DNA of 64,000 bases, from IMG/VR virus record IMGVR_UViG_3300045988_141926, positions 380-64,379 of that record; one strand, written 5' to 3'. Shown one piece after another: positions 1 through 64,000 of the stretch; positions within the stretch are counted from its first letter, which is position 1, and every line of letters starts with the position of its first letter. A program made the translations under genes and the position numbers. The notes under the pieces are model-generated. The model was given only the letters and a program-made list of their open reading frames with translations, was not told the origin of the DNA and did not search any database. This DNA is from a virus.

Positions 1-3000
1 TAAAATAAATTTAATAATAGAAGAACTGTCTTCATCTTCCAAGCCATTCTATTCAGTACCGCCTTGTAATTTTAAATTTAAAGCAGTATAATCAGAAGCA
101 ATAGTATTTCCTATATCAATTAAACTAGATACCTAAAATAAATCCTTTAGAGTATCCATATTATCTAAATCAATTTTAGTATTTTTTAATTTCTCAATTA
201 AATCAACGCAAGCATTAAAAGGATATAAAAAATTATCATTATCATCAGTACCAATAAAATTAATAAACGCTTTAGTATCAGAATCTAAATTATCAGTCTA
301 TCCTAATAATTTATTTAAATTTCTACGAGATTGTTTTAAACGTCCATAATACCATAAAATTTCATGTATGCCACCCAAAACTTTTTGATATAATAATTTA
401 TCTAAAGCATCATCGTCATCTTGATCTTTTATAATAGCTAAATACCCTATTATAGTATCATATAATCCTTGAATAGAAGTCCAAGCATCAATATAATAAT
501 TCATTTGATTCCGACGAGCCTCAGCTTCAGAAGTATTGGTACTGCCCAGCCCTGCTAAAACTCTATTATAATGATTTTTTATATTAGTTAAAATCTCAGT
601 AATATTAATTGAAGACTCAATTTGCTCAAGATTATCTTTTATTGAGTTGTAATTAGAAGAAGTAACATTTGTTAATTGATTAGCTATACTCTAATAAATT
701 AAACAATATAACCATAATGCCGCTTTATATCTATAAACAGTTGCATTATAACCATCATCAGTAAGCGTTTGACCATTTTTATCAGCGATTTCATAAATTT
801 GATTTAATAAACCACTATAATCATTCGCAATAGAATTAGCATTTTCAATAGCAGAATTCTAATTATTATAAAGAGATTGTAATAAAGAATCTAATTTATT
901 TAATTTAGAATTAATACCTTCTTTAGTTGGTTGCTAAATTAAATCTAATAAATCCTATTCTTCTTCATCCTATAATTTTAATTCAGTATACATACCTTTA
1001 TTTATCTACATTCGCTTAATTGTTTTTAATACTTCTTTTTTTATTTCAGCTTTCTTCTCTTCAGTAATATCATTTGACCATAAATCAACAATATCAAAAT
1101 TCTTTAATGCTGCTGGTTTCATAGTATTTAAAATTTCATTAATAATATTACGATCCTGCCAATTAATTATTCTTTCTAAACGAGATTGATGATCATTTAA
1201 ATCTTCATAAGGAATATTATTTGATTCTGATAAACCATTTAATAAAGTATTATAACTGCGAGTTAAAGTTAAATATCTCTAAAAATTATTATCAGCTTCT
1301 GCTATTAGTTCATAATTACGATATAAAGCTCTTAAAAATTCTGATTGCTATATATAATTATCTTTAGCTCGTTTTGTTTCACTATCATTTACTTCAGTAT
1401 AATAATCTAAAATTTCTAACTAAAACGTTGCTTCCGCTATTAGCCCCGTACCAATCTTAATTATATCAGGAGAGCTTAAATTAGAAAAATATCTATTATC
1501 ATCATACTCTAACTCTACAGAATTATCAAAACGAATATAAAAATCTTTAATCTAATCTTGCTATACAATTGACTTAGCAATACTATTTTCATCAACAGTC
1601 CAATCAGTATGATAAAACTCAGGAACTGGATTATAATCTTCTTTATTCAACCAACGAATAGCTGTTGATAAATAATCTTTTTCATGAATTAATTCATTAT
1701 TATTTTTTATAGTTTTATAGAATGTAGCGTTTTTTAATAAATCTTCTAAAGATTTTATCTAAGCATCATAAAAATCATTAATAGCTTTATGGTCAAACAT
1801 AATAGCAGTTTGTAATTTTTTTTCTCTTAAATCATTTAATGCTTTAATTTGATTATTAATATAATCTTGATATTTATCTGTAGCTCCTTTAGGAATAATA
1901 TAAACATCCTTAACTAATTTATATTTTCCATCTTTTTCAACATACAACTCTAATTCATCATTTAAATATGTCTTTTTATTTTTAATTAAAACATAATATA
2001 ATCCAACTTCTTCGTCATATTGAATGTCATGTAATTTTTCATAACGATATTTTTCATTGATATAAAATGAAGTGTCAAAATCATCAATCACTGATTTCCA
2101 ATAACAATCATAATATTGACCAGTCTTTACTCCAAAAATATTAGTACGCTATGTTGGCATCCAAGAGTCAAAATGAGGAAAATACTCATACATCTAAAAT
2201 ACACAAAATTCATCATTTACATTAAAATATTCTCTTACTTTTGGAGTTAATTCATCTATTGGATAGGGCTCTCCAAAAGGAGAAACAGAATATAATAAAT
2301 ATTGACTTCCGAAATTTTCTTCATAATCATATTTAGAATAACTACCATCAGCTTGAGGCAAACATACATGAGTTGCTTTTCCATCACTAATCGCCCAAGG
2401 TACTCCAGATGGATTTTCCGCAGTTATCTTTGCCCATCCTTCAGGAGTGACATATTCATAAGGTACAGCATAAATAGGTATTAATTCGCGCACTTTTATG
2501 TGTAATTGTTCTAAATTTAAAACTTTTAATTTATCTCTAGTATAGTTATAGAATTGAGTATTAATATAAGACATAATATTGCCAGGTTCAAATCCTTTAG
2601 CCGCTAAAGTATCATAAATTTTTTCAAATGCAGAATTTGCATCTAATTTATTTAATACAATTCTTTCATTTAAAGAGCTTAATGCATTTCTAAATTTATT
2701 AACATCTGATTCAGTTAAAGACTAATCTTTCTATTTAGTAACTAAAGTGTCTAATTCAGTTAATACTGGATTAACTCCTACAAACTAATGACTTAAAATT
2801 GTTTTTAATTTTACTTCAGTGATTGCATCAAAGTCTCCATATCGAACTCCTTGATACTGGCATTCTAAAATGCCTACTGGATGAGTATATTCATCATTAG
2901 GTATTCTAATACGACTTATTTTTCGACTTGAATTATTATAAGTATATGAACCAGTAATTCCAATTAAAATTTCATCTTCTGTTTTTTCTGACACATCACC

Positions 3001-5469
3001 ATAAGTTAAGAAAATACTAGACCCAGGTAATAAATCTTGAACAGAAAATTGACTAATATTATTTGATTCAAAATCTATAGTAATATCCATACCTGGCTCA
3101 TATTCATTTAAATAATAACTACGCCATAATGAAATATATTTACTAACAATATCAGATTTTATAAATCCATATTTTAATAAATTTTCATAAGTTAAATCCG
3201 CAATTTCAACACATTGTCCGGTAAAAGAATGAAGCATACGTCCTAGTGTATCTACTGGCGACATAGAAATATTCATAATACGAACGATAAAATTCCCTTC
3301 TGGTCCAGACCGGAATAATTTAGGCTATCCATTATTTAACCAATCTAAGACTTCCATTTTAAAATTGCGCTCTTTATGAATATTATTTTCAATTAAATCA
3401 CAAGGATTTTCTAATACTTTTTCCATACGATCAAAAAATTCTGTACTATTTTTAATATCGGCATGGTCAGTACAAGTTCTAATATAATCTTGAATTTCTC
3501 TATCATAAAATAAAATTTCATCATCCATTTGGTAAGAAATTAATCCACTAATAGGAAATTCTTTATAAGCAACTTTTCCATTTCTGAAAATAAAGGGAAA
3601 TTTATTGCCAATTGTATTTGTTTTTTGTTCTAATATTGTAGTTTTAAATGAAGATACTTTAGGATTGAATTTTACTTTTAAAACTCTATCTCCATCATAT
3701 AAAAAGATATCTTCAAAATCAACTGAAACGGGTTCACTTTCAATACGAGAAGAGTAAATACCAAACAAATTATATTGAATTATACCATAAATATATTTAA
3801 CACCTTGTTTAACAGTATAATCATTATAATCCACTAATGATGGTTTCATATTTTCAAGTTTAAATCGTTTTAATTCTAACCAAGAACGATATTCATCCTC
3901 TTCGCTGGCCCTTACTAAAATGTATTGACCAAAATAAGTATCTTCTTGTTTATCTACTTGGTATTCAATATTAGAATCATATCCTAAAATATGTAAATAT
4001 TCTTTAGCTAATTCAGTAGATAAATTAGCCGTAGTAATAATATTTTGGCATAAATTAATTAAACTCTAATCTGTAACAATCTAATCTAACTCTGTTTCAT
4101 CAGCATTTATAGAATCCTATAAATAATTTAAATAAGAATTTACTCTATTCTATAAAATAATATTTAAATTTTTATATCCTTCAAATGAAGTAGCAATATA
4201 TACTGTAGTATTCCATAAAAATTTACTAAATAAATTATAATAATTTATTTCTTCTTTTTCTTTACCGATATTTTCTATAACAGAACCTAAATATTCTCCT
4301 AAATATAAATCAAATTCTTTTGATTCCATAATTAAAGACTCTAAAATACCAGTAGAAATACCACACATATCATTTAATAATGAAACATTATCTCGTAAAT
4401 ATATTCTATACTTTTCTAAAATATTAACAACAAATCCTGATTCCTAAATTCGATCAACCCACTCTTTAATTTGCGGATTATCTGGACTATTTGCCCCTTG
4501 ATAGAATCGTTTTAATTTTATCATTAAATTTTTAGAATAATTATAATAAGTATTAATACGAGTCATTTCCTTAATAACATTTTCTTGACGGACTACTCGT
4601 TCAATACCATGAAAATTAACATTAATACATCCACTATTTGGATGAGGGTCTGTTGTGATTGAAATACTTTTACTAGGAGCTAATAAAGTTTCTGCTGTTA
4701 CTCTATACATTGGGCTTGATGCCACATATCCATTTAAAGTTGTAACAGTATAAACTAATTTATAAACTTCACTAGTTTTAATGAAACTACTTAAAACAAC
4801 TGAATCAGTAGATATTCCATATTCAATATCATTAGAATTATTATGTAATAATTCACCAGTGGTATAATATAATTCCCCTTCTTCTGTATAAAATGAAAAA
4901 TTATAAGAATATACTTTTTCACTCTAATCAAAATCAGAAGATAATTCATACAAACCAAATAAATTATTATTAAATAAATTAATACTATCAATTGAATACC
5001 CTTTAACTGAAATTTTAGGTTCCTAAATACATTTAATAATACCAATAGTAGAATAGTATCCTGTTAATTTTTTAACAACATTAACTGTAATAGTTTCTTT
5101 CGTGTCAGGATCTTCTTTTGTTTCAGTCTATGTATATTGTGAAATATAGGCTAATTGTACCTTGTAATACTAACCTTCATTTAATAAGGCTCCCTAAGAA
5201 GGAGGTATCGTAAATGTAACAGTAGAATTAGCAGTATTAAAATCCATTGATTCGATTGGATTAAATAAATAAGTATTTGTTGAAGCAGTTTTTAATCGTA
5301 AAACAAATCCAACAAATTCTTTATCATTGACCGCGGCACTCGCAGTAAAAGGAATTGTAATCTGAACATCCTTTAATACTTTCGTGTCGCCTGTTTCAAT
5401 ATAACTCTTACAAAAAGCAGGTAAAGTACCTGCTATTACAGGAGGATATAATCTTTCAGGCATAGTCAT
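1..5469 (-). CDS. Giant tail fiber / tail-associated lysin-like structural protein, 3' end beyond window (>1820 aa)
   Basis: A continuous minus-strand frame runs from the ATG at 5469 (SD AAGGAG upstream) to position 1 with no TAA/TGA, only in-frame TAG, checked codon by codon. It sits after the tape measure and Dit-like genes. The start overlaps the upstream stop as ATGA. Confidence 0.6.
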
Positions 5470-8381
5470 TCTCCTTTACCACATAATTATTATTTATTTT
5501 CCAATGCTTGAATGCGTTTTACTAAATTTGGAATTGTTGTTTGCTATAATGTATTGAAATTACTTTCCAAAATTTGGATACGTTGTTCTAATTTATCGCA
5601 CCTATCAATTAAAGTCTTAATAGTAGAATTTGAAGATAAATTACATTGGACGGGTACTCCATTTAAGAAATATACTGGGTTCCCAGAGCTTCCAATATTT
5701 AATAAACTTTTATAATCAGCACTTGCTAAATTCTATGCTGAAGTAGCAGTTTTTATCCAAGCTTCTCCCTAATCGTTTATTTTAAATATATTTTTTTTAT
5801 TATCAAAAGCGTATAAACCATATTCTTCTAAATTATTATTATTTTTAAATGTACCCATTAGTACACCTTTAGTCTAATTACTATTTAATTGTCCTACTGT
5901 AGTAGAAATTAATTGTAAAGTTTCGTCATTAAAATTAATAGCTGCCCCTTGTAAATCATTCCACATTGCAATAGGATAATTATTTTTAATCACTACAATA
6001 GGCTATATCCATACTATTTTGTCTGTTTTATTCTATGCCTATACATAGAGACAAGTTGAATTATTATCTTGAGAGGAAAATACAGTAGGCGGAATAATTA
6101 TATTATTTTCAAATTTCCACTATGCTAAAATTTTGTTCTCATCATTTTTAATATTATTCTGCAAGCTCCAATTTAAATTTTCAGATACAGTTTCAAACCC
6201 ATCCATTTCAGTTGTATATTTAAAAATTTGATAATTAGTTTTTTCATATACCGGTTTTTTACCAGTAATATCATAAGTTATTATAGAGCATCCATCAGCA
6301 CAAACATATTCTGGATTAAATGTAGTAGGAATACTAATATATCCCTCTAAATTATTATTATTATAAGTTCCTTTTACTTTAACCACTAATTTTGATAAAA
6401 GATTAATATCAGATTCTGTTAATGCTTCATGAATTTTAATAATATTATCCACTAATGAAATCTTATCAGAATTTAAAGAATTATAATACCATTCATAAGT
6501 TAATTCAATATCAGAACGTCCTTGCCAAGTATAATCATATAAATTAGCAACTATTCGATACTCCTTATCTTGAGAAATAGGACAAATAACTTTACAATCC
6601 TTATACTAATCTTTAATTTTTTCTTGTAGTGATAATTGAAGTACACAATTAGCCCCAGAAGAGCCGCTATTACCAAATAATAATTCAATTGAACTGGTAT
6701 ATATCTAATTATTAATTTCAATTTCACATTTAATTGTATTATTTCTAAAAAGTGGATTGTATAAAGAGTTAATTCTAAAAGGTATATAATATATTTTAGT
6801 TGTAGGATTTAAATAATCATACATAGGAGCAGTATTTTTATCAGTATTTAATATATGCTCAAACTCATACTCATCATGCTTATTTATCTTTCCATTTTCC
6901 ACTGGAATAATCATTGTTTTTTTAGAAGGTAGCATATATCGTAATCGAACACCATTTGTCAATGTTGTAGTCTTACTAGTATCTTTGCTATTAAATTCTA
7001 CCGCAATATAATGGATTTTTTCTCCATCAGAACGAGCTAATAATTGGTTATCTTGTCCATATATATAAAATGTATTATTATTATTATTCGTAAATAAATT
7101 TAAACCAGCTAATAAACCAATATCTGGATTATATAATGTATTTGTATAAGAACATGACTAAGAATATCCTAAAACTTCTCTTGTTCCTATTTTACCTTTA
7201 AAATAAATCCTATATGATTGAGTAAAAATCTAATCTCCTAAACGGAGAGAGATAGAAATTGTATTACCCGCAAGAATAGGAATCTCATCATAGCTGCCAT
7301 CTGCTCTTGCACCTAAACGCCACCAACCTTGACCAAATACTGAACTATTTTCAGTTACATCTTTATCATAAGAATATAACCATATTTCTGCCCCAGTAAA
7401 TGTAGCCAAAGTCCCTGAAGTCATATCTATAACTCTAAACCCCATTGTAACCTTACGTTTTTCTTCATCTTGAGAGGGAGTGAACTAATATCTATTGCTA
7501 CCTCTTGGATATAAATAAACGCCAATATTACTATCAGTTGTAATATCTGAAAAATTACTTTTATAATATCCTAAATATAAATTTATATTTTTAAAAACAA
7601 TTGAAAAAGAATCTGAACTATCAATTTTATTATTATCACTATCGTAAAAATTGCCATTTTCCCATAATTCAATTTGGATATCATTAATAATTAAATTAGT
7701 AACATCTATATCAAAATATTGAGAAGTATAACCTCCTGTTTTATATGCACTTAAAAATAACATATCTTTATTAGAGGATATTGTTGTGGTCTGTCGAGTA
7801 AATGTTTTTAATTCTTTTGTTGTCTAATCTTTTCCACTTAATATAATACGGATACCATAAGTACCTTTATTTAAAGTTTTTGCGCCATTATATAAATCAG
7901 CCATTAAATTATAAGAAATACGTAAAGTCGTATATCCTACTAATTCATTATTACTTATATAACTCTGAGGACCCATAATAGTTTTACTAGACTCTCGACC
8001 TTCAGAACTAGGAATTAACACAATCTCTTTACTCTAATTAAAAAGCTAATTAGCTGCATAAAAAGTTTTAGAATCATCTTTACCAATTACTTCATAATCA
8101 CTAATTACACGTCCAGTAATCAATTTCTTACCAGAAAAATCGCCTTGTGGAATTAATACATAAACTTCTTCATTAAGAGCATAAGATTTATCTTTTTCAT
8201 TAACAAAAACTGTTAATTTAGCTCCTTTATAATTTACAATATATTTCTATGCTCCTTCAATACTTTCAGGAACACTTTCTACTACTCCAACTATTGTCTA
8301 GTCAAATGGTAAATTCTATAATCGAGCAGATACAATTGTGTCTACTGATCGGAATATTTTTTCATTTAATTCATTAGACAT
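5466..8381 (-). CDS. Large tail/baseplate protein (Dit-like position), ~971 aa
   Basis: Frame-0 minus ORF from the ATG at ~8381 (SD AAAGGAGAG) to the TGA at 5466-5468. Only in-frame TAGs were found. The TGA overlaps the next gene's ATG, so translation is probably coupled. Confidence 0.55.
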
Positions 8382-8454
8382 AATTCGCTCTCCTTTTTCT
8401 CATATTCTAATAAATTTTGAGAAAAAATCTTATTTTATTATTTATATTTGGCCA

Positions 8455-8492
8455 ATAAAAAAATGGCGAGGTTTAATTACCTCGCCATTTAA
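8455..8492 (-). terminator. GC hairpin with flanking A/T tracts at the 3' end of the tape measure gene
   Basis: aaaaatggcgaggtttaattacctcgccattt. Confidence 0.5.
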
Positions 8493-8493
8493 A

Positions 8494-11400
8494 TTAAATA
8501 GTCTTTCGACTAGCATATTGACTTGCTTCATTTTCCATCATTTCAAATGCTTCCATAATTTCATTACTATCAGTCACATTCGGGAAATCAGCATTAATAG
8601 AAACTTGTTGCATAAATTCTTGTGCAATTCTATCAACACCAAGAGAAGAAGGAATAAGATTAGATAAATAGCTTACAATAGTCTAAACATTTAATCCTAT
8701 ATTTTGTAATATAGTAGAAATATCTAAACTATCCATTAAAGCAGTATCAATATTTAATTCATTATTATTCATCCAACCTTCAATTTGTTTATTTATATCT
8801 AATTGATCTAACATATCTAAATAAGAGAATTGAGAAATATAATCAGGAATTCCAGCTGATTTATTAAAACTCTCAGAATTATGTTGAGTACTAATTATAT
8901 TATTGGCAGTCGCTGTTGAACGAGAATCAATAGCATTTTCATATTTACTATAATCAATACTCTACATTCCAGACAAAGCAGCCACCATTTCATTCATAGT
9001 TTTTACTAAAGCTTCATTACGCTTAATCGCACTATCAATTTTAGAAACATAAATAGATTCCCAATCACTGGCTGCTTTAATAACATCATTAAATGAATCT
9101 GTTGCATTTTTAACAATTTTTTCCATATCTGCAACGGCTTTATTTGATTCACCAGTAATTTTGATTGACCATCCAGAAGCTTCATCAGCAAAACTTCCTT
9201 CAATACCTGCTGTACTATTAATTTCTTTAATTTTATTTAAATAATCATCAAGTAATTTATTAGAATCAGCTACATAATTATCATGGCTTTTCCAGAATGC
9301 GTTAAACATTTCATCTAATGTAGAATATCCTGTTTTTAATGCTAAAGTAGTCTAATTGAAATTTTCAACTAATGCGCCAGAACTATCTTTATAATATGCT
9401 ACAAATTTTTCATTAGCATCTTTACTGTTTTTAAATACTTCTTCATACTACTAATGAATTTGCTGCATACGTTCATCATAATATTTTTCTAAATCAGCCG
9501 CCTACTTTTCATATTCAGCTTGAGAAATTTCACCTTGAGTGAATGACAACTTTATTGCTGTTAATTTTTCTTGATAATCAGATTGTAATTGAATAATATT
9601 ATTTTCTAAGGTTTTCAAATATTCTTCATTAGCTTTTTGATAAGCATTTAATTTATCTTCATATTCTTGTTCAGCTTCAGCTATTTTATCTTCATTAGCA
9701 CTATATACATATCCCCAATTCCCATTATTGTCACGAGTTAAACGAACAGTTTCATTAGAGTTTTGGGCGTCTTCCAATTTCTATCTAGCTAGCTCTAATT
9801 CATATTTAGATTGTAAAATCTTTAAATCATATTCACTAATTTTAGAGCCATCTTTTAATTTTTTATTTAACTCATCTTGTAATTTATTTAATGCTTGTTT
9901 ATGAGGAATAATGTCAGTATCATCAATAGAGCCTTCAATTTGGCGTCTTAGTTTATTTAATTCATAAGTCTTGTCAGCATCACTTAAATACTAATCATTT
10001 AATTCATTAGCTCTAGTAATAGCATCTTGCAAAGCCTCAATAGAACCATAAATAGGAGATATGCCATCTTCAAACTCTTTGACGATATTATCCATTTCTT
10101 CTTCAAAGATATCATGAGCTCTCTCTAATGTCTCTTGCCAAGTATCTAAGAAATTTTCTTCAGCATCATGAACTTGCTTATCAATTTCTTTTAAAGTGTC
10201 ACTCCATCGTTTAATTCCAATTGAATCTTCATTAGCAACAGCTTTATCATACTATTCTTGAGCGTCAGCACGCATTTGTTTTAATGCCTCTACTTGCTAT
10301 TTAGCTCCTGCAAGATTATTAATGCTATTATTCATTAATGAACGATTTAAATTACGCAATACTAATTTTGATTGTTCATTTAATTGAGCACCTAACAGGG
10401 AAGTAATATCTTTAACACCTTCAAGAATATTTTGATAGTGTTCAAATAAATCAATTTGGTCTTGAATATCCTCACTAAATTGATTAAAACTATCAAGAAC
10501 TTTTTCTTGAATAGTTGCTCTCATTTCAAGCAATTCTTGATTAGCTTCTAAAATACTAGAACGCCATTCTCGAATTTGATCAATTTCATCTTCAGTGAAA
10601 TTCTTAGCTTTTAAATCATCAACAGTTAATTTATCCAATTCTTCAATAGAATTAATACCATGATTATTTAATAACTCCAGCAAACCATCAGAATAAGTTT
10701 TGGTTTTTTCTAAAGCGTTTTCTGCTTTTTCACCAATTAATGCAATAGCTTCAGCCGCTGAATAGGCGTCATCTTCAATTTTACTAAGTAAATAATCAAG
10801 ATATTCCAACTCATCATCTTTAACGGCAATTTTAATTTCAATCTTGTATTGAGTTTTTTCAAAAATTACATCAGCTAATTCAGTTTGTAAATCATATAAT
10901 TTTTCTAATTCGTCTTGGCGCAGATTATTAGTTTCTTCATATTGTTCTAAAGCTTCAATAAAATCATCATAAGCCTCTTCTGCCGCTTTATCAGCATCTT
11001 CATTTTTACCAATAGATGAATTATATTTGTCAATCTGGCGCTTCATAATTTCATCATAATTAATAATAACACCAGTTTCATCAAACTCAGCCCCATAAGA
11101 TGCGATTAAAGACTTATCTTCTTCCCAGTATTTATTAATTTCATCAAGATATTGATTCTATAAATCAATCATTTCATCATATTTCTCAATTTCTTGATCC
11201 ATTAATTCTAATTTAGAAGTACCGAATGCTCTTTCTTTAGCTTTAGCTAAATGATCCATTACCTCTTGTAAATCTTCAATTTTTTGTTTAATTACATGAT
11301 AGCGCTCAATTTCATCTTTATACTCTTTTGGAGGAGGAGGAGTGTAATTACCACCGCCTCCACTAGGATTATTATCATTCGTATTATTATTTGTTGGACT

Positions 11401-14400
11401 GTTTTTATTACCACCTACAGTTTTTCCTCCAAATTTAGCTCCATCATATGTAATAGCTTGTACCGTAGGAGGAGGCTCTACCATAGTAGTTATTTCTTTA
11501 TCTTCATAACCAGTAATAATAGGCACAGGTAAAACACATCCATCAGGTCCATAATGCTCATAAATAGGATTCTATACAGTTGTAGTCTCCTCTACAGGTT
11601 CACTAGGTTCTACCTCTAAATTATAACCCATTTTACCCATTTCTTTAACAGCTTCATCTGCTGTCCATCCAAAAGCATCAACTATGCGTTGGCAGGCAGC
11701 AATAGCTTCACTGTCATCAACCCTAACACCGATCTATTTAGAATCGGCAAGATTAGCTAACGTATCAAAAGCTGAAGATAATTGTTCTACCATTGTATCA
11801 ATTTGATCTTGATTGTATTCTCCACACTCTCTTAATTTAGCTATATAAGGAGAAGTATCAGCGTCAATCATAATTTTTTTCTAAGCTTCAATTCTAAATT
11901 TAGCATAAGCTTCTTTATTTCCTTGCATCATTTTAGGAATTAATGGGCCTGCTTTTTTGATAAAATCTTTATCTTTCGCTAAAATTTTATCAAATGTTTC
12001 TTCACTTACTCCTGCCAACTATGAAAAACTATCTGAATTAGCATTTAAAAAATCTCCAAATGCATCATATTCTGATTCTGTTAATTCTACTCCTTTAGAT
12101 AATTTCTCAGCATATTTATCTAAAGCTTTACTATTATCATTCCACGCTTCCTAAATATCTTCAATAGTTCCAATATTTAAACCAGTTTTTTTTCGTAATT
12201 CATTAACTGCTTCAGCGTCTCCATTAATAGCTTTCTATATTAAATCAAAATTTTCTATAATATTATCACTATCGCTAATCCAATCTTCAAAGCCCTCTTT
12301 TGTCATATCAAACATCTTAGCATATTCTTCAGAGTTCTACTTTAAAACTTCTCCTACTTCTGATGCTTTAGATTCTAAAGCAGCTTGATAAGAATTATTT
12401 AATGTTTCTTCATCATATCCTTCAATTTGAGGGACCCCAGAATCTCTTAACTTTGAAAATTCATTAACGGTAGATTGATTTTTATCCCAAGTTTCTTTCG
12501 CTTTAGAAGCGCTTTCCCAAGTTGTTTTACTATCAGCTTCAATCCCTACATAATCATCAACATTAGCTATAGTATCTTCAGATGCTAATTTATTTTCCAG
12601 CCAAGCTCGTAACTCTGAAACAGAAATATTTTTAGTCTCTTTCTAATCTTCATCTATATATACTTCAATAGTTTTATCATTCTATAATTTAGATAAATTA
12701 CCCCAAAAATTATTATCTTTATAAGTATATCCTCTCTCTTTTAAAAACTCTTGAATATTTTCATTTGAATTATTTAAAACATTAAAAGCGGTAGCAGACT
12801 AGTCGGTATAATCTGTAGTATTAGAATTACGGACTGCATCTTCAGCCATTTTATAAGCAATATCAGAAGCATATTCATCACTAACTCCGGCTTCTTTTAA
12901 ATCTTCTAAAATGCCTTCAGAAACCATTTTATTATACATATCATTAGTTTCTATATCAGCAATTCGTTGTGCCTATATAGTTAATGCTTCAATAGCATCT
13001 TGTAAAGCACTATTATTATCAATTAAATCAATAACGCTTTGATCTAATCCTAAATCTTTTAATGTATTAGGATTAATTTCTAAACTTGGATTACGTAATT
13101 TAGCATTAACAATAGTATCCAAATCTTTAGATGTAATCTATTCTACATCATTGTCATAATGAGTCTATCCACGTTTAGTATAATCAGAAACAATTTCTTT
13201 TTTATTCTAATCATATTCATATTTGTCTTTAAATTTCTATTGAGCAGCTTTTGCTGATAATAAATTAGAACGTTCTTCATCCATTGAAGTCCGCATAGTC
13301 TCAGCGCCAGTATCTGTAATATATTTACGCCCCTGAGCATCAATATCCCAATCCTATCCCTTTATTAAACCATATTTTTCAATTAAATCATCAACTTCAT
13401 CATTTAATTCATTAACAGCATCTCGCCATTCTATAGTTCCATAAGTAAGATTGTCAATATTTTTACGCTTATCATTTAAGCCAGATAAAGTACTATTTAA
13501 TGTATTTAATCTACTATTTACATCATCTAACGCTGTTTTAGTTTCTTCTAAATTTTTATTATTCTATTCAGCATTTTCCGCAGCGGCTCCAGTAGCATTA
13601 TCATATATCGCCCAAGCCGCTACCAAAGCCCCTAAAGCTACAATTAAAGGCCAAATAGTAGCTAAAACTGGAACAATATTTAACCATAGACCTTTTAGAG
13701 CAGTAGAAAAAGCATTAGTTGTTACCGTCGCCTTTCCTGCTACAATAGCTTCAGCTTGCAATGCTGTAGTTTCAGTAACTACTCCTCCCGCTGCTAAAAC
13801 TGCTTGGATAGCATTCTTTTTAAAAGCATCATTTAATTTTTTACTAGCTAATATATTATCTATTTTCTTTTTTTGATTCTGGGTTAATACTATTGTATTA
13901 GCTCCTATTGCTACATTTTCTAAAGAAAGTGTAAGAAATTGTTTCTAGGACTATTGTTGTAAAAAAGCATTAGCAGTACCTAATCCTCGTAAAACACTAG
14001 ACACCCCAGGAACAATCATAGAAATACTAAATAAAACAGATGTAAATTTTTCCCATCCAGAAATATCAGGATCAGATAATGTTTGCATCATAGAATTAAA
14101 TGATTGTAATGCCATTGCGGCAGAACCACAAGCAGAGGCCAATGATATTATACTCTAAGTGAAAGGTATTTTATGAATTGGTTTAAAATTAATAACTGCT
14201 TGATTGAGTCCTTCTTGTGCTTCTTTTGCTTCTTTAGTAGCCTATCCCCACTATTTTAATGCTTTACCATGCGCCTAAATATCACCTTTAGCCTATTTCA
14301 TTGATTTACTTGTTGAACGACCCATTTGTTCTAAAGCATTAGCCGCATTTTTTCCTTCAACAGTAGTATTTTTTAGAACTTCTGCTAATTGTTTAAAAGC

Positions 14401-16767
14401 CTAACTTACTTCTTTTGGCTTTCCTCCATCTAATGCACTTTCAATAGCTTCTAAAGCATTTTGAAAATCTTTTGAAGATTTTGTGACTTCATCTACTGGA
14501 CCAATAAGCATATCAATAGAAGTTCGAACCGTTTCAAAATCAATTTCACCATTTAATTTAGTATACTAAGTCCCTAATTTTTTAAGTCCTTCAATTGTTA
14601 AAGAGTATAAATCATTTCCTGATAATAAAGTTTCATTTGTTTCATGCCCAATTTCAATAAAAGTTTTATAAGCATTTGTTAATTTTTCAACTGTTTGTGC
14701 TAATTGAGACGCTGCCTATTCCTGAATATCTAATTTATCATTCTAGAAAAAAGCTAAATCATTTCTAGCAGCGACTAAATCTGCCTAATTACTTTCAGAT
14801 GGATTATTACGATATGACTACTAAGCTTTATCTTTATTAGCTTTTAATTTTTGTAAATAACTAGTACCATAATCATAGATTTGATTAGGAGCATTTAAAT
14901 CAATAGGATTAGTATCTTTATTTAATTGTTCTCGTAATTTAATTAATTTTACTGTTTCCTACTATTGTTTTTCAATAAATTGAATTTCATTTTCATAATA
15001 TCTTTTTTCACTAACAGATAAATTTTCAGACACTGTTGCTAATTTATTTTTTACTCCTAATAATTCCTAAGAATTTTTTAATTCCTGCTCTTGAGCTGGA
15101 GTAAAATTAGTTCTTGCTTCTAACTATAATTTGATATTATCAGAAGTTTCTTTAGATATTTTAGCATAAACTTTATCTGCTCCACCTACTAAAATTTGAA
15201 TATTATTTATTGCATTATCTAAAGCCGGCTAAATTTTAGAGCTTAATGTCTAACCAATTAATGATAAAAATCCTAATAATAAAGGTTTAATTCCACCAAT
15301 TTTATCAATAAAAGAATCAACGCCATCAACCATATCAGATAAAAAATCTGTAAATTTAATAAAAAATTTATCATCAATTAAATCGGTGTATAAAGCTTGG
15401 AATGAAGCTTGTAAACGCTTATTAGCGGCTTCCCAAGATTCTTCATAAATTTTCTATTGTTCAGTTAATGTTCCAGTAGCATTACGAGCAGTTTCGAGAT
15501 TTTCTTTCATAAAATCCCATTTATCCATTAATGCCATTAATTGTGTATATTGACGAACACCAGCAACAGTTTGAGCTAATGCCACTTTAGCATCTTTAGA
15601 AATTAATGGATTCCCTTCAGCGTCAAATGAATTCCATTTTTCACCTAAATCATCAAGAATATCATCCATCTCTCGCAACCCACCGTCTGCTGTTTTAATA
15701 GAAACACCAACAGTTTCAAGAGCTTGAGAATATTTGCCTAATGTAGTACCATCATCAAGAGTTTTACCTAACTCTAAATCTTGAATACGAGCAAATAATG
15801 TTTTGAATGCAGTACCAACCACATCAGCAGATTGACGAGTCGTAGCAGTTACAGTCGCCAAAGCTGAAGTAGCATATTCATAACTTAAACCTACTGTGTT
15901 AGACACAGCTGCAAATTTTTCTAATCCTGCTGCTATTTCATCTGTGCTTGATGCAGTAGCTGCACCTAATGCAGTCATAACATCAGCATAATATTCCAAT
16001 GACTATGATCCATCATAGAAGTTATTCCAGACAGCAGTTAATTGATCTGATATTTTATCTGCACTTTCGCCAGCAGCATTAGCCATTTTAATTGTGACCG
16101 CAGTTCTATCTTCTACTTCTTTGTCTGACAAGCCCTGTTGATAGTAAATCAAAGAAGCATCAGTATAATTTAATGTAGAAGTGCTTAATGCCTTTGCTGC
16201 TTTATTTGCTTTATCAGCAAATTTATCCATATAGTCAATATTATGACCAGTAACAATTCGAATATCATTTAATGAACTATTTAAATTCTAAGCATAATGA
16301 TAAGCTCCTTGTAAAGCTCCCATTACACCATGAATCATACTTGAAGAAATTTGCCATTTAACTGTATTTTTAACAGTAGTTAAAAAATCCTATAAACGAG
16401 CATTTAATGTAATCATTGGCTAATCAGCAGCTGCTATTGATTGAGCTAATTTTATAAATGCTTGTTGTCCAGTTGTTCCCGCTTGGAGTAAGCTGGTAGA
16501 TAATTCAGTCACATTAGTTTTTGATTTAGCTAAACTAGCATTTAATTTACTTAAATCATAATTACCAGTTTTCTAATTATATGCTTCATTTAAATGAATA
16601 GCTAGTTCTTTAGCCGCCGCAGAAGCTTCTTTCATTTGACTGGGATCAATACCTAAATCAGTACTATATGCTACTTTAGTTAATAACTGCTGTAATTCCT
16701 AAATCTGCTATTTTGCTTGTGTGGTATTCGCAGTAAAATCTAATGCGACATTTAGTTGTTTTGCCAT
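8494..16767 (-). CDS. Tail tape measure protein (~2757 aa) with many in-frame TAG codons
   Basis: A continuous frame runs from the ATG at ~16767 (SD AAAGGAG) to the TAA at 8494-8496. The regions 8400-8960, 11520-13560 and 14160-15450 were checked codon by codon. It has coiled-coil, low-complexity sequence and a central hydrophobic segment (13564-13761) typical of tape measure proteins, and the expected position. Confidence 0.7.
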
Positions 16768-16807
16768 AAACGGGACTCCTTTCTCTCATAATATAAACAA
16801 AAAAAAA

Positions 16808-16838
16808 TGGGTGTGAGAAATAATCTTCTCACACCCAT
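16808..16838 (-). terminator. Hairpin between the chaperone and tape measure genes (possible attenuator)
   Basis: gggtgtgagaa-ataatc-ttctcacaccc with an A/T run. Confidence 0.45.
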
Positions 16839-16883
16839 ACACTTGATTATTCCTATTTAATTTTAAAAAATTAAATAGTTTAA

Positions 16884-17408
16884 TTATCCCAACTTGGTCA
16901 AAACATCTTTTAACAATCCTAATGTTTCAGGATTCTGAATATCATTAGTTAATTGCTCCATATCAAATGTTGTATCTTTATAATCAGTAGAAATAATATC
17001 TAAAATACCTGCCGCAGAATTTTTATACTCATAAATTGAATGAATAGTTTCCGCGACCCAACTTTTAATTTGTGCATATTCTCCTGGATTAATTTCTCCA
17101 AACACCTTAGCAGAAAAACCAGAGCCTACTACTAAATCATATAATTTCTTTGGATCTTCTTTTTGCTTGTCAGTGAAACTTACATTTGTATATGCCATAA
17201 TCATTTTTAAAATAGTATGAAGATATACACGAGCAGGGTTATAATAACCATTCTTATCAATAGAATCATTAATAATCTCTGAAATAAGATTTAACTTATC
17301 TCCAATAGGAAGGTAATCCTTAACTTCAATAATCTAATCTCCCCATTCAAATGTTGATACTTCTGTATTTTTATTTAAATTTAACTTTGAAAATGATACT
17401 TTTGCCAT
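16884..17408 (-). CDS. Tail assembly chaperone (by position), ~174 aa, one in-frame TAG
   Basis: ATG at ~17408 with SD AAAAGGAGG. Stop TAA at 16884. Lies immediately upstream of the tape measure gene. Confidence 0.5.
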
Positions 17409-17452
17409 TTCAAAAATCCTCCTTTTACACTTATTTATATTATACTAAAAAA

Positions 17453-18544
17453 TTAGTTTATTGTCAACCCAGATAATTTCAAATTTTTTCTTACATTATC
17501 TAAAATTTCTTTTTCCAAATCTTCATCAATTTTTTTGCTATCAATAGATGTCGCCATTGTAATTTTTAAATTTTCATATAAAAATGTCGCTATGTCCTAA
17601 CCCGTTTTATTTAAATAAGAATTTAAAGTATTAATAAAAGTTAAAAACTAAATACTAGCAATATCCCAACTACGTCCTTTTGTTCCTGATTTTACCTAAA
17701 TATTAAATAATATTTTACGAGTCCGATTATCCGCCGCAATAGCATCGCCTCCACGATACCAAGCCGTCGAATTTAAAGAATCCATAACTAATTGGATAAA
17801 ATTCCAACGCCCCTCTTCATTATAAACCGATTTCTCGAATGGAGAAACTATTATAGGATTTTCTAAATTATTTAAAGCTCTTAAATATTCTACATGTTTT
17901 CTACTAATATGATTAATAAAAGCATCATACATCTATCCTTGCGCAGCTACTTTATTCCCACTATAAAATATATCAAATAAACTCTTATTAGTCATATGTG
18001 TATCTTGAACTCGTTTATACCATTCTGTATTTTTATAATATTTACCTAAAGCTAAATGTATATTATGCCCTTCTACCTTAGTTAATTTCACTTTATTAAT
18101 TGAATTTTTCATATCCTCAAAATGTTTTTCTAATGCCATTTCAATATCACTCTAATATATTGTATTTAAAGTTGTTCGGTATTCTTTCATTAATGTCTTA
18201 TTAACTTGTATTTTCTAAGAAGTATAGCTATTTATTAAATCAGATTCTTTGTTAACAAAAGTATAATGATATTCTTTATCCCATTTTAAAATACCCAATA
18301 AAGAAACTGGAGTATTTCCAAATACTTCAGTATTAATCTATTCCCAAGAATTATATAATGCTTTTGGATTTTTTGCTGCCAATATATTACCATTTACTTC
18401 AGTTAGATAATTTTTAATTATAATCTATATTTTTTCAATAAAAATATTTTTTAATTCACTATTCCAAAATTCTTGAAAGATTTTTTTAAATTCTGCTTCA
18501 TATAAAAAATATCCTCCAAAAACTATGCCTTCTTGATTAACCAT
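17453..18544 (-). CDS. Structural (tail) protein, ~363 aa, about 6 in-frame TAG
   Basis: ATG at 18544 with SD GGAG. The frame is continuous through the fragment ORFs 17933-18139 and 17696-17932 down to the TAA at 17453. Confidence 0.5.
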
Positions 18545-18554
18545 TCTTTTTCTC

Positions 18555-18600
18555 CTAAAATAAAAAAATGGGAAGAGGAATAAATCCTCTCCCCATAAAA
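18555..18600 (-). terminator. Hairpin after the major-tail candidate gene
   Basis: gggaagaggaataaatcctctcccc flanked by A/T runs. Confidence 0.4.
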
Positions 18601-18613
18601 TTTTTTAATTAAA

Positions 18614-19690
18614 TTACCAATTATAACTATCGTGAGATTTCTGGTGAACTGTACTATGACGATGTAAGTCATCATTATCCAGATATTCAATTACTTGAAT
18701 TGCAGCCAAAACTTTCTTACTATGATTGAAACGAGTGTAATCAGGGAATGCGTCTAAGGTGAAAGTAAATGTACTTGGGTCACCAGAAGAAGCCATAGTA
18801 AAGGTGAAGTTAGACTGAATCTTGCAGTTAGGAATAATGAATTCAGCAGGCATATCTACACCGTTAGTATCACGGAATAGAGTAGAAGCCTCAAGATAAT
18901 AGTTGCCACCAAACTTATCAGCAGTAATTTCCATCTGAGTAGCACCAGACTTGCGCTCAGTATAATAATCAACTAGCACAGAATCAAACTTTAGACGATT
19001 TGGTAGAGTGACTACATCGTAAGCCGGGTCGCCACTTTCACTCTCATATTTATGTCCTTTATTCTGCTCATCTTCATAAGAAGCTAAACCAACATACATT
19101 TTATGATCCATAACAGCTACACGATAGTAGGTTTTACCATCTAGGTCAGTTACAGTCTCAGGCATAGCTTCACTATCAATAGCAGTATCATCACCCTCAT
19201 GAACAGGAATATAAGGCTCAGTAGTAATTTCACCATTCTTCATAAACATTACATAAGCAAAGTTATCACCAGCATTACCAGGTAGATAAGGCTTATTCTC
19301 AGTATAAACGGCAAACTTAAATCCAGTAGCATCAAACTTGAAACGTAATGAATCACTAGCATCAACAGTCTCAGTAATATGCTGATAGATTGGCTTATCG
19401 GCATTAGCAGCAATTAGGCCAGCACCAGAAAGAATCATAAATCCTTCAGGAGAAATTAGAGCATCCTCCATAGTGAAGGTCAGAGTTCTTTCACCTTCCC
19501 ATGCTACCAAACGAGAGTTACCACGACCACCTTGTGCATATACAGTGGTAGCAGCACCTTCTAAACTAGAAGTTTTCAGGGTGTCAAAATAAATAACAGG
19601 TTCACCAGCATAGAACACCTTATTACCGATTTTCTGTGCTGACTTAGCCTTTAATACAACATCACAAATTTCGCGGACACCGAATTTCAT
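18614..19690 (-). CDS. Major tail (tube) protein candidate, 358 aa, no TAG, elevated GC
   Basis: Intact ORF with SD GGAGG. Its GC content and codon usage differ from its neighbours, like a highly expressed structural gene, and it is followed by a terminator. Confidence 0.45.
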   Translation of the reverse strand: MKFGVREICDVVLKAKSAQKIGNKVFYAGEPVIYFDTLKTSSLEGAATTVYAQGGRGNSRLVAWEGERTLTFTMEDALISPEGFMILSGAGLIAANADKPIYQHITETVDASDSLRFKFDATGFKFAVYTENKPYLPGNAGDNFAYVMFMKNGEITTEPYIPVHEGDDTAIDSEAMPETVTDLDGKTYYRVAVMDHKMYVGLASYEDEQNKGHKYESESGDPAYDVVTLPNRLKFDSVLVDYYTERKSGATQMEITADKFGGNYYLEASTLFRDTNGVDMPAEFIIPNCKIQSNFTFTMASSGDPSTFTFTLDAFPDYTRFNHSKKVLAAIQVIEYLDNDDLHRHSTVHQKSHDSYNW

Positions 19691-19717
19691 AGTGTTATTT
19701 CCTCCTTGTATTTTTAA

Positions 19718-20446
19718 TTAATGAATGTTTTTCATCCAATTATCCGGGGTCCCTTCAGGTTTACCGCCAGCTAAACGCTAGCGTACATCCAGGTCCCAAG
19801 CAGTATATAGCGTATATCTCTCCATTAAATCATATAATTGGAACATTGTCAGATTTGTCAAATCCTATAATGACATTGAACACAATCCAATAGTCAAGAT
19901 TGACATATACTAACTAAAAACACTTACATTCGAATTACCGTTTTGGGCGGCAACTCGCTGTCTCCCTCGCATTAGCTTTTGAGCAATCTCACGAGCCTTA
20001 TCGTTGGCAGGATTGAAAGCCTACTAATCCATCGGGCCATTGTGCATACAAAAGATTAAACGCAACACTTCTTGTAATGCTTCAAAATTATTTCCATCTA
20101 CTGTAATTGGAGGAACACCTTCCTTCATAAATAACAATGAATTCGGCGTCACATTTATTTTGTATGATGGGAATAATAAATTTAAAACATTTAAAATGTT
20201 AGCTTTTTTATCCTTTGTTTCATCCTATAACATTATCGTCATAAATATCTAAAAATTATTGATACTGTCTAGAATAGTTTTGTCCTCTATAAACATTGTT
20301 TTATGCAAACAGAGGGTCTATGCTCCAATAAAAAAATCAGATTCCCCAATAAATGAAATTTCTTTTATCCTTGGTTGATGAGCGACTAAATTACATTCAG
20401 GAATCAACATATCAGTTCCGCAAATTAAATTTAAGCGGTAATCCAT
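19718..20446 (-). CDS. Head-tail joining / tail completion protein (by position), ~242 aa, several in-frame TAG
   Basis: Hand translation. The ATG overlaps the upstream TAA as TAATG. The TAA stop lies just upstream of the major-tail gene's SD. Confidence 0.45.
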
Positions 20447-21048
20447 TATTTACTAATGTAATCCTTGAATTCTTTAATAAATTGTTCCTCTTTAATTTTG
20501 CCGCTATTTTTATCAGGATAAGTTGGCATATATTTTTCATCTTCGCCACCATGAACAGTGCGATACATCAAACATAACCCAGCAAATTCATCGGTTAAAA
20601 CAATCTAAGTCGCACCCACAAATTCTAAATAACCAATACCAGTCAATTTTTTCAAATTGAACATTGAATCAATCTCTCCAGCAATTTTATATGGGCGCAA
20701 TGCATAATCTCTTAAATTCCATTGATCAAAATGACATACAATATCAAATTGAATAGTGTTATCTCTAAACTCTGGATTTTCACTGGGAATAAAATTATCA
20801 AAATTAATTAATACATAATTTAAAACAGAACCATCAACATATAATTTAGGAACTATTTTAATATTAGTCCCTAGTAAACTTAAAGACTAATCTTCAGTAA
20901 GATTAGGTTTTTCCATAGCATCACTAGTGGTATAATATAATAATTTTTTTAAACGATTATTTTTTAATATTTCATTAACAATAATCCCAGTGTCTTTTTC
21001 CATAGATAGAAAACTTGATTTTGGAATATGATATCCGTCTATTCTCAT
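20446..21048 (-). CDS. Head-tail connector-region protein, ~200 aa, 2 in-frame TAG
   Basis: ATG at ~21048 with SD AAGGAG. Translated by hand. Confidence 0.45.
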
Positions 21049-21070
21049 GTTTTCAATCTCCTTTTACTCA

Positions 21071-22225
21071 TTAAAACAATGATTCTACTACTATAGTTTT
21101 TCGACTAGTTCCATAAACTAAATCAAACTAACCACTATAAGTAGAATCCCATTTAAGTTTAATTGTTGCAAATCCTTTATCATTAGTTCCTTCGCTAATA
21201 ATTTGAACAGGAACATCATTACCTTCAATTTTCCAAGTCCCTCGAATATTTTTAATATTTAAATTAAAATCATATTCTTTTTTAGGTTTAATAAAGGTTT
21301 CACCAACAATATTTAAAATTTTATTATTATCTTTGTTATCATCTATAATTTTACGTTTTAATATTGGATCGGGTATTTTAAATACATCAGCTAATCCTGC
21401 GTCTCGATCATCAGTAAATTCATTAGCATAATATTCAACAGCGTTTACTTCAATAACGCCAGTCATGCTAATATTATTTACAGCTTCAACTCTCCAGCAG
21501 GTATCATAAACTGACCCATCTTCCGGCCAAATATAAAACTTCTAATAACGCTTAAAAAATTTCAAAGTTTTTTCATTTTTAGGAATTAATAAATTTAAAG
21601 AATAATTTGGATTATCTACACTAGTAGTATGTTTTTGAATATAATCAATTTTAGTTTCTACTGGGCCTCGATTAGCCACATAAACTACATTTAATTCATC
21701 ATCCATCATAAATGGAATCTAATAAGTACATCTACGAACATCTCCGCGGAAATAAGCTAATTCATCTAAATCTTGTAAATAAATTAACCAATATGTTCCA
21801 GTATTACACCATTCAAATACATCTCCGCAATTAAATTTATGTTCAAATCCAATCGAAATAACTTTATCATCATAATCCTATTTTAATTTATTAGGATTTA
21901 TTAATGCTCTAACTGGAGGTAAAATATTTTTTTCCTATTTAGTTTCTACCTCTGTAGCTGCACATTTACGTACCCAAGCCGCCTAATAAGAATACTTAGT
22001 GGCTTGATCTAACGAATGTCGTTTATCTTTGATCATTCGCTACTGTTGGGCAAAACCACCCGCACTCATTAATCGTTTAGCCATATTTAAACTACCATCA
22101 ACTGAATCTGGCTAAGGAATTTTTATACTTGTATCACCTAAACGAGCCCCTACAAGATTTACACTTTTATTAGTATTTAAACCATAAGGTAATAATTTTT
22201 CCATTCTTTCTGGACGTTTTGGCAT
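21071..22225 (-). CDS. Structural protein, ~384 aa, about 7 in-frame TAG
   Basis: ATG at ~22225 with SD AGGAG. Includes the fragment ORF 21128-21466. Stop TAA at 21071. Confidence 0.5.
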
Positions 22226-22524
22226 TACTTTTTAATCTCCTATAATAAACTAATACATTCAAATACAGTTTTTCTATAAATTGAGAATTCAATATCATTT
22301 AAAACATTTAATCCTTCTAATTTACTAAGCAACTATAAAAATCGCGGGTCCTAAATAAAAATTTCATTTAAGCCCGCAATTTCAATAATAACTGTATTTA
22401 ATTGTTTATCCCAATCTTCTTCATTTTCTCTCATAGGGATTAATTTCCACAGTTGATTAGTTAATCTTACTATATTTTTTTCCATGACTTCATCGGAAAT
22501 ATCTGTATGATATTTAGTTATCAT
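22225..22524 (-). CDS. Small connector-region protein, ~99 aa
   Basis: Hand translation. TAATG overlap with the downstream gene. Confidence 0.35.
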
Positions 22525-23101
22525 AAGGATAATTTTTATAATGAAATACGCCCCAATTGGATTCGTATTTCCCTTCTACTAATTTACGACGTTTATATAA
22601 ACGTTGCATATGAAATGATTGTCTCTAACATTCACTCAGTAAAGACATCAATTTTTGTAAATGATTAGCCTATGAAGTCATTTTAAAATCTGAACCACTA
22701 TACTTCATACGAGTGTGTTCAATAGAAGTAACTTGGCGCTATACCCAATTTACCATCATCAATATAGCTAAAATATTAATTTCCTCCGGTGTTAATTCAG
22801 CTCCAAAAAATGAATGTTCTATCATTACACGAGGAGGGCGGATTTCTGATTCTTCATCTTTTTCATCTTCCCACAAAAGACCAATTACAAAATCATCTTC
22901 TAATATTTCATTTTCATATTTAATTTCCTAATCAATAGTATAGTCATAAATATCAAATCTAGGAAATTCAAATTCAGGTAAAATATTTAGAAGTATTGCA
23001 CGTAAATCTTTAATTGTATCTTCTGGAGTTAATTCAATATAAAGGTCATCAGTAATTTTCCCAAGGAAGCGATTATAAATATCAGTGAATTTAGTTCCCA
23101 T
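22514..23101 (-). CDS. Connector-region protein, ~195 aa, in-frame TAGs
   Basis: ATG at ~23101 with SD AGGAGG. Stop TAA at ~22514. Confidence 0.4.
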
Positions 23102-23122
23102 GACACGCCTCCTATTTATTTA

Positions 23123-23710
23123 TTATTCAGCAGATTTAGTTTCAGTTTGCTTTACTACTTTATAAGCATTTCCAGAAGTACGACGTCCTGCTGGAGCAGA
23201 TTCTGTAACACGTCTTTCAGCTGGCTTATCTGCAATAGTTTCCTTTTTATCATCTTCTTTACTAGCGCGATCATTTTCGATAGCCTTATCTACATCAAAA
23301 CCAGTCTTAGCCTTTAAAGCTTCACGTTTAGCCATATCAGTGATAGGCAATTGAACAGACATAGTTTTAATTAAATCAATAACTCCAATAGGAGCAAAAT
23401 CAAGAGCATCTAAAAATGCGTCAATAGAACCGTTAAGAATTAAATCACGGACTTGCTCTTCTGACATATTATATTCAGGCTCACGATGAACATTTAAATC
23501 GTCAGTAACTTCATTTTCCATAATCTGTAAGAAATTAGCAATTAATTCACGTCCACCAGGTTGATAAGTCAATTTTTCTAGTTCCCCAAATGGAATGCGC
23601 TTTACCTCACCGGGCGCCCACTCGCGTCTCAAATTACTCTCAGGAATTCTATATACAACAACACTAGTACTTCTATTTTTTACATTAAACATATCTTCAG
23701 AACGAATCAT
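23123..23710 (-). CDS. Head-associated protein, 195 aa, no TAG, elevated GC
   Basis: Intact ORF with SD AAGGAG and stop TAA. Lies just downstream of the capsid gene. Confidence 0.5.
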   Translation of the reverse strand: MIRSEDMFNVKNRSTSVVVYRIPESNLRREWAPGEVKRIPFGELEKLTYQPGGRELIANFLQIMENEVTDDLNVHREPEYNMSEEQVRDLILNGSIDAFLDALDFAPIGVIDLIKTMSVQLPITDMAKREALKAKTGFDVDKAIENDRASKEDDKKETIADKPAERRVTESAPAGRRTSGNAYKVVKQTETKSAE

Positions 23711-23736
23711 TTTATTATCTCCTTTTTCTCTAAAAA

Positions 23737-23783
23737 AAATAAGGGGAGAGGGAGTAAATCCCTTCTCCCCTTAAATGAAATCT
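23737..23783 (-). terminator. Strong hairpin immediately after the major capsid gene
   Basis: aggggagaggga-gtaaa-tcccttctcccct. Confidence 0.5.
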
Positions 23784-23798
23784 ATATTAAGGTTTAAA

Positions 23799-24905
23799 TC
23801 AAATTTGTCCACTTAGACGTCCATCATAGGTAGCAACCTTACCAGTTACACCATCATAGTTCCAAGTATACATCTGACCCATTAATGAAGTATCAACATA
23901 AGAGCAAATGTTGTTAGCCAACATACAACCAACGCCGACCTTCTTATAAACCTGAATCTCACGAGAACGATCATAATTGCTGAATTCATCAACAATAGTG
24001 CCACCCTCGAAAGCAATCTTTACAGGCTTGCCATCAACACCAGTAGGAATAATCCAAGCATAACCAGGATCAATAACCTTACGGGTATTACTTTCATCCT
24101 CGAAGCCCTGCTCTAGAATAACAACCTTGGTTCCCTTATAAGAAGCCAAACGACCAGTATTCCACAGCTCAGTCTTCATAGCTTCAGTATAACGCCAAGC
24201 TTCATTAGGAATCATACGAACAGCAAATTCATAAGTACAATAAATAGTAGGAGTACCATAAGCAGAAGCGATGGTAATCAAACGATCCATAGCACCCTCA
24301 TCGAAACCTGCTGCAGCAACACGGTTAGCAGGAGGTAGCTGATTGATAGAAGACTTCAAAGCTAAAGCAACTTCCTTGTAAATCAGTTCATCCATACCAT
24401 CCATAATAATCTTGGTAACTTCAGCGAAGTCAACACGACCATCTAAGAACTCTTCGAAGCCAATTTGAGCAGCTCCACCGATAGCAGAGGTACGAACCTC
24501 AAAGCTCTCGTTCTCAGCAGGTCCCAGCTTGAAGACTTCATAAATACCAGCCAGTCCAACACGAGTTACGAACTGCTTAGCACGTGCGCGTGTATTTAGA
24601 GGACGACGGAAAATGGGCTTATCACCCTGAGCAAACTGCTTAACTTCAGCAAACTGCTCATAAGACTGAGAAACCTTCTTAGGAAGAACTTCATCCAAAG
24701 TTTCCTCAATCATTGAGAAAATCAGATTTTTATTTTCACGATATAGAGCATTGGTACCAGCCAGCTCATTCATCTCATTACGTAGAGTATCATTCAGAGC
24801 CTCATAAGAAAGGTTCTGACCATTATAACTGTAAGCCACAGGAGAAGAAGGATCAGCCTTAGCAACAGTCTTCATTAAAGCAACTAAATTGTTTCTATCT
24901 AACAT
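23799..24905 (-). CDS. Major capsid protein (HK97-fold type), 368 aa
   Basis: Intact ORF with elevated GC and no TAG. The sequence resembles phage major capsid proteins. It lies downstream of the scaffold gene. Confidence 0.7.
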   Translation of the reverse strand: MLDRNNLVALMKTVAKADPSSPVAYSYNGQNLSYEALNDTLRNEMNELAGTNALYRENKNLIFSMIEETLDEVLPKKVSQSYEQFAEVKQFAQGDKPIFRRPLNTRARAKQFVTRVGLAGIYEVFKLGPAENESFEVRTSAIGGAAQIGFEEFLDGRVDFAEVTKIIMDGMDELIYKEVALALKSSINQLPPANRVAAAGFDEGAMDRLITIASAYGTPTIYCTYEFAVRMIPNEAWRYTEAMKTELWNTGRLASYKGTKVVILEQGFEDESNTRKVIDPGYAWIIPTGVDGKPVKIAFEGGTIVDEFSNYDRSREIQVYKKVGVGCMLANNICSYVDTSLMGQMYTWNYDGVTGKVATYDGRLSGQI

Positions 24906-24922
24906 TATTCTTCTCTCCTTTC

Positions 24923-25855
24923 TTACGCAATACGTAGAATCTTAGCGCCACGTTGTCCATCAGGCATAGTATATACCTTAACAACCTGCCACTTCATATC
25001 CTGGCTCTCATCCTTAGCTAAAATACCCTTGGCATCAGGAGCTAGAATGTCACCAACAGAAACACTATCTTCATTAATCATATTAGTAGTGTAATGATCA
25101 CCAACATTAGTCTTAAAGACACGAGGAACCATTGCGGTACCTGGAGTCATGCGCTTCTCATGATATACACCAAGCTTCTTATATGGATCATTAGTCCAAG
25201 TTAGCTCTTCGTAAATATCAGCGACATCAGTTAGAACCTTATCATAAGCATACTTTACAGGTACAGGAGTCTTAGTTTGATTGGTCTTAGGATCAATCTC
25301 ATACTCTACACCATTATAAGTAAACTTATTGTCCTTAACATCATAAACTTCGCCAGCAATAGTAACGGTCTTTAGGCCCTAGTCTAAAGAAACAGTGTGC
25401 TCAAGCACCTTATGGTCAGCACCAGTTTCATCAACACCATTCCAGAAACGTCCACCATACTCAACCTCAGTATGCTCCCAATCATATGGAGAATAAATAC
25501 GAGCCTGATAATCGTCCTTTAGCATAGCAAATTCGCAATCCCACTGCTTAGTTCCATCAGGATGATCACGATATAACTTAATCTCATTGTAAACTAGCAT
25601 CCACTCGCCCTTGCCAGTAAAATTCACTTCACCAATGCCATTATCATTAGCGGCGTAATCGTACTTAACAAACTGACCGTTTTCAAGAATATTAATATCC
25701 TTGTTAGCAGGCAACTGAGCATAAATTTGAGCGGTTCTTTGTGCAGACAGGTGATTTGGCTCAACCTGACCATAACCAAACTCAACATACTTAGCCTGTG
25801 ACTTAGGTGGATTCTTACCAACGCCTAAATGAGAATTTAAAAAATCCTTAAACAT
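24923..25855 (-). CDS. Capsid-associated protein, ~310 aa, one in-frame TAG
   Basis: The fragment ORFs 25379-25855 and 24923-25150 share a frame and are joined by a TAG at 25379. GC is elevated. Confidence 0.5.
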
Positions 25856-25873
25856 TTAAGTATGTCCTCCTTA

Positions 25874-26830
25874 TTAGTTTTTATTGGCTGATTCTAGAAC
25901 AGCCTTGACCCAAGCTGGCATTCCAGCATCACTGTCATTATCTAAATTGCTTAAATTATAGGTAGTTGGGCCTTTATCATTATTATCATCATCAAGATTA
26001 AAATTAACCTTGTTGCGAACGCAAATAACAGAAAGTTTTGCTTCAATATCATCAACAGAATACTTGTCAATATTATCAATAACATCTTTCTTATCATCAT
26101 CAGACAACATATAGAATGATTGAATCATAGCTTCTTTATCCTTACGCTCAATACTATTTTTGAACTCAATCAAAGAAGTATTAGTCTCACTTAGAGTCTT
26201 ATTTTCAGCCTCTAATAAACTAAATTTATTTTGCAACTCTTCATACTGTGCCTTTAAATTAACATATTCTTCAATTTCATCCAAGGAATACTTTTTCTTT
26301 TTCTTGTCATCCTTATCATCTTTTGAAGGATCATCATCTTCATTTTCTGACTTTTGACCATTATTTTTAGAAGAATTATCATCTTTTTTCTTCTCAGGGT
26401 CGTCAGAATTATCGCCCTTATCATCGTTTGCCTTTTTATTTTCTTCTTCTTCTTCTTGCTTTTTCTTAAATTCGGTTTCATAAGCTTCAACCGCTTCTAA
26501 AGCAAATTGAGGTTCTGCTGCTGGATTATAAGATTTAGTCACTTCAATTAAACCTTCACCAGGAACAAGACCATCAGAATCATTTAAAGAAAAGTTTAAA
26601 CGATAATATTTCATATCTCCGCGGTCTTGAAGAATAGCAAATTTTTGACTATTATCTTCAAAAACACCATCAATACGATACTTAGAGCAATAATTGTTAG
26701 AGCCATCAGGGAAAGCTTTATTTACATACTCCCATAAAGCACTCCATAGAGAATCTCCGATTTCCACGGCGTATCTATTAAACACTTTTGCTCCTCCTTC
26801 TTTTAATAATTCTTTTAGTTCATTCATCAT
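25874..26830 (-). CDS. Scaffolding protein from an internal in-frame start (318 aa)
   Basis: Met-Met start at 26830 inside the longer frame. Has an acidic/Lys-rich coiled-coil low-complexity core. Confidence 0.45.
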   Translation of the reverse strand: MMNELKELLKEGGAKVFNRYAVEIGDSLWSALWEYVNKAFPDGSNNYCSKYRIDGVFEDNSQKFAILQDRGDMKYYRLNFSLNDSDGLVPGEGLIEVTKSYNPAAEPQFALEAVEAYETEFKKKQEEEEENKKANDDKGDNSDDPEKKKDDNSSKNNGQKSENEDDDPSKDDKDDKKKKKYSLDEIEEYVNLKAQYEELQNKFSLLEAENKTLSETNTSLIEFKNSIERKDKEAMIQSFYMLSDDDKKDVIDNIDKYSVDDIEAKLSVICVRNKVNFNLDDDNNDKGPTTYNLSNLDNDSDAGMPAWVKAVLESANKN

Positions 26831-27466
26831 TGAATATAGTTCATTTTTAAAACTATCATCAAATGAAAGAGAAAACTTTGTAATAGAGGAGCCTTCGAAG
26901 CAAGGTTCACACTCTTCTCCTAAAATACAAAGTTTAGAAATAATTGCTTCATTAATAATGAAAAACTACGGCTTTCCATTATTATCTTTCGTCCAAGTTC
27001 CATCTAAAGTGCCTTCATCGAGTTCCATAGAATGATTATTACCCTACTCAACAATGCGCTTACATTCTGGATATTGGCCGGTCCATAAATATCCTTCAGT
27101 CATAAGATATTCATGTTCATTAACGCCATCATCTAAAAATTTCTAAAACCAAACCTTGGCACCTAAATCTACAAAACCATAAGGTCTAGTAGTGTCTTTC
27201 ATTTCAAATTTACCATTTGAAATGTCAATAATTCTATTGTGTTCCTCAAAATCTCCATTAGATTCATTGTAAAAACCAACAATAGGACTGCCAGGGAGAC
27301 TGTTAGCCATCTCCCTTGCAATTTCTTTAGAAATAATGCTTCGATTGCGATTTGGTTCATCCCCAACGTAGCAAACTTTAATTTGGCATTTAGAAATCAA
27401 AGGATTAATAGGAGTTACATTAATAAATTCACAAGGCGTTTCAAGTTTAATACTTTGATGCTTCAT
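25874..27466 (-). CDS. Prohead protease-scaffold fusion frame (~530 aa)
   Basis: ATG at 27466 with SD AGGAGG. The frame continues through TAGs into the charged coiled-coil scaffold region. The layout resembles lambda C/Nu3. Confidence 0.45.
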
Positions 27467-27477
27467 GATTTACCTCC

Positions 27478-29139
27478 TTAATTCATTGACTCTTTATTTT
27501 TTATGGTTTTTTCACTTTTCTAATCATCAGCCTTTTCAGGTCGCCCAGACTATTTTGTTTCAGTAGTCTGTTTTGTAGTAGTCTATTGATTACTACTTCC
27601 TGAATTATTTTGTGTTTTATTCTAATTGTTTGAACCTTTATTACCCAAAACATCTTGACTGCTCATAGTAGAAGACATTAATGGTGGGATCATAATTTCA
27701 GTTAGTTTCAACACATCATTTTCAAATACCGCAGTATTTAAAATGAAACTCTAAGAATGACCAAGAGCAATTTGAGGTAACATCTTAGAATAACCAAGTT
27801 GCGTTTGCTCTTTATATAATTTTGACATTTCTTTATAATTATATTGTGTAGTTTCAAGCATATAAAATTTAAAACTATATTTCTTATTGTTCGCAACCTT
27901 CATCTTTACTATTCTATCAAAAAAAATGTTAAATTGCAACAACAAGTTTCTAACAGTTGACTCATCATTAAGGATAGACTTCTCTAATGATAAATTACCA
28001 TCAGTATTGAATAGATTTTGAGAAATACCTAAATTATTATAAACAGTACGTTCAACTTTTGCTAAATCATCTGTAGTAGTTGTAGTATTTTTATCTGATA
28101 AATCAATAGATTGAACATCAGTAAATGTTGTTAAAACATCAACGCCAATAGCTCTTGATAACATAGCAACAGCATTATTGTGTATGTCACGAGATTCATC
28201 AATATCAAATATTAAATCACCATTTTTATCCATTGGAAGTTTTTGAACAATAATTTTTAACAACTTCTACATTTGTTTTCTGCGGTCTAAATCTTGAGCA
28301 GCATCTAAATCCATAAGAGCAGGAATAGAATTAATAAATGGTGGGGTATCGCTACCATTAAAATTAAATTTCACACTTAATTCTGGGGATAGTAAATACC
28401 AGCTTCCACTATAATCTCCCTTAATATCAGGAAGTAATTTTCCTTTCTTATATAAAACATATCCACGCTAAAATTCTTCAGGGAATAATTTTAATACGCG
28501 CATACGATAATTAGGATCTGGGAACTAATCAAAAAACCGCATATCAAACTCAATTGCTGGCATACCAGCCACAAAGTATCTAGAACGGCAATAACTAGCA
28601 GGCAATTCTTGTAACATTAAACTATTTGCAGATTGCACTATATATCCATAATAACAACCATTTTTCATAATACTTTGAGCAATATCACCGCAGATTTTTT
28701 TAATATAAGTATTATCTAAGTAATTTAATAACTTTGAAAAATCTTTTAAAACTTTTTCATCTTTTACTGTATCATCTAAAATTTCTGGAGCGACATACCA
28801 ATCATATCTATACAAATAAGCAAAATAATTACATACTCGCTCATAAATGCCACTAATATCATAAAATAAATTAGAAATTCTACGCATTTCAACAATATCA
28901 CGATTTATCATAGCTCGTAATACATCATTTTTAGTGACCATGCGACATGGACCACGACGATTAGGATATAATCGAGCAAATGACCCTAAATCTAATACAG
29001 CATCATCTAATGTTTGAACCCCAACTTTTATCTTACGATATTCTGTTGGATCAGCAGTTCGATAATCACTTGTTCCATTGCTGATATTAAATCCTTTGGA
29101 GTGGATGATTTCCTAACGTGATAATTCTTTAGTATCCAA
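27478..29139 (-). CDS. Portal protein (~553 aa), TTG start, in-frame TAGs
   Basis: The fragment ORFs 28525-28941 and 27751-28263 share a frame. SD AAGGAGGTG lies upstream of the TTG. The TAA overlaps the next gene's SD. Confidence 0.55.
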
Positions 29140-29151
29140 AATTCCACCTCC

Positions 29152-29508
29152 TTAATATCCAGCTAATTTCATTATATAATCATATGTAATAAGATTTTCA
29201 TCTGTATAAGGAATCTCTATTAATTTAAAATCATGTAAAGCACAAAAACGTCGTTTCTGATTATCATTATACTGTTGTTGATATAAACCTTTTTTACCGC
29301 CAAATTTCGCACTAGGCTCATAATGCTATTTACCCTAATACTCAATAATAAAATCAATTCTACCATCATCATCAAAAACAACAAAATCGAAACGTAATGG
29401 TCTACCGCTTGGTGCTTTTAAATCTGGAAAAATATATTCCATCTTGAACGGTAATTCAGCTTGCCGCAAAATTTCTTCAATTTTAATTTCGCCTCTAGAC
29501 GCTCTCAT
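29152..29508 (-). CDS. DUF559/Vsr-like PD-(D/E)xK endonuclease (~118 aa)
   Basis: Motif RFDFVVFDDDGRIDFIIEY-G-H. SD GGAGGT. Sits between the terminase and portal genes, a common site for homing endonuclease insertion. Confidence 0.4.
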
Positions 29509-29518
29509 AATTACCTCC

Positions 29519-31252
29519 TTAGTTTAAGAAACACCAATCTTTAGCATTAAACTTTTTACGTTTCTTCTTTTTATCTTCTTCTAATTTTAAATAATATAGT
29601 CCATATTCAAAAGCAGAAAATTTATCTTTTCGGATACTTTTATTTGCTTGCTTCAGGATAATATTTACTCCTTCAGTTTCTTCACGCAAATTCATCATTT
29701 CTTCTTTTAATATGGAAGTTAAAGTAAATGGTTTTAATTCTTCTGCCCTCTATTCTGGAGTCATAGTTTGACCTTTCTTTTTAGCAAGAAGTTTATTTTT
29801 TGCTACGCGCTCATCAATTAAAAATTTTACTTTTCCAGAAGCGAGTTGTGATTTAGCAATAGCGTGAGCTTCTGTATTAAGTGGCGCATTAGCTTTTATA
29901 ATATACATAGCATCTAATACGGTATTAGATGTTTTATATTTCTTGTAAAATAAATCATCATCATTAACAACGCCAAAATCAGGGAAGATTTCGTTGGTTT
30001 CAGGGTCAATCTATGTTTTAACCATATAATCAATTAAACCAATTCCTAAACCATTACCATCAATTACAATTCTATCAGCATTATATTTATAATATAATTT
30101 TTTTAATTTAATAGTTTGGTCTTCAAAATGCTCATCAGACAATGTATATAAGTTTACTAAACTTTTAATTGAACCACCTTGTGATTGTGGGGTCACTTTA
30201 AATACACAAATAACTGAATCACATCCTTTACGGCCAACGTCGACCGCAAGTACATAAGATGCTAATTTTGAATTACGCCCAGATGCTTCATATTCAGGCT
30301 AATTTAATATTCTATTTCTATCAAATATTTCAGCATTAAAAAACGCATCTTCTACAGTACCAGACCATTTACTTTCATATTCTCGGTCAAATGAACTTTC
30401 ATTGAATGTTCCGTCCATTTTTAGGTCTTTAATAAAATTCGCATCCAATAATTTCATTAAAACAGGAATACGATAAGTACCACCCATAATAATGGATTGC
30501 TAAGGTTTAACAATTTCCCAAACTAATAATTGAATTAATTTATCATAAGGGAATGTATTTTTATACCCAGCAGTAGTAATATAAATTTGAGATTTATTAA
30601 GAGTTTCATCAGGTTGAGTAGTACCATCCATACACATACGAGAAATATTCATTGTAGGGATAATAACTTGTGATAGAATATCACCATCAACACCAACACA
30701 CTCTTCGATTAAACCACCATGGCGACGTTTACCACGAGAAGACTCTCTCGCGGCAATATTGTCAAAATATGAACCATTTTTAAATACATATTTAACATAA
30801 TCTTTTCCTTCAAGTGTCTAGCCACGGCGCCAATCTATTTCTTTCTAAAATGCAGGAATAAGAGTACAAATTTCTTGGACTTTTTCTTTTACAATTCCAG
30901 CCGCTTGTTCTTTACCACCAGAAGTAATAAATAATTTACATCTGGGATATAAAATCGCACGACACATTAAGACCATCATTGATAAAAAAGATTTTGAATA
31001 AGCACGAGGAAATACTGCATAAATATATTTATGACGCATCGCAGCGCGCAAAAAAATTCTCTAATAAAAATAGAGTTTAAAATGTTGAGGGCCGCCATCG
31101 GGTCCTGCCATAAAGTCGATAAACATATCTGGATATTCTCTCCAAAAGGCTATGTACTATCTTGCTTCTGGTATAATTGCACGAAGACGGTCCTCTGAAA
31201 TTCCAATCTTTTTACGCTTCTAAGATAAATCAAGTAAATCCTATAAAGCCAT
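29519..31252 (-). CDS. terL: Terminase large subunit (~577 aa), about 8 in-frame TAG
   Basis: P-loop-like RAYSKS and a nuclease-domain region (ESKWSG). The fragment ORFs 30845-31051, 30299-30487 and 30011-30196 share a frame. SD GAAGGA. Confidence 0.7.
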
Positions 31253-31253
31253 A

Positions 31254-32450
31254 TTATCCTTCTAAATTCCTCAAAGTCTAAGCATCTATTTCAGACTCTT
31301 CTTCAAGGAAATCATTATATTCAATTAAATCTTCATCTTTGAGATGGTCAATCTCTTCCATCGTTAAATCTTCTTCAATATCTTGGTCTTCTTCTTTATT
31401 TTCTTCTTCTTGCATTTTCTTGATAGCACCTTCAATGAGATTACCTAGATTCATTTCTTCGGTGACCAATGTATGTGTATAATTCTTTAAATCTTGTAGA
31501 GTTTCATCAACTTTATCTTTTGGACCTTCTGTGTAATACCGAGGAATAAATCCTTCAGTTTCACACATAGCCACTAATTCTCCGATAGAATCAAATGCTT
31601 CTCCTGTATCAGCCTTGTTTTGAGCGGCGGTGAAATTACCTGATTTCATTAGACTATCATAAACCTTGCTCATCTTTTGGAAACCTTCGATATCACCAAT
31701 ATCGATTAGCTAGTTCGCCTTCAAGGATGTTTTACAAATTAACTTTAATGTATCAATATGACCAGCGCCACGAATATCATAAGAACTCATCATTTCTTCA
31801 TAGAGTTGCTCTAATTTAACCCATTCTTCTGGTTTATAAGCTTTACCCCATTTCATACGAAGATATAGAATATCTTCTTCTGTTAAATCGAGGTCATCTG
31901 CTGGGTCATGTTCAATACCATTCTATTGGTCAAAATAATTATCACCATCTCTAAAACGCTCTGGTAATTCAGGAGTATAAGGTTTTAATTCTTCTTCTGG
32001 AATGGCGACGGTAGATTTAGCAATAGCAGTTGCTATTTGCTAGGCATCATAGCCTTGTCGTTTCATAGTTTGCTCTAATTTATTATTAGCCACTTCCTAT
32101 AAAAACTCAGAATCTTTCCATCTATAATCTTTATATTGTTTAAGTTTCATTTTGGACAAATATCTACCTAAAATACTCATACCAGTTAATTTAGATTTAT
32201 CTTGTCCATATTTCATCATTAATTTACTCCACTCATCAGGAACGTATGGTACATCAATCTCTTGTAAAATCCACATATAAGTTTCTGGATTCCAGTTATC
32301 TACAAGCATTGTGATGCATTTTTTACATTGAGGGAGTTTTCCATCATTTGGATATTTTTCTAAATTATTAGATGTATAGAATTGGTCAGCGCCCATAGTT
32401 CTATTACATCGTTCGCAATAATATACTTTATTACTATTATCTACAGCCAT
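31254..32450 (-). CDS. Hypothetical protein (~398 aa) with N-terminal CxxC...CxxC
   Basis: ATG at 32450 with SD AGGAGG. The frame is continuous through TAGs to the TAA at 31254, next to the terL start. Confidence 0.4.
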
Positions 32451-32492
32451 AATTTTCCTCCTTATATCTATCCAATAACAGGCATCTCAAAA

Positions 32493-33557
32493 TTATAACT
32501 GTTTGCCCTTGTTTTTGGCATTGCGGCATTTTTTACAAATACTATAATAACCATCTTTACTAGTTTTATTTTTGCTAAAATATTTATTATGTGCTAATTT
32601 AATTTGCCCACAGCGACTACATTTTTTATATTTACCTTTTGCTTTATGTAAATAGTAATCATATAGGTATTGGTCTTCAGCCGCTGAAGCGATTAATTTA
32701 GGAATTTTATTGCGCCATAAACTAGAAATATATTCTAAACTATGGGTAATATTAAATTCCTCTTGGATTCTCTTTTGGATGTCTATATTCTATAATCCAT
32801 CAATTTTATATTCAACTATTCTGTCATATAGTGGATAATCTTTAAGAGCGATGGTACATAAATTATCAAAATCTTCCATAATATACCATAAATCTCTTTC
32901 AAAATCTCCCCAACTATCTTGTTTTAAACGAGAATAATTACATAAAATTGCAGAACATACTCTAGGATCTAATAGTGAAATGCCATCCGGGATTGGATAA
33001 CCATCATCATCAAAAATGCAAGTTGTGTCCTCTAATGGAATAAAATTTCTTGAACGAGTAATTTTAGTCATAATAATTGGACGACGAACCGCATTTTTAA
33101 TAACATACTAATCTTTACGCATTTCAATAATAGCACGTTTAATTATAAATGCTTCGCGTCCTTCACTAACTCGTAATTTGGCTTCCCAAGTAGTAATGGC
33201 GTCTCTCAACTATTTTAAATGAGGTATTTCTTCTATATCTTTTTTAGTAATTGTAATTTTAGGCTAAAATATTGTATTTTTATTTTCAGTAATTAAATTA
33301 TAAATTCCATCTTCGCCATTCTCAAATTGGGAAACAAGACCTTCAAAAGATGTTTCACGTTTATTAACTGTTGCCATACGATTATCAGTTAATAGTTTAC
33401 GCTCCTTCTTCTCTTGTTTCTCCATACAAAGAATGATATAGTCCCCTAATATTTCTAAATATCGAGGAGAGGGGTCTGGGGTTTCCTCTAATATTTTCTT
33501 GACTAATTCATTTCTTTCTTCTGGAGTTTGTAAGGAATAATCTAATTTTATCATCAT
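32493..33557 (-). CDS. First gene of the late operon (~354 aa), C-terminal Zn-ribbon
   Basis: ATG at 33557 with SD GGAGGT. C-terminal CSRCGQ...CKKC motif. The frame continues through TAGs at 33264 and 32790. Confidence 0.4.
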
Positions 33558-33725
33558 TACCTCCAGATTTTTTTACGTCTTCATTATACAAAAAATTTTT
33601 CCAGGTGTCAAATTTTAATAAATGCATTTAAAAAATTTTTAAACGATACTATTAATTGGAAAAAATTTGACAATAAAAAAAATTTTTTGTATTATTATTA
33701 TAATAAAAAATAAAAGGAGAAGTTT
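33558..33725. promoter_or_regulatory. Divergent promoter region between the late operon and the plus-strand block
   Basis: ORF-free and AT-rich. Contains TTGACA...TATAAT upstream of the 33726 gene. Confidence 0.45.
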
Positions 33726-34124
33726 ATGGTAATTGCTATTGTTATATTAAGTATATTATTAATATTATCTATTATATATAATATATTGTTTACAAAGGGA
33801 GTAGTTAAACTTCTAGACCCTGAAACTATTGAACAAAAATATAATTTAATAGCAGATTATTATGAAGATGCAAATAATATTGAAGAAAGTTTCCCTTGTT
33901 GTTTACTATTACATCTTCAATTTAATGCGAAGGAATTCGCAAAAATCACAGACTTCTCTAATTATGAAAATTCTAATATAATCGCTTATTCAGTTTTGTC
34001 CAAGAGCCCACCACCGCCTGGATACGCAAATCAATTAGAGAAAGACGGCTCTATAAGAATATTAGTCCGCAATGTTCGAGTAAATAAATATAAGGATGGT
34101 GAATATTTTTGGGAGCCTATGTAA
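33726..34124 (+). CDS. Membrane-anchored hypothetical protein, 132 aa
   Basis: ORF with an SD. Hydrophobic N-terminus. Confidence 0.5.
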   Translation: MVIAIVILSILLILSIIYNILFTKGVVKLLDPETIEQKYNLIADYYEDANNIEESFPCCLLLHLQFNAKEFAKITDFSNYENSNIIAYSVLSKSPPPPGYANQLEKDGSIRILVRNVRVNKYKDGEYFWEPM

Positions 34125-34315
34125 TTGTTATCTTTTGGATAATCATTTCAGCATTAGTAATGTTTGAATATATTGATGCAATTCAAAGCGCCGGTGAAAA
34201 TAAATTAATTGTTTGTTTAATATTTTTTATTGGTGGCCCAATATTTGCTGCGAGTGATTTATTACAAAGAATTTTAGATATATTTTTACCGGAAGGGTGG
34301 AATGGTGATGACTGA
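34109..34315 (+). CDS. Small membrane protein, 68 aa
   Basis: Hydrophobic ORF. Confidence 0.4.
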   Translation: MGAYVIVIFWIIISALVMFEYIDAIQSAGENKLIVCLIFFIGGPIFAASDLLQRILDIFLPEGWNGDD

Positions 34316-34334
34316 AAAATAGATTAAATATATT

Positions 34335-34625
34335 TTGAAAAATTTTAAACGAGGCACTATTATTCTATTTATGGGTGTATCATTTAATCAATATATTAAT
34401 CTTGAACAATTAACTGAAGCAGGATATACTTGTATCCTATTGGGTGAAGGTCAAGATTATTGGCCCTATATTAAAAATAATATGATTATTTATGTGGATA
34501 ATATTGATACTAAAATAAATTGTTATCCACTACATTGTCCTATTTTTGTATATAATAAAAATCAAGTTATTAACGCGGAAGATAGAGATGTGCGCGTTTG
34601 GGCAGAAGTGTTAAAAGAGGAGTAA
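34335..34625 (+). CDS. Hypothetical protein
   Basis: ORF. Confidence 0.4.
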   Translation: MKNFKRGTIILFMGVSFNQYINLEQLTEAGYTCILLGEGQDYWPYIKNNMIIYVDNIDTKINCYPLHCPIFVYNKNQVINAEDRDVRVWAEVLKEE

Positions 34626-34626
34626 T

Positions 34627-34920
34627 ATGAAGATTTATAAATATTTAATTGAAACTCCAGGGTCAACTCATATTATGGACCATTTAACTGATATTGTATC
34701 TACTGGATTGGATGTAAATAATAATCCATGCGTATGGGCAGTTTATGATGAAAAGGCACCTGAAAAATATTTCCAGATTAATGCTGTTGGTACAGGTTGG
34801 GAATTGGATAAATATGTAAATAATAATGACAAGTATTTAGGAGTTATTAATGATGGTGAATATATTTGGCATATCATTAAGTCTTCTGGAGAAAAATGCC
34901 ATGTAATGGAGGAGAAGTGA
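34627..34920 (+). CDS. Hypothetical protein, 97 aa
   Basis: ORF. Confidence 0.45.
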   Translation: MKIYKYLIETPGSTHIMDHLTDIVSTGLDVNNNPCVWAVYDEKAPEKYFQINAVGTGWELDKYVNNNDKYLGVINDGEYIWHIIKSSGEKCHVMEEK

Positions 34921-34924
34921 TTTT

Positions 34925-35242
34925 ATGGAAGATGGAAAAAATTATTTTGATATTGTAATGCGAGAAGGCCAAGCAATAGTTCATAATGAAGGTTCTATTC
35001 ATTAGGTTGATAGTTTAGGCCGTCTTGTTTTTCCTAAAAATTTAAGACAAAAATATGGTATTGCTCCTGGCGACCGTATGGAATTTTATACTATTGAATA
35101 CAATGGTGAAATTTATGTTGGAGTGCGAGTGAGTAAACGATATGGTAGTAGAATAGAGTATTTACGCGCTAAAGAAGTATTAGATGATTTAGGAATTGAA
35201 ATTCCTCAAAAACTAACTGATGCTATTAATGGAGTAATATAA
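34925..35242 (+). CDS. AbrB/SpoVT-family DNA-binding protein with an in-frame TAG at ~35003
   Basis: VDSLGRLVFPKNLRQKYGIAPGDRMEF matches the AbrB swapped-hairpin domain. The TAG falls at the conserved RKVD position. Confidence 0.55.
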
Positions 35243-35244
35243 TT

Positions 35245-35388
35245 ATGCCTAAGTATAAAAGTTTTGGTAATGCACTTGCCGCTAAGATGCAGAAAAAAGC
35301 TAATTATTATGCTACTAAAGCAGTTCATCAAATTGTATGGGGTGAAAACCCTAAACGTGGTCGTCCTAAGAAGGAGAATAAAAAATGA
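35245..35388 (+). CDS. Small basic protein, 47 aa
   Basis: ATG after the TAA. Ends in TGA, overlapping the next ATG. Confidence 0.35.
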   Translation: MPKYKSFGNALAAKMQKKANYYATKAVHQIVWGENPKRGRPKKENKK

Positions 35389-35468
35389 TTCTTGAAGCAT
35401 TAGCATTAATAGGATTAATTTTATTTTTTCCTATTTGGTTTTTTGGTAGGAATAAAATTAAAAAATAA
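35385..35468 (+). CDS. 27-aa hydrophobic peptide
   Basis: MILEALALIGLILFFPIWFFGRNKIKK. Confidence 0.3.
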   Translation: MILEALALIGLILFFPIWFFGRNKIKK

Positions 35469-35530
35469 TTAAAAAAGTTCTACCGTTATCCAAATTGAAA
35501 AAAGTTCTACCGTTATCTGAATTGAAAAAA
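35469..35530. repeat. 2x ~25-bp direct repeat (aattgaaaaaagttctaccgttatc)
   Basis: Direct repeat. Confidence 0.6.
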
Positions 35531-35853
35531 GTTTTGGTGAGAGTTTGTACCAGCCAAACAAAAAAATAAAAATCAAAAAAAATTTTTTCCCGAAACCCAC
35601 CCCCCCCGGTCGGTTTTTATCTGAGAAAAAATCTGAACACTATCGAGGCCTTCTTGGGCTTGGCGCACGCGGAAAGGCTAGACCATCCCCAATACAGCCC
35701 CTCAACTCACAGGACCGCGAATGGCTGTCGCGGTCCTCATTCGCAATAAATACAAACTCCACAAAAAATCTCTCGCAAATTTGTGTATTCTGCCAATAGA
35801 CAAGCATCCTGAAATCTGGTATAATAGTATCATCAATCAAGGAGGAATAGTCT

Positions 35854-35949
35854 ATGTCTATCATCTACAAAGTCGTGCGCTTCATCACCGCGGTCGCTGT
35901 TGTCGCGGGCATTGGCATCCTGATGTGCCTCATCTGCCTCCCTCATTGA
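35854..35949 (+). CDS. 31-aa hydrophobic peptide with its own promoter, SD and terminator
   Basis: TAGACA-17-TATAAT, SD AAGGAGG, sequence MSIIYKVVRFITAVAVVAGIGILMCLICLPH. Terminator cctccctcattgagggaggtttttt. Confidence 0.45.
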   Translation: MSIIYKVVRFITAVAVVAGIGILMCLICLPH

Positions 35950-35977
35950 GGGAGGTTTTTTGTTGCCCTAAGATTGT

Positions 35978-36780
35978 TAAAAATTTAACAATGTAGCAAG
36001 ATTGTTAAAAGATTAACAATGTAGCGAGATTGTTAAAAATTTAACAATCACTCAACCAAGAGAAGACAAGGACACGCACGGCACAGTAGACAAGGCAGAG
36101 CGAGCCAACGAGCGAGCGACCAACAGACAAAGAGAACAACACACAACACAACACAATGATAGATACATTGTTAATGTATTAACAATGTAGTATAGTAGTA
36201 TGGTATGGTAGGGTATGGGTGGGGTGGGCTATGGGTAGTAGGTAGGGAGAGAGAGTAGGCCGACAATAAGAGAATGGAGCGCGCTTCCCACCGGTCGGGT
36301 ACACCGGGAACCGCGCACGATAAATCTAATGTAAGTATTCTATTTCTCTTTTGGGTTCATCATCGTTAACGGCCCTAATCGCCCAAGAATAAGCCCTCGC
36401 ACAATTGCCAAACAATACAGCGGCGCAGGCGCTGAACAGCGCGTATCCCGCAACACACAGCTCTCACAGAGGGGCGAGCAAGATTGTTAAAAATTTAACA
36501 ATGTGAGAGCCAAGAGCAAGAGAGTAAAGAGTGCGCTTGCACAGGTAGCAAGGAGGACACGCACGGCACAGTTGATACATTCGCTGACCGAGCAAGATTG
36601 TTAAAAATTTCACAATGTGTGGATGTGGTGAATGTGCTGTTTAATTGTTAAAAATTTCACATTCGCTGTTGGATGCCGAACACGGTCGCAACGCCCCAGA
36701 CTTCACCACATTAAAGTGTTAAAGAAAAAAAATCGCAAATCCGATTGTTAAAATAATCACAATCTTCGTCCCGAAAATAA
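35978..36780. repeat. ORF-free region with at least 8 copies of the 18-bp palindrome TTGTTAAA-NN-TTTAACAA, plus direct repeats and G-runs
   Basis: Copies at ~35981, 36008, 36035, 36166, 36483, 36596, 36644 and 36742, plus 37862. Also holds a T-depleted segment (36062-36155) and a C-depleted G-run segment (36188-36285). Confidence 0.7.
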
Positions 36781-36863
36781 ATAGGTTATTTTTGAAAAAA
36801 CCTCTTGACAAATTACCCCAAGTGTGCTACAATGATTACAGTAAAACAAAGGAGGACGATACA

Positions 36864-37100
36864 ATGTCTAACATCTATGGAGTCTGCTACACCACGAAAG
36901 AGCCTGTTGTCTACAACAGAGGGACACAGTGGGAGAAAACCTGTTCCGACTTCCTGTTCGTTCAGGCAAACAAGGACAATGGCACAAAGCTGGTGGACAA
37001 ACTGAACGCTATGCTTGCCGAGGGTGTGGAAAAATACGAACTGTTGGACATGACCAAGATTGACCATTTCTATCTTGACAAGTCCGAGGAAATGTATTAA
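36864..37100 (+). CDS. Hypothetical protein, 78 aa
   Basis: TTGACA-17-TACAAT, SD AAGGAGG. Confidence 0.55.
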   Translation: MSNIYGVCYTTKEPVVYNRGTQWEKTCSDFLFVQANKDNGTKLVDKLNAMLAEGVEKYELLDMTKIDHFYLDKSEEMY

Positions 37101-37113
37101 GGAGGAAATGACA

Positions 37114-37302
37114 ATGACACGCACTATCGCTAATACCTACATCTGTATCAACGCCGAGGGGCAGACCCTTTCCATCATCGCCCGCACGGGTAACGAAGCC
37201 CACAACATCGCAATAGGGTTTTTGCGGAAAGCCAACATCGTGAGCGTTCGCCGCGTATTCAAGTCCGGCAAGCTGGGCAAGGAAATTCTGAAAATCAAGT
37301 AA
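37114..37302 (+). CDS. Hypothetical protein, 62 aa
   Basis: SD GGAGG. Terminator at 37308-37334. Confidence 0.5.
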   Translation: MTRTIANTYICINAEGQTLSIIARTGNEAHNIAIGFLRKANIVSVRRVFKSGKLGKEILKIK

Positions 37303-37405
37303 AAAAATAGGGCGCAAGCCCTATTTTTTTTTTGAAAAAACTATTGACAAATCCCGCAACAGATGTTATAATGAATACAGAAATTAAGAAATGAGGTACA
37401 TAAAA

Positions 37406-37540
37406 ATGAAAAAAAGCACACAGGGTTGGTACAAATTCGCGGACGGCACACAAGCATGGTTTCACGGTCTGAGCGCGCAGGAGCGCAAGGTTGAGGAACG
37501 CAAGCACGGCAAAGTCGTGAGTTTCATCCCCACAGTATGA
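37406..37540 (+). CDS. Hypothetical protein, 44 aa
   Basis: Promoter with a conserved leader, SD GAGG, and a terminator. Confidence 0.45.
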   Translation: MKKSTQGWYKFADGTQAWFHGLSAQERKVEERKHGKVVSFIPTV

Positions 37541-37648
37541 CAGGGCGCAAGCCCTGTTATTTTTTTTTATTTTTTTTGAAAAAACTATTGACAAACACAA
37601 ATAAGCGTGTTATAATAAATACAGAAATTAAGAAATGAGGTATACAAA

Positions 37649-37837
37649 ATGAAGAACATCTATGAAATCGAGAACATCATCGACGGAATCTCCGCTGATG
37701 ACTGGGCTGGCATTTGTAATCTGATGGACTACTACTATCAGTCGAATTTCTCTGCTGACGCTGAACAGAGACTGGCAAGGGCAATCGCTCCTTACGGCTT
37801 GACCGTTGAGGAAATTCTGACCTGGGACGCTGAGTAA
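37649..37837 (+). CDS. Hypothetical protein, 62 aa
   Basis: Near-identical promoter and leader to the 37406 unit. Confidence 0.5.
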   Translation: MKNIYEIENIIDGISADDWAGICNLMDYYYQSNFSADAEQRLARAIAPYGLTVEEILTWDAE

Positions 37838-38067
37838 GCGTCCTATTTTTTTGCTGTTGGATTGTTAAAATTTTAACGAGCATCGTCGCGCTCATCAGGC
37901 ACGTGGCGCTCCGAAATATTATACCACAGCAGTCCACCAGTTGTCAAGAGAAAAATGCGAAAATTTCGCACAAAATTCGCCATCCCGATTTGTATAGTCT
38001 GCCAATAGACAAAATGAAATAAGCGTGTTATAATGAATACAACAAAACAACAAAGGAGATACACACT

Positions 38068-38376
38068 ATGATTAACATTCGTTCTATCCGCAAGTTGGGC
38101 AACAATGACGGGCTGACGCTCAAACTGGGCAAAAAGGTAAACTACAAATCCGGTTGGCAGGTTGCCACTGAGGGCATCGAGTGTAAGACCGCACAAGAAG
38201 CCATTGACGCGGTGAGAGACTACGGCGGCAACTGTGGCGTGTGGTTCAGTGAGGGCGTGTATTACATCGACAAAAGCAAGCGCGTGGCGACAAAGCGTGA
38301 AGCTATGGAAATCGGCAAAGCGTGTAATCAAATTTCCGTGCTGAAATGGGCGACTATGACGCTTGCCTACTGCTAA
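38068..38376 (+). CDS. Hypothetical protein, 102 aa
   Basis: Promoter, SD AAGGAG, and terminator at 38383-38406. Confidence 0.55.
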   Translation: MINIRSIRKLGNNDGLTLKLGKKVNYKSGWQVATEGIECKTAQEAIDAVRDYGGNCGVWFSEGVYYIDKSKRVATKREAMEIGKACNQISVLKWATMTLAYC

Positions 38377-38486
38377 AATAATAGGGCGAAAGCCCTATTA
38401 TTTTTTGAAAAAATTTTGAAAAAGGTATTGACAAATCCCGAAATAGGTGCTATAATTAAACCATCAAAAGAGAGGAGCTAAACGCT

Positions 38487-38678
38487 ATGACAAACTTTGA
38501 ACAGTATCTCGAAAACCTGATGGGCATGAAGAAAGCGGAAATCATCAACGAGGGCATCACCTGGGGCATCTGGGCGAACACCGAGGGCAACAAAGCCGAG
38601 CTGATGAAATGGAAAAAAGTTCTGCTGGCGCGGTGTCTCGCCGATAGGCTGGAAAGGCTGGAAAGGCGGGGCTACTAA
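38487..38678 (+). CDS. Hypothetical protein, 63 aa
   Basis: Promoter, SD GAGGAG, and a terminator. Confidence 0.5.
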   Translation: MTNFEQYLENLMGMKKAEIINEGITWGIWANTEGNKAELMKWKKVLLARCLADRLERLERRGY

Positions 38679-38744
38679 GACAAGGGCGAAAGCCCTTGTT
38701 TTTTTTATATGGCATTATGCCCATAATTCGGTTGAAAATTTTGG

Positions 38745-38940
38745 TCATTTTGCCTATTGACATTCTGCCCCATTTGTGTTATACTCGGTCGCGCGTCCAC
38801 GGCCCTGATGCGCGGAAATTCCATTATACCACAGCCCAGCCAATTTGTCAAGCATTTTGTGTTCGGTATTTTCAACAATTTTTTATCCCGAAATTTGTGC
38901 AATTTGACGGTTGACAACGCCCAGTAGGTGTGCTATACTT
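38745..38940. promoter_or_regulatory. Convergent-promoter palindromic module, copy 1
   Basis: Rightward TTGACA-17-TATACT. GC hairpin. Leftward TTGACA-17-TATAAT on the minus strand (plus-strand attata-N17-tgtcaa). Third rightward promoter TTGACA-17-TATACT. Confidence 0.6.
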
Positions 38941-38968
38941 ATACTATCAATTAAAGGAGGTCATTCAA

Positions 38969-39145
38969 ATGGCTACTATCGCAATCCTCGCAATCCTCGC
39001 CCTCGCTGGCTTCGCTGGCGTTCAGTGTGTCGGCGGGTATATGGTCTATCGTCAGACGCACGACTGGCACTTCCTCGTTGGCTCTATCCTATATGGCGTT
39101 GCCTGTATCGGTCTGGTGCGCTTCGTGTTCAATATGGGATGGTAA
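38969..39145 (+). CDS. 58-aa membrane protein with two transmembrane segments
   Basis: SD AAAGGAGG. Confidence 0.5.
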   Translation: MATIAILAILALAGFAGVQCVGGYMVYRQTHDWHFLVGSILYGVACIGLVRFVFNMGW

Positions 39146-39146
39146 T

Positions 39147-39470
39147 ATGGAAAACTACACTATGTCGAACCATCTGACAGAGGAGCGGGCTAACCGGCTC
39201 GCCCTCTTACAGGAATATCTCGGATATTCCGACCGCGTGATGATTGAGGTCATCGACCAGCGACAGACCGCTCGACTGCGTTTGCTCTCGACTGGTATTA
39301 TCCTCGTGCTGGACTTATATGAGAATTTCATCATCACCGCATACCCCGCAACTTTTGAACGGGCTGTCGCTATATACAAGAGTGCTGGCAAAAACCGTCT
39401 GCCCCAGCAGTTGGTTAAGCGCATCCGCAAGAATGAGGAACGCCACCCGGAATTTTATGTGGTAAAGTAG
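39147..39470 (+). CDS. Hypothetical protein, 108 aa. The only TAG-terminated ORF in the GC-rich block
   Basis: ORF. A TGA lies 5 codons after the TAG. Confidence 0.5.
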   Translation: MENYTMSNHLTEERANRLALLQEYLGYSDRVMIEVIDQRQTARLRLLSTGIILVLDLYENFIITAYPATFERAVAIYKSAGKNRLPQQLVKRIRKNEERHPEFYVVK

Positions 39471-39541
39471 AAAATTGGGGCTTGACAACAAGCCCCATTT
39501 CTGCTATAATGAGTATAACAAAGCAAGGGAGGACGAAAAAA

Positions 39542-39868
39542 ATGTCTGATGTAATTATCGCTGGTCTGCTTATGGCTGGTCTGATGGGTCTGCCTGTTGG
39601 TCTGATTATCGCCATTAGCCGCGACCACTGGTGGAGTAAGGTACTGGCTCTCATTATTTCCTGTGCTATCTTCTTCGGCTTCGGCTGTGCGTTCGGGCAA
39701 GAGAGTGTCAATGACCGCGACACATTTAACAACGGTGTATGTGTCAAGTGTGGTGGCGAATATCGTTTCAGTTCCTCTACTCGCTACCGTATGAGCGAAA
39801 CATTTTACTACACCTGTCAAGACTGCGGTTGGACAATCGAAACCAACTGCTTGATGAACAAAAATTAA
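39542..39868 (+). CDS. Membrane-anchored Zn-ribbon protein, 109 aa
   Basis: N-terminal transmembrane segment, CxxC-N25-CxxC. The promoter's -35 lies in a terminator loop. Confidence 0.5.
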   Translation: MSDVIIAGLLMAGLMGLPVGLIIAISRDHWWSKVLALIISCAIFFGFGCAFGQESVNDRDTFNNGVCVKCGGEYRFSSSTRYRMSETFYYTCQDCGWTIETNCLMNKN

Positions 39869-39937
39869 GATAGGGGCTTGACAAACAAGCCCTTATCTGT
39901 TATAATAGATAATACCAAGAGAAAGGAGAATATCAAA

Positions 39938-40168
39938 ATGGAATTTATTGAGTCCCCTATCTATGTCAAGTTGAGTGATGAAGAGCGCAATTCACTCCAT
40001 GAGGTTTATGTCATTCTGAATGACCTTGTAAACGCCGCCGAAGAGAATGACTGCGAGTATGTGGGCAATCCGTTGACTGGTGATGGCTATGGGCGGTTTG
40101 ATGTGAGCCAAGCCGCTGAAATTTGCCGAGTGTTCGCACCTGCTGAAAAGTTAGAAATCAGTAATTAA
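39938..40168 (+). CDS. Hypothetical protein, 76 aa (paralog A)
   Basis: Promoter and SD. Confidence 0.5.
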   Translation: MEFIESPIYVKLSDEERNSLHEVYVILNDLVNAAEENDCEYVGNPLTGDGYGRFDVSQAAEICRVFAPAEKLEISN

Positions 40169-40182
40169 AGGAGGGAAACAAA

Positions 40183-40410
40183 ATGGAAGTTATTAAAGCC
40201 CCCATCTATGTCAAAATGACAGAGAAAGAGCGGAAAACCCTGCGCGATGCCTATGACATTCTGAATGAATTGTATAACGTCATCGCCGATAATGACTGCG
40301 ACTATGTGGGCGATACTTGCGGGAATACCTATGACAGAGTGGACGTCGCGCTTACGGCGAATGTGCTTCAAATGCTTGCCCCCACTGAAAAAGTGGAAAT
40401 CGGTAAATAA
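40183..40410 (+). CDS. Hypothetical protein, 75 aa (tandem paralog B)
   Basis: About 45% identical to the 39938 product. Confidence 0.5.
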   Translation: MEVIKAPIYVKMTEKERKTLRDAYDILNELYNVIADNDCDYVGDTCGNTYDRVDVALTANVLQMLAPTEKVEIGK

Positions 40411-40498
40411 AAAAATGTGGGAGAAATCCCACATTTTTTATTGACAACAACCAGTAGGTGTGCTATAATGTAGACAATGAAACAAGGAGGTAAAAACA

Positions 40499-40705
40499 AT
40501 GACTGCATTTGAAATTCGAGAGGAACTGGCGAACCGCTACAATTTAGAAATCCGCAATGTCTGCTGTTATCACTGTCAATACTGGGGCTATAACTGCGGT
40601 AAGGTGCTGAACTCTCAGTGTGAGAGCCGATGCACCAAGAGAATGAAAGACTGGACGTGGGCAAGCCAGTATTGCCGTGGCTTCGTTCCGAAATCGGGAA
40701 AGTAA
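40499..40705 (+). CDS. Cys-rich protein, 68 aa
   Basis: Promoter and SD. Confidence 0.45.
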   Translation: MTAFEIREELANRYNLEIRNVCCYHCQYWGYNCGKVLNSQCESRCTKRMKDWTWASQYCRGFVPKSGK

Positions 40706-40729
40706 ATCAAATAAAAAGGAGATACACTT

Positions 40730-40978
40730 ATGAAAATCATTCTCATTATTTACATCATTGGTATTGTTCTCTACTGGCTGGGTATCGCAAGCATCATTTC
40801 GACTATGAAGAAAAACAAGGAACAGGCGCAAGAAGTATTCAAGAACCGGGGTGAAAGCAAGCGCAGTCCGTTCTCTAACTGGTTGACCGTTATCACCGGC
40901 TCAATCATTCCGATTTTTCATTACGCCGTAGCATTCCTCTACATTTTCAAACCGGATTTTATTTTTGAAAAGGAATAA
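40730..40978 (+). CDS. Membrane protein, 82 aa
   Basis: Two hydrophobic segments. Confidence 0.45.
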   Translation: MKIILIIYIIGIVLYWLGIASIISTMKKNKEQAQEVFKNRGESKRSPFSNWLTVITGSIIPIFHYAVAFLYIFKPDFIFEKE

Positions 40979-41034
40979 AAATCATTTGGGCTGGATGAAC
41001 AAAAATCCAGCCCAATTTTTGTATAATTTTCCAC

Positions 41035-41170
41035 TTGACATTTTCGGCCGCGCGCTCACGAATGTGGCGCCCGGCATTTTTGTCAATAGGTATACTTCAC
41101 AAATTTTTCGCCGCAATTTTGTGCATTTTGACGATTGACTTCTATCCCGTAATGTAGTACAATGGCTATA
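41035..41170. promoter_or_regulatory. Degenerate copy of the convergent-promoter module (copy 2)
   Basis: Retains the GC hairpin, the leftward -35 tgtcaa and the third promoter (TTGACT-17-TACAAT). Palindrome arms are lost. Confidence 0.4.
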
Positions 41171-41192
41171 CTGAAACAAGGAGGTATGTATT

Positions 41193-41411
41193 ATGGATTT
41201 AAAGCAAGCGTATCAGGCGGTTTTCGCAGACCTGCGTGAATGCCCTATGTTCCACGGGCGGTATGACGCCATCAATGGCAATCCCTACTTTATGTCCGGC
41301 ATTGAGACGGTTATGGAGGTAATCGCCAATCGCGCCTATGATGATGATTTTGCCGAGAAGTTCTCCAATGAATTTACTGACAATATGTTAAGGAGTAGAG
41401 AAAGTGTTTAA
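41193..41411 (+). CDS. Hypothetical protein, 72 aa
   Basis: ORF with an SD. Confidence 0.5.
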   Translation: MDLKQAYQAVFADLRECPMFHGRYDAINGNPYFMSGIETVMEVIANRAYDDDFAEKFSNEFTDNMLRSRESV

Positions 41412-41580
41412 TATTGTATTGGCACTAATCGCCGTAGGCGGGTGCGCGTGGGCGATTATCCGCTCTATTCTCTGGCGAAATGAAAAATACCTATCCACCG
41501 AGGAGCAAATCCGCGAAATGATGGATGAAACGTCTATTTCCACTGAAACGCTGTGGAATCTGTTTGACAGACTAAACTGA
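41404..41580 (+). CDS. Membrane-anchored 58-aa protein (GTG start)
   Basis: Overlaps the upstream stop. Confidence 0.3.
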   Translation: MFNIVLALIAVGGCAWAIIRSILWRNEKYLSTEEQIREMMDETSISTETLWNLFDRLN

Positions 41581-41594
41581 AAGGAGTAAGAACA

Positions 41595-41966
41595 ATGTTT
41601 GATTTTCAGAAACTGACGCTCAAAAAATGGGCGCGCAATTTCCTCATTCTGTGTGGTTTTATCCTGCTGGTGTATGGTATGTTCAAATCCACATTCGTGC
41701 TGTATGCGGCTGTCGCCATTCTGACCCTGACTATCGCGGGCGCGTGCGCGTATACTCTGATAAGTTCTATCCGCTGGGATTGGCGGTTGCGTGGCAAGCT
41801 GACAGAGGACGAGTATAAGGCATACCAATCCTGTGATAGATGGTTTGGTTTTCAAGATGATAAATACCTGCCGACTGATGAACAAATTGTATGGATGGCT
41901 GAAAACACAAACAATTCCTGTGATACCTTATGGAGTATGTATAATAAACTGACAGAGGGGCATTAA
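41595..41966 (+). CDS. Membrane protein, 123 aa
   Basis: SD GGAG, two transmembrane segments, and a terminator. Confidence 0.5.
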   Translation: MFDFQKLTLKKWARNFLILCGFILLVYGMFKSTFVLYAAVAILTLTIAGACAYTLISSIRWDWRLRGKLTEDEYKAYQSCDRWFGFQDDKYLPTDEQIVWMAENTNNSCDTLWSMYNKLTEGH

Positions 41967-42112
41967 CGCCCCTCTTGTCAGATTTAGTTCTGACTAACTG
42001 CACGGAACAAAAAACTAATCCTGTGAGAATTTAACTACGGCAAAAATTTTTCTTGACATTTTCAAATAAATGTGGTAGTATTATAATAGAAATTAAGAAA
42101 GGAATTGATACT

Positions 42113-42313
42113 ATGAACATCCCCTCTAAGCTGAAACAAGTTGCTAATGAGTTGGAGCAACTGTCCATCGAAATCGCCGCAGAAAAGAAAAACCTGTCCA
42201 ATAGCGAGGACAAGCAAGCCGCTCAAAATTTGAGTGATGATTTGTTTGAAATCCAGTCTCACCTGCGCACATCTATGTACTGGCTGGCGGAAGCTATGTT
42301 CGGGGAGGATTGA
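42113..42313 (+). CDS. Hypothetical protein, 66 aa
   Basis: TTGACA promoter, SD. Confidence 0.5.
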   Translation: MNIPSKLKQVANELEQLSIEIAAEKKNLSNSEDKQAAQNLSDDLFEIQSHLRTSMYWLAEAMFGED

Positions 42314-42789
42314 TGACTATGAACGCAATTATCCTATTCATTGTCTGCACCGCTGTGAATGTGGTGCTGTCCACCATCAAATCCATTCTCACGGTCAAGG
42401 GCAACAAGTGGGTAGCCGCTGGTATCAATGCGCTGACCTATGGCTTCTATTCCTATGTCATTATCCTGACCAACATTGACGGCGTTTCTACGCTGGCAAA
42501 GATGGGCATTACCGCCGCCTGTAATTTCATCGGCGTGCTGGCGGTCAAATGGGTGGAGGAGTTGGCGCGCAAGGAAAAATTGTGGAAGATTGAAATGACT
42601 GTCCCCACAAAGTATCGTGCCGCTGTTGATTTTGACCTGCGAGACATTCCCCACTCATACATTGAGATTAGCAACAAACACACGTTATTCAATTTCTATT
42701 GTGCCACGCAAGCCGAGAGCAAAAAGGTCAAGGACATTGTGGCGCAGTATGGCGCAAAATATTTCGTAGCAGAAAGCAAAAATCTGTAA
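42310..42789 (+). CDS. Membrane protein, 159 aa
   Basis: Four predicted transmembrane segments and a soluble C-terminus. Confidence 0.5.
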   Translation: MMTMNAIILFIVCTAVNVVLSTIKSILTVKGNKWVAAGINALTYGFYSYVIILTNIDGVSTLAKMGITAACNFIGVLAVKWVEELARKEKLWKIEMTVPTKYRAAVDFDLRDIPHSYIEISNKHTLFNFYCATQAESKKVKDIVAQYGAKYFVAESKNL

Positions 42790-42855
42790 AATAGGGGTTG
42801 ACAAATCAGCCCCTCTGTGTTAGAATGGTATCATCAAATAAGGGAGGACAACAAA

Positions 42856-43005
42856 ATGGAAATGATTAAAGTTTTCAATGACCACACTGGCGAAATCCTT
42901 GAAAAGACGTTCGTAGACCCCGCGGACGCGGACGACTTCGAGTTCATTCTCGACTTCCTTGAAGCGAGATACGAACGCTACCACAACGGCGAACAAATCT
43001 ACTAA
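42856..43005 (+). CDS. Hypothetical protein, 49 aa
   Basis: The promoter's -35 lies in a terminator loop. SD AGGGAGG. Confidence 0.4.
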   Translation: MEMIKVFNDHTGEILEKTFVDPADADDFEFILDFLEARYERYHNGEQIY

Positions 43006-43018
43006 GGAGGGCGCGACA

Positions 43019-43216
43019 ATGGAAATCAAAGATGTGTACTACAATGTTGAGTGGTGGGGCATAACCACTTGGGGCGAACGCTTCACTAATAGCGAGTGGT
43101 TCAAGGACGAAAACGAAACTCTGTCGTTCATCGCAAATGACCTGGCAAATGACCCGCTTGTTCGTGGAGCAACCTTCACCACACACAAAACCATCGTATT
43201 TAAGAGAGGTGAATAA
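43019..43216 (+). CDS. Hypothetical protein, 65 aa
   Basis: SD GGAGG. Confidence 0.45.
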   Translation: MEIKDVYYNVEWWGITTWGERFTNSEWFKDENETLSFIANDLANDPLVRGATFTTHKTIVFKRGE

Positions 43217-43217
43217 A

Positions 43218-43427
43218 ATGATTACTATTCTGATAATGGTTATTGCCCTTGGCATTTCGTTCCTGTTTACTGCTGGGCTGGTCTGGCTTCTCTGCTGGCT
43301 TCTCCCTATGATTGGCATCGCGTCCATCGGCTCTATCGCCATCGTGTTTTCGTGGAAACTGGCGTTGGTCATTTGGCTCATTATCGCACTCCTACGCTCT
43401 ATTTTCAGCATCACTGTCAAGAAGTAA
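43218..43427 (+). CDS. Membrane protein, 69 aa
   Basis: Hydrophobic. Confidence 0.45.
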   Translation: MITILIMVIALGISFLFTAGLVWLLCWLLPMIGIASIGSIAIVFSWKLALVIWLIIALLRSIFSITVKK

Positions 43428-43469
43428 TAATTGAAAAATCTCCCAAATTTAGGAGATTTTTTTTGTTCA

Positions 43470-43690
43470 TTTTACCTATTGACAAACGCCCCTATTTGTG
43501 CTATACTCAGCCGAGCGCCCACGGTCCTGGCGCTCGAAATTTCCATTATACACCCTGCCAGCAATTTTGTCAATAGGTAAATTGAACAAATTTGACCAAA
43601 CACACATCCCGAAAGTTTGTGCAAAATAACCAACGAAAATTTGACAATTCTAAAAATTTTTTGTATAATAATGTCAATGACATAGATGGG
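43470..43690. promoter_or_regulatory. Convergent-promoter palindromic module, copy 3
   Basis: Same architecture with an 8-bp GC stem. Confidence 0.6.
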
Positions 43691-43704
43691 AGGATGGTCT
43701 AAAA

Positions 43705-44448
43705 ATGGACTATTACGTTTACATAACAACAAATAAAATTAACGGCAAACAATACATTGGGTAGCACAAAGGACGCCCAGACGATAACTATTTAGGTAGT
43801 GGAACAACTATACTAAAAGCAATCAGCAAGTATGGCAAGGAGAATTTTACTAAAAGTGTTTTGTGTTTTTGTGAAACAAGAGAAGAAGCCGACGCAAAAG
43901 AACGAGAATACATCCAATTATACAACGCAGTAAATGATGATAATTTTTATAATAATGCGGAAGGTGGCACAGGTGGAGACGGCTGGCGCAGTTGTCAAAG
44001 ATGGCTGGAACAACATCCAGAAGAAGCGCAAGCCATGTATAAACGAAATGGGGAACATTTGCGGAAATGGTGTGATACTCATCCAGAAGAATACAAAGAA
44101 AAATGTATTAAGCCAATGTTAGAAGCAAGTCATAAGCGATTAAAAGAAAATCCTGAACTCGTTAAACAACAAGTAATAAGATTAAATCAGGCAAAAGAAA
44201 AATGGCAACAAGAACATCCAGAAGAGCACCAAGCACAAGTAAATGAATGGCGAAAGGCTGGAAGTATTGCTAATAGTAAAGCAGTAATTTGTTTAACTAC
44301 TAATCGTGTATTTGAGTCTCAATCAGCGGCGGCTCGATACTATGGCGTTCCACAAAGCAACATTAGTAAATGTTTGAAAGGAGAGCGTAAAAGCGCGGGA
44401 GTAGACCCTGATACGGGTGAAAAATTATTTTGGGAATTTGTAAAATAA
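43705..44448 (+). CDS. GIY-YIG homing endonuclease with a NUMOD-like C-terminal helix-turn-helix. In-frame TAG at ~43762
   Basis: YVYITTNKINGKQYIG-TAG-HKG matches the GIY-YIG motif. C-terminal region ...QSNISKCLKGERKSAG. Confidence 0.7.
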
Positions 44449-44512
44449 CTCTTGACAAATAGGAGAATAGGCGTTATAATGTAGATACAATAAAACGAAG
44501 GAGACAAAAAGT

Positions 44513-44959
44513 ATGACTATTTACCTCGATCTCGATGGGACGGTGATTGATTTTTACGGCGTCCCCAACTGGTTGGAGTGCCTCGAAGCACAGGACAGCA
44601 CACCATATCGTGTGGCAAAGCCCCTTGTGCATCTGTCCACCCTCGCCCGCTATCTGAACCGCTTACAGGCGCGGGGCTACAATATCGGCATCATCAGTTG
44701 GCTGTCCAAGAGCGGAACGGATAAGTTCAACGCCGAAGTAGCCGAGGTCAAGCGGGAATGGCTGGCAAAGCATCTCCCCAGCGTTCAGTGGGACGAAATC
44801 CATATTGTCCCCTATGGCGTCCCCAAGTCCAACTGTGCGACCTGCCCCAACGCGATTTTGTTCGATGATGAACAGCGAAATCTCAATGAGTGGACGGCAA
44901 ACACCCACAATATGGCATACAACGCCAACCTGCTTATGGAAATCCTGCGAAACCTGTAA
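44513..44959 (+). CDS. HAD-superfamily 5'-nucleotidase-like phosphatase, 148 aa
   Basis: DLDGTV motif I and a C-terminal FDDE. Confidence 0.55.
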   Translation: MTIYLDLDGTVIDFYGVPNWLECLEAQDSTPYRVAKPLVHLSTLARYLNRLQARGYNIGIISWLSKSGTDKFNAEVAEVKREWLAKHLPSVQWDEIHIVPYGVPKSNCATCPNAILFDDEQRNLNEWTANTHNMAYNANLLMEILRNL

Positions 44960-45071
44960 AAAAAATAGCAAATAGGGGTTGACAATCTCACCCCTATTTG
45001 CTATAATATGTAATGTAATTAAGGTATGGGACACGATGGTAAACCCAACCAAGAGAAAAGGAGAATGAACA

Positions 45072-45728
45072 ATGAAAAATATCTACTGCACGCTGGACAC
45101 TGAAACGGTAGGCGGCGCGGCTCACCCCACGGGAATGTATAATGTGGGCGCGATTATCCACGACCGCAAGGGCGAAATCCTTGCCACCACTTCCCTGCTG
45201 GTGATGGAGCATTATGACGAAATCGCCACCGATGGCTATGCCAAGAAGAATTTTCCGGTATATGCCGAACGGCTCAAAGCTGGTGAAATCTCCGCTATCG
45301 CCACGGAGCGCGAAGCCTATGAGGTAATCAAAAACCTGTGCGACCATTACGGCGTTCGCTATGTGATGGCATACAATTCCGGTTTTGACTTCTGCAAGAC
45401 CTGTTTCCGCGACCTGCTGGACACTTTCGAGTTCATCGACCTGTATCTCATGGCACTGGAAACTATCACCCACAAAAAGTCCTATGCGGACTATTGCCGA
45501 GAAAATGGCAAGCGTTCCAAGAATGGCAAGACCTGTGCAACCTCTGTCGAAGCGGTGTATGGTTATCTCCACGGCAATCCTGACTTTGAGGAAGAACACA
45601 CCGCCCTGTCTGACGCTATGCAGGAAATGGAAATTTTCCTTGCTTGTCAGAAGATGCACAAGCGATACACCAAGAACGTCCACGCATGGGACGCGCCCTT
45701 TGAGGTAAAATGTTTTCCCAAGTTTTGA
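45072..45728 (+). CDS. DnaQ-like (DEDDh) 3'-5' exonuclease, 218 aa
   Basis: Exo I LDTET, Exo II YNSGFD, Exo III HTALSDA. Confidence 0.65.
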   Translation: MKNIYCTLDTETVGGAAHPTGMYNVGAIIHDRKGEILATTSLLVMEHYDEIATDGYAKKNFPVYAERLKAGEISAIATEREAYEVIKNLCDHYGVRYVMAYNSGFDFCKTCFRDLLDTFEFIDLYLMALETITHKKSYADYCRENGKRSKNGKTCATSVEAVYGYLHGNPDFEEEHTALSDAMQEMEIFLACQKMHKRYTKNVHAWDAPFEVKCFPKF

Positions 45729-45795
45729 GATTGGGGCTTGACAGCCCCTTTCTCATGTGGTATAATGGCTATACTAAGACAAGGAGGTAAGCGAA

Positions 45796-46008
45796 ATGCC
45801 TAAGCAGGTTCTTTTCAAGAGCGACCATTCAGATGGCGTTCAGGCAGGTATTCAGGTAGATAATGGAAATGTTATCTGTGCCTGTTGTGGTGGAGTATTC
45901 GAGGGCGAGGAGACTACCATTCTCCACGAGTTCGACTATTGGGTTGACTTTTCCGAATGGATTGGCGACCCTGACCTGACTGAATACCGCAAGCACGACA
46001 CCCCGTAA
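45796..46008 (+). CDS. Hypothetical protein, 70 aa
   Basis: Promoter, SD. Confidence 0.5.
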   Translation: MPKQVLFKSDHSDGVQAGIQVDNGNVICACCGGVFEGEETTILHEFDYWVDFSEWIGDPDLTEYRKHDTP

Positions 46009-46122
46009 AAAAAGTTTGGAATGGGGGTTGACAACGCCCCCATTCCATGCTATAATAACATTACAAATTCAAGGTAGGGGAAACGATGGTAAGCCCCACC
46101 AATAGAAAAGGAGAAAAAAACT

Positions 46123-46656
46123 ATGAAAGCTCGCTATGCTAACCTCAGAAATTTCAACCGCACGGTCAAGACCTACAAGTGGCTGGTAGACCTGTTCGGA
46201 AACAAGGAGTTCACTTCCGAGGACTTCTCCAAGGCAAAGCACGACTACCGGCGGTACACCTACAATTCCCTGTCGTTCCTGCGGGATGAGGGTATCATCA
46301 AGGTGGTACGCACCGAACAGACCACCAAGGAAATCAAGCTCGACCCGTGGGACGCGGAAAGCTGGATGATTGACAAGAATGGCAACGCCCTGATGACCGA
46401 GTACAACTGGATGCGTTTGCCGGAAGTGGCACAGTCCGCTCTGCTGGCTCTGAATGGTCAGGACTTCCGCGTTGAGCGCAAGGACACCAAGACCGTGGAA
46501 AAGGAGAAGCTTATTTACACGGTCAATCCCGCTGGTATGTTGAACTGGCGCAAGGGCTATGGGCGTCTGTTGGCTATGAGAGCTGACGCGCTGGCGGGCG
46601 AAATCGTCAGACTGAACGAAAAGCGGGACGCATTCCTTGCTTGTCAGATGGACTAA
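46123..46656 (+). CDS. Hypothetical protein, 177 aa
   Basis: Conserved structured leader. Confidence 0.55.
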   Translation: MKARYANLRNFNRTVKTYKWLVDLFGNKEFTSEDFSKAKHDYRRYTYNSLSFLRDEGIIKVVRTEQTTKEIKLDPWDAESWMIDKNGNALMTEYNWMRLPEVAQSALLALNGQDFRVERKDTKTVEKEKLIYTVNPAGMLNWRKGYGRLLAMRADALAGEIVRLNEKRDAFLACQMD

Positions 46657-46689
46657 AAAAATGAGGGGATTTTCCCCTCATTTTTTGTG

Positions 46690-46885
46690 CATTTTTACCT
46701 ATTGACAAATGCGCCTGGGTGTGGTATAATGGCCGGCCGATTTCGCGCGTCTCGGCCGGAATTCACCATTATACACCCCGTCAGCAATTTTGTCAAGAGT
46801 TTTTTTACACAAATTTTTTTATTTATTTTTCCCGAAACTTGTGCAGTCTGACTATTGCAATCTGCGCTCACCTATGGTACAATAC
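46690..46885. promoter_or_regulatory. Convergent-promoter palindromic module, copy 4
   Basis: TTGACA-17-TATAAT, GC hairpin with an 8-bp stem, leftward attata-N17-tgtcaa, third promoter. Confidence 0.6.
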
Positions 46886-46985
46886 ATAATGTCAAGAGGG
46901 GACAGCAAGTTGCTTCTCGGGGGAGCCACGCTGGCGGGTGTGATAACTCGGTAACTGACCCGCATTTCCCCTCTTGACAATCTTC
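46886..46985 (+). ncRNA. Small non-coding transcript 1
   Basis: The 5' GUCAAGAGGGGA pairs with a 3' UCCCCUCUUGAC. The 3' arm is the next promoter's -35. Confidence 0.45.
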
Positions 46986-47007
46986 GTCAAAGGTGCTATA
47001 ATGGGTA

Positions 47008-47100
47008 GTGTCAAGAGGGGAACGGCACGGCAGATGCGTCTAATGTGTCGCTTGTGTAGACAGGTTTCAGAAATTTGAAAAAATTTCAAAAAACCTCTTG
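47008..47100 (+). ncRNA. Small non-coding transcript 2
   Basis: Same 5' motif. Closing stem caagagg/cctcttg. Confidence 0.45.
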
Positions 47101-47138
47101 ACAATCCCCAGCACCCGTGCTATAATTGATAATGTCAA

Positions 47139-47400
47139 GAGGGGAACAGCCCCACCCAAGAAATCCGCGGGTCGCGAACCGTGCGAGAGTAAAGGAAGTA
47201 AGCCCTATACCAGCGCAGTAAAGCCTGAGCATGGAGCGGAAAGTGAGCAATTTGTGAGCAAGGTACAGACCGGAACTTCTAACCGGACTGCGACGCAATA
47301 ACATGGCAATACTCTTATCCGTATTCCGGGGTTGTAAGTCGTTGTGAATACTTGTGGAGCGTTCCCCTGTTGGCACTATCAAAAAAAATCAAGAATTTTG
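47139..47400 (+). ncRNA. ~260-nt non-coding transcript 3
   Basis: Same 5' motif. 3' GUUCCCC complement, then an A-run. No SD-preceded ORF. Confidence 0.4.
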
Positions 47401-47495
47401 AAAAAAAGTCTTGACAATCCCAGCGCAAGCTGTTATAATAGATAATGTCAGGAGGGCAAAGCCCTCAAAACCAAATGGAGAAAGGAATTGATACT

Positions 47496-47876
47496 ATGGC
47501 TAACACTAACACCACCACCCGCAAGCCCACCAAGCGCGATAATTTCACCGCCCTGCTGAAACTGTCCGAGGTCAAGGCTGACCCCAAGCTGGTGGAGTTC
47601 ATCACCCACGAAATCGACCTGCTCGACCGCAAGAACACCGTGGACAAGAAGCCCACCAAGACCCAGCAGGAGAATGAGGTCATCAAGACCACTGTCCTGT
47701 CCGCTATGGAGCGCGACCGCCTGTACTCCATCAGTGAGATGCTCAAAGAGTTCCCTGTCTGCAAGGACATGAGCAATCAGAAGCTGTCCTCCCTCGTTCG
47801 GCAGATGGTGCTGGACAAGCAGGTGGAGCGCGTGGAGGATAAGCGCAAGGCGTTCTTCCGCAAGGTGAGCGAGTAA
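47496..47876 (+). CDS. Cassette gene A1, 126 aa
   Basis: ELLDRKNTVDKKPT motif. The mRNA has a 5' stem-loop. Confidence 0.55.
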   Translation: MANTNTTTRKPTKRDNFTALLKLSEVKADPKLVEFITHEIDLLDRKNTVDKKPTKTQQENEVIKTTVLSAMERDRLYSISEMLKEFPVCKDMSNQKLSSLVRQMVLDKQVERVEDKRKAFFRKVSE

Positions 47877-47929
47877 ACCGCCCAAGGGTGGGGAGAAATC
47901 CCCACCCTATCCCCGAAAGGAGTAAGCGC

Positions 47930-48286
47930 ATGAATGAGCGTATTGCCGACCTTATGCGAAAGCTGGATTGCACCGAAGCCGAAGCCAAGGATATTATTGT
48001 CCAAGATGCTATTATCGACAAGGGCGGCAATCCGTTTCCGCTGACCGAGGAACAGGAAAAGGCAAGCAAGAAAGCGCGTGGAGTAGGACGCCAGCCGACC
48101 GCATACAAGTTCGCACCAAGAGAAAGAAAGGCTAATCTCACGAAGCAGGGCATTATCACCTTGCTGACCGAGACACTGACCACATACGGCGCGACTGACC
48201 TGAACGTGAGCAACGCGGAGCGCGAATTTTTATTCACGCTTGATGGAACAAAATACAAGGTTGTGCTGTCGTGTCCGCGCAAGTGA
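47930..48286 (+). CDS. Cassette gene B1, 119 aa, basic
   Basis: PTAYKFAPRERKAN motif. Confidence 0.55.
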   Translation: MNERIADLMRKLDCTEAEAKDIIVQDAIIDKGGNPFPLTEEQEKASKKARGVGRQPTAYKFAPRERKANLTKQGIITLLTETLTTYGATDLNVSNAEREFLFTLDGTKYKVVLSCPRK

Positions 48287-48317
48287 GGGAGAGAAATCTC
48301 CCTCATTTTTTTTGTGT

Positions 48318-48520
48318 ATTTTGACTATTGACAAATCCGGGCGCGCGTGGTATAATTCGGTCGCGCGTCCACGTATGTGGCGCTCGAAATTTCTATTATA
48401 CACCCCACTGGCAATTTTGTCAAGCGTTTTTTTGCACAAATTTCAAAGATTGAAAATCCCGTTTTTTGTAGGTATTGCCTATTGTAATTCTCCTGTAATG
48501 TGTTATAATGATGATACTGA
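48318..48520. promoter_or_regulatory. Convergent-promoter palindromic module, copy 5
   Basis: Same architecture. Third promoter TTGTAA-16-TATAAT. Confidence 0.6.
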
Positions 48521-48535
48521 AAGGAGCGATGAACG

Positions 48536-49219
48536 ATGGAGTTTCCGAGAGTTCAGGATTTTATCCTGATTATCCAGCAGGCGGTATCTGAAAAGCCTGT
48601 GCGGGTCAGAAGTGCTGACAGACTATCCCGCGCTATCCACCGAGAATATCCTAATGTCAAGATAGCTACCAGCAACGGCGCAAGCAAGGAATGTCTGGTA
48701 TTCCCTGATTTGGGCTATGTTCTCAAATGGTCTACGGAGACGCGGGACGCAGAGCGCGAAGTGGCTGTGTATAAGAAAGCCGTAGAAGCAAACCTCGCGG
48801 ATTTTTTCCCCGCCACCGAGTTGGCTGGCTACATTGTTCCCCCGCGTAAGTGTGATGACCCTATCGCGTTCACCGCTCAACAGATTATCACCAACAGCGC
48901 ACACAAAATCATGTGGAATGAGGGCGGGATAAAAACTCGTCTCTTGCGTATCGCAAAGACTGTCCCCGACTGTCGCATCAAGCAGATTGAGCGGCAGTTC
49001 CGCAAAGCCGACCTCAATGGCTATGGGCGTGAGCTGGACGGACTGTGGGCGAAAGTTGCCGTTTCTATCTACGGCAAGCGCAAGGTTATCGCCCTCTGTG
49101 AGTTCGTTAAAAAGTATCACATCAACGACCTCCACGGCTCAAACATCGGCTACATTGGCATTTCTCCTGTTATCCTCGATTTCTCCGGCTATGGCGTCTG
49201 TGATGGTTTAGAGTTTTGA
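48536..49219 (+). CDS. Protein-kinase-like fold phosphotransferase, 227 aa
   Basis: HINDLHGSNIGY and ILDFSGYG, plus a lysine in YVLKW and a glutamate in EREVAVYKK. Confidence 0.45.
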   Translation: MEFPRVQDFILIIQQAVSEKPVRVRSADRLSRAIHREYPNVKIATSNGASKECLVFPDLGYVLKWSTETRDAEREVAVYKKAVEANLADFFPATELAGYIVPPRKCDDPIAFTAQQIITNSAHKIMWNEGGIKTRLLRIAKTVPDCRIKQIERQFRKADLNGYGRELDGLWAKVAVSIYGKRKVIALCEFVKKYHINDLHGSNIGYIGISPVILDFSGYGVCDGLEF

Positions 49220-49264
49220 AAAAAACTCTTGACAAACAGCCCCGCCTGTGCTATACTAACATCG

Positions 49265-49612
49265 TGAGGTGAGAAAAATGAAATGGCGATTGTATCGTCC
49301 CCCTTAGTAGTCAATCATAGTTTGATTAGATAGTTTAATGATTGATTATATTTATACCCCAGCCAAGATGGAGTTTAATAGAGTGTTTGTCCCACTCAAT
49401 AATTTCTTCTCAACCGCCATCTTGAACCCCTCGTTAGAAATTGGGACTGGGTACGAAGTTCTAACCACATTCACCGCGTGCCAAGAAAGACCATCTATGT
49501 GGGCATTGCGCCCGTCTGATTAGGTCTGCTGTGTAGAAGTGGGCTGGCTGTCCGGACGGCTGGCGAACATCAACAGGGGAACCAGCGTAGTAGCCAACTA
49601 CGCTGGTTTATT
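49265..49612 (+). ncRNA. ~340-nt non-coding transcript candidate
   Basis: TTGACA-17-TATACT upstream and a terminator at ~49575-49612. Only a 61-aa ORF with no SD. Confidence 0.35.
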
Positions 49613-49617
49613 TTTGT

Positions 49618-49810
49618 GTATTTTGCCTATTGACAAATGCGCTCAAATGTGGTATAATGGGTCGGGCGCTCACGAACGTGGCGCCCGAAATTTCCATTAT
49701 ACCACGCGGCACAAATTTTGTCAAGTGTTTTTTTGCACAAATTTTAGATGTTGAAAATCCCATTTTTTGTGAGTATTGACTATTGTAATTTGCCCAAGGG
49801 TGTGGTAATA
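49618..49810. promoter_or_regulatory. Convergent-promoter palindromic module, copy 6 (canonical)
   Basis: Perfect consensus on both strands: 12-bp arms gtggtataatgg/ccattataccac and hairpin cgggcgc-N11-gcgcccg. Third promoter TTGACT-18-TGgTAATAT. Confidence 0.65.
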
Positions 49811-49988
49811 TATAATTGTTCCAAGGGAGAGGGCGAGAGCCTCCGGCGGGGCGTGTACCTTAAAAAAATTCCACAAATCCGAAAAAAAGTCTTGACAAGG
49901 CTTCGGATATGTGTTAGAATATAGATGTTCCAAGAGGGAAACAACAATAAGGTGGGCGACACCTAAAAACGCAGAAAGGGTTGATACT

Positions 49989-50408
49989 ATGACTAACACT
50001 ACTTCCTCTGTGCGCCTGACCAAGCGCGACTACTTCACCGCCATTCTGTCCAAGGTGGATATGGACGCCACTTATGACATTCCCAAGGGCGATGCCACTG
50101 TCAAGGTTTCCGGTGCTGATGTGGCGGGCTTCCTGAACCACGAGCTGGAACTGCTCGACCGCAAGAACACCGTGGACAAGAAGCCCACCGCCACCCAGCT
50201 GGCAAACGAGGGTATCAAGGCTGACATCAAGGCGTTCCTGGACGCCCACAAGGGCGAGAAGTACACCGTCTCCGCTCTGATGAAGTCTGTCCCCGCTATC
50301 GCCGATGCGTCCAATCAGAAGGTTTCTTCTTTGGTGCGTCAGATGGTCATTGACGGTCTGGCAGAGCGTATCGAAGATAAGCGCAAGGCGTATTTCACCG
50401 CCAAGTGA
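49989..50408 (+). CDS. Cassette gene A2, 139 aa
   Basis: Shares ELLDRKNTVDKKPT and QKVSSLVRQMV with A1. Confidence 0.55.
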   Translation: MTNTTSSVRLTKRDYFTAILSKVDMDATYDIPKGDATVKVSGADVAGFLNHELELLDRKNTVDKKPTATQLANEGIKADIKAFLDAHKGEKYTVSALMKSVPAIADASNQKVSSLVRQMVIDGLAERIEDKRKAYFTAK

Positions 50409-50472
50409 GACAAGAGGGGGGGGAGATAACCTCTCCCCCTCTCTCCCCTAAAATCTGAAAAGGCGGTGTTTT

Positions 50473-50871
50473 ATGGCTGACATTTCCAAAACCGAATGGC
50501 TGAAAAACGCTATGGCGAAAATGGGCTGGACTGCCGATGAAGCGGAAGCCGTGTGGAACTCTGACCGAGAAATCGACAAGGGTAAGAAACAGGATTTTGA
50601 CCTGTCGAAAGAACAGCTTAAAATCGCCCAAAAATTCGCCAAGACTGGCACACGCAAGACCCCCACCGCATACAAATTCACCACAAGGGAACGCAAGGCA
50701 AATCCCACAAAAGCGGCTATTATCGCTGAATTGGCAACATTTTTGACCGAAAATAGCGAAAATGCCTGCGAAAATGTGGAAATTACCAACAAAGAGCGTC
50801 AAATTGCGTTCAAAATCGGTGAAAACTCCTATGAACTGACGCTTGTGCAGAAGCGCAAGCCGAAAAGTTGA
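50473..50871 (+). CDS. Cassette gene B2, 132 aa
   Basis: Shares PTAYKF-RERKAN with B1. Confidence 0.55.
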   Translation: MADISKTEWLKNAMAKMGWTADEAEAVWNSDREIDKGKKQDFDLSKEQLKIAQKFAKTGTRKTPTAYKFTTRERKANPTKAAIIAELATFLTENSENACENVEITNKERQIAFKIGENSYELTLVQKRKPKS

Positions 50872-50921
50872 GAAAATGGGGGAGAAATCCCCCATTTTCC
50901 CCGGAAATCGAGGAAAAAAGT

Positions 50922-51266
50922 GTGAAAAACAAGGAATTTTTGTATGTTGGACACTATTATGATGAAAATGGCGTCTACATTCTGAAAATAGGCACGACTA
51001 ACGACTTAAAGCGCAGACAGCGAGAGCATACACGAAACTACAAGAAATCGCCTGTTTACCGTCTACCGAAAACTGGCAAGTTCATTTACGATTTTTCGCT
51101 ACCGCTCTCCAAGTACAATACTCTACGCTACGAGGACAAAAACCGTGAACGCTGGCAAAAACTGGGATACGGCGAGTTTGTGAGAAATGACAGATTTGCG
51201 TGTCCTGTGAAGCCGAAATCTGTTGAAATTACCATTCGTCGAACTTACCAAATCGCTCTCGATTGA
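50922..51266 (+). CDS. Small GIY-YIG domain protein (~115 aa, GTG start)
   Basis: FLYVGHYYDENGVYILKIGTTNDLKRRQREH. Confidence 0.5.
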   Translation: MKNKEFLYVGHYYDENGVYILKIGTTNDLKRRQREHTRNYKKSPVYRLPKTGKFIYDFSLPLSKYNTLRYEDKNRERWQKLGYGEFVRNDRFACPVKPKSVEITIRRTYQIALD

Positions 51267-51289
51267 GGGCGATTTTTTTTTATTTAATT

Positions 51290-51440
51290 TGACTATTGAC
51301 AACGCCCTCTGACTGTGGTATAATGGGTCGGGCGCTCACGGATGTGGCGCCCGGCATTTTTGTCAATACACATTTTCAACAATTTTTCCGGCGAAAGTTT
51401 GTATAAATTGACTATTGCATTTTGTCCCGAAATGCGCTAT
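51290..51440. promoter_or_regulatory. Degenerate copy of the convergent-promoter module (copy 7)
   Basis: TTGACA-17-TATAAT and a hairpin. The 3' arm is deleted. Confidence 0.45.
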
Positions 51441-51491
51441 ACTATAAACAATCTGAGGGAGCTGGAACCCACCAACAGCACGGAGGCATCT

Positions 51492-52100
51492 ATGAATAAG
51501 AGCCAGTTTTTTGACCACGAAATCGAGTTCATTCAGTCCGAGGATTTGCGCTCATTCGTGCGCTATTACTTCGATTGTATCGTTCCCGACTATTTCTGGA
51601 CTATCGGCGCGAGTTCTTCCGGCAAGTTCCATCCGGCTATGAGCCAAGGCGAGGGCGGTTTGGTACGCCACACTAAGGCGGTTGCGTGGTTTTGTGAGGA
51701 ATTGCTCCGCATGAGCCAGTGGGCGTATCTCACTGACGAGCGCAAGGACTACGCAAGAGTTGCCTGTCTGCTCCACGATACAGCCAAGTATGGTTTACAC
51801 GAGTTCGACAAGGAGTTGTACCCCAAGCACGGGGAAATGGCGGCTGACCAAGTACGCCGTTCGTGGCTGGTCTTTTTCGAGAGCGACTGCCCCTATGAGT
51901 TGACGCAAGCCATCAAGTCCCACATGGGTCAATGGACTACCGACAAGGCGAACAGACCTTTCACTCCTATTGATAGGTTGGTACACATGGCTGACTATGT
52001 GGCAAGCCGAGCGTTTATCGACATTCCGGCAATCAACGCTGACTATAACGACAAGGCGGAGTTAAACCAGATTGTGCCTGACCTGCCGTGGGAAGATTAA
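51492..52100 (+). CDS. HD-domain phosphohydrolase, 203 aa
   Basis: H...HD...D motifs. Confidence 0.55.
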   Translation: MNKSQFFDHEIEFIQSEDLRSFVRYYFDCIVPDYFWTIGASSSGKFHPAMSQGEGGLVRHTKAVAWFCEELLRMSQWAYLTDERKDYARVACLLHDTAKYGLHEFDKELYPKHGEMAADQVRRSWLVFFESDCPYELTQAIKSHMGQWTTDKANRPFTPIDRLVHMADYVASRAFIDIPAINADYNDKAELNQIVPDLPWED

Positions 52101-52134
52101 TTTGTTAAGGGTGGAGAAATCCACCCTTAATTTT

Positions 52135-52440
52135 TGTTCATTTTACCTATTGACAAATTGGGCCAGGTGTGGTATACTAAAAGGGGAGGTACAACGGGCC
52201 GAGCGCGGGCGCTGCGGTCCGAATTCCCGATCTGTACCCCCATATGGAAAATTTTCCGTAATTCTAGCGGCCTTCATATGCGCCCATATTTTCCCAAAAC
52301 CCGAGGCACCGCTCGGTACCCATATGCCGCCCGGTTTGACATAAAAAAAAATTTATGTTATAATGATAAAAAAAACCATTTTTTTTCTCACTTGACTTTT
52401 AAAAAAATTTTTTGTATAATATGTATATACAAAATGAAAA
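52135..52440. promoter_or_regulatory. Divergent copy of the convergent-promoter module (copy 8) with a 3x CATATG repeat, followed by two AT-rich promoters
   Basis: TTGACA-17-TATACT, then a GC-rich insert in place of the palindrome, then AT-rich promoters before the 52453 gene. Confidence 0.4.
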
Positions 52441-52452
52441 GAGGTTATTTTA

Positions 52453-52827
52453 ATGAATAAGAACGATATTCTGACGCGCTTAATGAATGGCGAGAGCGCT
52501 GAGGATATTGCTAAGGAAATGACTGCAATGCTGAATGACGCCACTAAGGCATATGCTGACCAGAAGAAGGACAAGGAAAAGATGGCCCGAGCGGAAGCGG
52601 TTGCCGATGCTATCAACGACTATGCGGCCTATATTGGCTACAAGGGTGCAGAGTTGAAGGGCGAGGACGTCATTAAGATGATGGACAGTTTCTTGAAGTT
52701 CTATAAAGACCTTCACAATTTCAAGATTGAGATTCCCGGTTTCCGTTTTGAGACGAGAACTGATAAGCCCACCAAGAAGGGCAAAACCGTAGATGAAATC
52801 CTCAACGACTGGATTTCTCGCATTTAA
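52453..52827 (+). CDS. Hypothetical protein, 124 aa
   Basis: SD AAGAGG. A long hairpin terminator lies at 52838-52900. Confidence 0.55.
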   Translation: MNKNDILTRLMNGESAEDIAKEMTAMLNDATKAYADQKKDKEKMARAEAVADAINDYAAYIGYKGAELKGEDVIKMMDSFLKFYKDLHNFKIEIPGFRFETRTDKPTKKGKTVDEILNDWISRI

Positions 52828-52837
52828 TTTCGAATAA

Positions 52838-52900
52838 CGTGTCGGCCCAGGTATTTTTCATTTGGGAAATTGGCGATTAGAATACCTGGGCTCGACGTTT
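52838..52900 (+). terminator. Long (~15-bp stem) hairpin terminator
   Basis: gtcggcccaggtattt...aatacctgggctcgac followed by TTTTTT. Confidence 0.55.
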
Positions 52901-53214
52901 TTTGGAAAGGGTATCTTGAAAAATTCAGAGGATGACGATAACGATGAAATTGAGTGATGAGTTGGTACCGAGCGGGGGCACCAAACTTCCATTATTTTCA
53001 TCATTCTTTTCATCCCATCATCATTCTACCATAATCATTTTGTTATTAAGAAAAAATATTATAAGGTTTCATTATTCGTTATTTACAACTATATTCATCA
53101 AACCCCGCTAATAGGTTTATTTAATCTAGTTTTATGGAGATAAAACAATAATCAAAAGACTTCGGACTCAAAAAAAAGCATCATAAGTTAAAAAGCATCA
53201 TAAGTCAAAAAAAA

Positions 53215-53250
53215 ATGGAGTGGTTTATCGCCACTCCATTTTTTTTATTC
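53215..53250. terminator. Bidirectional terminator
   Basis: aaaaaaaaatggagtggtttatcgccactccatttttttt. Confidence 0.5.
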
Positions 53251-53628
53251 CTTAAACATCAAATCACTTAAAATGTCATTATATGCTGATTCCAGGAGAG
53301 AATCAACGAGAGTTGAATCAACATTAAGGTTAATATCATTCTTGCCACTCTCATCACCCTCAGGACACACTAGTAGCCTGCCCACCGGCGAGGTTCGCTC
53401 TTGCTTTTTCCAAGGTGATTCCCATTTACGATTTAAACTACCATCTTCACTGATATTCGCAATCCAATAGCCATCAACAATGAGAGCATTATTACAATCA
53501 TACAAGACATAAACATTATCGCCCAAATCATCATACTTAGAGCGCACAATCACATCTCTACCTTTATAATTGCCAACTCTCTTACCATATTTATTTTTTA
53601 ATACATCATAACTGAATTCATTTTTCAT
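53245..53628 (-). CDS. Hypothetical protein, 127 aa
   Basis: ORF ending in TAA. Confidence 0.45.
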   Translation of the reverse strand: MKNEFSYDVLKNKYGKRVGNYKGRDVIVRSKYDDLGDNVYVLYDCNNALIVDGYWIANISEDGSLNRKWESPWKKQERTSPVGRLLVCPEGDESGKNDINLNVDSTLVDSLLESAYNDILSDLMFKE

Positions 53629-53805
53629 TTTTCATTTCATTTTTTCATTTCATTTTTCAAAATATCTACTCCCACCGGAGTTTTTCAAATGAAATTCCAA
53701 AATGGCACCTCCTACTTTTATATATAAATATTATATAATAATTTTATATATAAATCAAGTGCCATAATATTGCCCCAGGGTACGGGAACGAAGTCCCTGT
53801 CTGTC

Positions 53806-54286
53806 ATTTATTATAAATCTTATAAAATATATTATTTAATGCATCTCCTGCTTCTTCTGCACTACATCCCATAGCATTTACTTGTTTACTCAAATCCAAT
53901 AGAGAATCAAATATAGAGACATAACTATTATCATAAATATTATTAGGCTAAGCATAATCTGTCGTATCACTATTATTTATATAATCATTATCTTGATGAT
54001 ATCCAGTAGAACGAAAATCTACATTTAACTTTTGATTGCCCTTTCCGCCATAAACAACACCCTCGGGAGGTGCGAAGGGGCGGAGCTCCTCTGCGAAACA
54101 AATCTTTACTGGTTTATAGTTGTTAGGTAATACAAAATAAATTGTATCATCTTTTAAATATGTTTCTACTTTAATTGCCTTTTCAGGTACTTCTTCTTTA
54201 CAGCATCTTTGAAAATGCTTTACATACTTACTATTTACTTCCACAGGAATACTATATTCTCCATTTAATCCACTATGATAACCCAT
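53806..54286 (-). CDS. Hypothetical protein (~160 aa) with one in-frame TAG
   Basis: The fragment ORF 53948-54286 continues through a TAG to a TGA at ~53806. Confidence 0.4.
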
Positions 54287-54465
54287 TTTTATTTCTCCTT
54301 TTGTTCTTTATTTTTGTTCTCGTCTCTACGATTTTTACATCGGGAAAATTCCCAATGGGATTAAATAAGCCGGCGTCAGCCGGATTATTTAAGCCCACCC
54401 TCTATTGCCACAAACCTATTTCAACCCTCTATTACTATTTAATAGGTTTCTAAAAATTGACCACT

Positions 54466-54550
54466 TTTATAGAAAATTTTGACCACTTTATCTAACACCA
54501 TCAGAAAATTTTGACCACTTTTATCAGAAAATTTTGACCACTTTATTTAG
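54466..54550. repeat. Iteron array: 4x AAAATTTTGACCACTTT(T)AT
   Basis: Direct repeats with about 20-bp periodicity. Confidence 0.7.
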
Positions 54551-54797
54551 GGAGTTCGTTCTTCACCCACAAAAATTCAAGACACGTCTTATTATCTTCT
54601 AATATTTTTAATCTATAATCTAATAATCCTAAACGTTTAAGAATATCAATAGTATCATCAATTATAGCATTATTAGATGTAGTAGTTGTAGCAATACCAA
54701 TATATTCTTTAATCTATCTAAATGTAGCGATAAATGGCTAAAAACTACTAGTATAGTATTTATTAAACAAATAAATATATATATTTATACTATTCTT

Positions 54798-55172
54798 CTA
54801 AAATACATTCATCATTTTTAATAATGTATTATATTCAATTAAATTAGCTTCTGACCCATCTAATACTGTTAAATAATAATATTCATCGCCTTCATCACTA
54901 ACAAGATTTGAATCAATTAAATAAGAAAAATATTTCGCAATAGTTTTACGAGACATAGCTTTTTCAATAGTTCCATCACTTAATTCACGAGTAAAATCAC
55001 GCTCAATACTAGCCCATTTAACTTTCTTTTTCTCTATTCTACGGCGTGAAGTATTTACATTTTCTCGTTCAGAATTACATTGAAGCCAGGCATATAATAA
55101 ATCGCAATAATCCTTTTCTCGCACAATAGATGTAGTTGATGGCATTTGACGAGAGTTCTTTTTAATAACCAT
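54798..55172 (-). CDS. Small basic protein (~124 aa) flanked by iterons; candidate replication initiator or regulator
   Basis: SD GGAGG. Iteron arrays lie on both sides. Confidence 0.45.
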   Translation of the reverse strand: MVIKKNSRQMPSTTSIVREKDYCDLLYAWLQCNSERENVNTSRRRIEKKKVKWASIERDFTRELSDGTIEKAMSRKTIAKYFSYLIDSNLVSDEGDEYYYLTVLDGSEANLIEYNTLLKMMNVF

Positions 55173-55235
55173 AAATACCAACCTCCTTCCATAGAACAAT
55201 AAAAATTACGCCTTTTCTATTGAATGGTCCTGACC

Positions 55236-55385
55236 AGAATTTTTTAACCACTTTTATAGAAAATTTTGACCATTTTTATAGAAAAAATTACTCTTTTTTA
55301 TAGAAAATTTTGACCACTTTTATAGAAATTTTTGGACACTTTTATAGAAAATTTTGACCACTTTTATATCAAATGACCATTTTTG
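55236..55385. repeat. Iteron array: about 6x TTTTGACCACTTTTATAGAAAA
   Basis: Same unit as 54466-54550, with about 22-bp periodicity. Confidence 0.7.
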
Positions 55386-55467
55386 TCCGACACGGTAAGA
55401 CGCGGAAACGAAATTTCGTTTATCTCAACATTTTTATTCTAAATTTCGCTAACCGCTCTTTAATTGA

Positions 55468-55510
55468 TTTTTAATAAAAATTTTTATATAATATATATAT
55501 AAACAATAAG
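55468..55510 (+). promoter_or_regulatory. Class-II AT-rich conserved promoter, copy 1
   Basis: ttttaataaaaatttttatataatatatatataaacaataag. Confidence 0.45.
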
Positions 55511-55558
55511 AAATGAATTAACAACAGTTCAACTACAACTAATCAGGAGGTAATAAAT

Positions 55559-56014
55559 ATGGATGCTGGCTTTTATCGTTTCGACGTTCATTTCTTCGAT
55601 GGCGCTGAACAGAATGCCCACGGTTTCGTATATGCGAAGAATTACGCGAATGCCGTTGAGAAGGTTTGTGATATGGTTGATGATGAAGACATCGCGGATA
55701 TCAAGATTGAAGGTATGGAGCCCAGTGAAGTCCTCCTGATGCCCGACTGGATTGCCGACAAAATTACCAAGTATGACTACTTTTCCAGCGACTACGCGCG
55801 CGAGGACAAAAATGTTCAATTTAAGAATGTTAATTCTGTGCTGTCCGCAGAAAAGACTGATGAAGTTATGAAGGAGATTGAGAAGCATCTGACCAGTGGC
55901 AACTATGGCCCCTCCGACAAACTCCCTCTGTCTCAGCAGTCTATCGAATATATCAATGAGTGCGTGGCAAATGGTCTCCCTATCCAGATGCCAGACCATC
56001 GTGGTGAAATCTAA
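55559..56014 (+). CDS. Hypothetical protein, 151 aa
   Basis: SD AGGAGG. Confidence 0.55.
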   Translation: MDAGFYRFDVHFFDGAEQNAHGFVYAKNYANAVEKVCDMVDDEDIADIKIEGMEPSEVLLMPDWIADKITKYDYFSSDYAREDKNVQFKNVNSVLSAEKTDEVMKEIEKHLTSGNYGPSDKLPLSQQSIEYINECVANGLPIQMPDHRGEI

Positions 56015-56466
56015 TGTGGCAACGAATCTGTAAAGAGTGCGCCTATTTCGATGATATGCGCTGTAAGATTAGCGGACAACCCGCTATCTCTCACAATATC
56101 GCTTGCGCCTCATTTAGTAGCCAACGCTACGAGTGCGATATTTGCCACCGTCAAATTCACCATACTGAGGTAATCTATGATAGCAAAAGTAATAAGATTG
56201 TTTGTTCAGATTGCTGTAATCGTTTGTCTACGTGTGATAATTGCCATAATGGGAATATCTGCCTTTTTGAAACAGACCCATCACCACTTCCGAAACAAAT
56301 ACAAAAACAAATCCGTCAGGGAAATATGTTCGGACAAACAATCATAAAAAATCCCGAGAGGGTTCGACAGATTTGCGAAGTCAAATGTTCTTGTTGGGAC
56401 AAAGAAAACCAACAATGTTTAAAAACTACTTCCCATTATTGTCCCAACATTCAGGAGGTTATATGA
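56014..56466 (+). CDS. Cys-rich metal-binding protein, 150 aa
   Basis: More than 20 Cys residues in CxxC pairs. Confidence 0.5.
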   Translation: MWQRICKECAYFDDMRCKISGQPAISHNIACASFSSQRYECDICHRQIHHTEVIYDSKSNKIVCSDCCNRLSTCDNCHNGNICLFETDPSPLPKQIQKQIRQGNMFGQTIIKNPERVRQICEVKCSCWDKENQQCLKTTSHYCPNIQEVI

Positions 56467-56708
56467 TATTTACAGTAATGCATAACGGCTCTCCTTACTT
56501 CACCGTCGAGGCCAGTGAAATCATTGGTATTGCCAAAGTCTATAATGGCGAGGTAAATTTCAGCACAGTAATGCTTCTCAAAAATGGCGGTTCCTATAAA
56601 TTTCCTTTTCCCACAAAAGATGAACAACTCAACAAGATTCGCCAGAATTGGCTTCTTGCTCGGACTAAAACAAATTTTCCTACGCCTGATGTAATCATTG
56701 ATGTGTGA
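56463..56708 (+). CDS. Hypothetical protein, 81 aa
   Basis: SD GGAGG. ATGA overlap. Confidence 0.5.
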   Translation: MIFTVMHNGSPYFTVEASEIIGIAKVYNGEVNFSTVMLLKNGGSYKFPFPTKDEQLNKIRQNWLLARTKTNFPTPDVIIDV

Positions 56709-56758
56709 GCACGTTGGGCAAAACTATTAAATTTAACAAAACTGACCAGGAGGAGCGT

Positions 56759-56956
56759 ATGAAACGTAAGGGCTACGACATCTACATCGGCAAACGTGGA
56801 GCGATTTATTACCTCGAAACTATCGAGGAAACTAATCCTCTCGTCGCAGATACCTATGCCTATGATAAGGCACTCGACAAGTTTGGCGATATTCCAGAAG
56901 TAGTATGGAAAGCAATCCCGGCAGTAATTTGGATACCGGAGGATGGAAGAGAATGA
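56759..56956 (+). CDS. Hypothetical protein, 65 aa
   Basis: SD AGGAGG. Confidence 0.5.
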   Translation: MKRKGYDIYIGKRGAIYYLETIEETNPLVADTYAYDKALDKFGDIPEVVWKAIPAVIWIPEDGRE

Positions 56957-57171
56957 CACTATTTAAAATTAACCTTGAAGACTGTGGCTGTTTCTGTATT
57001 GACCTTGATACCATTAGTTCATTCTATATCGGCTTCGGCAATAAACTGAAAATTCTCCCTATCGGAGGGTCTGACTACATTGCCCCTATTACGATTTGCC
57101 CGCAGGATGCTAAACGTCTTGTTGAAGCCTGGGAAAATAGACAGGAGCGCATTAACAATGGAACTCTATAA
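56953..57171 (+). CDS. Hypothetical protein, 72 aa
   Basis: ATGA overlap. Confidence 0.45.
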   Translation: MTLFKINLEDCGCFCIDLDTISSFYIGFGNKLKILPIGGSDYIAPITICPQDAKRLVEAWENRQERINNGTL

Positions 57172-57532
57172 TCTCTATTCATATATTGAAGTGGTCGATG
57201 ACCCTGATACATTTGTATATTTATGGTCGGCTCACTACGACAATGCCGAAGCCGCCCAATCAGATGCTTGGAACGAGACTTGTCTCCGTTATGAAGAGAA
57301 TGCCAAAGAATTCCAGTTGCCTGACTACGATGAAATGATTGAGCGACTCCAAGAGTTCGAGCGGTCAAGAGGTAGGCCAGATACAATAGATAAGAAAATG
57401 ATGGACCACGCAATTGAGTTAGCCATTGAAGCGCGTGATGATTGCATTGATTATTACGTAGTACCCGCTCGACTTGATGAACGAGATTACGAAGACCTCG
57501 TAGTAATAGATGCTGATGAATATAATCTATAA
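57158..57532 (+). CDS. Acidic hypothetical protein, 124 aa
   Basis: ORF. Confidence 0.5.
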   Translation: MELYNLYSYIEVVDDPDTFVYLWSAHYDNAEAAQSDAWNETCLRYEENAKEFQLPDYDEMIERLQEFERSRGRPDTIDKKMMDHAIELAIEARDDCIDYYVVPARLDERDYEDLVVIDADEYNL

Positions 57533-57620
57533 TTAAATTTGCCACGATTTTCACCACCTTATATTTCTATTATCATTATACCAAATAATTTTGGAAAAAT
57601 CAATACAAGGAGAATTGAAA

Positions 57621-57902
57621 ATGGCTGTTAAAATCCGCAAAGCGTTTACCATTATGCCCGATTCCCTCAATGATGACCAGCGCTATATTTTCCACGGCAT
57701 CGACCGCGCAGAAGCCGAAGAGATTTGTCTCGCATTTGTCGAGGAGCTCTTGGATGATGATATCCAGATGTGCCAGCGCGCTGAACACTATCCTGAGATT
57801 ACGTGGTGCCCTGATTGGTGGAAGGATGTTGAGCCTGACCTTCGTCTCTGTGAATACGATTCATTCGTATACGAAACCTCAATTTACGATTTTGGACACT
57901 AA
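57621..57902 (+). CDS. Hypothetical protein, 93 aa
   Basis: SD AAGGAG. Terminator at 57905-57940. Confidence 0.5.
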   Translation: MAVKIRKAFTIMPDSLNDDQRYIFHGIDRAEAEEICLAFVEELLDDDIQMCQRAEHYPEITWCPDWWKDVEPDLRLCEYDSFVYETSIYDFGH

Positions 57903-57943
57903 TATATAAGAGTATTTGGCGATGCCAAATACTCTTATTTGAT

Positions 57944-57979
57944 TTTTTTATAAATTTATAATATAATATATATATAAGA
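57944..57979 (+). promoter_or_regulatory. Class-II AT-rich conserved promoter, copy 2
   Basis: tttttttataaatttataatataatatatatataag. Confidence 0.45.
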
Positions 57980-58001
57980 TGAAGAAAGGAAATGATACAA
58001 A

Positions 58002-58244
58002 ATGAATGATATTGTAATGCGTTTCAGAACTGAGCACGGCCAGACTATTGAGATGACTATGAATGACCTCAAAGATGCATACGACGAGTATCGTTTCCTG
58101 ACTAAGCGTGAATATATTCTTGAAAACTATCCTGAGTCCGAGGCTTGCGTGGACAGAATCGCCGCTCGTGCCATCGAACTCGAAGACAGTTATCATTATC
58201 GGGAAGACGACGCAATCGAACAGGCGTTCGATGAGATTATGTGA
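58002..58244 (+). CDS. Hypothetical protein, 80 aa
   Basis: ORF. Confidence 0.5.
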   Translation: MNDIVMRFRTEHGQTIEMTMNDLKDAYDEYRFLTKREYILENYPESEACVDRIAARAIELEDSYHYREDDAIEQAFDEIM

Positions 58245-58256
58245 GGAGGATGCGCT

Positions 58257-58487
58257 ATGAAGTGGCATTTGTTTTCTGAGAAGCGGCCTGAGATTGGCAC
58301 TGATGTTCTCATCTGTTTCGAGCCGGGCAATCCTTTTGCCTGTGATGTGTGTAGCCTCGAAGAGGAAGGCGAAGGCCACTATGTTTGGTGGCGCCTTGAA
58401 AAAAGTTATCCCGTTGATGATACTGATTATTGGGCTGAGATTCCGATGCCTCAGCTGAGAATTCCCGCATATAAGGAGGAGGATTAA
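58257..58487 (+). CDS. DUF551-like phage protein, 76 aa
   Basis: KWH...W...IPMP pattern. Confidence 0.35.
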   Translation: MKWHLFSEKRPEIGTDVLICFEPGNPFACDVCSLEEEGEGHYVWWRLEKSYPVDDTDYWAEIPMPQLRIPAYKEED

Positions 58488-58489
58488 CT

Positions 58490-59233
58490 ATGATTGAAGG
58501 TCTCTACCCGCCGTTCCAGCACTGGGGCGCGTCCGGTACCACGTGGATTCTGAGCGATACACATTTTAATGACCCTGACCTCATTCACGCCTATGTTGAC
58601 CGCCCCTCCGCAGAAGAGCAGGTGAAGCGCATCAATGCTAAGTGCGGTCGTGCGGATACGCTGATTATCCTCGGCGATGTTGGCGATATCTCCTATGTGC
58701 GTCAGTTGCGCGCCAAGTATAAGATTCTCGTGATGGGCAACCACGACTCTGGCGCATCCAACTATCAGCGTCAGATTTTCAGACAGAAGTTTGATAAAGG
58801 CCTGTTCCAGAAGCACGAGGCATTGGACGAGATGAAGCGTCTCTATCCTGATTGCGCTTATTCTATCACTGATAGTTATGATTATCTCGATAATTTTCCC
58901 TGTTGGGAGGTTCGCGCTGATAATAAACTTTTCGACCAGGTGTTCTCTGGTGTTGTAGTTATTGGAGAGAAATTGATGCTCTCTCACGAGCCTATTAAGG
59001 GATGCGATTGGTGTATGAATATCCACGGCCACGATCATTCTCGCTCTCATAAAAATGATAAATATCATTTCAACGTGTGCGCTGATGTGATTGGCTACGA
59101 GCCCATCAACTTCAATAAGTGGATGAAGGAAGGCCATCTCGCGCCCATCGTATCCATTCACCGCGACACCATTGACAACGCAACGGCTCGCGCACGCAAA
59201 CGAGGGTATAGATTGGGGAGGAAACCCCAGTGA
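58490..59233 (+). CDS. Calcineurin-like metallophosphoesterase (Ser/Thr phosphatase type), 247 aa
   Basis: SDTHF, GDVGD, GNHD, GHDH. Confidence 0.7.
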   Translation: MIEGLYPPFQHWGASGTTWILSDTHFNDPDLIHAYVDRPSAEEQVKRINAKCGRADTLIILGDVGDISYVRQLRAKYKILVMGNHDSGASNYQRQIFRQKFDKGLFQKHEALDEMKRLYPDCAYSITDSYDYLDNFPCWEVRADNKLFDQVFSGVVVIGEKLMLSHEPIKGCDWCMNIHGHDHSRSHKNDKYHFNVCADVIGYEPINFNKWMKEGHLAPIVSIHRDTIDNATARARKRGYRLGRKPQ

Positions 59234-59402
59234 TACTACGCCTTATTCTCCTTATGGTTCTTGGAGGCTCTATTTGTATAGGGATTGAGACAATGTGGCG
59301 CGCGTTTAAAAATGGGAAATGGCCTCTTGGAATAGTAGTAATTTTTGAGGTTATAGGATTTATTCTTATGACTATATTCTTTGTGAAGGAACAGGTGCTA
59401 TA
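59220..59402 (+). CDS. Small membrane protein (~60 aa, GTG start)
   Basis: Hydrophobic. Confidence 0.3.
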
Positions 59403-59579
59403 ATGATTTTTAATATTTTGAACCAACTTCTTCTGTTTATCTTCGGTCTTCTGTTGTTCGCTATTATGCTGAATAATATCGAAGAGCCTTATTTCCATAG
59501 TAAATGGGGCATCATTCTTCCGTTCGTTGGCGCTCTCGCTTGCGCGGCCTGTGTCATTTACAATTTGTTTCAGGGGTGA
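59403..59579 (+). CDS. Small membrane protein, 58 aa
   Basis: Hydrophobic. Confidence 0.35.
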   Translation: MIFNILNQLLLFIFGLLLFAIMLNNIEEPYFHSKWGIILPFVGALACAACVIYNLFQG

Positions 59580-59584
59580 TTACT

Positions 59585-59779
59585 ATGTCTGTTTTTAGCG
59601 TTATTACATTTATTGTTTGTATAATTCTGATTTTTACTTATATGTATCAATCTTATCATATCGTTAAATATTACCGTGAGCAGGGTAGATGGGGCGTTTG
59701 GGCGATTTTGAACATTTTATCTATCCTAATTATCGTGGAGGCCACTGAAATTATGGCGGAGGTAGTACATCTATGCTGA
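59585..59779 (+). CDS. Small membrane protein, 64 aa
   Basis: Hydrophobic. Confidence 0.4.
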   Translation: MSVFSVITFIVCIILIFTYMYQSYHIVKYYREQGRWGVWAILNILSILIIVEATEIMAEVVHLC

Positions 59780-60177
59780 TTACTATTTTGTTTGTAATTG
59801 TATTTATCCTCAGCGCATCTCTATGCTACAAATTCCGCAATCACGATGTTTCTATGGTTCTTCTTTTGCTTGCGGTTATCTGTGCGGTCGGTCTTATTGT
59901 GTGCGGGGCTATGTGTGCCTGTACGCCATATGACTCTGACCTCCGCACCCAAGACGCAATGGATAAGGAGCGTATGCTTCTTGAATTGCGTATTGATGAT
60001 GACTACTGGCGCAAAGACGCACGCCTGACCGCAGAACTTGTCCACGATGTAGACGAATACAATGAATTGGTTATCTCGATGCGCAAGACCTATAACAGTG
60101 AATGGACTTCTTGGTTTGGTCGCTCTTGGATGGCTGACCTAACTACCGTAGAATTTCCAGAAGGAGGATGGAAATGA
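59773..60177 (+). CDS. Membrane-anchored protein, 134 aa (paralog A)
   Basis: Transmembrane region plus a soluble domain. Confidence 0.5.
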   Translation: MLITILFVIVFILSASLCYKFRNHDVSMVLLLLAVICAVGLIVCGAMCACTPYDSDLRTQDAMDKERMLLELRIDDDYWRKDARLTAELVHDVDEYNELVISMRKTYNSEWTSWFGRSWMADLTTVEFPEGGWK

Positions 60178-60566
60178 TTCTCTTACTGATACCTTTTGTA
60201 GTAATGATAATTTGTATCATTCTATCTTGTAAGATTCAAGATGTTGATACAAATGAATGTATCTGTGTTGTTGGAGGAGTTGCTCTTTGTATTGTTCTTG
60301 CGTTAGGCTTTGTCTGTTTCCTTATGCGCGTTTGCGATTATGACAAGTTTGAGATTGATGCGGAACGCGCAAATATTGTTCGATATATTGAACGGTATGG
60401 CGATGACGCAGAGACTAATGAAGCTACCTACAACACTATTTATAACAAGGTTTACAATTTTAATTATCGAGTATATAGATGTCAGAGAACTCGGTCAAAT
60501 CCTTTCATTAGCTGGTTCAAAGCCGGATGGTGGATGGAGATTGAGCCGATAGATTGGGCGCCATAA
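60168..60566 (+). CDS. Membrane-anchored protein, 132 aa (tandem paralog B)
   Basis: Same architecture as the 59773 product. Confidence 0.5.
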   Translation: MEMILLLIPFVVMIICIILSCKIQDVDTNECICVVGGVALCIVLALGFVCFLMRVCDYDKFEIDAERANIVRYIERYGDDAETNEATYNTIYNKVYNFNYRVYRCQRTRSNPFISWFKAGWWMEIEPIDWAP

Positions 60567-60577
60567 GGAGGTATAAT

Positions 60578-60862
60578 ATGGATTCTTTGTTTGATTTGAT
60601 GTTCGGCATTATGAATAATGATTATTCTAAGGCTGACAAGGCTGGCCACGACACTGTTGGCGACTACACCATCGACACTTGCGACACCGTGGACCAGGGC
60701 TATGAGACCGCTATGTGGAAGGGCGATGGCGATATTATCATCGTTGAGCGCTACCCCGATAAGGAGCGCGCTGAGGCTGGCCACACGAAGTGGTGTGAGT
60801 TCGCTAAGACGAACCCTGAGCACGTGTATAGTGTTCAGATGGATGAGCACGTCAATTTCTAA
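60578..60862 (+). CDS. Hypothetical protein, 94 aa
   Basis: SD GGAGGT. Terminator at 60870-60912. Confidence 0.5.
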   Translation: MDSLFDLMFGIMNNDYSKADKAGHDTVGDYTIDTCDTVDQGYETAMWKGDGDIIIVERYPDKERAEAGHTKWCEFAKTNPEHVYSVQMDEHVNF

Positions 60863-60910
60863 ATAACTAAGTCAATGGAGGGTTTTACCAAACGTAAAAT
60901 CCTCCATTGA

Positions 60911-60947
60911 TTTTTTTTAAAATTTATTATATAATATATATATAAGG
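60911..60947 (+). promoter_or_regulatory. Class-II AT-rich conserved promoter, copy 3
   Basis: ttttttttaaaatttattatataatatatatataagg. Confidence 0.45.
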
Positions 60948-60962
60948 TAAAAGAGAAAGGAA

Positions 60963-61652
60963 TTGATGTTTATGATGATTTTTCCCACCTTACATATTGA
61001 GTTTGAAAAGTGGAAATTTAATAAGGAGTATGGAGTTTGGGTTTCTAACTTCGGCAACTTCAAGGACATTCATAAGCGTCCTATTCCTAAGAAAATCTTC
61101 CAGCAAAATGGTTATGTGTCTGTGAAAACCAAGCACGGCAATCGTATGGCGCATCGCTTGGTTATGTATACGTGGTGCCCCATTGAAGACCGCGAGGCGT
61201 TCACTGTTGACCACATTGACCACAATAAACGTAATAACCGCGTTGACAATCTGGAATGGGTCAGCCAGGCTGAGAATCTGATTCGAGCCCAGGATGACAT
61301 TGTGGTGAGTGCTGTTCCTACTATTAATAATGCGGGCGCCGAACCCGCCGGTCGGGACACTGGGAAAATTCTGGAAGAGTGCGACAATACTCTGGCCAAG
61401 TGGCTTGCCACTACCACGGACACCACTTGCCGTTCCTTTATCGTTCAGGAGGGTATCACTCTTGATACTGTTTTTACCAACACTGATGGTTTTAAGGGTA
61501 CGGCGATGGAGGCTATTGACTGGCTCCAAAAGCATAACTCTAAGGTCAGCACTACCGAAGAGAAGTTCTTCTTCAAACTGTGCAATAGCATCCGTATGGA
61601 CGGTTTTATGTATTCTCGTAAGTGGAATTTTTTGAGAGGAGTTAAACAATGA
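60963..61652 (+). CDS. HNH homing endonuclease with a NUMOD4-like N-terminus, 229 aa
   Basis: WVSNFGNF, HRLVMYTW, VDHIDHNKRNNRVDNLEWVSQAEN. Confidence 0.7.
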   Translation: MMFMMIFPTLHIEFEKWKFNKEYGVWVSNFGNFKDIHKRPIPKKIFQQNGYVSVKTKHGNRMAHRLVMYTWCPIEDREAFTVDHIDHNKRNNRVDNLEWVSQAENLIRAQDDIVVSAVPTINNAGAEPAGRDTGKILEECDNTLAKWLATTTDTTCRSFIVQEGITLDTVFTNTDGFKGTAMEAIDWLQKHNSKVSTTEEKFFFKLCNSIRMDGFMYSRKWNFLRGVKQ

Positions 61653-61945
61653 GAGTAGCAATTTATGCGACTGAACCTTATTATGGTGGGCTCCACGGAT
61701 ATTTCAACTGCGGTATCTACCACATTGATATGTTTAGTGAGGCTGATGAAATTGGTCATTATCTGTGTGATGAACTGATTGATAGTTATACTACACTGAC
61801 CGATCTCTACGAAGATGGCGAACGTGAGTATGATTACGCAATCTATGAAATCCCTAATGCGTTCGATGATATCGACGATGACCAGCTCGACGCCGACCTC
61901 TATGACTACGGTTTGAGCGGTTTTATCAAGAAATATTCTCTCTAA
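61649..61945 (+). CDS. Acidic hypothetical protein, 98 aa
   Basis: ATGA overlap. Confidence 0.5.
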   Translation: MRVAIYATEPYYGGLHGYFNCGIYHIDMFSEADEIGHYLCDELIDSYTTLTDLYEDGEREYDYAIYEIPNAFDDIDDDQLDADLYDYGLSGFIKKYSL

Positions 61946-61948
61946 TTG

Positions 61949-61985
61949 ATTTTTTTAAAAATTTATAATATAATATATATATAAG
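61949..61985 (+). promoter_or_regulatory. Class-II AT-rich conserved promoter, copy 4
   Basis: tttttttaaaaatttataatataatatatatataag. Confidence 0.45.
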
Positions 61986-62008
61986 ATAAAGGAAGGGGAA
62001 ATCAAACA

Positions 62009-62197
62009 ATGTATCGTACTGTTGAAATTTGGGATGACGATGATGTCGTTGAGACTGATTTTGATACCTATAATCAGGCATTTGCCCTGTATGCGCATCG
62101 GTTCTCCTATGGTACTCTTCCTTTTGTTGATTTTCTCATTGTGGATATGAGCACTGGCGAAGTGGTGCTTCAAGCATCGACTGCTAAAATGGTTTAA
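62009..62197 (+). CDS. Hypothetical protein, 62 aa
   Basis: ORF. Confidence 0.5.
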   Translation: MYRTVEIWDDDDVVETDFDTYNQAFALYAHRFSYGTLPFVDFLIVDMSTGEVVLQASTAKMV

Positions 62198-62207
62198 GGA
62201 GGAACGT

Positions 62208-62405
62208 ATGGCTCGTCGAGAATTTCGTAATTTGGCTAAATACTGTGAGAAGACCTATGGGTCTCATTATGAAGAAGATGAGGCCTGGTTCATCTGTCCT
62301 GAGTGCGGGGAACCTATCTACTTCGATGATTGGACTGAGGAAGAGACTCACGGCTGGGCGGATTGCCCCATCTGTGAAACCAATCTGTATGAGGATGTGG
62401 AATAA
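62208..62405 (+). CDS. Zn-ribbon protein, 65 aa
   Basis: CPECG...CPICE. Confidence 0.5.
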   Translation: MARREFRNLAKYCEKTYGSHYEEDEAWFICPECGEPIYFDDWTEEETHGWADCPICETNLYEDVE

Positions 62406-62581
62406 TGAAGATTTGGTATGAGCGCACTGTTCGCAATTTCATCAATGTCCCGTGCGATTGGCCGGAGTCGAAGATTTATAAATACCTCCGCGAGAATACC
62501 TGTGGCCCGTATGATGATTTGGCTTGGTGGTATGATAAGGAGATTGTCGAGGGTGATGAAGATGAAGATGAAACTTTCTGA
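62405..62581 (+). CDS. Hypothetical protein, 58 aa
   Basis: ATGA overlap. Confidence 0.35.
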   Translation: MKIWYERTVRNFINVPCDWPESKIYKYLRENTCGPYDDLAWWYDKEIVEGDEDEDETF

Positions 62582-62768
62582 TAATTTTAAATGGCGAGAT
62601 TATTGTAATAAGTTGATGGACTTGGATATGGCGCTGGAACGTCTGGATGGTTTGTTTGATATGGTTAGCGTGGCGATGTACGAAAAGGAACTTGAAGAAG
62701 CCGAGTATGACATTCAGCGCATTTATGAGTTCCGCAATTATATTGACAAAATGTTGGAGGGCAAATAA
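62562..62768 (+). CDS. Hypothetical protein, 68 aa
   Basis: SD GAGGG. Confidence 0.35.
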   Translation: MKMKLSDNFKWRDYCNKLMDLDMALERLDGLFDMVSVAMYEKELEEAEYDIQRIYEFRNYIDKMLEGK

Positions 62769-62944
62769 TGAATATTCCTACTACTGTTAATAAGGTCGAA
62801 GCCAATGTTTGCCTGTTGAATATTCGGACTGAGATTGATGCCTTGGTCAATCACGGCGAACTGGATAACGATGAAGGGTGCTATATCGCTCACTGTCTGG
62901 ACATCATCGACACCTATATCAATCGGGGTGATGCGGAATGATGA
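62768..62944 (+). CDS. Hypothetical protein, 57 aa
   Basis: Overlapping stops and starts. Confidence 0.35.
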
Positions 62945-63225
62945 CTAAATACTTCCACATCACTATCACTACCGCGCTTAGAGACAAGGATGAGTTCTAT
63001 GTCTATTTCAGAGGTAATTCTGAGGACGAAATCTATTATACGCTTCACGACTTTATTGAAGATAACTTGGACGAGATTGCGACTAAGTATTTTGATAGCG
63101 ATGAAATCGTTAAGCGTGGTATGACCGAAGATTATTACTTTCACGAGTCCGAGGCCGACTATGATGAAATCACCGAAACTGAATACCGCGAAGCAATGAA
63201 TCAAATTTTTGGCAATCTCGATTAA
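62938..63225 (+). CDS. Acidic hypothetical protein, 95 aa
   Basis: ORF. Confidence 0.5.
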   Translation: MMTKYFHITITTALRDKDEFYVYFRGNSEDEIYYTLHDFIEDNLDEIATKYFDSDEIVKRGMTEDYYFHESEADYDEITETEYREAMNQIFGNLD

Positions 63226-63237
63226 GGAGGTAGTCAA

Positions 63238-63600
63238 ATGAAGAAAATAGATTTAGACCGTTTTATGATTTGGACTTGTCTACTATTGCTCTTGGGTATG
63301 ATGATTTGGGTGGTAGTTAAGACAATCCACAAGATGGAACAAGGTCGTATAAACGGTCCTGCGAATCAAATGGAAGAATTACAAGACGGAAGTTTCTTTC
63401 CTGTCGATAGTGAGCGATTCTTGAAAATAGACAGTGGCGACGTATGCGGACACGACGCCACAGTGTATGCCGATTCTATTACTGGCGTTATGTATATTTT
63501 CGTCGGTGGATATGGCAGTTTCTGTCCGCTATATAACGAAGATGGGTCATTGATGATATATGACCCCGGTGAGGAAATGTTAGATGTGGGATTCGATTAA
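63238..63600 (+). CDS. Membrane-anchored secreted-domain protein, 120 aa (paralog A)
   Basis: SD AAGGAGG, N-terminal transmembrane segment. Confidence 0.5.
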   Translation: MKKIDLDRFMIWTCLLLLLGMMIWVVVKTIHKMEQGRINGPANQMEELQDGSFFPVDSERFLKIDSGDVCGHDATVYADSITGVMYIFVGGYGSFCPLYNEDGSLMIYDPGEEMLDVGFD

Positions 63601-63877
63601 GAAACATCTTGGAACTGCGTGCTTGACTGCGGCGATTCTGTTGGTGGCGATTATGTTTATTAACATCTTCTCATCATTTAAGCCAAGCGTCGTAGACAAG
63701 GGCGTAGTATTTCCAGAAGATAGAGAACTATTTATTCCAGTTGATAAGGGCGAGGTGCTAGGTGGAGACGCATATGCGGTTGTCGACCGAAATACAGGCG
63801 TCGTATATATTTATACAAATGGAGCACTCTCGCCCTTATATGATAAAGAAGGGAATTTGATTATCTATGAGCGTTGA
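63584..63877 (+). CDS. Membrane-anchored secreted-domain protein, 97 aa (tandem paralog B)
   Basis: Shares FP-D-E-F and YI-GG-PLY-EGL-IY with the 63238 product. Confidence 0.5.
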   Translation: MWDSIKKHLGTACLTAAILLVAIMFINIFSSFKPSVVDKGVVFPEDRELFIPVDKGEVLGGDAYAVVDRNTGVVYIYTNGALSPLYDKEGNLIIYER

Positions 63878-64000
63878 AATTAAAAGTGGCTGGGTGAATG
63901 CCATTGAGAGCACACCCAGTGATTATCCGTCTCTCAAAGATAAGGCCAGAGCCTATGTTGTTCATACCGCTCCTATTTATCGGGGTCGCCCCGATATGAC
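63864..64000 (+). CDS. Hypothetical protein, 5' fragment
   Basis: Runs off the window. Confidence 0.35.

What the first reader, a model, noticed from the sequence alone, without database searches (positions are those of the whole stretch)
49618..49810. Best-preserved module copy: perfect consensus on both strands
ttgacaaatgcgctcaaatgtggtataatgggtcgggcgctcacgaacgtggcgcccgaaatttccattataccacgcggcacaaattttgtcaag. Plus strand: TTGACA-17-TATAAT. Minus strand: TTGACA-17-TATAAT. The arms are 12-bp perfect inverted repeats. A TTGACT-18-TGgTAATAT promoter follows and drives a short transcript beginning GUUCCAAGGGAGAGGG. This copy is the obvious one to test experimentally.
Basis: seen in the sequence. 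Interest (0 to 1): 0.75.

Follow-up and report, generated by a model that had tools for sequence, protein, structure and literature searches.

The report
Face-to-face promoter cassette with shared hairpin
This is one of five copies of a repeated control element in a gut phage's early-gene region, in which two textbook-perfect bacterial promoters point at each other across a small hairpin; the backward-pointing promoter is the best conserved part in many related phages, so it probably works as a built-in antisense brake or insulator, though this has not been tested.

Summary
The core observation is real. At 49630-49724, TTGACA-17-TATAAT occurs on both strands, with 12-bp perfect inverted arms. 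The window has 26 perfect sites against 0.04 expected.

The two promoters are convergent, not divergent. Their predicted start sites lie about 24 bp apart, on either side of a GC-rich hairpin (49662-49688). Its "short transcript" has no terminator.

The window holds five full copies and four decayed ones, all in one orientation, between small ORFan genes in the standard-code early region of a TAG-recoded phage distantly related to phAss-1. More than 35 further copies occur in 80-197 kb gut phage contigs.

Across copies the hairpin covaries. The antisense promoter (P2) hexamers are invariant, whereas the sense promoter's -10 drifts. One window copy is a chimera of two copies in a close relative, matching a 1-kb gene indel.

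Best reading: a terminator-promoter cassette, analogous to T4-type PeSLs, with an added face-to-face antisense promoter. P2 would make a roughly 110-nt noncoding RNA with the hairpin at its 5' end and would compete with P1. Promoter activity, start sites and effect are inferred, not shown. I rate it a new variant of known kinds, of moderate interest.

The parts
49579..49616 (+). Intrinsic terminator of the upstream unit: a 13-bp stem (GAACCAGCGTAG...CTACGCTGGTTT) followed by a T-run that merges into the P1 upstream region.
   Evidence: top-ranked terminator-like site. Every family copy starts right after such a terminator. In this copy the antisense side has no U-tract, so it is not bidirectional here.
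49613..49629 (+). Upstream (UP-like) motif of P1: TTTGTGTA-N9 before the -35.
   Evidence: (family D3). The same motif sits at the same distance upstream of P2 and P3.
49630..49658 (+). P1, the sense promoter: TTGACA, 17 nt, TATAAT, with TGTGg (-16 / extended -10) and a GG discriminator. The predicted start is about 49664-49666, 2-4 nt inside the hairpin stem.
   Evidence: The -35 is invariant in 41 copies. The -10 drifts to TATACT or TAAAAT in many copies. The start site is inferred from spacing.
49662..49688 (.). GC-rich hairpin between the two -10 boxes: TCGGGCGC-U-CAC-GAAC-GUG-GCGCCCGA, -20.6 kcal/mol on either strand.
   Evidence: Covariation in 41 copies: 86% paired against 18-40% in slid controls; 56 double-sided changes against 20.7 in shuffles, 0/500.
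49689..49695 (-). Conserved linker (plus-strand AATTTCC; GGAAATT on the P2 strand). It is the P2 discriminator and start region. The predicted P2 start is about 49686-49691, at the foot of the hairpin.
   Evidence: Majority frequency 0.87-0.92, the best conserved non-hexamer block. The distance from the P2 -10 to the stem is 7-9 nt in most copies.
49696..49724 (-). P2, the antisense promoter: TTGACA (49724-19), 17 nt, TGg + TATAAT (49701-49696). It faces P1.
   Evidence: Both hexamers are 100% invariant in 41 copies, including 17 copies not found by the exact pattern. P2 is kept even where P1 is lost (window 37918-37947; L006:197; L099:5900).
49734..49741 (-). Upstream motif of P2: TTTGTGCA on the minus strand, 9 nt from the -35.
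49757..49811 (+). P3, the second forward promoter, back-to-back with P2: conserved ATCCC-A/T-run-TTTGTG motif, -35 TTGTAA (49783-88), 17 nt, TGg + TAATAT (49806-11). The predicted start is G49818.
   Evidence: P3 is present downstream of nearly all copies. It is weak in this copy (8/12, not listed).
49818..49891 (+). Leader beginning GUUCCAAGGGAGAGGG. It has no ORF and no terminator, and runs into the next promoter.
   Evidence: A similar leader occurs in L109 and phAss-1.
49892..49920 (+). Fourth promoter of the stack (TTGACA-17-TAGAAT, class with TTTTGAAAAAA-type upstream region). Its start is about 49927 (GUUCCAAGAGGG). The first gene starts at 49989 (139 aa ORFan).

Best explanation
The element is one copy of a repeated regulatory cassette in the host-RNA-polymerase-transcribed early region of a TAG-recoded gut siphophage. 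The host is predicted to be Clostridia.

Layout, left to right: terminator of the preceding gene; P1, a maximal sigma-A promoter pointing forward; a GC-rich hairpin; P2, an equally maximal promoter pointing backward; the P2 upstream motif; then P3, a weaker forward promoter next to the downstream gene.

Proposed mechanism:
- The predicted starts of P1 and P2 are only about 24 bp apart, so the two polymerase footprints overlap. Only one of the two can be occupied at a time, which gives promoter competition and transcriptional interference.
- P1 transcription runs through P2 and P3 into the downstream gene.
- P2 makes a noncoding antisense RNA of about 100-120 nt. It starts with the hairpin (a 5' end protector in Firmicutes), continues as the A-rich antisense of the P1 promoter region, and runs into the upstream terminator hairpin.
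- The net effect is a built-in antisense brake or insulator at the cassette boundary. It would limit P1 output and neutralise read-through from the preceding unit, leaving P3 as the unhindered promoter.
- Because the cassette is repeated, it also serves as a recombination substrate that adds or removes ORFan gene cassettes, as PeSL elements do in T4-type phages.

Shown: the sequence anatomy, copy number, conservation pattern, hairpin covariation, and the chimeric copy at an indel.
Inferred: promoter activity, start sites, RNA length and stability, interference, and the direction of the regulatory effect.
For: Chance and placement:
- 26 perfect promoters against 0.04 expected. All five perfect 17-nt-spacer minus-strand ones inside the plus-strand early region are P2 sites of modules. 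One further perfect minus-strand site, with an 18-nt spacer, is the P2 of the decayed copy at 37835.
- There are five full copies, all on the plus strand, each between a terminator and a downstream gene.

Distribution:
- The same architecture occurs in more than 20 other large phage contigs and in phAss-1.

P2 behaves as a selected promoter:
- Its hexamers are 100% invariant and its spacing is fixed, while its spacer has a majority frequency of about 0.70-0.74.
- It has its own TTTGTGCA-N9 upstream motif and a GG discriminator.
- The P1 -10 drifts (majority frequency 0.86, minimum 0.53) in 17 copies not found by the exact pattern.
- P2 survives where P1 is lost.

Hairpin:
- It covaries: 86% paired, 56 compensatory cells against 20.7 in shuffles, 0/500.
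- Loops of 4-11 nt argue for an RNA hairpin rather than a DNA cruciform.
- The P2 -10 sits 7-9 nt from the stem, so the P2 RNA would begin at the hairpin foot.

Predicted P2 RNA:
- It folds as a 5' hairpin, a single-stranded A-rich middle and a 3' hairpin; z = -3.7 to -6.5 in four of five copies. It has no ORF.

Recombination:
- The window copy at 38727 is a chimera of two L079 copies (left 84% against 57% identity; right 94% against 66%), with 1 kb missing between them.

Precedent:
- PeSL cassettes in T4-type phages (PMC4122927).
- Face-to-face promoter interference in 186 / P2 and in restriction-modification systems (and established knowledge).
Against: - There are no expression data of any kind. 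Promoter use, start sites and RNA ends are predictions.
- The hairpin is equally stable on both strands (-17.3 against -17.6 kcal/mol). In a distant AT-rich relative (L038) it sits nearer the P2 -10, so 'the hairpin belongs to P2' is not universal.
- Only 2 of 5 window copies have a U-tract after the antisense terminator hairpin, and this copy has none. A/T-symmetric terminators are only slightly commoner before modules than elsewhere (12/31 against 10/50). The length of the P2 RNA is therefore uncertain.
- The benefit to the phage of opposing its own strong promoter is not explained by the data.
- Templated mutation in palindromes could inflate the apparent covariation. One example is the loop inversion between L045 and L087.
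Confidence: 0.5

Rival explanations
1. OOP-like shut-off RNA. The main job of P2 is post-transcriptional. Its stable antisense RNA pairs with the 3' end (terminator hairpin and beyond) of the mRNA of the preceding gene, or with read-through RNA. This makes a double-stranded RNase III substrate and shortens the life of that early message. Interference with P1 would be secondary.
For: - P2 always points at the terminator and 3' end of the preceding gene.
- The predicted RNA has protected ends.
- In 3 of 5 window copies, including this one, the antisense side has no U-tract, so the RNA would extend into the upstream unit.
- The precedent is lambda OOP / cII (own knowledge).
Against: - The preceding genes are unrelated ORFans with no common theme.
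- This reading does not explain why P1 must face P2 at a fixed distance of about 37 bp between the -10 boxes.
Confidence: 0.2
2. Polymerase trap or roadblock. The pair of maximal promoters mainly holds host RNA polymerase. The tight, slowly escaping complexes on the GC-rich start region would block read-through from upstream head-on, or would titrate host polymerase. The RNAs would be by-products.
For: - Both promoters carry every known strength element: UP-like motif, -35, 17-bp spacing, TRTG, -10 and a GG discriminator.
- There are about 30 near-perfect promoters in 16 kb.
- The initial transcribed region is GC-rich.
Against: - Covariation shows selection for base-pairing, not just GC content.
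- A roadblock does not need a co-directional P1.
Confidence: 0.12
3. RNA processing site. The whole quasi-palindrome (TTGACAAA...TGGTATAAT-hairpin-ATTATACCA...TTTGTCAA) matters only as a long irregular hairpin in read-through early RNA. It would be cut by RNase III like the T7 early intercistronic sites. The minus-strand 'promoter' would be just the complement of P1.
For: - There are inverted repeats of 12 bp and 8 bp around a stable hairpin.
- Other promoters in the window are also embraced by inverted repeats (CCTCTTGAC...GTCAAGAGG).
Against: - The arms are invariant to the sigma-A consensus rather than covarying.
- The two 17-nt spacers are not complementary (about 7/17 in this copy).
- P2 has its own upstream motif outside the palindrome, and it persists where P1 is deleted.
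Confidence: 0.08
4. No function for P2. It would be a by-product of hairpin-driven inverted duplication or gene conversion of P1, carried along by a mobile or recombining cassette.
For: - Palindrome-associated rearrangements do occur here, such as the loop inversion between L045 and L087.
- There are recurrent deletions between AATTT microhomologies that remove the P2 -10 in window 51266 and 41005, L105:1671 and L109:12813.
Against: - Copies are only 64-74% identical overall, yet the P2 hexamers are 100% conserved and better kept than the P1 -10.
- The spacers differ between the two arms.
Confidence: 0.05
5. DNA-level operator or cruciform bound by a phage or host regulator, or a CRISPR-repeat mimic RNA.
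For: It is a palindromic GC-rich core flanked by A/T-rich sequence. It resembles type I-C repeats only superficially (GTCG...hairpin...GAAAT).
Against: - The stem sequences differ among the five copies in one genome, so no single protein or Cas complex could read them.
- The loops are too long for easy cruciform extrusion.
- There is no ATTGAAAC-type handle.
- There is no Rfam match.
Confidence: 0.03

Closest known systems
PeSL (promoter-early stem-loop) cassettes of T4-type phages (Arbiol 2010; Comeau 2014, PMC4122927)
   Same: - A terminator stem-loop is fused to a near-perfect sigma-70-type early promoter.
- There are many copies among ORFan genes.
- Copies sit at indel boundaries between close relatives and appear to mediate cassette shuffling.
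   Different: - PeSLs have one promoter. No antisense promoter, second hairpin or third promoter has been described.
- The hosts and phage lineage are unrelated, with no sequence homology.
- Here the antisense promoter is the most conserved part.
Face-to-face promoter switches (coliphage 186 pR/pL, P2 Pe/Pc; Ecl18kI restriction-modification promoters)
   Same: Two convergent promoters lie close enough for transcriptional interference or competition (start sites 35-62 bp apart there, about 24 bp here).
   Different: - Those drive two protein-coding operons and are governed by repressor operators.
- Here P2 has no ORF and there is no conserved operator.
- The unit is repeated five or more times per genome, and a covarying hairpin fills the overlap.
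IS10 pIN/pOUT (RNA-IN / RNA-OUT)
   Same: Face-to-face promoters with a short 5' overlap (36 nt there). The antisense RNA is a stable stem-loop made from the stronger promoter.
   Different: In IS10 the overlap contains the ribosome-binding site and start codon of the controlled gene. Here the first start codon is 200-325 nt downstream of P1.
Lambda OOP antisense RNA
   Same: A short constitutive antisense RNA in a phage early region, running toward the 3' end of an upstream, oppositely transcribed message.
   Different: OOP is a single copy, overlaps coding sequence, and does not face another promoter.

Membership tests
PeSL-type mobile regulatory cassette | A stem-loop terminator lies immediately upstream of a near-consensus sigma-70-type early promoter. 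| tested here: met
   Terminator at 49579-49616 followed by P1 at 49630-58. The same holds in all copies.
PeSL-type mobile regulatory cassette | Many copies occur in a variable region of small ORFan genes. | tested here: met
   Five full and four partial copies lie in 37.8-52.2 kb. Eight of the ten neighbouring genes tested match no family of known function in PHROGs or Pfam; the other two are an HD-domain protein and a 5' nucleotidase-like protein.
PeSL-type mobile regulatory cassette | Copies coincide with indel boundaries between close relatives. | tested here: met
   The window copy at 38727 is a chimera of L079 modules A and B, with 1 kb absent. An 0.8-kb homing-endonuclease insertion abuts the copy at 43449.
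PeSL-type mobile regulatory cassette | Common descent or sequence similarity with T4-type PeSLs, and a single-promoter architecture. | tested here: not met
   The phage group is different (a siphovirus-like code-15 clade). The architecture has an extra antisense promoter, hairpin and P3. It is therefore an analogue, not a member.
Face-to-face lysis/lysogeny-type promoter switch | Convergent promoters with overlapping transcripts. | tested here: met
   By sequence only: the predicted start sites are about 24 bp apart.
Face-to-face lysis/lysogeny-type promoter switch | Each promoter drives a protein-coding operon, and repressor operators overlap the promoters. | tested here: not met
   There is no ORF or ribosome-binding site downstream of P2. 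The central palindrome differs between copies, so it is not a shared operator.
IS10-type 5'-overlapping antisense control | The overlap includes the translation start of the sense gene. | tested here: not met
   The first start codon with a ribosome-binding site is at 49989, about 325 nt from the P1 start.
Intrinsic terminator (central hairpin) | A GC-rich stem directly followed by a U-tract. | tested here: not met
   The hairpin is followed by GAAAUUUCC on the plus strand and ACCCAUUAUA on the minus strand. Only the truncated variants (51266, 41005) acquire a T5 run.
Any Rfam RNA family | A covariance-model match. | tested here: not met
   There is no hit at gathering threshold in the whole window and nothing relevant at E<=1 in 34-56 kb.
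Functional sigma-A promoter (P1, P2) | Transcription initiation by the host holoenzyme. | not testable with these tools
   Only consensus match and comparative conservation are available.

The most novel reading that the evidence does not exclude
Large TAG-recoded gut phages of Clostridia may organise their early ORFan genes with a previously undescribed regulatory grammar. Each gene cassette would be bounded by a unit whose most conserved component is a maximal antisense promoter. That promoter would fire a hairpin-capped noncoding RNA head-on against an equally strong sense promoter 24 bp away. The hairpins differ between copies, so each unit would be a private sense/antisense pair. The arrangement would give every cassette its own timer or insulator, and at the same time provide the homology that shuffles cassettes between phages.
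Probability: 0.3. Interest if true: 0.7.

Novelty: new variant of a known kind. Interest (0 to 1): 0.55.

Why it matters
Early regions of uncultured gut phages are almost entirely unannotated. This cassette gives a concrete, compact and testable unit of about 200 bp, with an unusual design.

- It has two consensus promoters in mutual exclusion across a covarying hairpin, with the antisense one under the strongest constraint.
- If it is active, it would be a natural example of repeated, modular transcriptional interference and antisense control.
- It would also be a landmark for finding early regions and cassette boundaries in metagenomic phage contigs.
- It could serve as a ready-made part for synthetic biology in Firmicutes (very strong promoters, an insulator).
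- It extends the PeSL idea of regulatory cassettes driving gene shuffling to an unrelated phage lineage.

Tried and rejected
- Near and distant DNA search against GenBank phages gave only a 179-bp match to phAss-1, so there is no annotated close relative. The phAss-1 paper does not mention promoters or repeats.
- Rfam gave nothing. There are no tRNA or tmRNA genes.
- The CRISPR-repeat mimic, operator and cruciform ideas were rejected because the stem sequences differ among copies in one genome and the loops are long.
- The single-stranded-DNA (Frpo-like) promoter idea was rejected because the two spacers are not complementary.
- A sigma-dependent pause or nut/put-like antitermination site was considered. 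There is no -10-like element downstream on the non-template strand, and no conserved hairpin sequence.
- I tested which RNA strand the hairpin serves, using stability and G-U counts. The result was no clear bias: -17.3 against -17.6 kcal/mol, 10 against 19 G-U pairs.
- I tested whether terminators before modules are preferentially bidirectional. The enrichment was weak (12/31 against 10/50) and not decisive (the first attempt, timed out).
- A genome-contig scan for a host found modules only on short MAG contigs of inconsistent taxonomy, which are probably mis-binned phage. The Pseudoflavonifractor isolate hits belong to a different operator-containing element.
- PHROGs and Pfam searches of ten neighbouring proteins gave almost nothing.
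- For the neighbouring ncRNA-like units, too few homologues were fetched for a covariation test.

Full report
**Context**

The window comes from a phage of the 'Caudoviricetes code 15 clade'.
- The only GenBank phage match is a 179-bp stretch of phAss-1 (OQ749652, human gut).
- Positions 1-34000 are AT-rich (24-34% GC) and coded on the minus strand with TAG read as sense. ORFs of at least 200 aa rise from 6 to 17 when TAG is not a stop, and the longest reaches 2763 aa.
- Positions about 35.8-52.4 kb are 44-50% GC and coded on the plus strand in the standard code. They hold about 45 small, mostly ORFan genes.
- This second block has the appearance of an early region read by host RNA polymerase. 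It holds 24 of the window's 26 perfect TTGACA-N17-TATAAT sites, against 0.04 expected for the whole window, plus many 10-11/12 sites and terminators.
- The phAss-1 paper predicts Clostridia (Eubacteriales) hosts and does not discuss promoters or repeats (PMC10607447).

**Checking the observation**

- The plus-strand promoter is TTGACA 49630-35, a 17-nt spacer ending TGTGG, and TATAAT 49653-58.
- The minus-strand promoter is TTGACA 49724-19, 17 nt, TGG, and TATAAT 49701-49696.
- The arms GTGGTATAATGG (49649-60) and CCATTATACCAC (49694-705) are a perfect 12-bp inverted repeat.
- The 12 bp equal the full extended core of a Gram-positive promoter: TRTG -16 motif, -10 hexamer and GG discriminator. 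The role of those motifs is my own knowledge.
- The composite pattern occurs three times in the window and never in 100 shuffles.
- The covariance model gives this copy the top score in the window, 146.5 bits, so 'best preserved' is right.
TTGACT (49776-81) is 21-24 nt from the -10. The hexamer that aligns with the other copies is TTGTAA (49783-88), 17 nt before TGg-TAATAT (49806-11). That is 8/12 to consensus.
- A start at G49818 is plausible because the next promoter (49892-49920) starts with the same GUUCCAAG 7 nt after its -10. No terminator follows, so the transcript is not short.

**Geometry**

- The two perfect promoters are convergent.
- With the usual 7-nt distance, P1 starts at about 49665 and P2 at about 49689, which is 24 bp apart.
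- Open complexes protect to about +20 (established knowledge), so the two footprints overlap over 49670-49684 and cannot coexist. This is an inference.
- Between the -10 boxes lies a hairpin (49662-49688), at -20.6 kcal/mol on either strand.

**Copies in the window**

- Repeat finding, alignment and the covariance model give five full copies (38727, 43449, 46672, 48298, 49600), all on the plus strand.
- Each lies between the terminator of one gene and the next gene.
- There are four decayed copies:
  - 51266, where the P2 -10 is deleted and the hairpin is now followed by T5.
  - 41005, where both -10 boxes are lost.
  - 37835, where P1 is lost but P2 is perfect with an 18-nt spacer.
  - 52120.
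- The full layout is: terminator; TTTGTGCA-N9-P1; hairpin; conserved linker; P2; the reverse-complement TTTGTGCA motif 9 nt behind the P2 -35; ATCCCGAAATTTGTGCA-N9-P3.
- All three promoters therefore belong to one promoter class, with the same upstream motif.

**Relatives**

- About a third have the GC hairpin and the same flanks. They lie on 80-197 kb contigs, many from human gut.
- The other hits are unrelated face-to-face pairs with operator-like repeats. Convergent consensus promoters as such are therefore not rare in phages.
- Searching the fetched loci with the model found further copies that do not match the exact pattern, including two in phAss-1 whose P2 -10 is TACAAT.
- A genome scan found more copies, but only on short MAG contigs of inconsistent taxonomy, so it gives no host.

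**What is conserved**

In 41 full copies:
- The P1 -35, P2 -35 and P2 -10 are invariant.
- The P1 -10 has a mean majority frequency of 0.94.
- The spacers score 0.58 (P1) and 0.70 (P2), and the hairpin scores 0.66.
- The 7-nt linker on the P2 side scores 0.87.

In the 17 copies that were not found through the exact pattern:
- P2 is still 12/12 in every one.
- The P1 -10 is TATACT or TAAAAT in 14.
- Many of these are orthologues, so they are not 17 independent events, but the asymmetry is consistent.

P2 also persists where P1 is gone (window 37918-47; L006:197; L099:5900). This is the pattern expected of a selected promoter, not of a passive complement of P1.

**The hairpin**

- On the model-fitted alignment, 86% of cells pair, against 18-40% when partners are slid.
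- Five of eight pairs show double-sided changes.
- There are 56 compensatory cells against 20.7 +/- 3.3 in shuffles, 0/500.
- Two caveats apply. The alignment was fitted to the structure. Palindromes can also be repaired by templated mutation; L045 and L087 differ by an inversion of the 19-nt core.
- Stems of 8-14 bp with loops of 4-11 nt suit RNA better than cruciform DNA.
- The stem begins 3-4 nt after the P1 -10 and 7-9 nt after the P2 -10 in most copies. The P2 RNA would therefore start at the stem foot, and the P1 RNA a few nucleotides inside it, still giving a flush but shorter 5' hairpin.
- Stability shows no strand preference. In the AT-rich relative L038 the offset is mirrored, so both RNAs may use the hairpin.
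- 5'-terminal stem-loops protect RNA from RNase J1 / 5'-end-dependent decay in Firmicutes (my own knowledge).
- The other promoters here start with AAGAGGGG-type Shine-Dalgarno-like leaders that resemble STAB-SD stabilisers. This fits a general concern with 5' end protection (inference).

**The predicted P2 RNA**

- It has no ORF.
- It folds as a 5' hairpin, a roughly 45-nt A-rich single strand (the antisense of the P1 promoter region) and the antisense terminator hairpin. The z-scores are -3.7 to -6.5 in four of five copies.
- A U-tract follows in 2 of 5 window copies, and not in this one.
- A/T-symmetric terminators are only modestly commoner before modules than elsewhere (12/31 against 10/50).

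**Recombination**

- Compared with the close relative IMGVR_UViG_3300045988_134374 (L079 + L030, about 90% identical), the window copy at 38727 has its left flank like L079 module A (84% against 57%). Its right flank is like module B (94% against 66%).
- The 1 kb with two small ORFs that separates A and B is absent from the window.
- An 0.8-kb GIY-YIG endonuclease gene, absent from L030, sits immediately after the copy at 43449.
- This matches the behaviour described for PeSL cassettes in T4-type phages (PMC4122927).

**Interpretation**

- The best-supported reading is a PeSL-like terminator-promoter cassette that has gained a face-to-face antisense promoter and a shared hairpin.
- P1 and P2 would compete. 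P2 would make a stable noncoding antisense RNA and oppose both P1 and any read-through from upstream. P3 would be left as the unhindered promoter of the downstream gene.
- I give this 0.5.
- The rivals are listed separately with their evidence: an OOP-like shut-off of the upstream message, a polymerase trap or roadblock, an RNase III site in read-through RNA, a functionless palindrome by-product, and an operator or CRISPR mimic.
- None of the promoter activities has been measured. The decisive experiments are simple and are listed separately.

**Novelty and score**

- I found no description of this architecture in the searched literature or in Rfam.
- Its ingredients are all known: consensus promoters, convergent interference, antisense RNA, 5' hairpins and shuffling cassettes.
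- The combination is new: the repetition, the covarying hairpin in the overlap, and the stronger constraint on the antisense promoter.
- I rate it a new variant of a known kind, with interest 0.55.

Noticed in passing
window 1-34000 (minus strand) versus 35800-52400 (plus strand): There is a sharp split in the window. The AT-rich part (24-34% GC) is late-type, with TAG read as sense; ORFs of at least 200 aa go from 6 to 17 and the longest reaches 2763 aa. The 44-50% GC part is the early region, in the standard code. The GC contrast of about 20 points within one phage genome is striking.
   Followed up: partly
window 43641-44445: A GIY-YIG homing-endonuclease-like gene (MDYYVYITTNKINGKQYIG*HKG...) with one in-frame TAG and its own AT-rich promoter. 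It is inserted right after module 43449 and is absent from the close relative L030.
   Followed up: partly
window 38727-38881 versus L079:1956-2112 and L079:3108-3263: The window module is a chimera of two modules of a close relative, with the intervening 1 kb (two small ORFs) missing. This is direct evidence that modules recombine with each other.
   Followed up: yes
window 46890-46976, 47133-47385, 49264-49612: These are promoter-driven units without convincing ORFs. The first two begin GUCAAGAGGGGA and close with UUCCCCUCUUGAC, which overlaps the next promoter's -35. Fold z-scores are -2.3 to -3.1 and there is no Rfam match. They are possibly structured noncoding RNAs. The 5' AAGAGGGG resembles a STAB-SD stabiliser.
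   Followed up: partly
window 39476-39510, 39870-39906, 44966-45007, 45733-45766, 46015-46056: A second kind of compact cassette, very PeSL-like. The terminator hairpin itself contains the -35 hexamer in its loop or arm (GGGGCTTGACAACAAGCCCC) and its T-run is the promoter spacer.
   Followed up: no
window 46970-47026, 47094-47150, 47407-47463: In the 'TTTTGAAAAAA' promoter class, the region just upstream of and including the -35 (CCTCTTGAC) is the inverted repeat of the first transcribed bases (GTCAAGAGG). Read-through RNA would enclose the promoter core in a hairpin loop.
   Followed up: no
window 54449-54546 and 55214-55389: Two arrays of about 22-nt direct repeats (AGAAAATTTTGACCACTTTTAT). 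They are iteron-like and may mark a replication origin.
   Followed up: no
window 35966-36620: Six copies of a 28-31-nt site with the palindrome TTGTTAAAAATTTAACAA, at the junction of the late and early regions. They are operator-like and suggest a dedicated DNA-binding regulator.
   Followed up: no
L045:6475-6570 versus L087:6998-7093: Two nearly identical phages differ by an inversion of the 19-nt core of the module hairpin, between the arms GGCTCG and CGAGCC. This shows palindrome-mediated rearrangement at these sites.
   Followed up: partly
window 51296-51370, 41036-41095; L105:1671, L109:12813: There is recurrent independent loss of the P2 -10 and spacer by deletion between AATTT microhomologies. 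This leaves hairpin + TTTT(T)GTCAA, which turns the hairpin into a terminator-like element right after P1.
   Followed up: partly
L124, L128, L136, L141, L167, L196 and others (Pseudoflavonifractor genomes and other Clostridiales assemblies): This is an unrelated face-to-face perfect promoter pair with a central ACATAACA-N-TGTTATGT palindrome (operator-like), found in chromosomal contigs of isolates and in MAGs. It is a different, probably repressor-controlled, convergent switch.
   Followed up: no

Follow-up and report, generated by a model that had tools for sequence, protein, structure and literature searches.

Iteron arrays on both sides of a tandem winged-helix protein gene in a TAG-recoding phage: a candidate initiator and origin module

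A recoded gene within an AT-rich island

A gene encoding a 209-aa protein lies on the minus strand between two arrays of a directly repeated unit of about 22 bp in the 64-kb window, i.e., the whole stretch of viral DNA analysed here (Table 1). The window is organised into two arms, the genes being carried on the minus strand from 1 to 33.6 kb and on the plus strand from 33.7 to 64 kb. The minus-strand arm has a GC content of 23-42% (mostly below 33%) and contains the genes for the large terminase (TerL) and virion proteins, with a phage sigma factor at the head of the arm; its ORF coverage rises from 0.35-0.65 to approximately 1.0 once TAG is taken as a sense codon. The plus-strand arm consists mostly of small genes, with 40-51% GC past about 36 kb, and is nearly devoid of in-frame TAG. 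No similarity at the DNA level was found between the window and known phages. Metagenomic contigs as long as 201 kb encode proteins identical to the 209-aa product, and contigs 195-201 kb in length encode close variants, from which it follows that the window belongs to a phage about 200 kb in size that recodes TAG. A reading of the locus as an RNA element or tRNA was excluded, as the window contains neither an Rfam family at gathering score nor a tRNA.

Table 1. Positions of the features described in the 64-kb window.
Feature	Position	Strand	Remarks
Large terminase (TerL) gene	29519-31252		minus-strand arm
Bidirectional terminator	53208-53246		perfect 16-bp stem; island boundary
Third island gene, 127 aa	53245-53628	-	
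Second island gene, 160 aa	53804-54286	-	one in-frame TAG, 53948-53950
GC hairpin followed by T-rich tail	54368-54383	-	about 70 nt beyond the downstream array
Downstream array, 4 units	54455-54546	-	same orientation as the upstream array
209-aa tandem winged-helix protein gene	54543-55172	-	ATG 55170-55172; GGAGG before the ATG
Inverted TGGTC half-site pair TGGTCCTGACCA	55225-55236		between the upstream array and the ribosome-binding site
Upstream array, 6-7 units	55238-55389	-	gene-sense unit (A/G)TGGTCAAAATTTTCTATAAAA
AT-rich spacer, 27% GC	55400-55558		distal to the upstream array
Hairpin-forming palindrome AAACGAAATTTCGTTT	55406-55421		inside the AT-rich spacer
Sigma-70-like promoter TTGATT-17-TATAAT	55464-55492	+	faces the divergent gene at 55559

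The initial annotation had placed the gene at 54798-55172, which proved to be only its front part. That ORF (124 aa) ends at the first of three in-frame TAG codons (54798-54800, codon 125), and two more (54738-54740 and 54714-54716) are passed before the actual stop codon, TAA, at 54543-54545; an identical 209-aa product is included in public gene calls. A total of 530 homologues were found, and the region beyond the first TAG is the best-conserved portion of the protein. Relatives carry TAG at other Gln positions, codons 9 and 31 among them, and the whole family has Gln at position 31, which indicates that TAG encodes Gln here. The "small protein" of 124 aa results from reading the gene in the standard code, and the full 209-aa product is basic to a mild degree only (pI 8.6). 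A programmed truncation, giving a product with the first winged-helix domain only at an early stage and the full protein late, was rejected on account of the TAG at codons 9 and 31 in relatives and the invariance of Gln31. Gene calling in the standard code splits the family of this protein in half.

The surrounding 2.6-kb AT-rich island, which had been recognised at the outset, was confirmed at approximately 53000-55600 (20-39% GC vs. 38-48% in the flanks), as was the read-through of TAG at about 53806-54286, where a single in-frame TAG is found in the second island gene. In strand, composition and TAG usage, the island is akin to the late, minus-strand arm, yet it is located inside the early arm, and its AT-rich character is kept in most relatives. 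The 160-aa island protein is weakly conserved among relatives, and neither it nor the 127-aa protein could be assigned to a Pfam or PHROG family. The hairpin at 54368-54383 is likely a terminator, in which case the 209-aa gene would be monocistronic. The counter-orientation of this gene within long runs of small genes is common to every relative, even at 26-34% identity.

Paired iteron arrays and their covariation with the protein

The 22-mer TTTTGACCACTTTTATAGAAAA was matched seven times at up to 3 mismatches in the 64 kb, compared with no match in 100 shuffles. All seven matches are on the plus strand and fall within 54455-54530 or 55242-55373; no match at this threshold was found in the 64 kb beyond the two arrays. 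A 13-nt core searched with up to 2 mismatches gave 16 matches vs. 3.7 expected, nine of them within the arrays and the other seven scattered as singles at chance level. The repeat finder and TRF were concordant on the arrays, the latter reporting a period of 22 with 5.8 copies at 55242-55368 and a period of 23 with 2 copies at 54500-54544. The counts of four and about six repeats in the initial annotation were borne out, but the sides assigned to them are exchanged in the orientation of the gene, the array of 6-7 units being upstream and that of four units downstream.

Read by eye, the upstream units start at 55242, 55264, 55286, 55308, 55330 and 55352 in a strict 22-bp register, with a degenerate unit at 55286-55307 and a distal, partial seventh unit at about 55370-55389; the array ends about 65 nt ahead of the ATG. 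The downstream units, likewise read by eye, start at 54455, 54477, 54509 and 54532 with spacings of 23, 32 and 22 bp. In the sense of the gene, the first downstream unit opens 2 nt past the stop codon, an abutment common to all close relatives. Arrays of directly repeated, helically phased sites adjoining the gene, a feature of Rep_3-type systems with sites of about 17-22 bp, are present in the window.

The bracketing of the gene by arrays in the same sense is kept across a family that forms over 200 clusters at 50% identity. Its members come from contigs of gut metagenomes, and those contigs with sufficient length for a judgement are phage-like. In seven IMG/VR relatives with 60-72% identity over the whole protein (L001-L007), an array is found on either side of the gene, with the core TGGTCAAAAWTTTCT at a spacing of about 22 bp; this core is absent elsewhere in the 7-12 kb of each locus. 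Distant relatives (26-40% identity) also carry arrays on both sides of the gene, with a different site sequence. Flanking arrays were thus present in every relative examined, and the repeats travel with the gene as the initial annotation implied. Within IMG/VR, the paired-iteron pattern was found solely beside homologues of the 209-aa gene; on this ground, and given the confinement of the 22-bp motif to the two arrays in the 64 kb, a genome-wide regulon was rejected.

Many relatives have the gene within 0-5 kb of a contig end. The interpretation of this position as a genome terminus was rejected, since assemblies break at the repeat: short Logan contigs begin 107-110 nt ahead of the ATG, within the upstream array. 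Long assemblies place the gene centrally, and in two independent ones it lies about 112 kb into a contig of 201 kb and about 113 kb into one of 197 kb.

The site sequences fall into three classes that differ together with the recognition helices, at residues 75-87 and 168-180, of the two winged-helix domains (WH1 and WH2) predicted for the protein. The window group has the site TGGTCA+TTCTAT with the WH1 helix SRKTIAKYF and the WH2 helix TTSNNAIIDD. One relative (L037) has TGTTAA+TTCTAT, with SRQTVSTKF and TSSNDIIVTD, respectively, and four others (L014, L019, L022 and L024) have TGTTAA+TTAGAC, with SRQTxSTKF and TRSN(N/D)(D/E)xxxN. The two halves of the site vary independently, the first tracking the WH1 helix and the second the WH2 helix; for the second block, the pairing is between T[TS]SN[ND]xI..D and TRSN[ND][DE]xxxN. 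This covariation, drawn from three classes only, is good comparative evidence for binding of the repeats by the protein and for the reading of one half-site by each domain.

A predicted initiator-like fold and the layout of the P1 replicon

An AlphaFold2 (AF2) model based on the 78-sequence family alignment (pLDDT 97, pTM 0.92) predicted two canonical winged-helix domains spanning approximately residues 24-112 (WH1) and 126-203 (WH2), so that the DNA-binding fold expected of the gene product by the initial annotation is found twice in one chain. In the model, the two domains are arranged as in the iteron-bound Rep_3 monomer. The only solved structures that align over both domains are the iteron initiators pi of plasmid R6K and RctB, the superposition extending over 167 residues of iteron-bound pi and 155 residues of RctB domains 2-3. 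Single-domain matches in BFVD include replisome organisers and the N-terminal domains of lambda O ("GpO N-terminal").

Comparisons with sequence profiles of known families gave weak winged-helix matches and no match to Rep_3 (PF01051). Searched against Pfam with hmmscan at E ≤ 1, the 209-aa protein matched only DUF6945, HTH_45 and one spurious entry, and Rep_3 was not among these matches; Rep_3 was also absent from the best 25 of the 53 Pfam families matched when 78 diverse members of the family were searched. Among the matches listed for these members, those that recurred were to Crp, MarR, HTH_24, HTH_36 (15 of the 78), TrmB and DUF6945. A PDB profile search at E ≤ 10 returned no initiator among its matches. 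When the family alignment was compared by hhalign, P1 RepA aligned through its C-terminal winged helix to WH2 only (probability 55%, P 1.2e-4), as did a 23-sequence Rep_3 alignment (WH2 only; probability 31%, P 5e-4), both below accepted thresholds. The modelled fold and domain arrangement are initiator-like, and the sequence does not place the protein in Rep_3.

Residues 5-186, the greater part of the protein, are matched by a sole library family, phrog_3396 (E 3e-10). It is labelled "ScpB", and ScpB is likewise a tandem winged-helix protein. SMC_ScpB was not matched in Pfam, ScpB is missing from the structural matches, and no ScpA or SMC partner lies near the gene; the label most likely reflects the shared tandem winged-helix fold only and is probably misleading. 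The family has no Pfam entry of its own. A tblastn search against the plasmid collection gave no match to the family, and one against GenBank phages gave a single match with 29% identity, on an unannotated contig from human faeces. No paper dealing with the family or with DUF6945 was found, and iterons are mentioned in none of the papers listed on phages with alternative codes.

The arrangement at the locus matches that of incC/oriR-repA-incA in the plasmid prophage P1, in which the gene of an iteron-binding protein also stands between two arrays of the same sense. In the annotated P1 record, incC occupies 62688-62791, repA 61771-62631 and incA 61487-61771. The five iterons of incC are spaced at 21-22 bp and lie over PrepA, inside oriR, analogous to the 22-bp phasing of the upstream array of the window. 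The nine iterons of incA are looser, and copy 9, the nearest to repA, reaches exactly to the final base of the repA coding sequence; the downstream array of the window is similarly looser than the upstream array and adjoins the stop codon directly. Both replicon and module also have AT-rich DNA beyond the upstream array, which in the window has 27% GC over 55400-55599. The match in layout is real, and the differences are also marked. P1 RepA has 286 aa and, like all its relatives, is a clear Rep_3 protein, whereas the window protein is shorter, at 209 aa, and lacks a match to Rep_3. A DnaA box and GATC sites are present in P1 oriR and absent from the window module, and the P1 replicon adjoins parAB while no partition gene is adjacent here. 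Unlike P1 repA, the window gene needs TAG-to-Gln read-through, and it runs against the direction of the early arm in a phage of some 200 kb.

Beyond P1, pi (R6K), RepE (F) and RepA (pPS10) of the Rep_3 type, as well as RctB of Vibrio chromosome 2, have two winged-helix domains per chain, as predicted for the window protein. Rep proteins bind iterons as monomers, and RepE comprises the domains WH1 and WH2 (PMC4980987). The asymmetric direct repeats of about 22 bp in the window are in line with this, as they would fit a monomer placed in two successive major grooves. The window protein differs from the Rep_3-type and RctB proteins in its sequence similarity, which is below family thresholds, and the window module differs from theirs in the missing host-factor sites. 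The inverted-repeat operator of Rep_3-type systems has a fitting counterpart in TGGTCCTGACCA, possibly an operator, but it is poorly conserved: the pair is partly kept in L001, L002 and L004 as GGTCAGGAACA and is missing in L005-L007.

Among phages, lambda O and SPP1 G38P resemble the window protein as winged-helix proteins that bind repeats near or inside their own gene. Their origins lie within the gene, in contrast to the arrays on both sides here. Both are expressed early and are followed by helicase-loader genes, and both possess a C-terminal recruitment domain in place of a second winged helix. Early expression, a neighbouring helicase-loader gene and a C-terminal recruitment domain were not seen for the window gene.

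A proposed initiator with its origin, or a local regulator

The initial annotation offered an initiator with its origin or an autoregulated DNA-binding protein, and the results, which are compatible with either, support it in part: the layout matches that of P1 and the predicted structure is initiator-like, but the gene had been wrongly delimited and its sequence does not place the product in Rep_3. That the module is an autoregulated initiator of the iteron type together with its origin, forming a self-contained cassette, is given an even chance of being correct. In such a cassette, one monomer would occupy each iteron, with WH1 on TGGTCA and WH2 on TTCTAT one helical turn away, and the 22-bp register would line up 6-7 monomers along the same side of the double helix beside the stretch of 27% GC. 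If this is an origin, the resulting one-sided nucleoprotein complex could melt the AT-rich spacer, which is a candidate unwinding region on that condition, and recruit the replisome. The downstream array would limit initiation by pairing with its upstream counterpart through looping or handcuffing, as incA does for P1 oriR.

Autoregulation is hard to avoid on the comparative evidence, given that a sigma-70-type promoter lies upstream of the array in L003, that the promoter of L028 overlaps the proximal end of the array, and that in L005-L007 the upstream array stops about 20 nt from the ATG, nearly touching the ribosome-binding site. With the upstream array between promoter and ribosome-binding site, or over the promoter, binding would be expected to repress the gene. 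Since the gene uses TAG for Gln, the protein would be made only under active TAG suppression, and its action would be tied to the code switch.

Several observations count against an origin. No DnaA box was found at up to 1 mismatch in 52023-59804, the module has no Dam sites, and no helicase, primase or loader gene adjoins it in the window or in distant relatives. Copy control of the P1 type has no obvious use in a lytic phage of 200 kb. The need for TAG suppression gives awkward timing for a primary origin, as suppression in such phages is thought to be late, although replication genes are variably recoded (10.1101/2021.08.26.457843). The identity of the protein as an initiator is weakened by the lack of Rep_3 membership, by the subthreshold hhalign results confined to WH2 and by the covariation being drawn from three site classes. 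A rival origin candidate exists at the arm junction (33.6-36.3 kb), where the cumulative GC skew has its minimum, although the skew is confounded by the direction of transcription. Four DnaA-box-like 9-mers lie there within 1.4 kb, together with a 27-bp direct repeat and three 28-bp units that each hold a 20-bp palindrome; these features are origin-like or operator-like, and the junction rivals the module as the candidate primary origin.

The absence of DnaA boxes and replisome genes near the module would suit a local, autoregulated transcription regulator or insulator, which coats the arrays, loops the 0.7 kb between them and silences its own gene with no part in replication. This version, which may also control the divergent promoter or block transcription entering the counter-oriented gene, is considered rather unlikely, albeit the main rival of the initiator reading. 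It draws on the sequence of the winged-helix domains, which are closest to regulators of the MarR, Crp, TrmB and ArsR types, and on the position of the upstream array in the region of the divergent promoter, some 90 bp away from a sequence that matches sigma-70 at 10/12. The promoters adjoining or overlapping the array in L003 and L028 and the counter-orientation of the gene in every relative also favour it, and dependence on TAG would befit a late-acting factor that shuts off an early operon. Regulators of the MarR and Crp types, however, have a single winged helix per chain and bind palindromic operators as homodimers, whereas the chain modelled here has two winged helices and the sites are asymmetric, phased direct repeats. 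A second array that is conserved and opens at the stop codon is not ordinarily part of simple autoregulation; absence of the motif from the other promoters of the window reduces the regulon to one gene and perhaps its neighbour, and the structural matches over both domains are initiators. Should the module nonetheless be a regulator, it would still be unusual, being a monomer of two domains whose own gene is surrounded by phased arrays of direct repeats.

Phased direct-repeat arrays are also typical of plasmid centromeres, and the arrays could in principle be partition or condensation sites served by an adaptor like ParR, TubR or AspA, or by a protein of the ScpB or kite kind, for which the phrog_3396 match might be cited. 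Such a genome-organising module appears improbable, as no ParA, ParM, TubZ, SMC or kleisin gene adjoins the locus in the window or in relatives and the neighbouring genes are without any Pfam match; ScpB is not known to be a sequence-specific DNA binder. More improbable still is a pac site with a recognition protein like the small terminase (TerS), its arrays flanking the gene as the pacL/pacR boxes of SPP1 or the hexamer repeats of P1 pac surround the cut site. Pac sites with repeated boxes on both sides of the gene of the recognition protein are known, and the TAG codons imply late expression, as is the case for packaging proteins. The gene is, however, about 24 kb from that of the large terminase, which has a partner ORF of its own upstream (31254-32450) in the usual TerS position, and it lies in mid-contig rather than at an end in both independent long assemblies. 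The TerS fold is oligomeric, unlike that of a tandem winged-helix monomer.

Replication origins are essentially unknown for large uncultivated gut phages with stop reassignment, and have so far been guessed only from GC skew (10.1101/2021.08.26.457843). The kind of system proposed here is familiar from plasmids and P1, whereas the protein family, the genomic setting and the dependence on the code switch are new. Taken to its furthest extent, the initiator reading would define an undescribed family of phage initiators with tandem winged helices, at most remotely related to Rep_3, and with a P1-style double-array origin in the early arm of TAG-recoded gut phages of some 200 kb, in which firing, mode or copy control is coupled to the change of code; this extension is put forward only as a speculative and rather doubtful proposal. 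Were it true, the natural classes of half-site and recognition helix would amount to a readable code of DNA recognition. As an origin, the module would offer a first genetic handle on these phages, in the form of a replicon or vector backbone, and a case of the code switch gating DNA replication rather than lysis. It is compact, conserved and testable, consisting of a protein of about 25 kDa and a defined site with natural specificity variants, and a 1.3-kb fragment can be synthesised with the TAG codons changed to CAA.

Composition and genetic code of the two arms

The late arm (positions 1-33600 of the window), which carries minus-strand genes, has a GC content of 23-42%, mostly below 33%, and TAG serves there as a sense codon, with up to 56 occurrences per gene. 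Across the early arm (36000-64000), made up mostly of small plus-strand genes, GC content is 40-51% and in-frame TAG is almost absent. The AT-rich island that holds the winged-helix gene (53.0-55.6 kb) displays late-arm properties though located within the early arm, a contrast found likewise in most relatives (L002, L004, L014, L019, L022, L024, and L028). Four in-frame TAG codons are contained in the late-arm sigma factor gene, so that TAG suppression would likewise be needed to make the late transcription factor.

Within the early arm, two of the three probable homing-endonuclease-type ORFs appear GIY-YIG-like by eye, the first of these two having one in-frame TAG, and a precomputed HNH_3 Pfam match exists for one of the three. 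An early-promoter-like motif, TAGACA(A/G)..N..TGGTATAAT, comprising a -35 and an extended -10 element (e.g., 35797-35825), is repeated throughout 36-53 kb and appears in spurious ORFs as the repeated pseudo-peptide 'LPIDK..WY'. This motif suggests that the early arm is served by a host RNA polymerase of the Firmicute type.

Table. Repeats, palindromes, and genes of the two arms and the island
Feature	Position	Strand	Remarks
Sigma factor gene	32493-33557	-	Phage sigma factor match, phrog_5767, E 1e-53; first gene of late arm
27-bp direct repeat, x2.5	35467-35533		At arm junction
28-bp tandem units, x3	35970-36048		Each with 20-bp palindrome ATTGTTAAAAATTTAACAAT
Fourth, related palindrome CATTGTTAATGTATTAACAATG	about 36168-36189		~120 bp beyond the 28-bp units
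Homing-endonuclease-type genes (probable)	43705-44448, 50868-51266, 60963-61652	all +	Early arm
17-bp tandem repeat AAAAAGCATCATAAGTT, x2.3, then directly a perfect hairpin	53173-53246		Island
ATGAAA-rich tandem repeat AAAATGAAATGAAAAA, x2	53617-53659		Overlaps start of 127-aa island gene

Junction of the divergent arms

The cumulative GC-skew minimum falls where the divergent arms meet (33600-35540), together with four DnaA-box-like 9-mers (34134, 34493, 34523, and 35486, the second being exact) and the 27-bp direct repeat. The junction is a candidate for either a rival origin or a regulatory hub. The four palindromes that follow, where the GC-rich early arm begins, look like a repressor operator set.

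Island repeats, assembly breaks, and genome ends

The perfect hairpin, with a 16-bp stem and runs of A and T on its flanks, is a bidirectional terminator marking the convergent end of the island. Repeats similar to the ATGAAA-rich one, rich in AAAATGA(A/T), occur in distant relatives, where they lie several hundred bp past the 3' end of the winged-helix gene (L025, 4987-5040; L019, 5125-5285; L010, 4748-4804).

Four short Logan contigs with the winged-helix gene (L032, L034, L035, and L036) start 107-110 nt upstream of its ATG, within the upstream iteron array. This array breaks assemblies, which is why the gene lies near contig ends in many relatives. In two independent assemblies, the gene was located in the same orientation and at a nearly identical coordinate, namely ~112 kb in L030 (201,425 bp) and ~113 kb in L004 (197,006 bp), an agreement that points to genome ends at constant positions (terminal repeats, for example) and away from random circular permutation.

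Follow-up and report, generated by a model that had tools for sequence, protein, structure and literature searches.

The window, as the whole 64-kb stretch of DNA analysed here is called, forms part of the approximately 197-kb genome of an uncultivated gut phage in which the TAG stop codon is reassigned. It contains a TAG-recoded late structural operon (5490-33557) and a region of standard-code genes in which a sequence-only reading had noticed four conserved AT-rich elements; a sequence search of the window found four near-identical copies, all on the plus strand. The genes following these elements comprise ORFans, one metallophosphoesterase and one HNH endonuclease, and none of the 10 ORFs downstream matched a PHROG. 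The features under discussion are:

52336..52420, plus strand: two putative hybrid promoters in tandem (at 52336 and 52392), ahead of gene 52453-52827
53720..53758, minus strand: diverged fifth copy, TTGATT-TATATATAAAATTATTA-TATAAT-ATTTATATAT, preceding gene 53245-53628 (minus strand)
55464..55503, plus strand: copy 1; -35 TTGATT 55464-55469, 17-bp all-A/T spacer, -10 TATAAT 55487-55492, discriminator ATATATA; predicted start near 55499; leader of about 60 nt with SD AGGAGG; ATG at 55559
57906..57938, plus strand: intrinsic terminator; 15-bp stem, -19.7 kcal/mol, z -6.7; T-run supplied by the TTGATTTTTTT of copy 2
57939..57978, plus strand: copy 2; -35 57939-57944, -10 57962-57967, discriminator ATATATA; predicted start near 57974; SD GAAAGGAAA; ATG at 58002
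60869..60913, plus strand: intrinsic terminator; 20-bp stem, -27.1 kcal/mol, z -7.9; 3' arm running into the TTGATT of copy 3
60907..60946, plus strand: copy 3; -35 60907-60912, -10 60930-60935; predicted start near 60942; SD GAAAGGAA, then the start of the HNH endonuclease gene (ATG 60966 or TTG 60963)
61946..61985, plus strand: copy 4; -35 61946-61951, -10 61969-61974; predicted start near 61981; SD AAGGAAGGGG, then ATG at 62009

A 40-mer query with at most three mismatches matched the window at 57939, 60907 and 61946, against a chance expectation of zero (100 shuffles), and the 16-mer TATAATATATATATAA occurs exactly in all four copies (at 55487, 57962, 60930 and 61969). Across the four copies 32 of 40 positions are invariant, a number that rises to 37 of 40 across the last three, and each element has a single G within its first 39 nt in a region of 42% GC. 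The sequence-only reading had located the conserved block correctly but not its start, the true start being the TTGATT located 3–5 nt further upstream (55464, 57939, 60907 and 61946). Its consensus began 4 nt late and thus missed the TTGA of the -35 hexamer, which is why the arrangement TTGATT-N17-TATAAT was overlooked.

All four copies are intergenic and, as had been proposed, precede an SD-led gene, whose orientation they share, with the ATG and SD 28–66 nt past the -10 hexamer. The accompanying claim that each copy follows a terminator holds for those at 57939 and 60907, but not for the other two: ahead of 55464 there is just a weak fold (z -2.4) that does not resemble a terminator, and no hairpin precedes 61946 (z -1.2), where the TAA stop codon of ORF 61649-61945 directly adjoins copy 4. 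The segment bounded by copies 3 and 4 (60966-61945) consists of the HNH endonuclease gene and one further ORF, and some 75 bp separate copy 1 from the end of an upstream array of 22-bp iterons.

An independent consensus scan recovered TTGATT-N17-TATAAT, the geometry of sigma70/sigmaA promoters, in all four copies. The -35 hexamer matches TTGACA at four of six positions, with TTGA invariant, and the -10 hexamer matches the consensus at six of six positions in every copy, although TATAAT-like hexamers are partly expected from the composition of such an (AT)n-rich element alone. The 17-bp spacer is pure A/T and consists of a T-run, an A-run and a second T-run, the discriminator ATATATA is AT-only and invariant, and a TG extended -10 is absent from the four copies, which have AA or TA at -15/-14. 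A spacer of 17 bp was also found in 34 of 37 TTGAYN...TATAAT pairs in the window, in 749 of 801 such pairs at loci of related contigs, and in 30 of 33 pairs in phAss-1 (OQ749652), a complete TAG-recoded genome whose structural proteins share about 40–50% amino-acid identity with those of the window. Since this count took in promoters with varying spacer sequence, the whole phage group uses sigma70 geometry.

The other promoters of the window, located at 37–52 kb, combine TTGACA with a GC-rich variable spacer, TGnTATAAT and variable discriminators, as opposed to the constant ATATATA of the four cassettes. By sequence, the cassettes are thus a class separate from these TTGACA promoters, and in this respect the sequence-only reading, which had proposed a distinct conserved promoter class, was borne out. 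Beyond the four copies, the window holds the diverged fifth copy at 53720 and the hybrid forms at 52336..52420 (TTGACATAAAAAAAAATTTATGTTATAAT and TTGACTTTTAAAAAAATTTTTTGTATAAT-ATGTATATA), in which an A/T-tract spacer is combined with a TG extended -10 and which, judged from this combination, link the two classes.

The element recurs at more than 100 sites in related viral contigs of 45–200 kb, and over 114 IMG/VR contig stretches contain it. For 111 unique sites the consensus reads TTGATTTTTT-taAAAAAaTAT(G)a-TATAAT-ATATATATAAagTAAAgaAAgg, and the same extended pattern was recovered from 339 core hits, which were not chosen through the search pattern and 53% of which have TG at -15/-14. Overall, the Gram-positive TG or TRTG extended -10 is present at 44–53% of the relatives' sites. 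Close relatives have further copies every 1–3 kb past the point that matches the end of the window. In relatives, as distinct from the window's own genome, the element also lies 5–150 nt upstream of tRNA genes, with tRNA 5' ends 5–21 nt past the -10 hexamer in several of them, and 74, 219 and 239 nt upstream of suppressor tRNA(CUA) genes. In phAss-1, about 24 homologous cassettes of the form TTGACA-tAAAAAAATTTTTaTGn-TATAAT-ATATATAGAAAaTGAGaAAGG, nearly all with a TG extended -10, are found on the non-structural strand, where they precede nucleotide-metabolism, replication and tRNA genes. Because the copies are intergenic, co-oriented with SD-led genes and, in relatives, located directly upstream of tRNA genes, they are almost certainly promoters.

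The edges of the element coincide with breakpoints of synteny. Homology with the related contig L020 starts at 55460, the upstream edge of copy 1, and contigs L041 and L182 share with the window just an 80-bp cassette around copy 2 (97.5% identity), which consists of the element, the leader and the first codons and is embedded in unrelated flanks. Orthologous elements differ at 0–1 of 42 nt, with flanks of 85–92% identity. Hairpins adjoin 39% of the relatives' elements vs. 21% of control windows under a lenient criterion. These breakpoints, the position of copies 3 and 4 on either side of an endonuclease gene and the iterons near copy 1 would also suit sequences that serve mainly in recombination or mobility (ends of an HNH cassette, target duplications) or as some other kind of AT-rich site, e.g., an unwinding element, with the hexamers being incidental. 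Such a reading is very unlikely, however, as the elements always point the same way as the gene they precede, a short and fixed distance separates them from the SD and start codon or from the tRNA 5' end in hundreds of sites, and most of the relatives' copies do not adjoin an endonuclease gene. A role in recombination would in any case be compatible with, and secondary to, promoter function, as in the PeSL cassettes discussed below.

Since each repeat contains the textbook arrangement TTGATT-17 bp-TATAAT, the copies most likely represent a kind of element that is already known, namely strong phage promoters for host RNA polymerase. Each copy is probably a strong sigmaA/sigma70 promoter that is read by the host enzyme and needs no phage polymerase or sigma factor. 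The sequence-only reading had taken the high degree of conservation to mean that the phage supplies its own sigma factor or single-subunit RNA polymerase, a conclusion that is not supported, as every copy carries host-type hexamers. Promoters of known phage sigma factors and single-subunit RNA polymerases (SPO1 gp28, T4 gp55, T7) differ from the host consensus, whereas the element contains this consensus at the optimal spacing of 17 bp. Conservation outside the hexamers is also typical of phage promoters used by host RNA polymerase, such as the T5 early promoters (PMC7472727) and the T4-type PeSLs (PMC2839356). A search of the 64-kb window for a phage sigma factor or RNA polymerase yielded one sigma-like candidate:

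32493-33557, minus strand: gene at the head of the late operon, with four in-frame TAG codons, matching PHROG 5767 'sigma factor' (E 1e-53)

This match and the uniformity of the element, which resembles that of phage-polymerase promoters, are what could be expected if the phage itself supplied the sigma factor or RNA polymerase that recognises the copies and the similarity to the host consensus reflected coincidence or mimicry. However, the predicted protein lacks a Pfam sigma domain, a sequence comparison with the PDB gave no match, and fold matches were only weak. Furthermore, the candidate gene is TAG-recoded and belongs to the late operon, so that its product would depend on suppressor tRNAs which the element itself appears to drive in relatives, resulting in a circular dependency. 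In the complete genome of phAss-1, neither an RNA polymerase nor a sigma factor has been reported (PMC10607447). Recognition by a phage-encoded sigma factor or polymerase is regarded as very unlikely from the 64 kb covered, although the rest of the roughly 197-kb genome may hold a phage RNA polymerase.

Assignment of the elements to a late class, the second part of the earlier proposal, does not agree with their location. No copy lies inside the recoded late operon of the window and none of the approximately 24 phAss-1 cassettes in the structural module; the element was found to precede ORFans, tRNA genes and genes of nucleotide metabolism. In relatives the element appears to drive suppressor tRNA genes, and suppressor tRNAs must precede the translation of any recoded gene, which speaks against late expression. 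We take the cassettes to be promoters for host RNA polymerase that belong to an early or middle class, and their timing may be middle. The TTGACA/GC-spacer/TGn class adjoins the divergence point (37–52 kb in the window, 127–131 kb in phAss-1), and the cassettes are located farther along the direction of transcription. This order would also be consistent with a true delayed-early or middle class of sigmaA-type promoters that in addition need, or are switched by, a phage factor. The spacer and discriminator are kept across distant phages beyond the requirements of sigmaA, and such a factor may thus recognise the TTGATTTTT region, the spacer with its A/T tracts or ATATATA itself; candidates by type would be a sigma appropriator like MotA/AsiA, an RNA polymerase binder like gpT5.026 of T5, a repressor or an activator. 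In T5, the discriminator is the main feature that sets early sigma70 promoters apart from late ones, and the phage RNA polymerase-binding protein acts there (PMC7472727). No candidate for such a factor was identified, though; the hexamers and their spacing suffice for unaided sigmaA, about half of the relatives' sites contain the full and usually factor-independent TGnTATAAT, and, apart from the T5A5 tract, nothing resembling an operator with a dyad or direct repeats can be seen. Dependence on an additional phage factor is thus possible but unlikely.

According to the preferred reading, the host holoenzyme would recognise the -35 hexamer TTGATT, the 17-bp A/T spacer and the -10 hexamer TATAAT unaided, and transcription would start at an A about 7 nt past the -10 hexamer, giving rise to a short leader with a strong SD followed by the start codon. 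In the copies abutted by a hairpin, TTGATTTTTTT would do double duty, supplying the upstream terminator with its U-tract and the following promoter with its -35 hexamer and spacer. The resulting compact terminator-promoter-RBS cassette would divide the long rightward array of small ORFans into operons of 1–3 kb. The class-specific discriminator and spacer may tune promoter strength and timing (early or middle), possibly via an RNA polymerase-binding phage protein as proposed for the T5 early promoters, and the shared sequence of about 40–80 bp could provide a homology patch for modular gene shuffling, as in the T4-type PeSLs.

A close counterpart is found in phAss-1 and related gut phages of the 'code 15 clade', whose cassettes are homologous to those of the window in architecture (a -35 hexamer, an A7T5 spacer, (TG)nTATAAT and ATATATA). 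The publication on phAss-1 does not mention promoters (PMC10607447). As in the window, the discriminator in phAss-1 is followed by a purine-rich leader with an SD, and the late operon diverges from a region of TTGACA/GC-spacer promoters that is followed by the cassette region. The two differ in that phAss-1 uses TTGACA or TTGACT with AnTn and TG, whereas the window has TTGATT with TnAnTn and lacks TG. By analogy with phAss-1, the host of the window phage is predicted to belong to the Clostridia.

Clusters of very strong early promoters with sigmaA consensus are also known from the host-takeover module of SPO1 and from other Firmicute phages, where each promoter drives a small number of short early genes whose ribosome-binding sites are strong. 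Later in infection SPO1 relies on its own sigma factors, gp28 and gp33/34, which recognise consensus sequences unrelated to that of the host; unlike in SPO1, no second, host-unrelated consensus was found in the window.

The early promoters of T5 (e.g., PN25, P25, and P26) resemble the cassettes in their near-consensus hexamers at 17 bp, their spacer of A-run and T-run (GAAAATTTTTCTGTATAAT in PN25), the homology outside the hexamers and the class-specific AT-rich discriminator. Every known early promoter of T5 has ATATT at this position (PMC7472727), where the window has ATATATA, and the T5 early -35 hexamer is TTGCTT or TTGACA vs. TTGATT. Like the window phage, T5 has several sigma70-type promoter classes, and every temporal class uses the host sigma70 RNA polymerase (PMC7472727). 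T5 is, however, an unrelated phage with a host from another phylum, and the temporal class of the window's cassettes is a prediction.

Promoter-early stem-loop (PeSL) cassettes of the T4-type phages RB49/phi1, PST and nt-1 (PMC2839356, PMC4122927) are conserved composite units that run from the stop codon of the preceding gene through a stem-loop terminator and a sigma70-like early promoter to the SD and start codon of the next gene. They are dense in ORFan-rich regions and occur at replacement or indel breakpoints between close relatives, and the cassettes described here share with them a conserved sigma70-like promoter that ends 3' in an SD and start codon, the association with ORFans and plastic regions and the coincidence with breakpoints. 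The PeSL stem-loop is G/C-rich and usually occupies the space between the -35 and -10 hexamers or covers them, unlike the hairpin of the window (two of four copies; about 39% in relatives), which precedes the promoter and has its T-run in common with the -35 region. Because synteny breakpoints fall at the edges of the element, the cassettes are likened to PeSLs, and as they have no sequence homology to those of the T4-type phages, they are considered an analogue rather than a member of this group.

Near-identical AT-rich elements are present at all four sites named by the sequence-only reading, but their left edge had to be revised: the conserved block starts 3–5 nt further left, and the leading TTGA was missing from the earlier consensus. 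Aligned from the true left edge, the copies are listed here with their diverged forms in the window.

55464, plus strand: copy 1, TTGATTTTTAATAAAAATTTTTATATAATATATATATAAA
57939, plus strand: copy 2, TTGATTTTTTTATAAATTTATAATATAATATATATATAAG
60907, plus strand: copy 3, TTGATTTTTTTTAAAATTTATTATATAATATATATATAAG
61946, plus strand: copy 4, TTGATTTTTTTAAAAATTTATAATATAATATATATATAAG
53758–53720, minus strand: diverged fifth copy
52336 and 52392: hybrid forms with an A-run/T-run spacer

Across copies 1–4, 32 of 40 positions are invariant (37 of 40 across copies 2–4), and the 16-mer TATAATATATATATAA is exact in all four. With up to three mismatches allowed, three copies of the 40-mer were found in the window, compared to none expected from 100 shuffles. 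Local composition does not explain the elements, since with one G per 39 nt they form AT islands in a region of 42% GC. An independent consensus scan recovered TTGATT, a 17-bp spacer, and TATAAT at every copy; relative to the housekeeping sigma70/sigmaA consensus, the −35 hexamer matches at four of six positions, the −10 hexamer is perfect, and the spacer is optimal. A Shine–Dalgarno sequence and a start codon follow each copy (55559, 58002, 60966, and 62009), in agreement with the earlier description. The accompanying statement that each copy follows a terminator holds for copies 2 and 3 (57906–57938, z −6.7; 60869–60913, z −7.9) but not for the other two: upstream of copy 1 there is only a weak fold, and copy 4 adjoins the stop codon of the ORF before it. 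From their sequence, the best explanation of the repeats is one uniform class of strong promoters, read by the host RNA polymerase (RNAP) and built as terminator–promoter–RBS cassettes for the early or middle genes, in standard code, of a TAG-recoded gut phage.

The window contains approximately 19 further promoters of the form TTGACA-N14-TGnTATAAT, located on the plus strand from 37344 to 51296, with variable, GC-rich sequence in spacer and discriminator; these presumably are the "first class" of the sequence-only reading. The cassette elements differ from them in the final two bases of the −35 hexamer, the all-A/T spacer, the lack of the TG, and the invariant ATATATA discriminator. The sequence-only reading was right to set them apart as a promoter class of their own. 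A spacer of 17 bp was found in 34 of the 37 TTGAYN...TATAAT pairs in the window, and the phage as a whole, "second class" included, thus uses sigma70 geometry. A few promoters have an A-run/T-run spacer, and perfect TTGACA-N14-TGnTATAAT promoters also occur between 37900 and 51330 as face-to-face convergent pairs, separated by only approximately 37 bp, with a GC-rich hairpin in the middle.

33611, minus strand: promoter with A-run/T-run spacer
17467, minus strand: promoter with A-run/T-run spacer
43641, 52336, and 52392: promoters with A-run/T-run spacer
49630–49724, 48328–48423, 46702–46796, ~43480–43573, and ~38760–38851: examples of convergent-pair units

Each convergent-pair unit is an imperfect palindrome of approximately 95 bp (DNA fold −31 kcal/mol, z −7.25), with at least five units in 13 kb. 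These pairs belong to the first promoter class and could function as an RNAP trap, in bidirectional control, or as a source of short antisense RNAs. A cassette-like promoter with TG extended −10 (TTGATTTTTCCAAAATTATTTGGTATAAT; 57603–57575, minus strand) lies in an intergenic gap and points antisense into the gene at 57158–57532; it may be a source of antisense RNA or due to chance. A possible non-coding RNA at 52185–52335, behind a promoter at 52150, was rejected for want of significant structure (z −0.59).

On the minus strand of 1–34 kb, long ORFs exist only when TAG is translated as a sense codon (the standard code gives no more than 380 amino acids), and the window therefore is part of a TAG-recoded phage. 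With a code 15-like translation, the late operon, which runs from 33557 down to 5490 on the minus strand, comprises 18 tightly packed ORFs, including products of 2757, 963, 577 (TerL), and 553 (portal) amino acids, with up to 56 in-frame TAGs; it encodes terminase, portal, and virion proteins. Visual inspection of its gaps gave no convincing separate motif for late promoters. The rightward region at 34–64 kb, divergent from the late operon, uses the standard code, and TAG ends only 1 of its 52 genes. The GC content is heterogeneous, with 24–34% in the recoded late region (1–34000; 40% in one 2-kb window) and 43–50% in the early region with TTGACA promoters (36000–52000). Similar structural proteins are found in Enterococcus phage EF1, in Lactococcus 949-like phages, and in the gut phage phAss-1 (OQ749652). 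GenBank phages include no close nucleotide relative of the window: megablast of 52–64 kb matched none of them. With tblastn, the phosphoesterase likewise found no match. The nearest sequences are two IMG/VR contigs of approximately 197 kb (IMGVR_UViG_3300045988_160359 and _140174) with 85–92% identity over 54–64 kb. No Rfam family was detected in the whole window. Two arrays of a 22-bp iteron with a period of 22 (AGAAAATTTTGACCACTTTTAT; 54448–54550, ~4 copies, and 55214–55390, ~7 copies) flank a minus-strand gene (54798–55199; 133 amino acids, no family match), and the right array ends approximately 75 bp upstream of promoter copy 1. Other sequence takes the place of this module (54302–55460) in the closest relative, and similar repeats occur in the MAG contig L150. 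Their role may be that of an origin, a partition site, or a regulator's operator array.

Behind the elements of the window lie operons of small ORFs that use the standard code and lack relatives in the databases (no PHROGs match for 10 downstream ORFs), with a metallophosphoesterase and an HNH endonuclease as the exceptions. An HD-domain protein (PHROG 5889) and a calcineurin-like metallophosphoesterase are encoded in the rightward standard-code region (51342–52100 and 58490–59233). In relatives, metallophosphoesterase genes (MNKTYAVSDIHG...) are repeatedly found directly behind the cassette. In many relatives the element is located 5–150 nt upstream of tRNA genes, and for suppressor tRNA(CUA) it is the nearest upstream promoter in three cases, at 74, 219, and 239 nt. 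The 5′ ends of tRNAs located 5–21 nt past TATAAT agree with a transcription start approximately 7 nt downstream of this hexamer. An ARAGORN scan of the window detected no tRNA, and the argument from tRNAs and suppressors thus rests on the relatives.

Further copies of the motif turned up well beyond the diverged fifth copy. Viral contigs of 45–200 kb carry the pattern TTGATTTTT-N14-TATAATATATATATAA in more than 114 stretches, and in the 197-kb relatives copies recur every 1–3 kb for at least 12 kb past the window end, reaching larger genes. The positions left free in the search gave the consensus TTGATTTTTT-taAAAAAaTAT(G)a-TATAAT-ATATATATAAagTAAAgaAAgg. The same extended profile was obtained from 339 further TTGANN-N17-TATAAT sites at the same loci that had not been selected by the pattern, 53% of which carry TG at −15/−14. 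This TG is the extended −10 or TRTG motif typical of Gram-positive sigmaA promoters. The pattern also matched 50 stretches of MAG contigs, mostly labelled Clostridia or Lachnospiraceae; the scan of bacterial genome contigs for host promoters of the same type returned MAG contigs in all 50 cases and no isolate genome. Several of these contigs are 160–200 kb long and labelled Mollicutes, Clostridia, Melainabacteria, Endomicrobiaceae, Bacteroides, or Prevotella, and many such "bacterial" contigs probably are mis-binned phage genomes.

The complete TAG-recoded genome of phAss-1 (PMC10607447) carries approximately 24 homologous, highly conserved cassettes of about 50 bp (TTGACA-tAAAAAAATTTTTaTGn-TATAAT-ATATATAGAAAaTGAGaAAGG; 55869–125809, minus strand). 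Every copy lies on the strand that carries the genes for nucleotide metabolism and replication and the tRNA genes, and the structural module contains none. Some of the copies are the closest promoters upstream of tRNA arrays and of a suppressor tRNA. At 127–131 kb, phAss-1 has a cluster of TTGACA/GC-spacer promoters, with proteins homologous to those encoded at 44–48 kb of the window. Conservation of the cassette across phages with only 35–50% protein identity indicates selection rather than recent local duplication. The phAss-1 paper mentions neither promoters, including these cassettes, nor sigma factors or RNA polymerase; a preprint on stop-codon recoding does not discuss promoters, and a literature search for the motif string returned nothing relevant. 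The kind of element, a strong phage promoter with host consensus, is known, and this family of cassettes is new and undescribed in the literature searched for the motif.

The search of the window for a phage sigma factor or RNA polymerase gene yielded one candidate, which opens the late operon (32493–33557, minus strand). It matches PHROG 5767 "sigma factor" with an E-value of 1e-53 and belongs to a very large family (6919 matches), but its product shows neither a sigma domain in Pfam nor a sequence relative in the PDB. Among the recoded genes of phAss-1, the paper on that phage names a "Q-dependent antitermination protein". The candidate gene contains four in-frame TAGs and is preceded by the sigmaA-type promoter at 33611 (minus strand). 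If the cassettes depended on its product, the suppressor tRNAs driven by cassettes in relatives could not come first. Because of this problem of order and the host-consensus hexamers, a phage-encoded sigma factor or RNA polymerase, as initially proposed, is a most improbable reader despite the PHROG match. The proposed "late" timing is probably wrong as well. The unaided host sigmaA holoenzyme probably reads the cassette promoters.

Judged by analogy with phage T5, high conservation outside the hexamers is no sign of a phage polymerase. T5 has three temporal promoter classes, all read by sigma70 RNAP; the discriminator is the main difference between its early and late promoters, with ATATT in all early ones, and a phage RNAP-binding protein affects the discriminator contacts (PMC7472727). 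The ATATATA of the cassettes is a class mark of the same kind as the early ATATT. A host enzyme assisted by a class-specific phage factor is an unlikely reader. Similarly doubtful is a wider reading, in which such a factor would recognise the invariant T/A-tract spacer and ATATATA and redirect host sigmaA RNAP from immediate-early TTGACA/GC-spacer promoters to the cassettes. This MotA/AsiA-like or T5-like switch would be common to a large, abundant clade of uncultivated TAG-recoded Clostridia phages and would time the suppressor tRNAs, hence the onset of recoded late proteins, while the cassettes would also act as PeSL-like recombination joints. If a phage factor does switch the class and time suppressor-tRNA expression, the significance of the cassettes rises. 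The suppressor tRNA genes behind this promoter class in relatives suggest a possible coupling of transcription timing and stop-codon recoding, which is not addressed in the recoding literature searched. In addition, TTGATTTTT-N14-TATAATATATATATAA offers a simple, searchable signature of transcription units in hard-to-annotate uncultivated gut phages of 45–200 kb, many of them TAG-recoding.

The constraint on the element may stem from the class mark in the discriminator, from dual use, and from recombination. Where a hairpin adjoins the element, as at copies 2 and 3 and at 39% of related sites compared to 21% of control windows, the run TTGATTTTTTT would serve at once as terminator U-tract and as −35 region and spacer. 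Homology between the window and contig IMGVR_UViG_3300045988_160359 begins exactly at 55460, and the 80-bp cassette of copy 2, including leader and first codons, is 97.5% identical in the related L041/L182 between unrelated flanks. Orthologous elements differ at 0–1 positions per 42 nt, compared to 85–92% identity of their flanks. Copies 3 and 4 enclose an HNH endonuclease gene (60966–61652) and a 98-amino-acid ORF, and this segment (60907–61985) resembles a mobile or exchangeable module flanked by promoters. The cassettes would also mark joints of ORFan-module exchange and carry the idea of the promoter-early stem-loop (PeSL) cassettes over from T4-type phages, whose hosts are Gram-negative, to phages that infect Firmicutes. 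They share the breakpoint and exchange behaviour of the PeSLs (PMC2839356, PMC4122927), but have no sequence homology to them and differ in the placement of the stem-loop, and the element therefore is an analogue of the PeSLs rather than a member.
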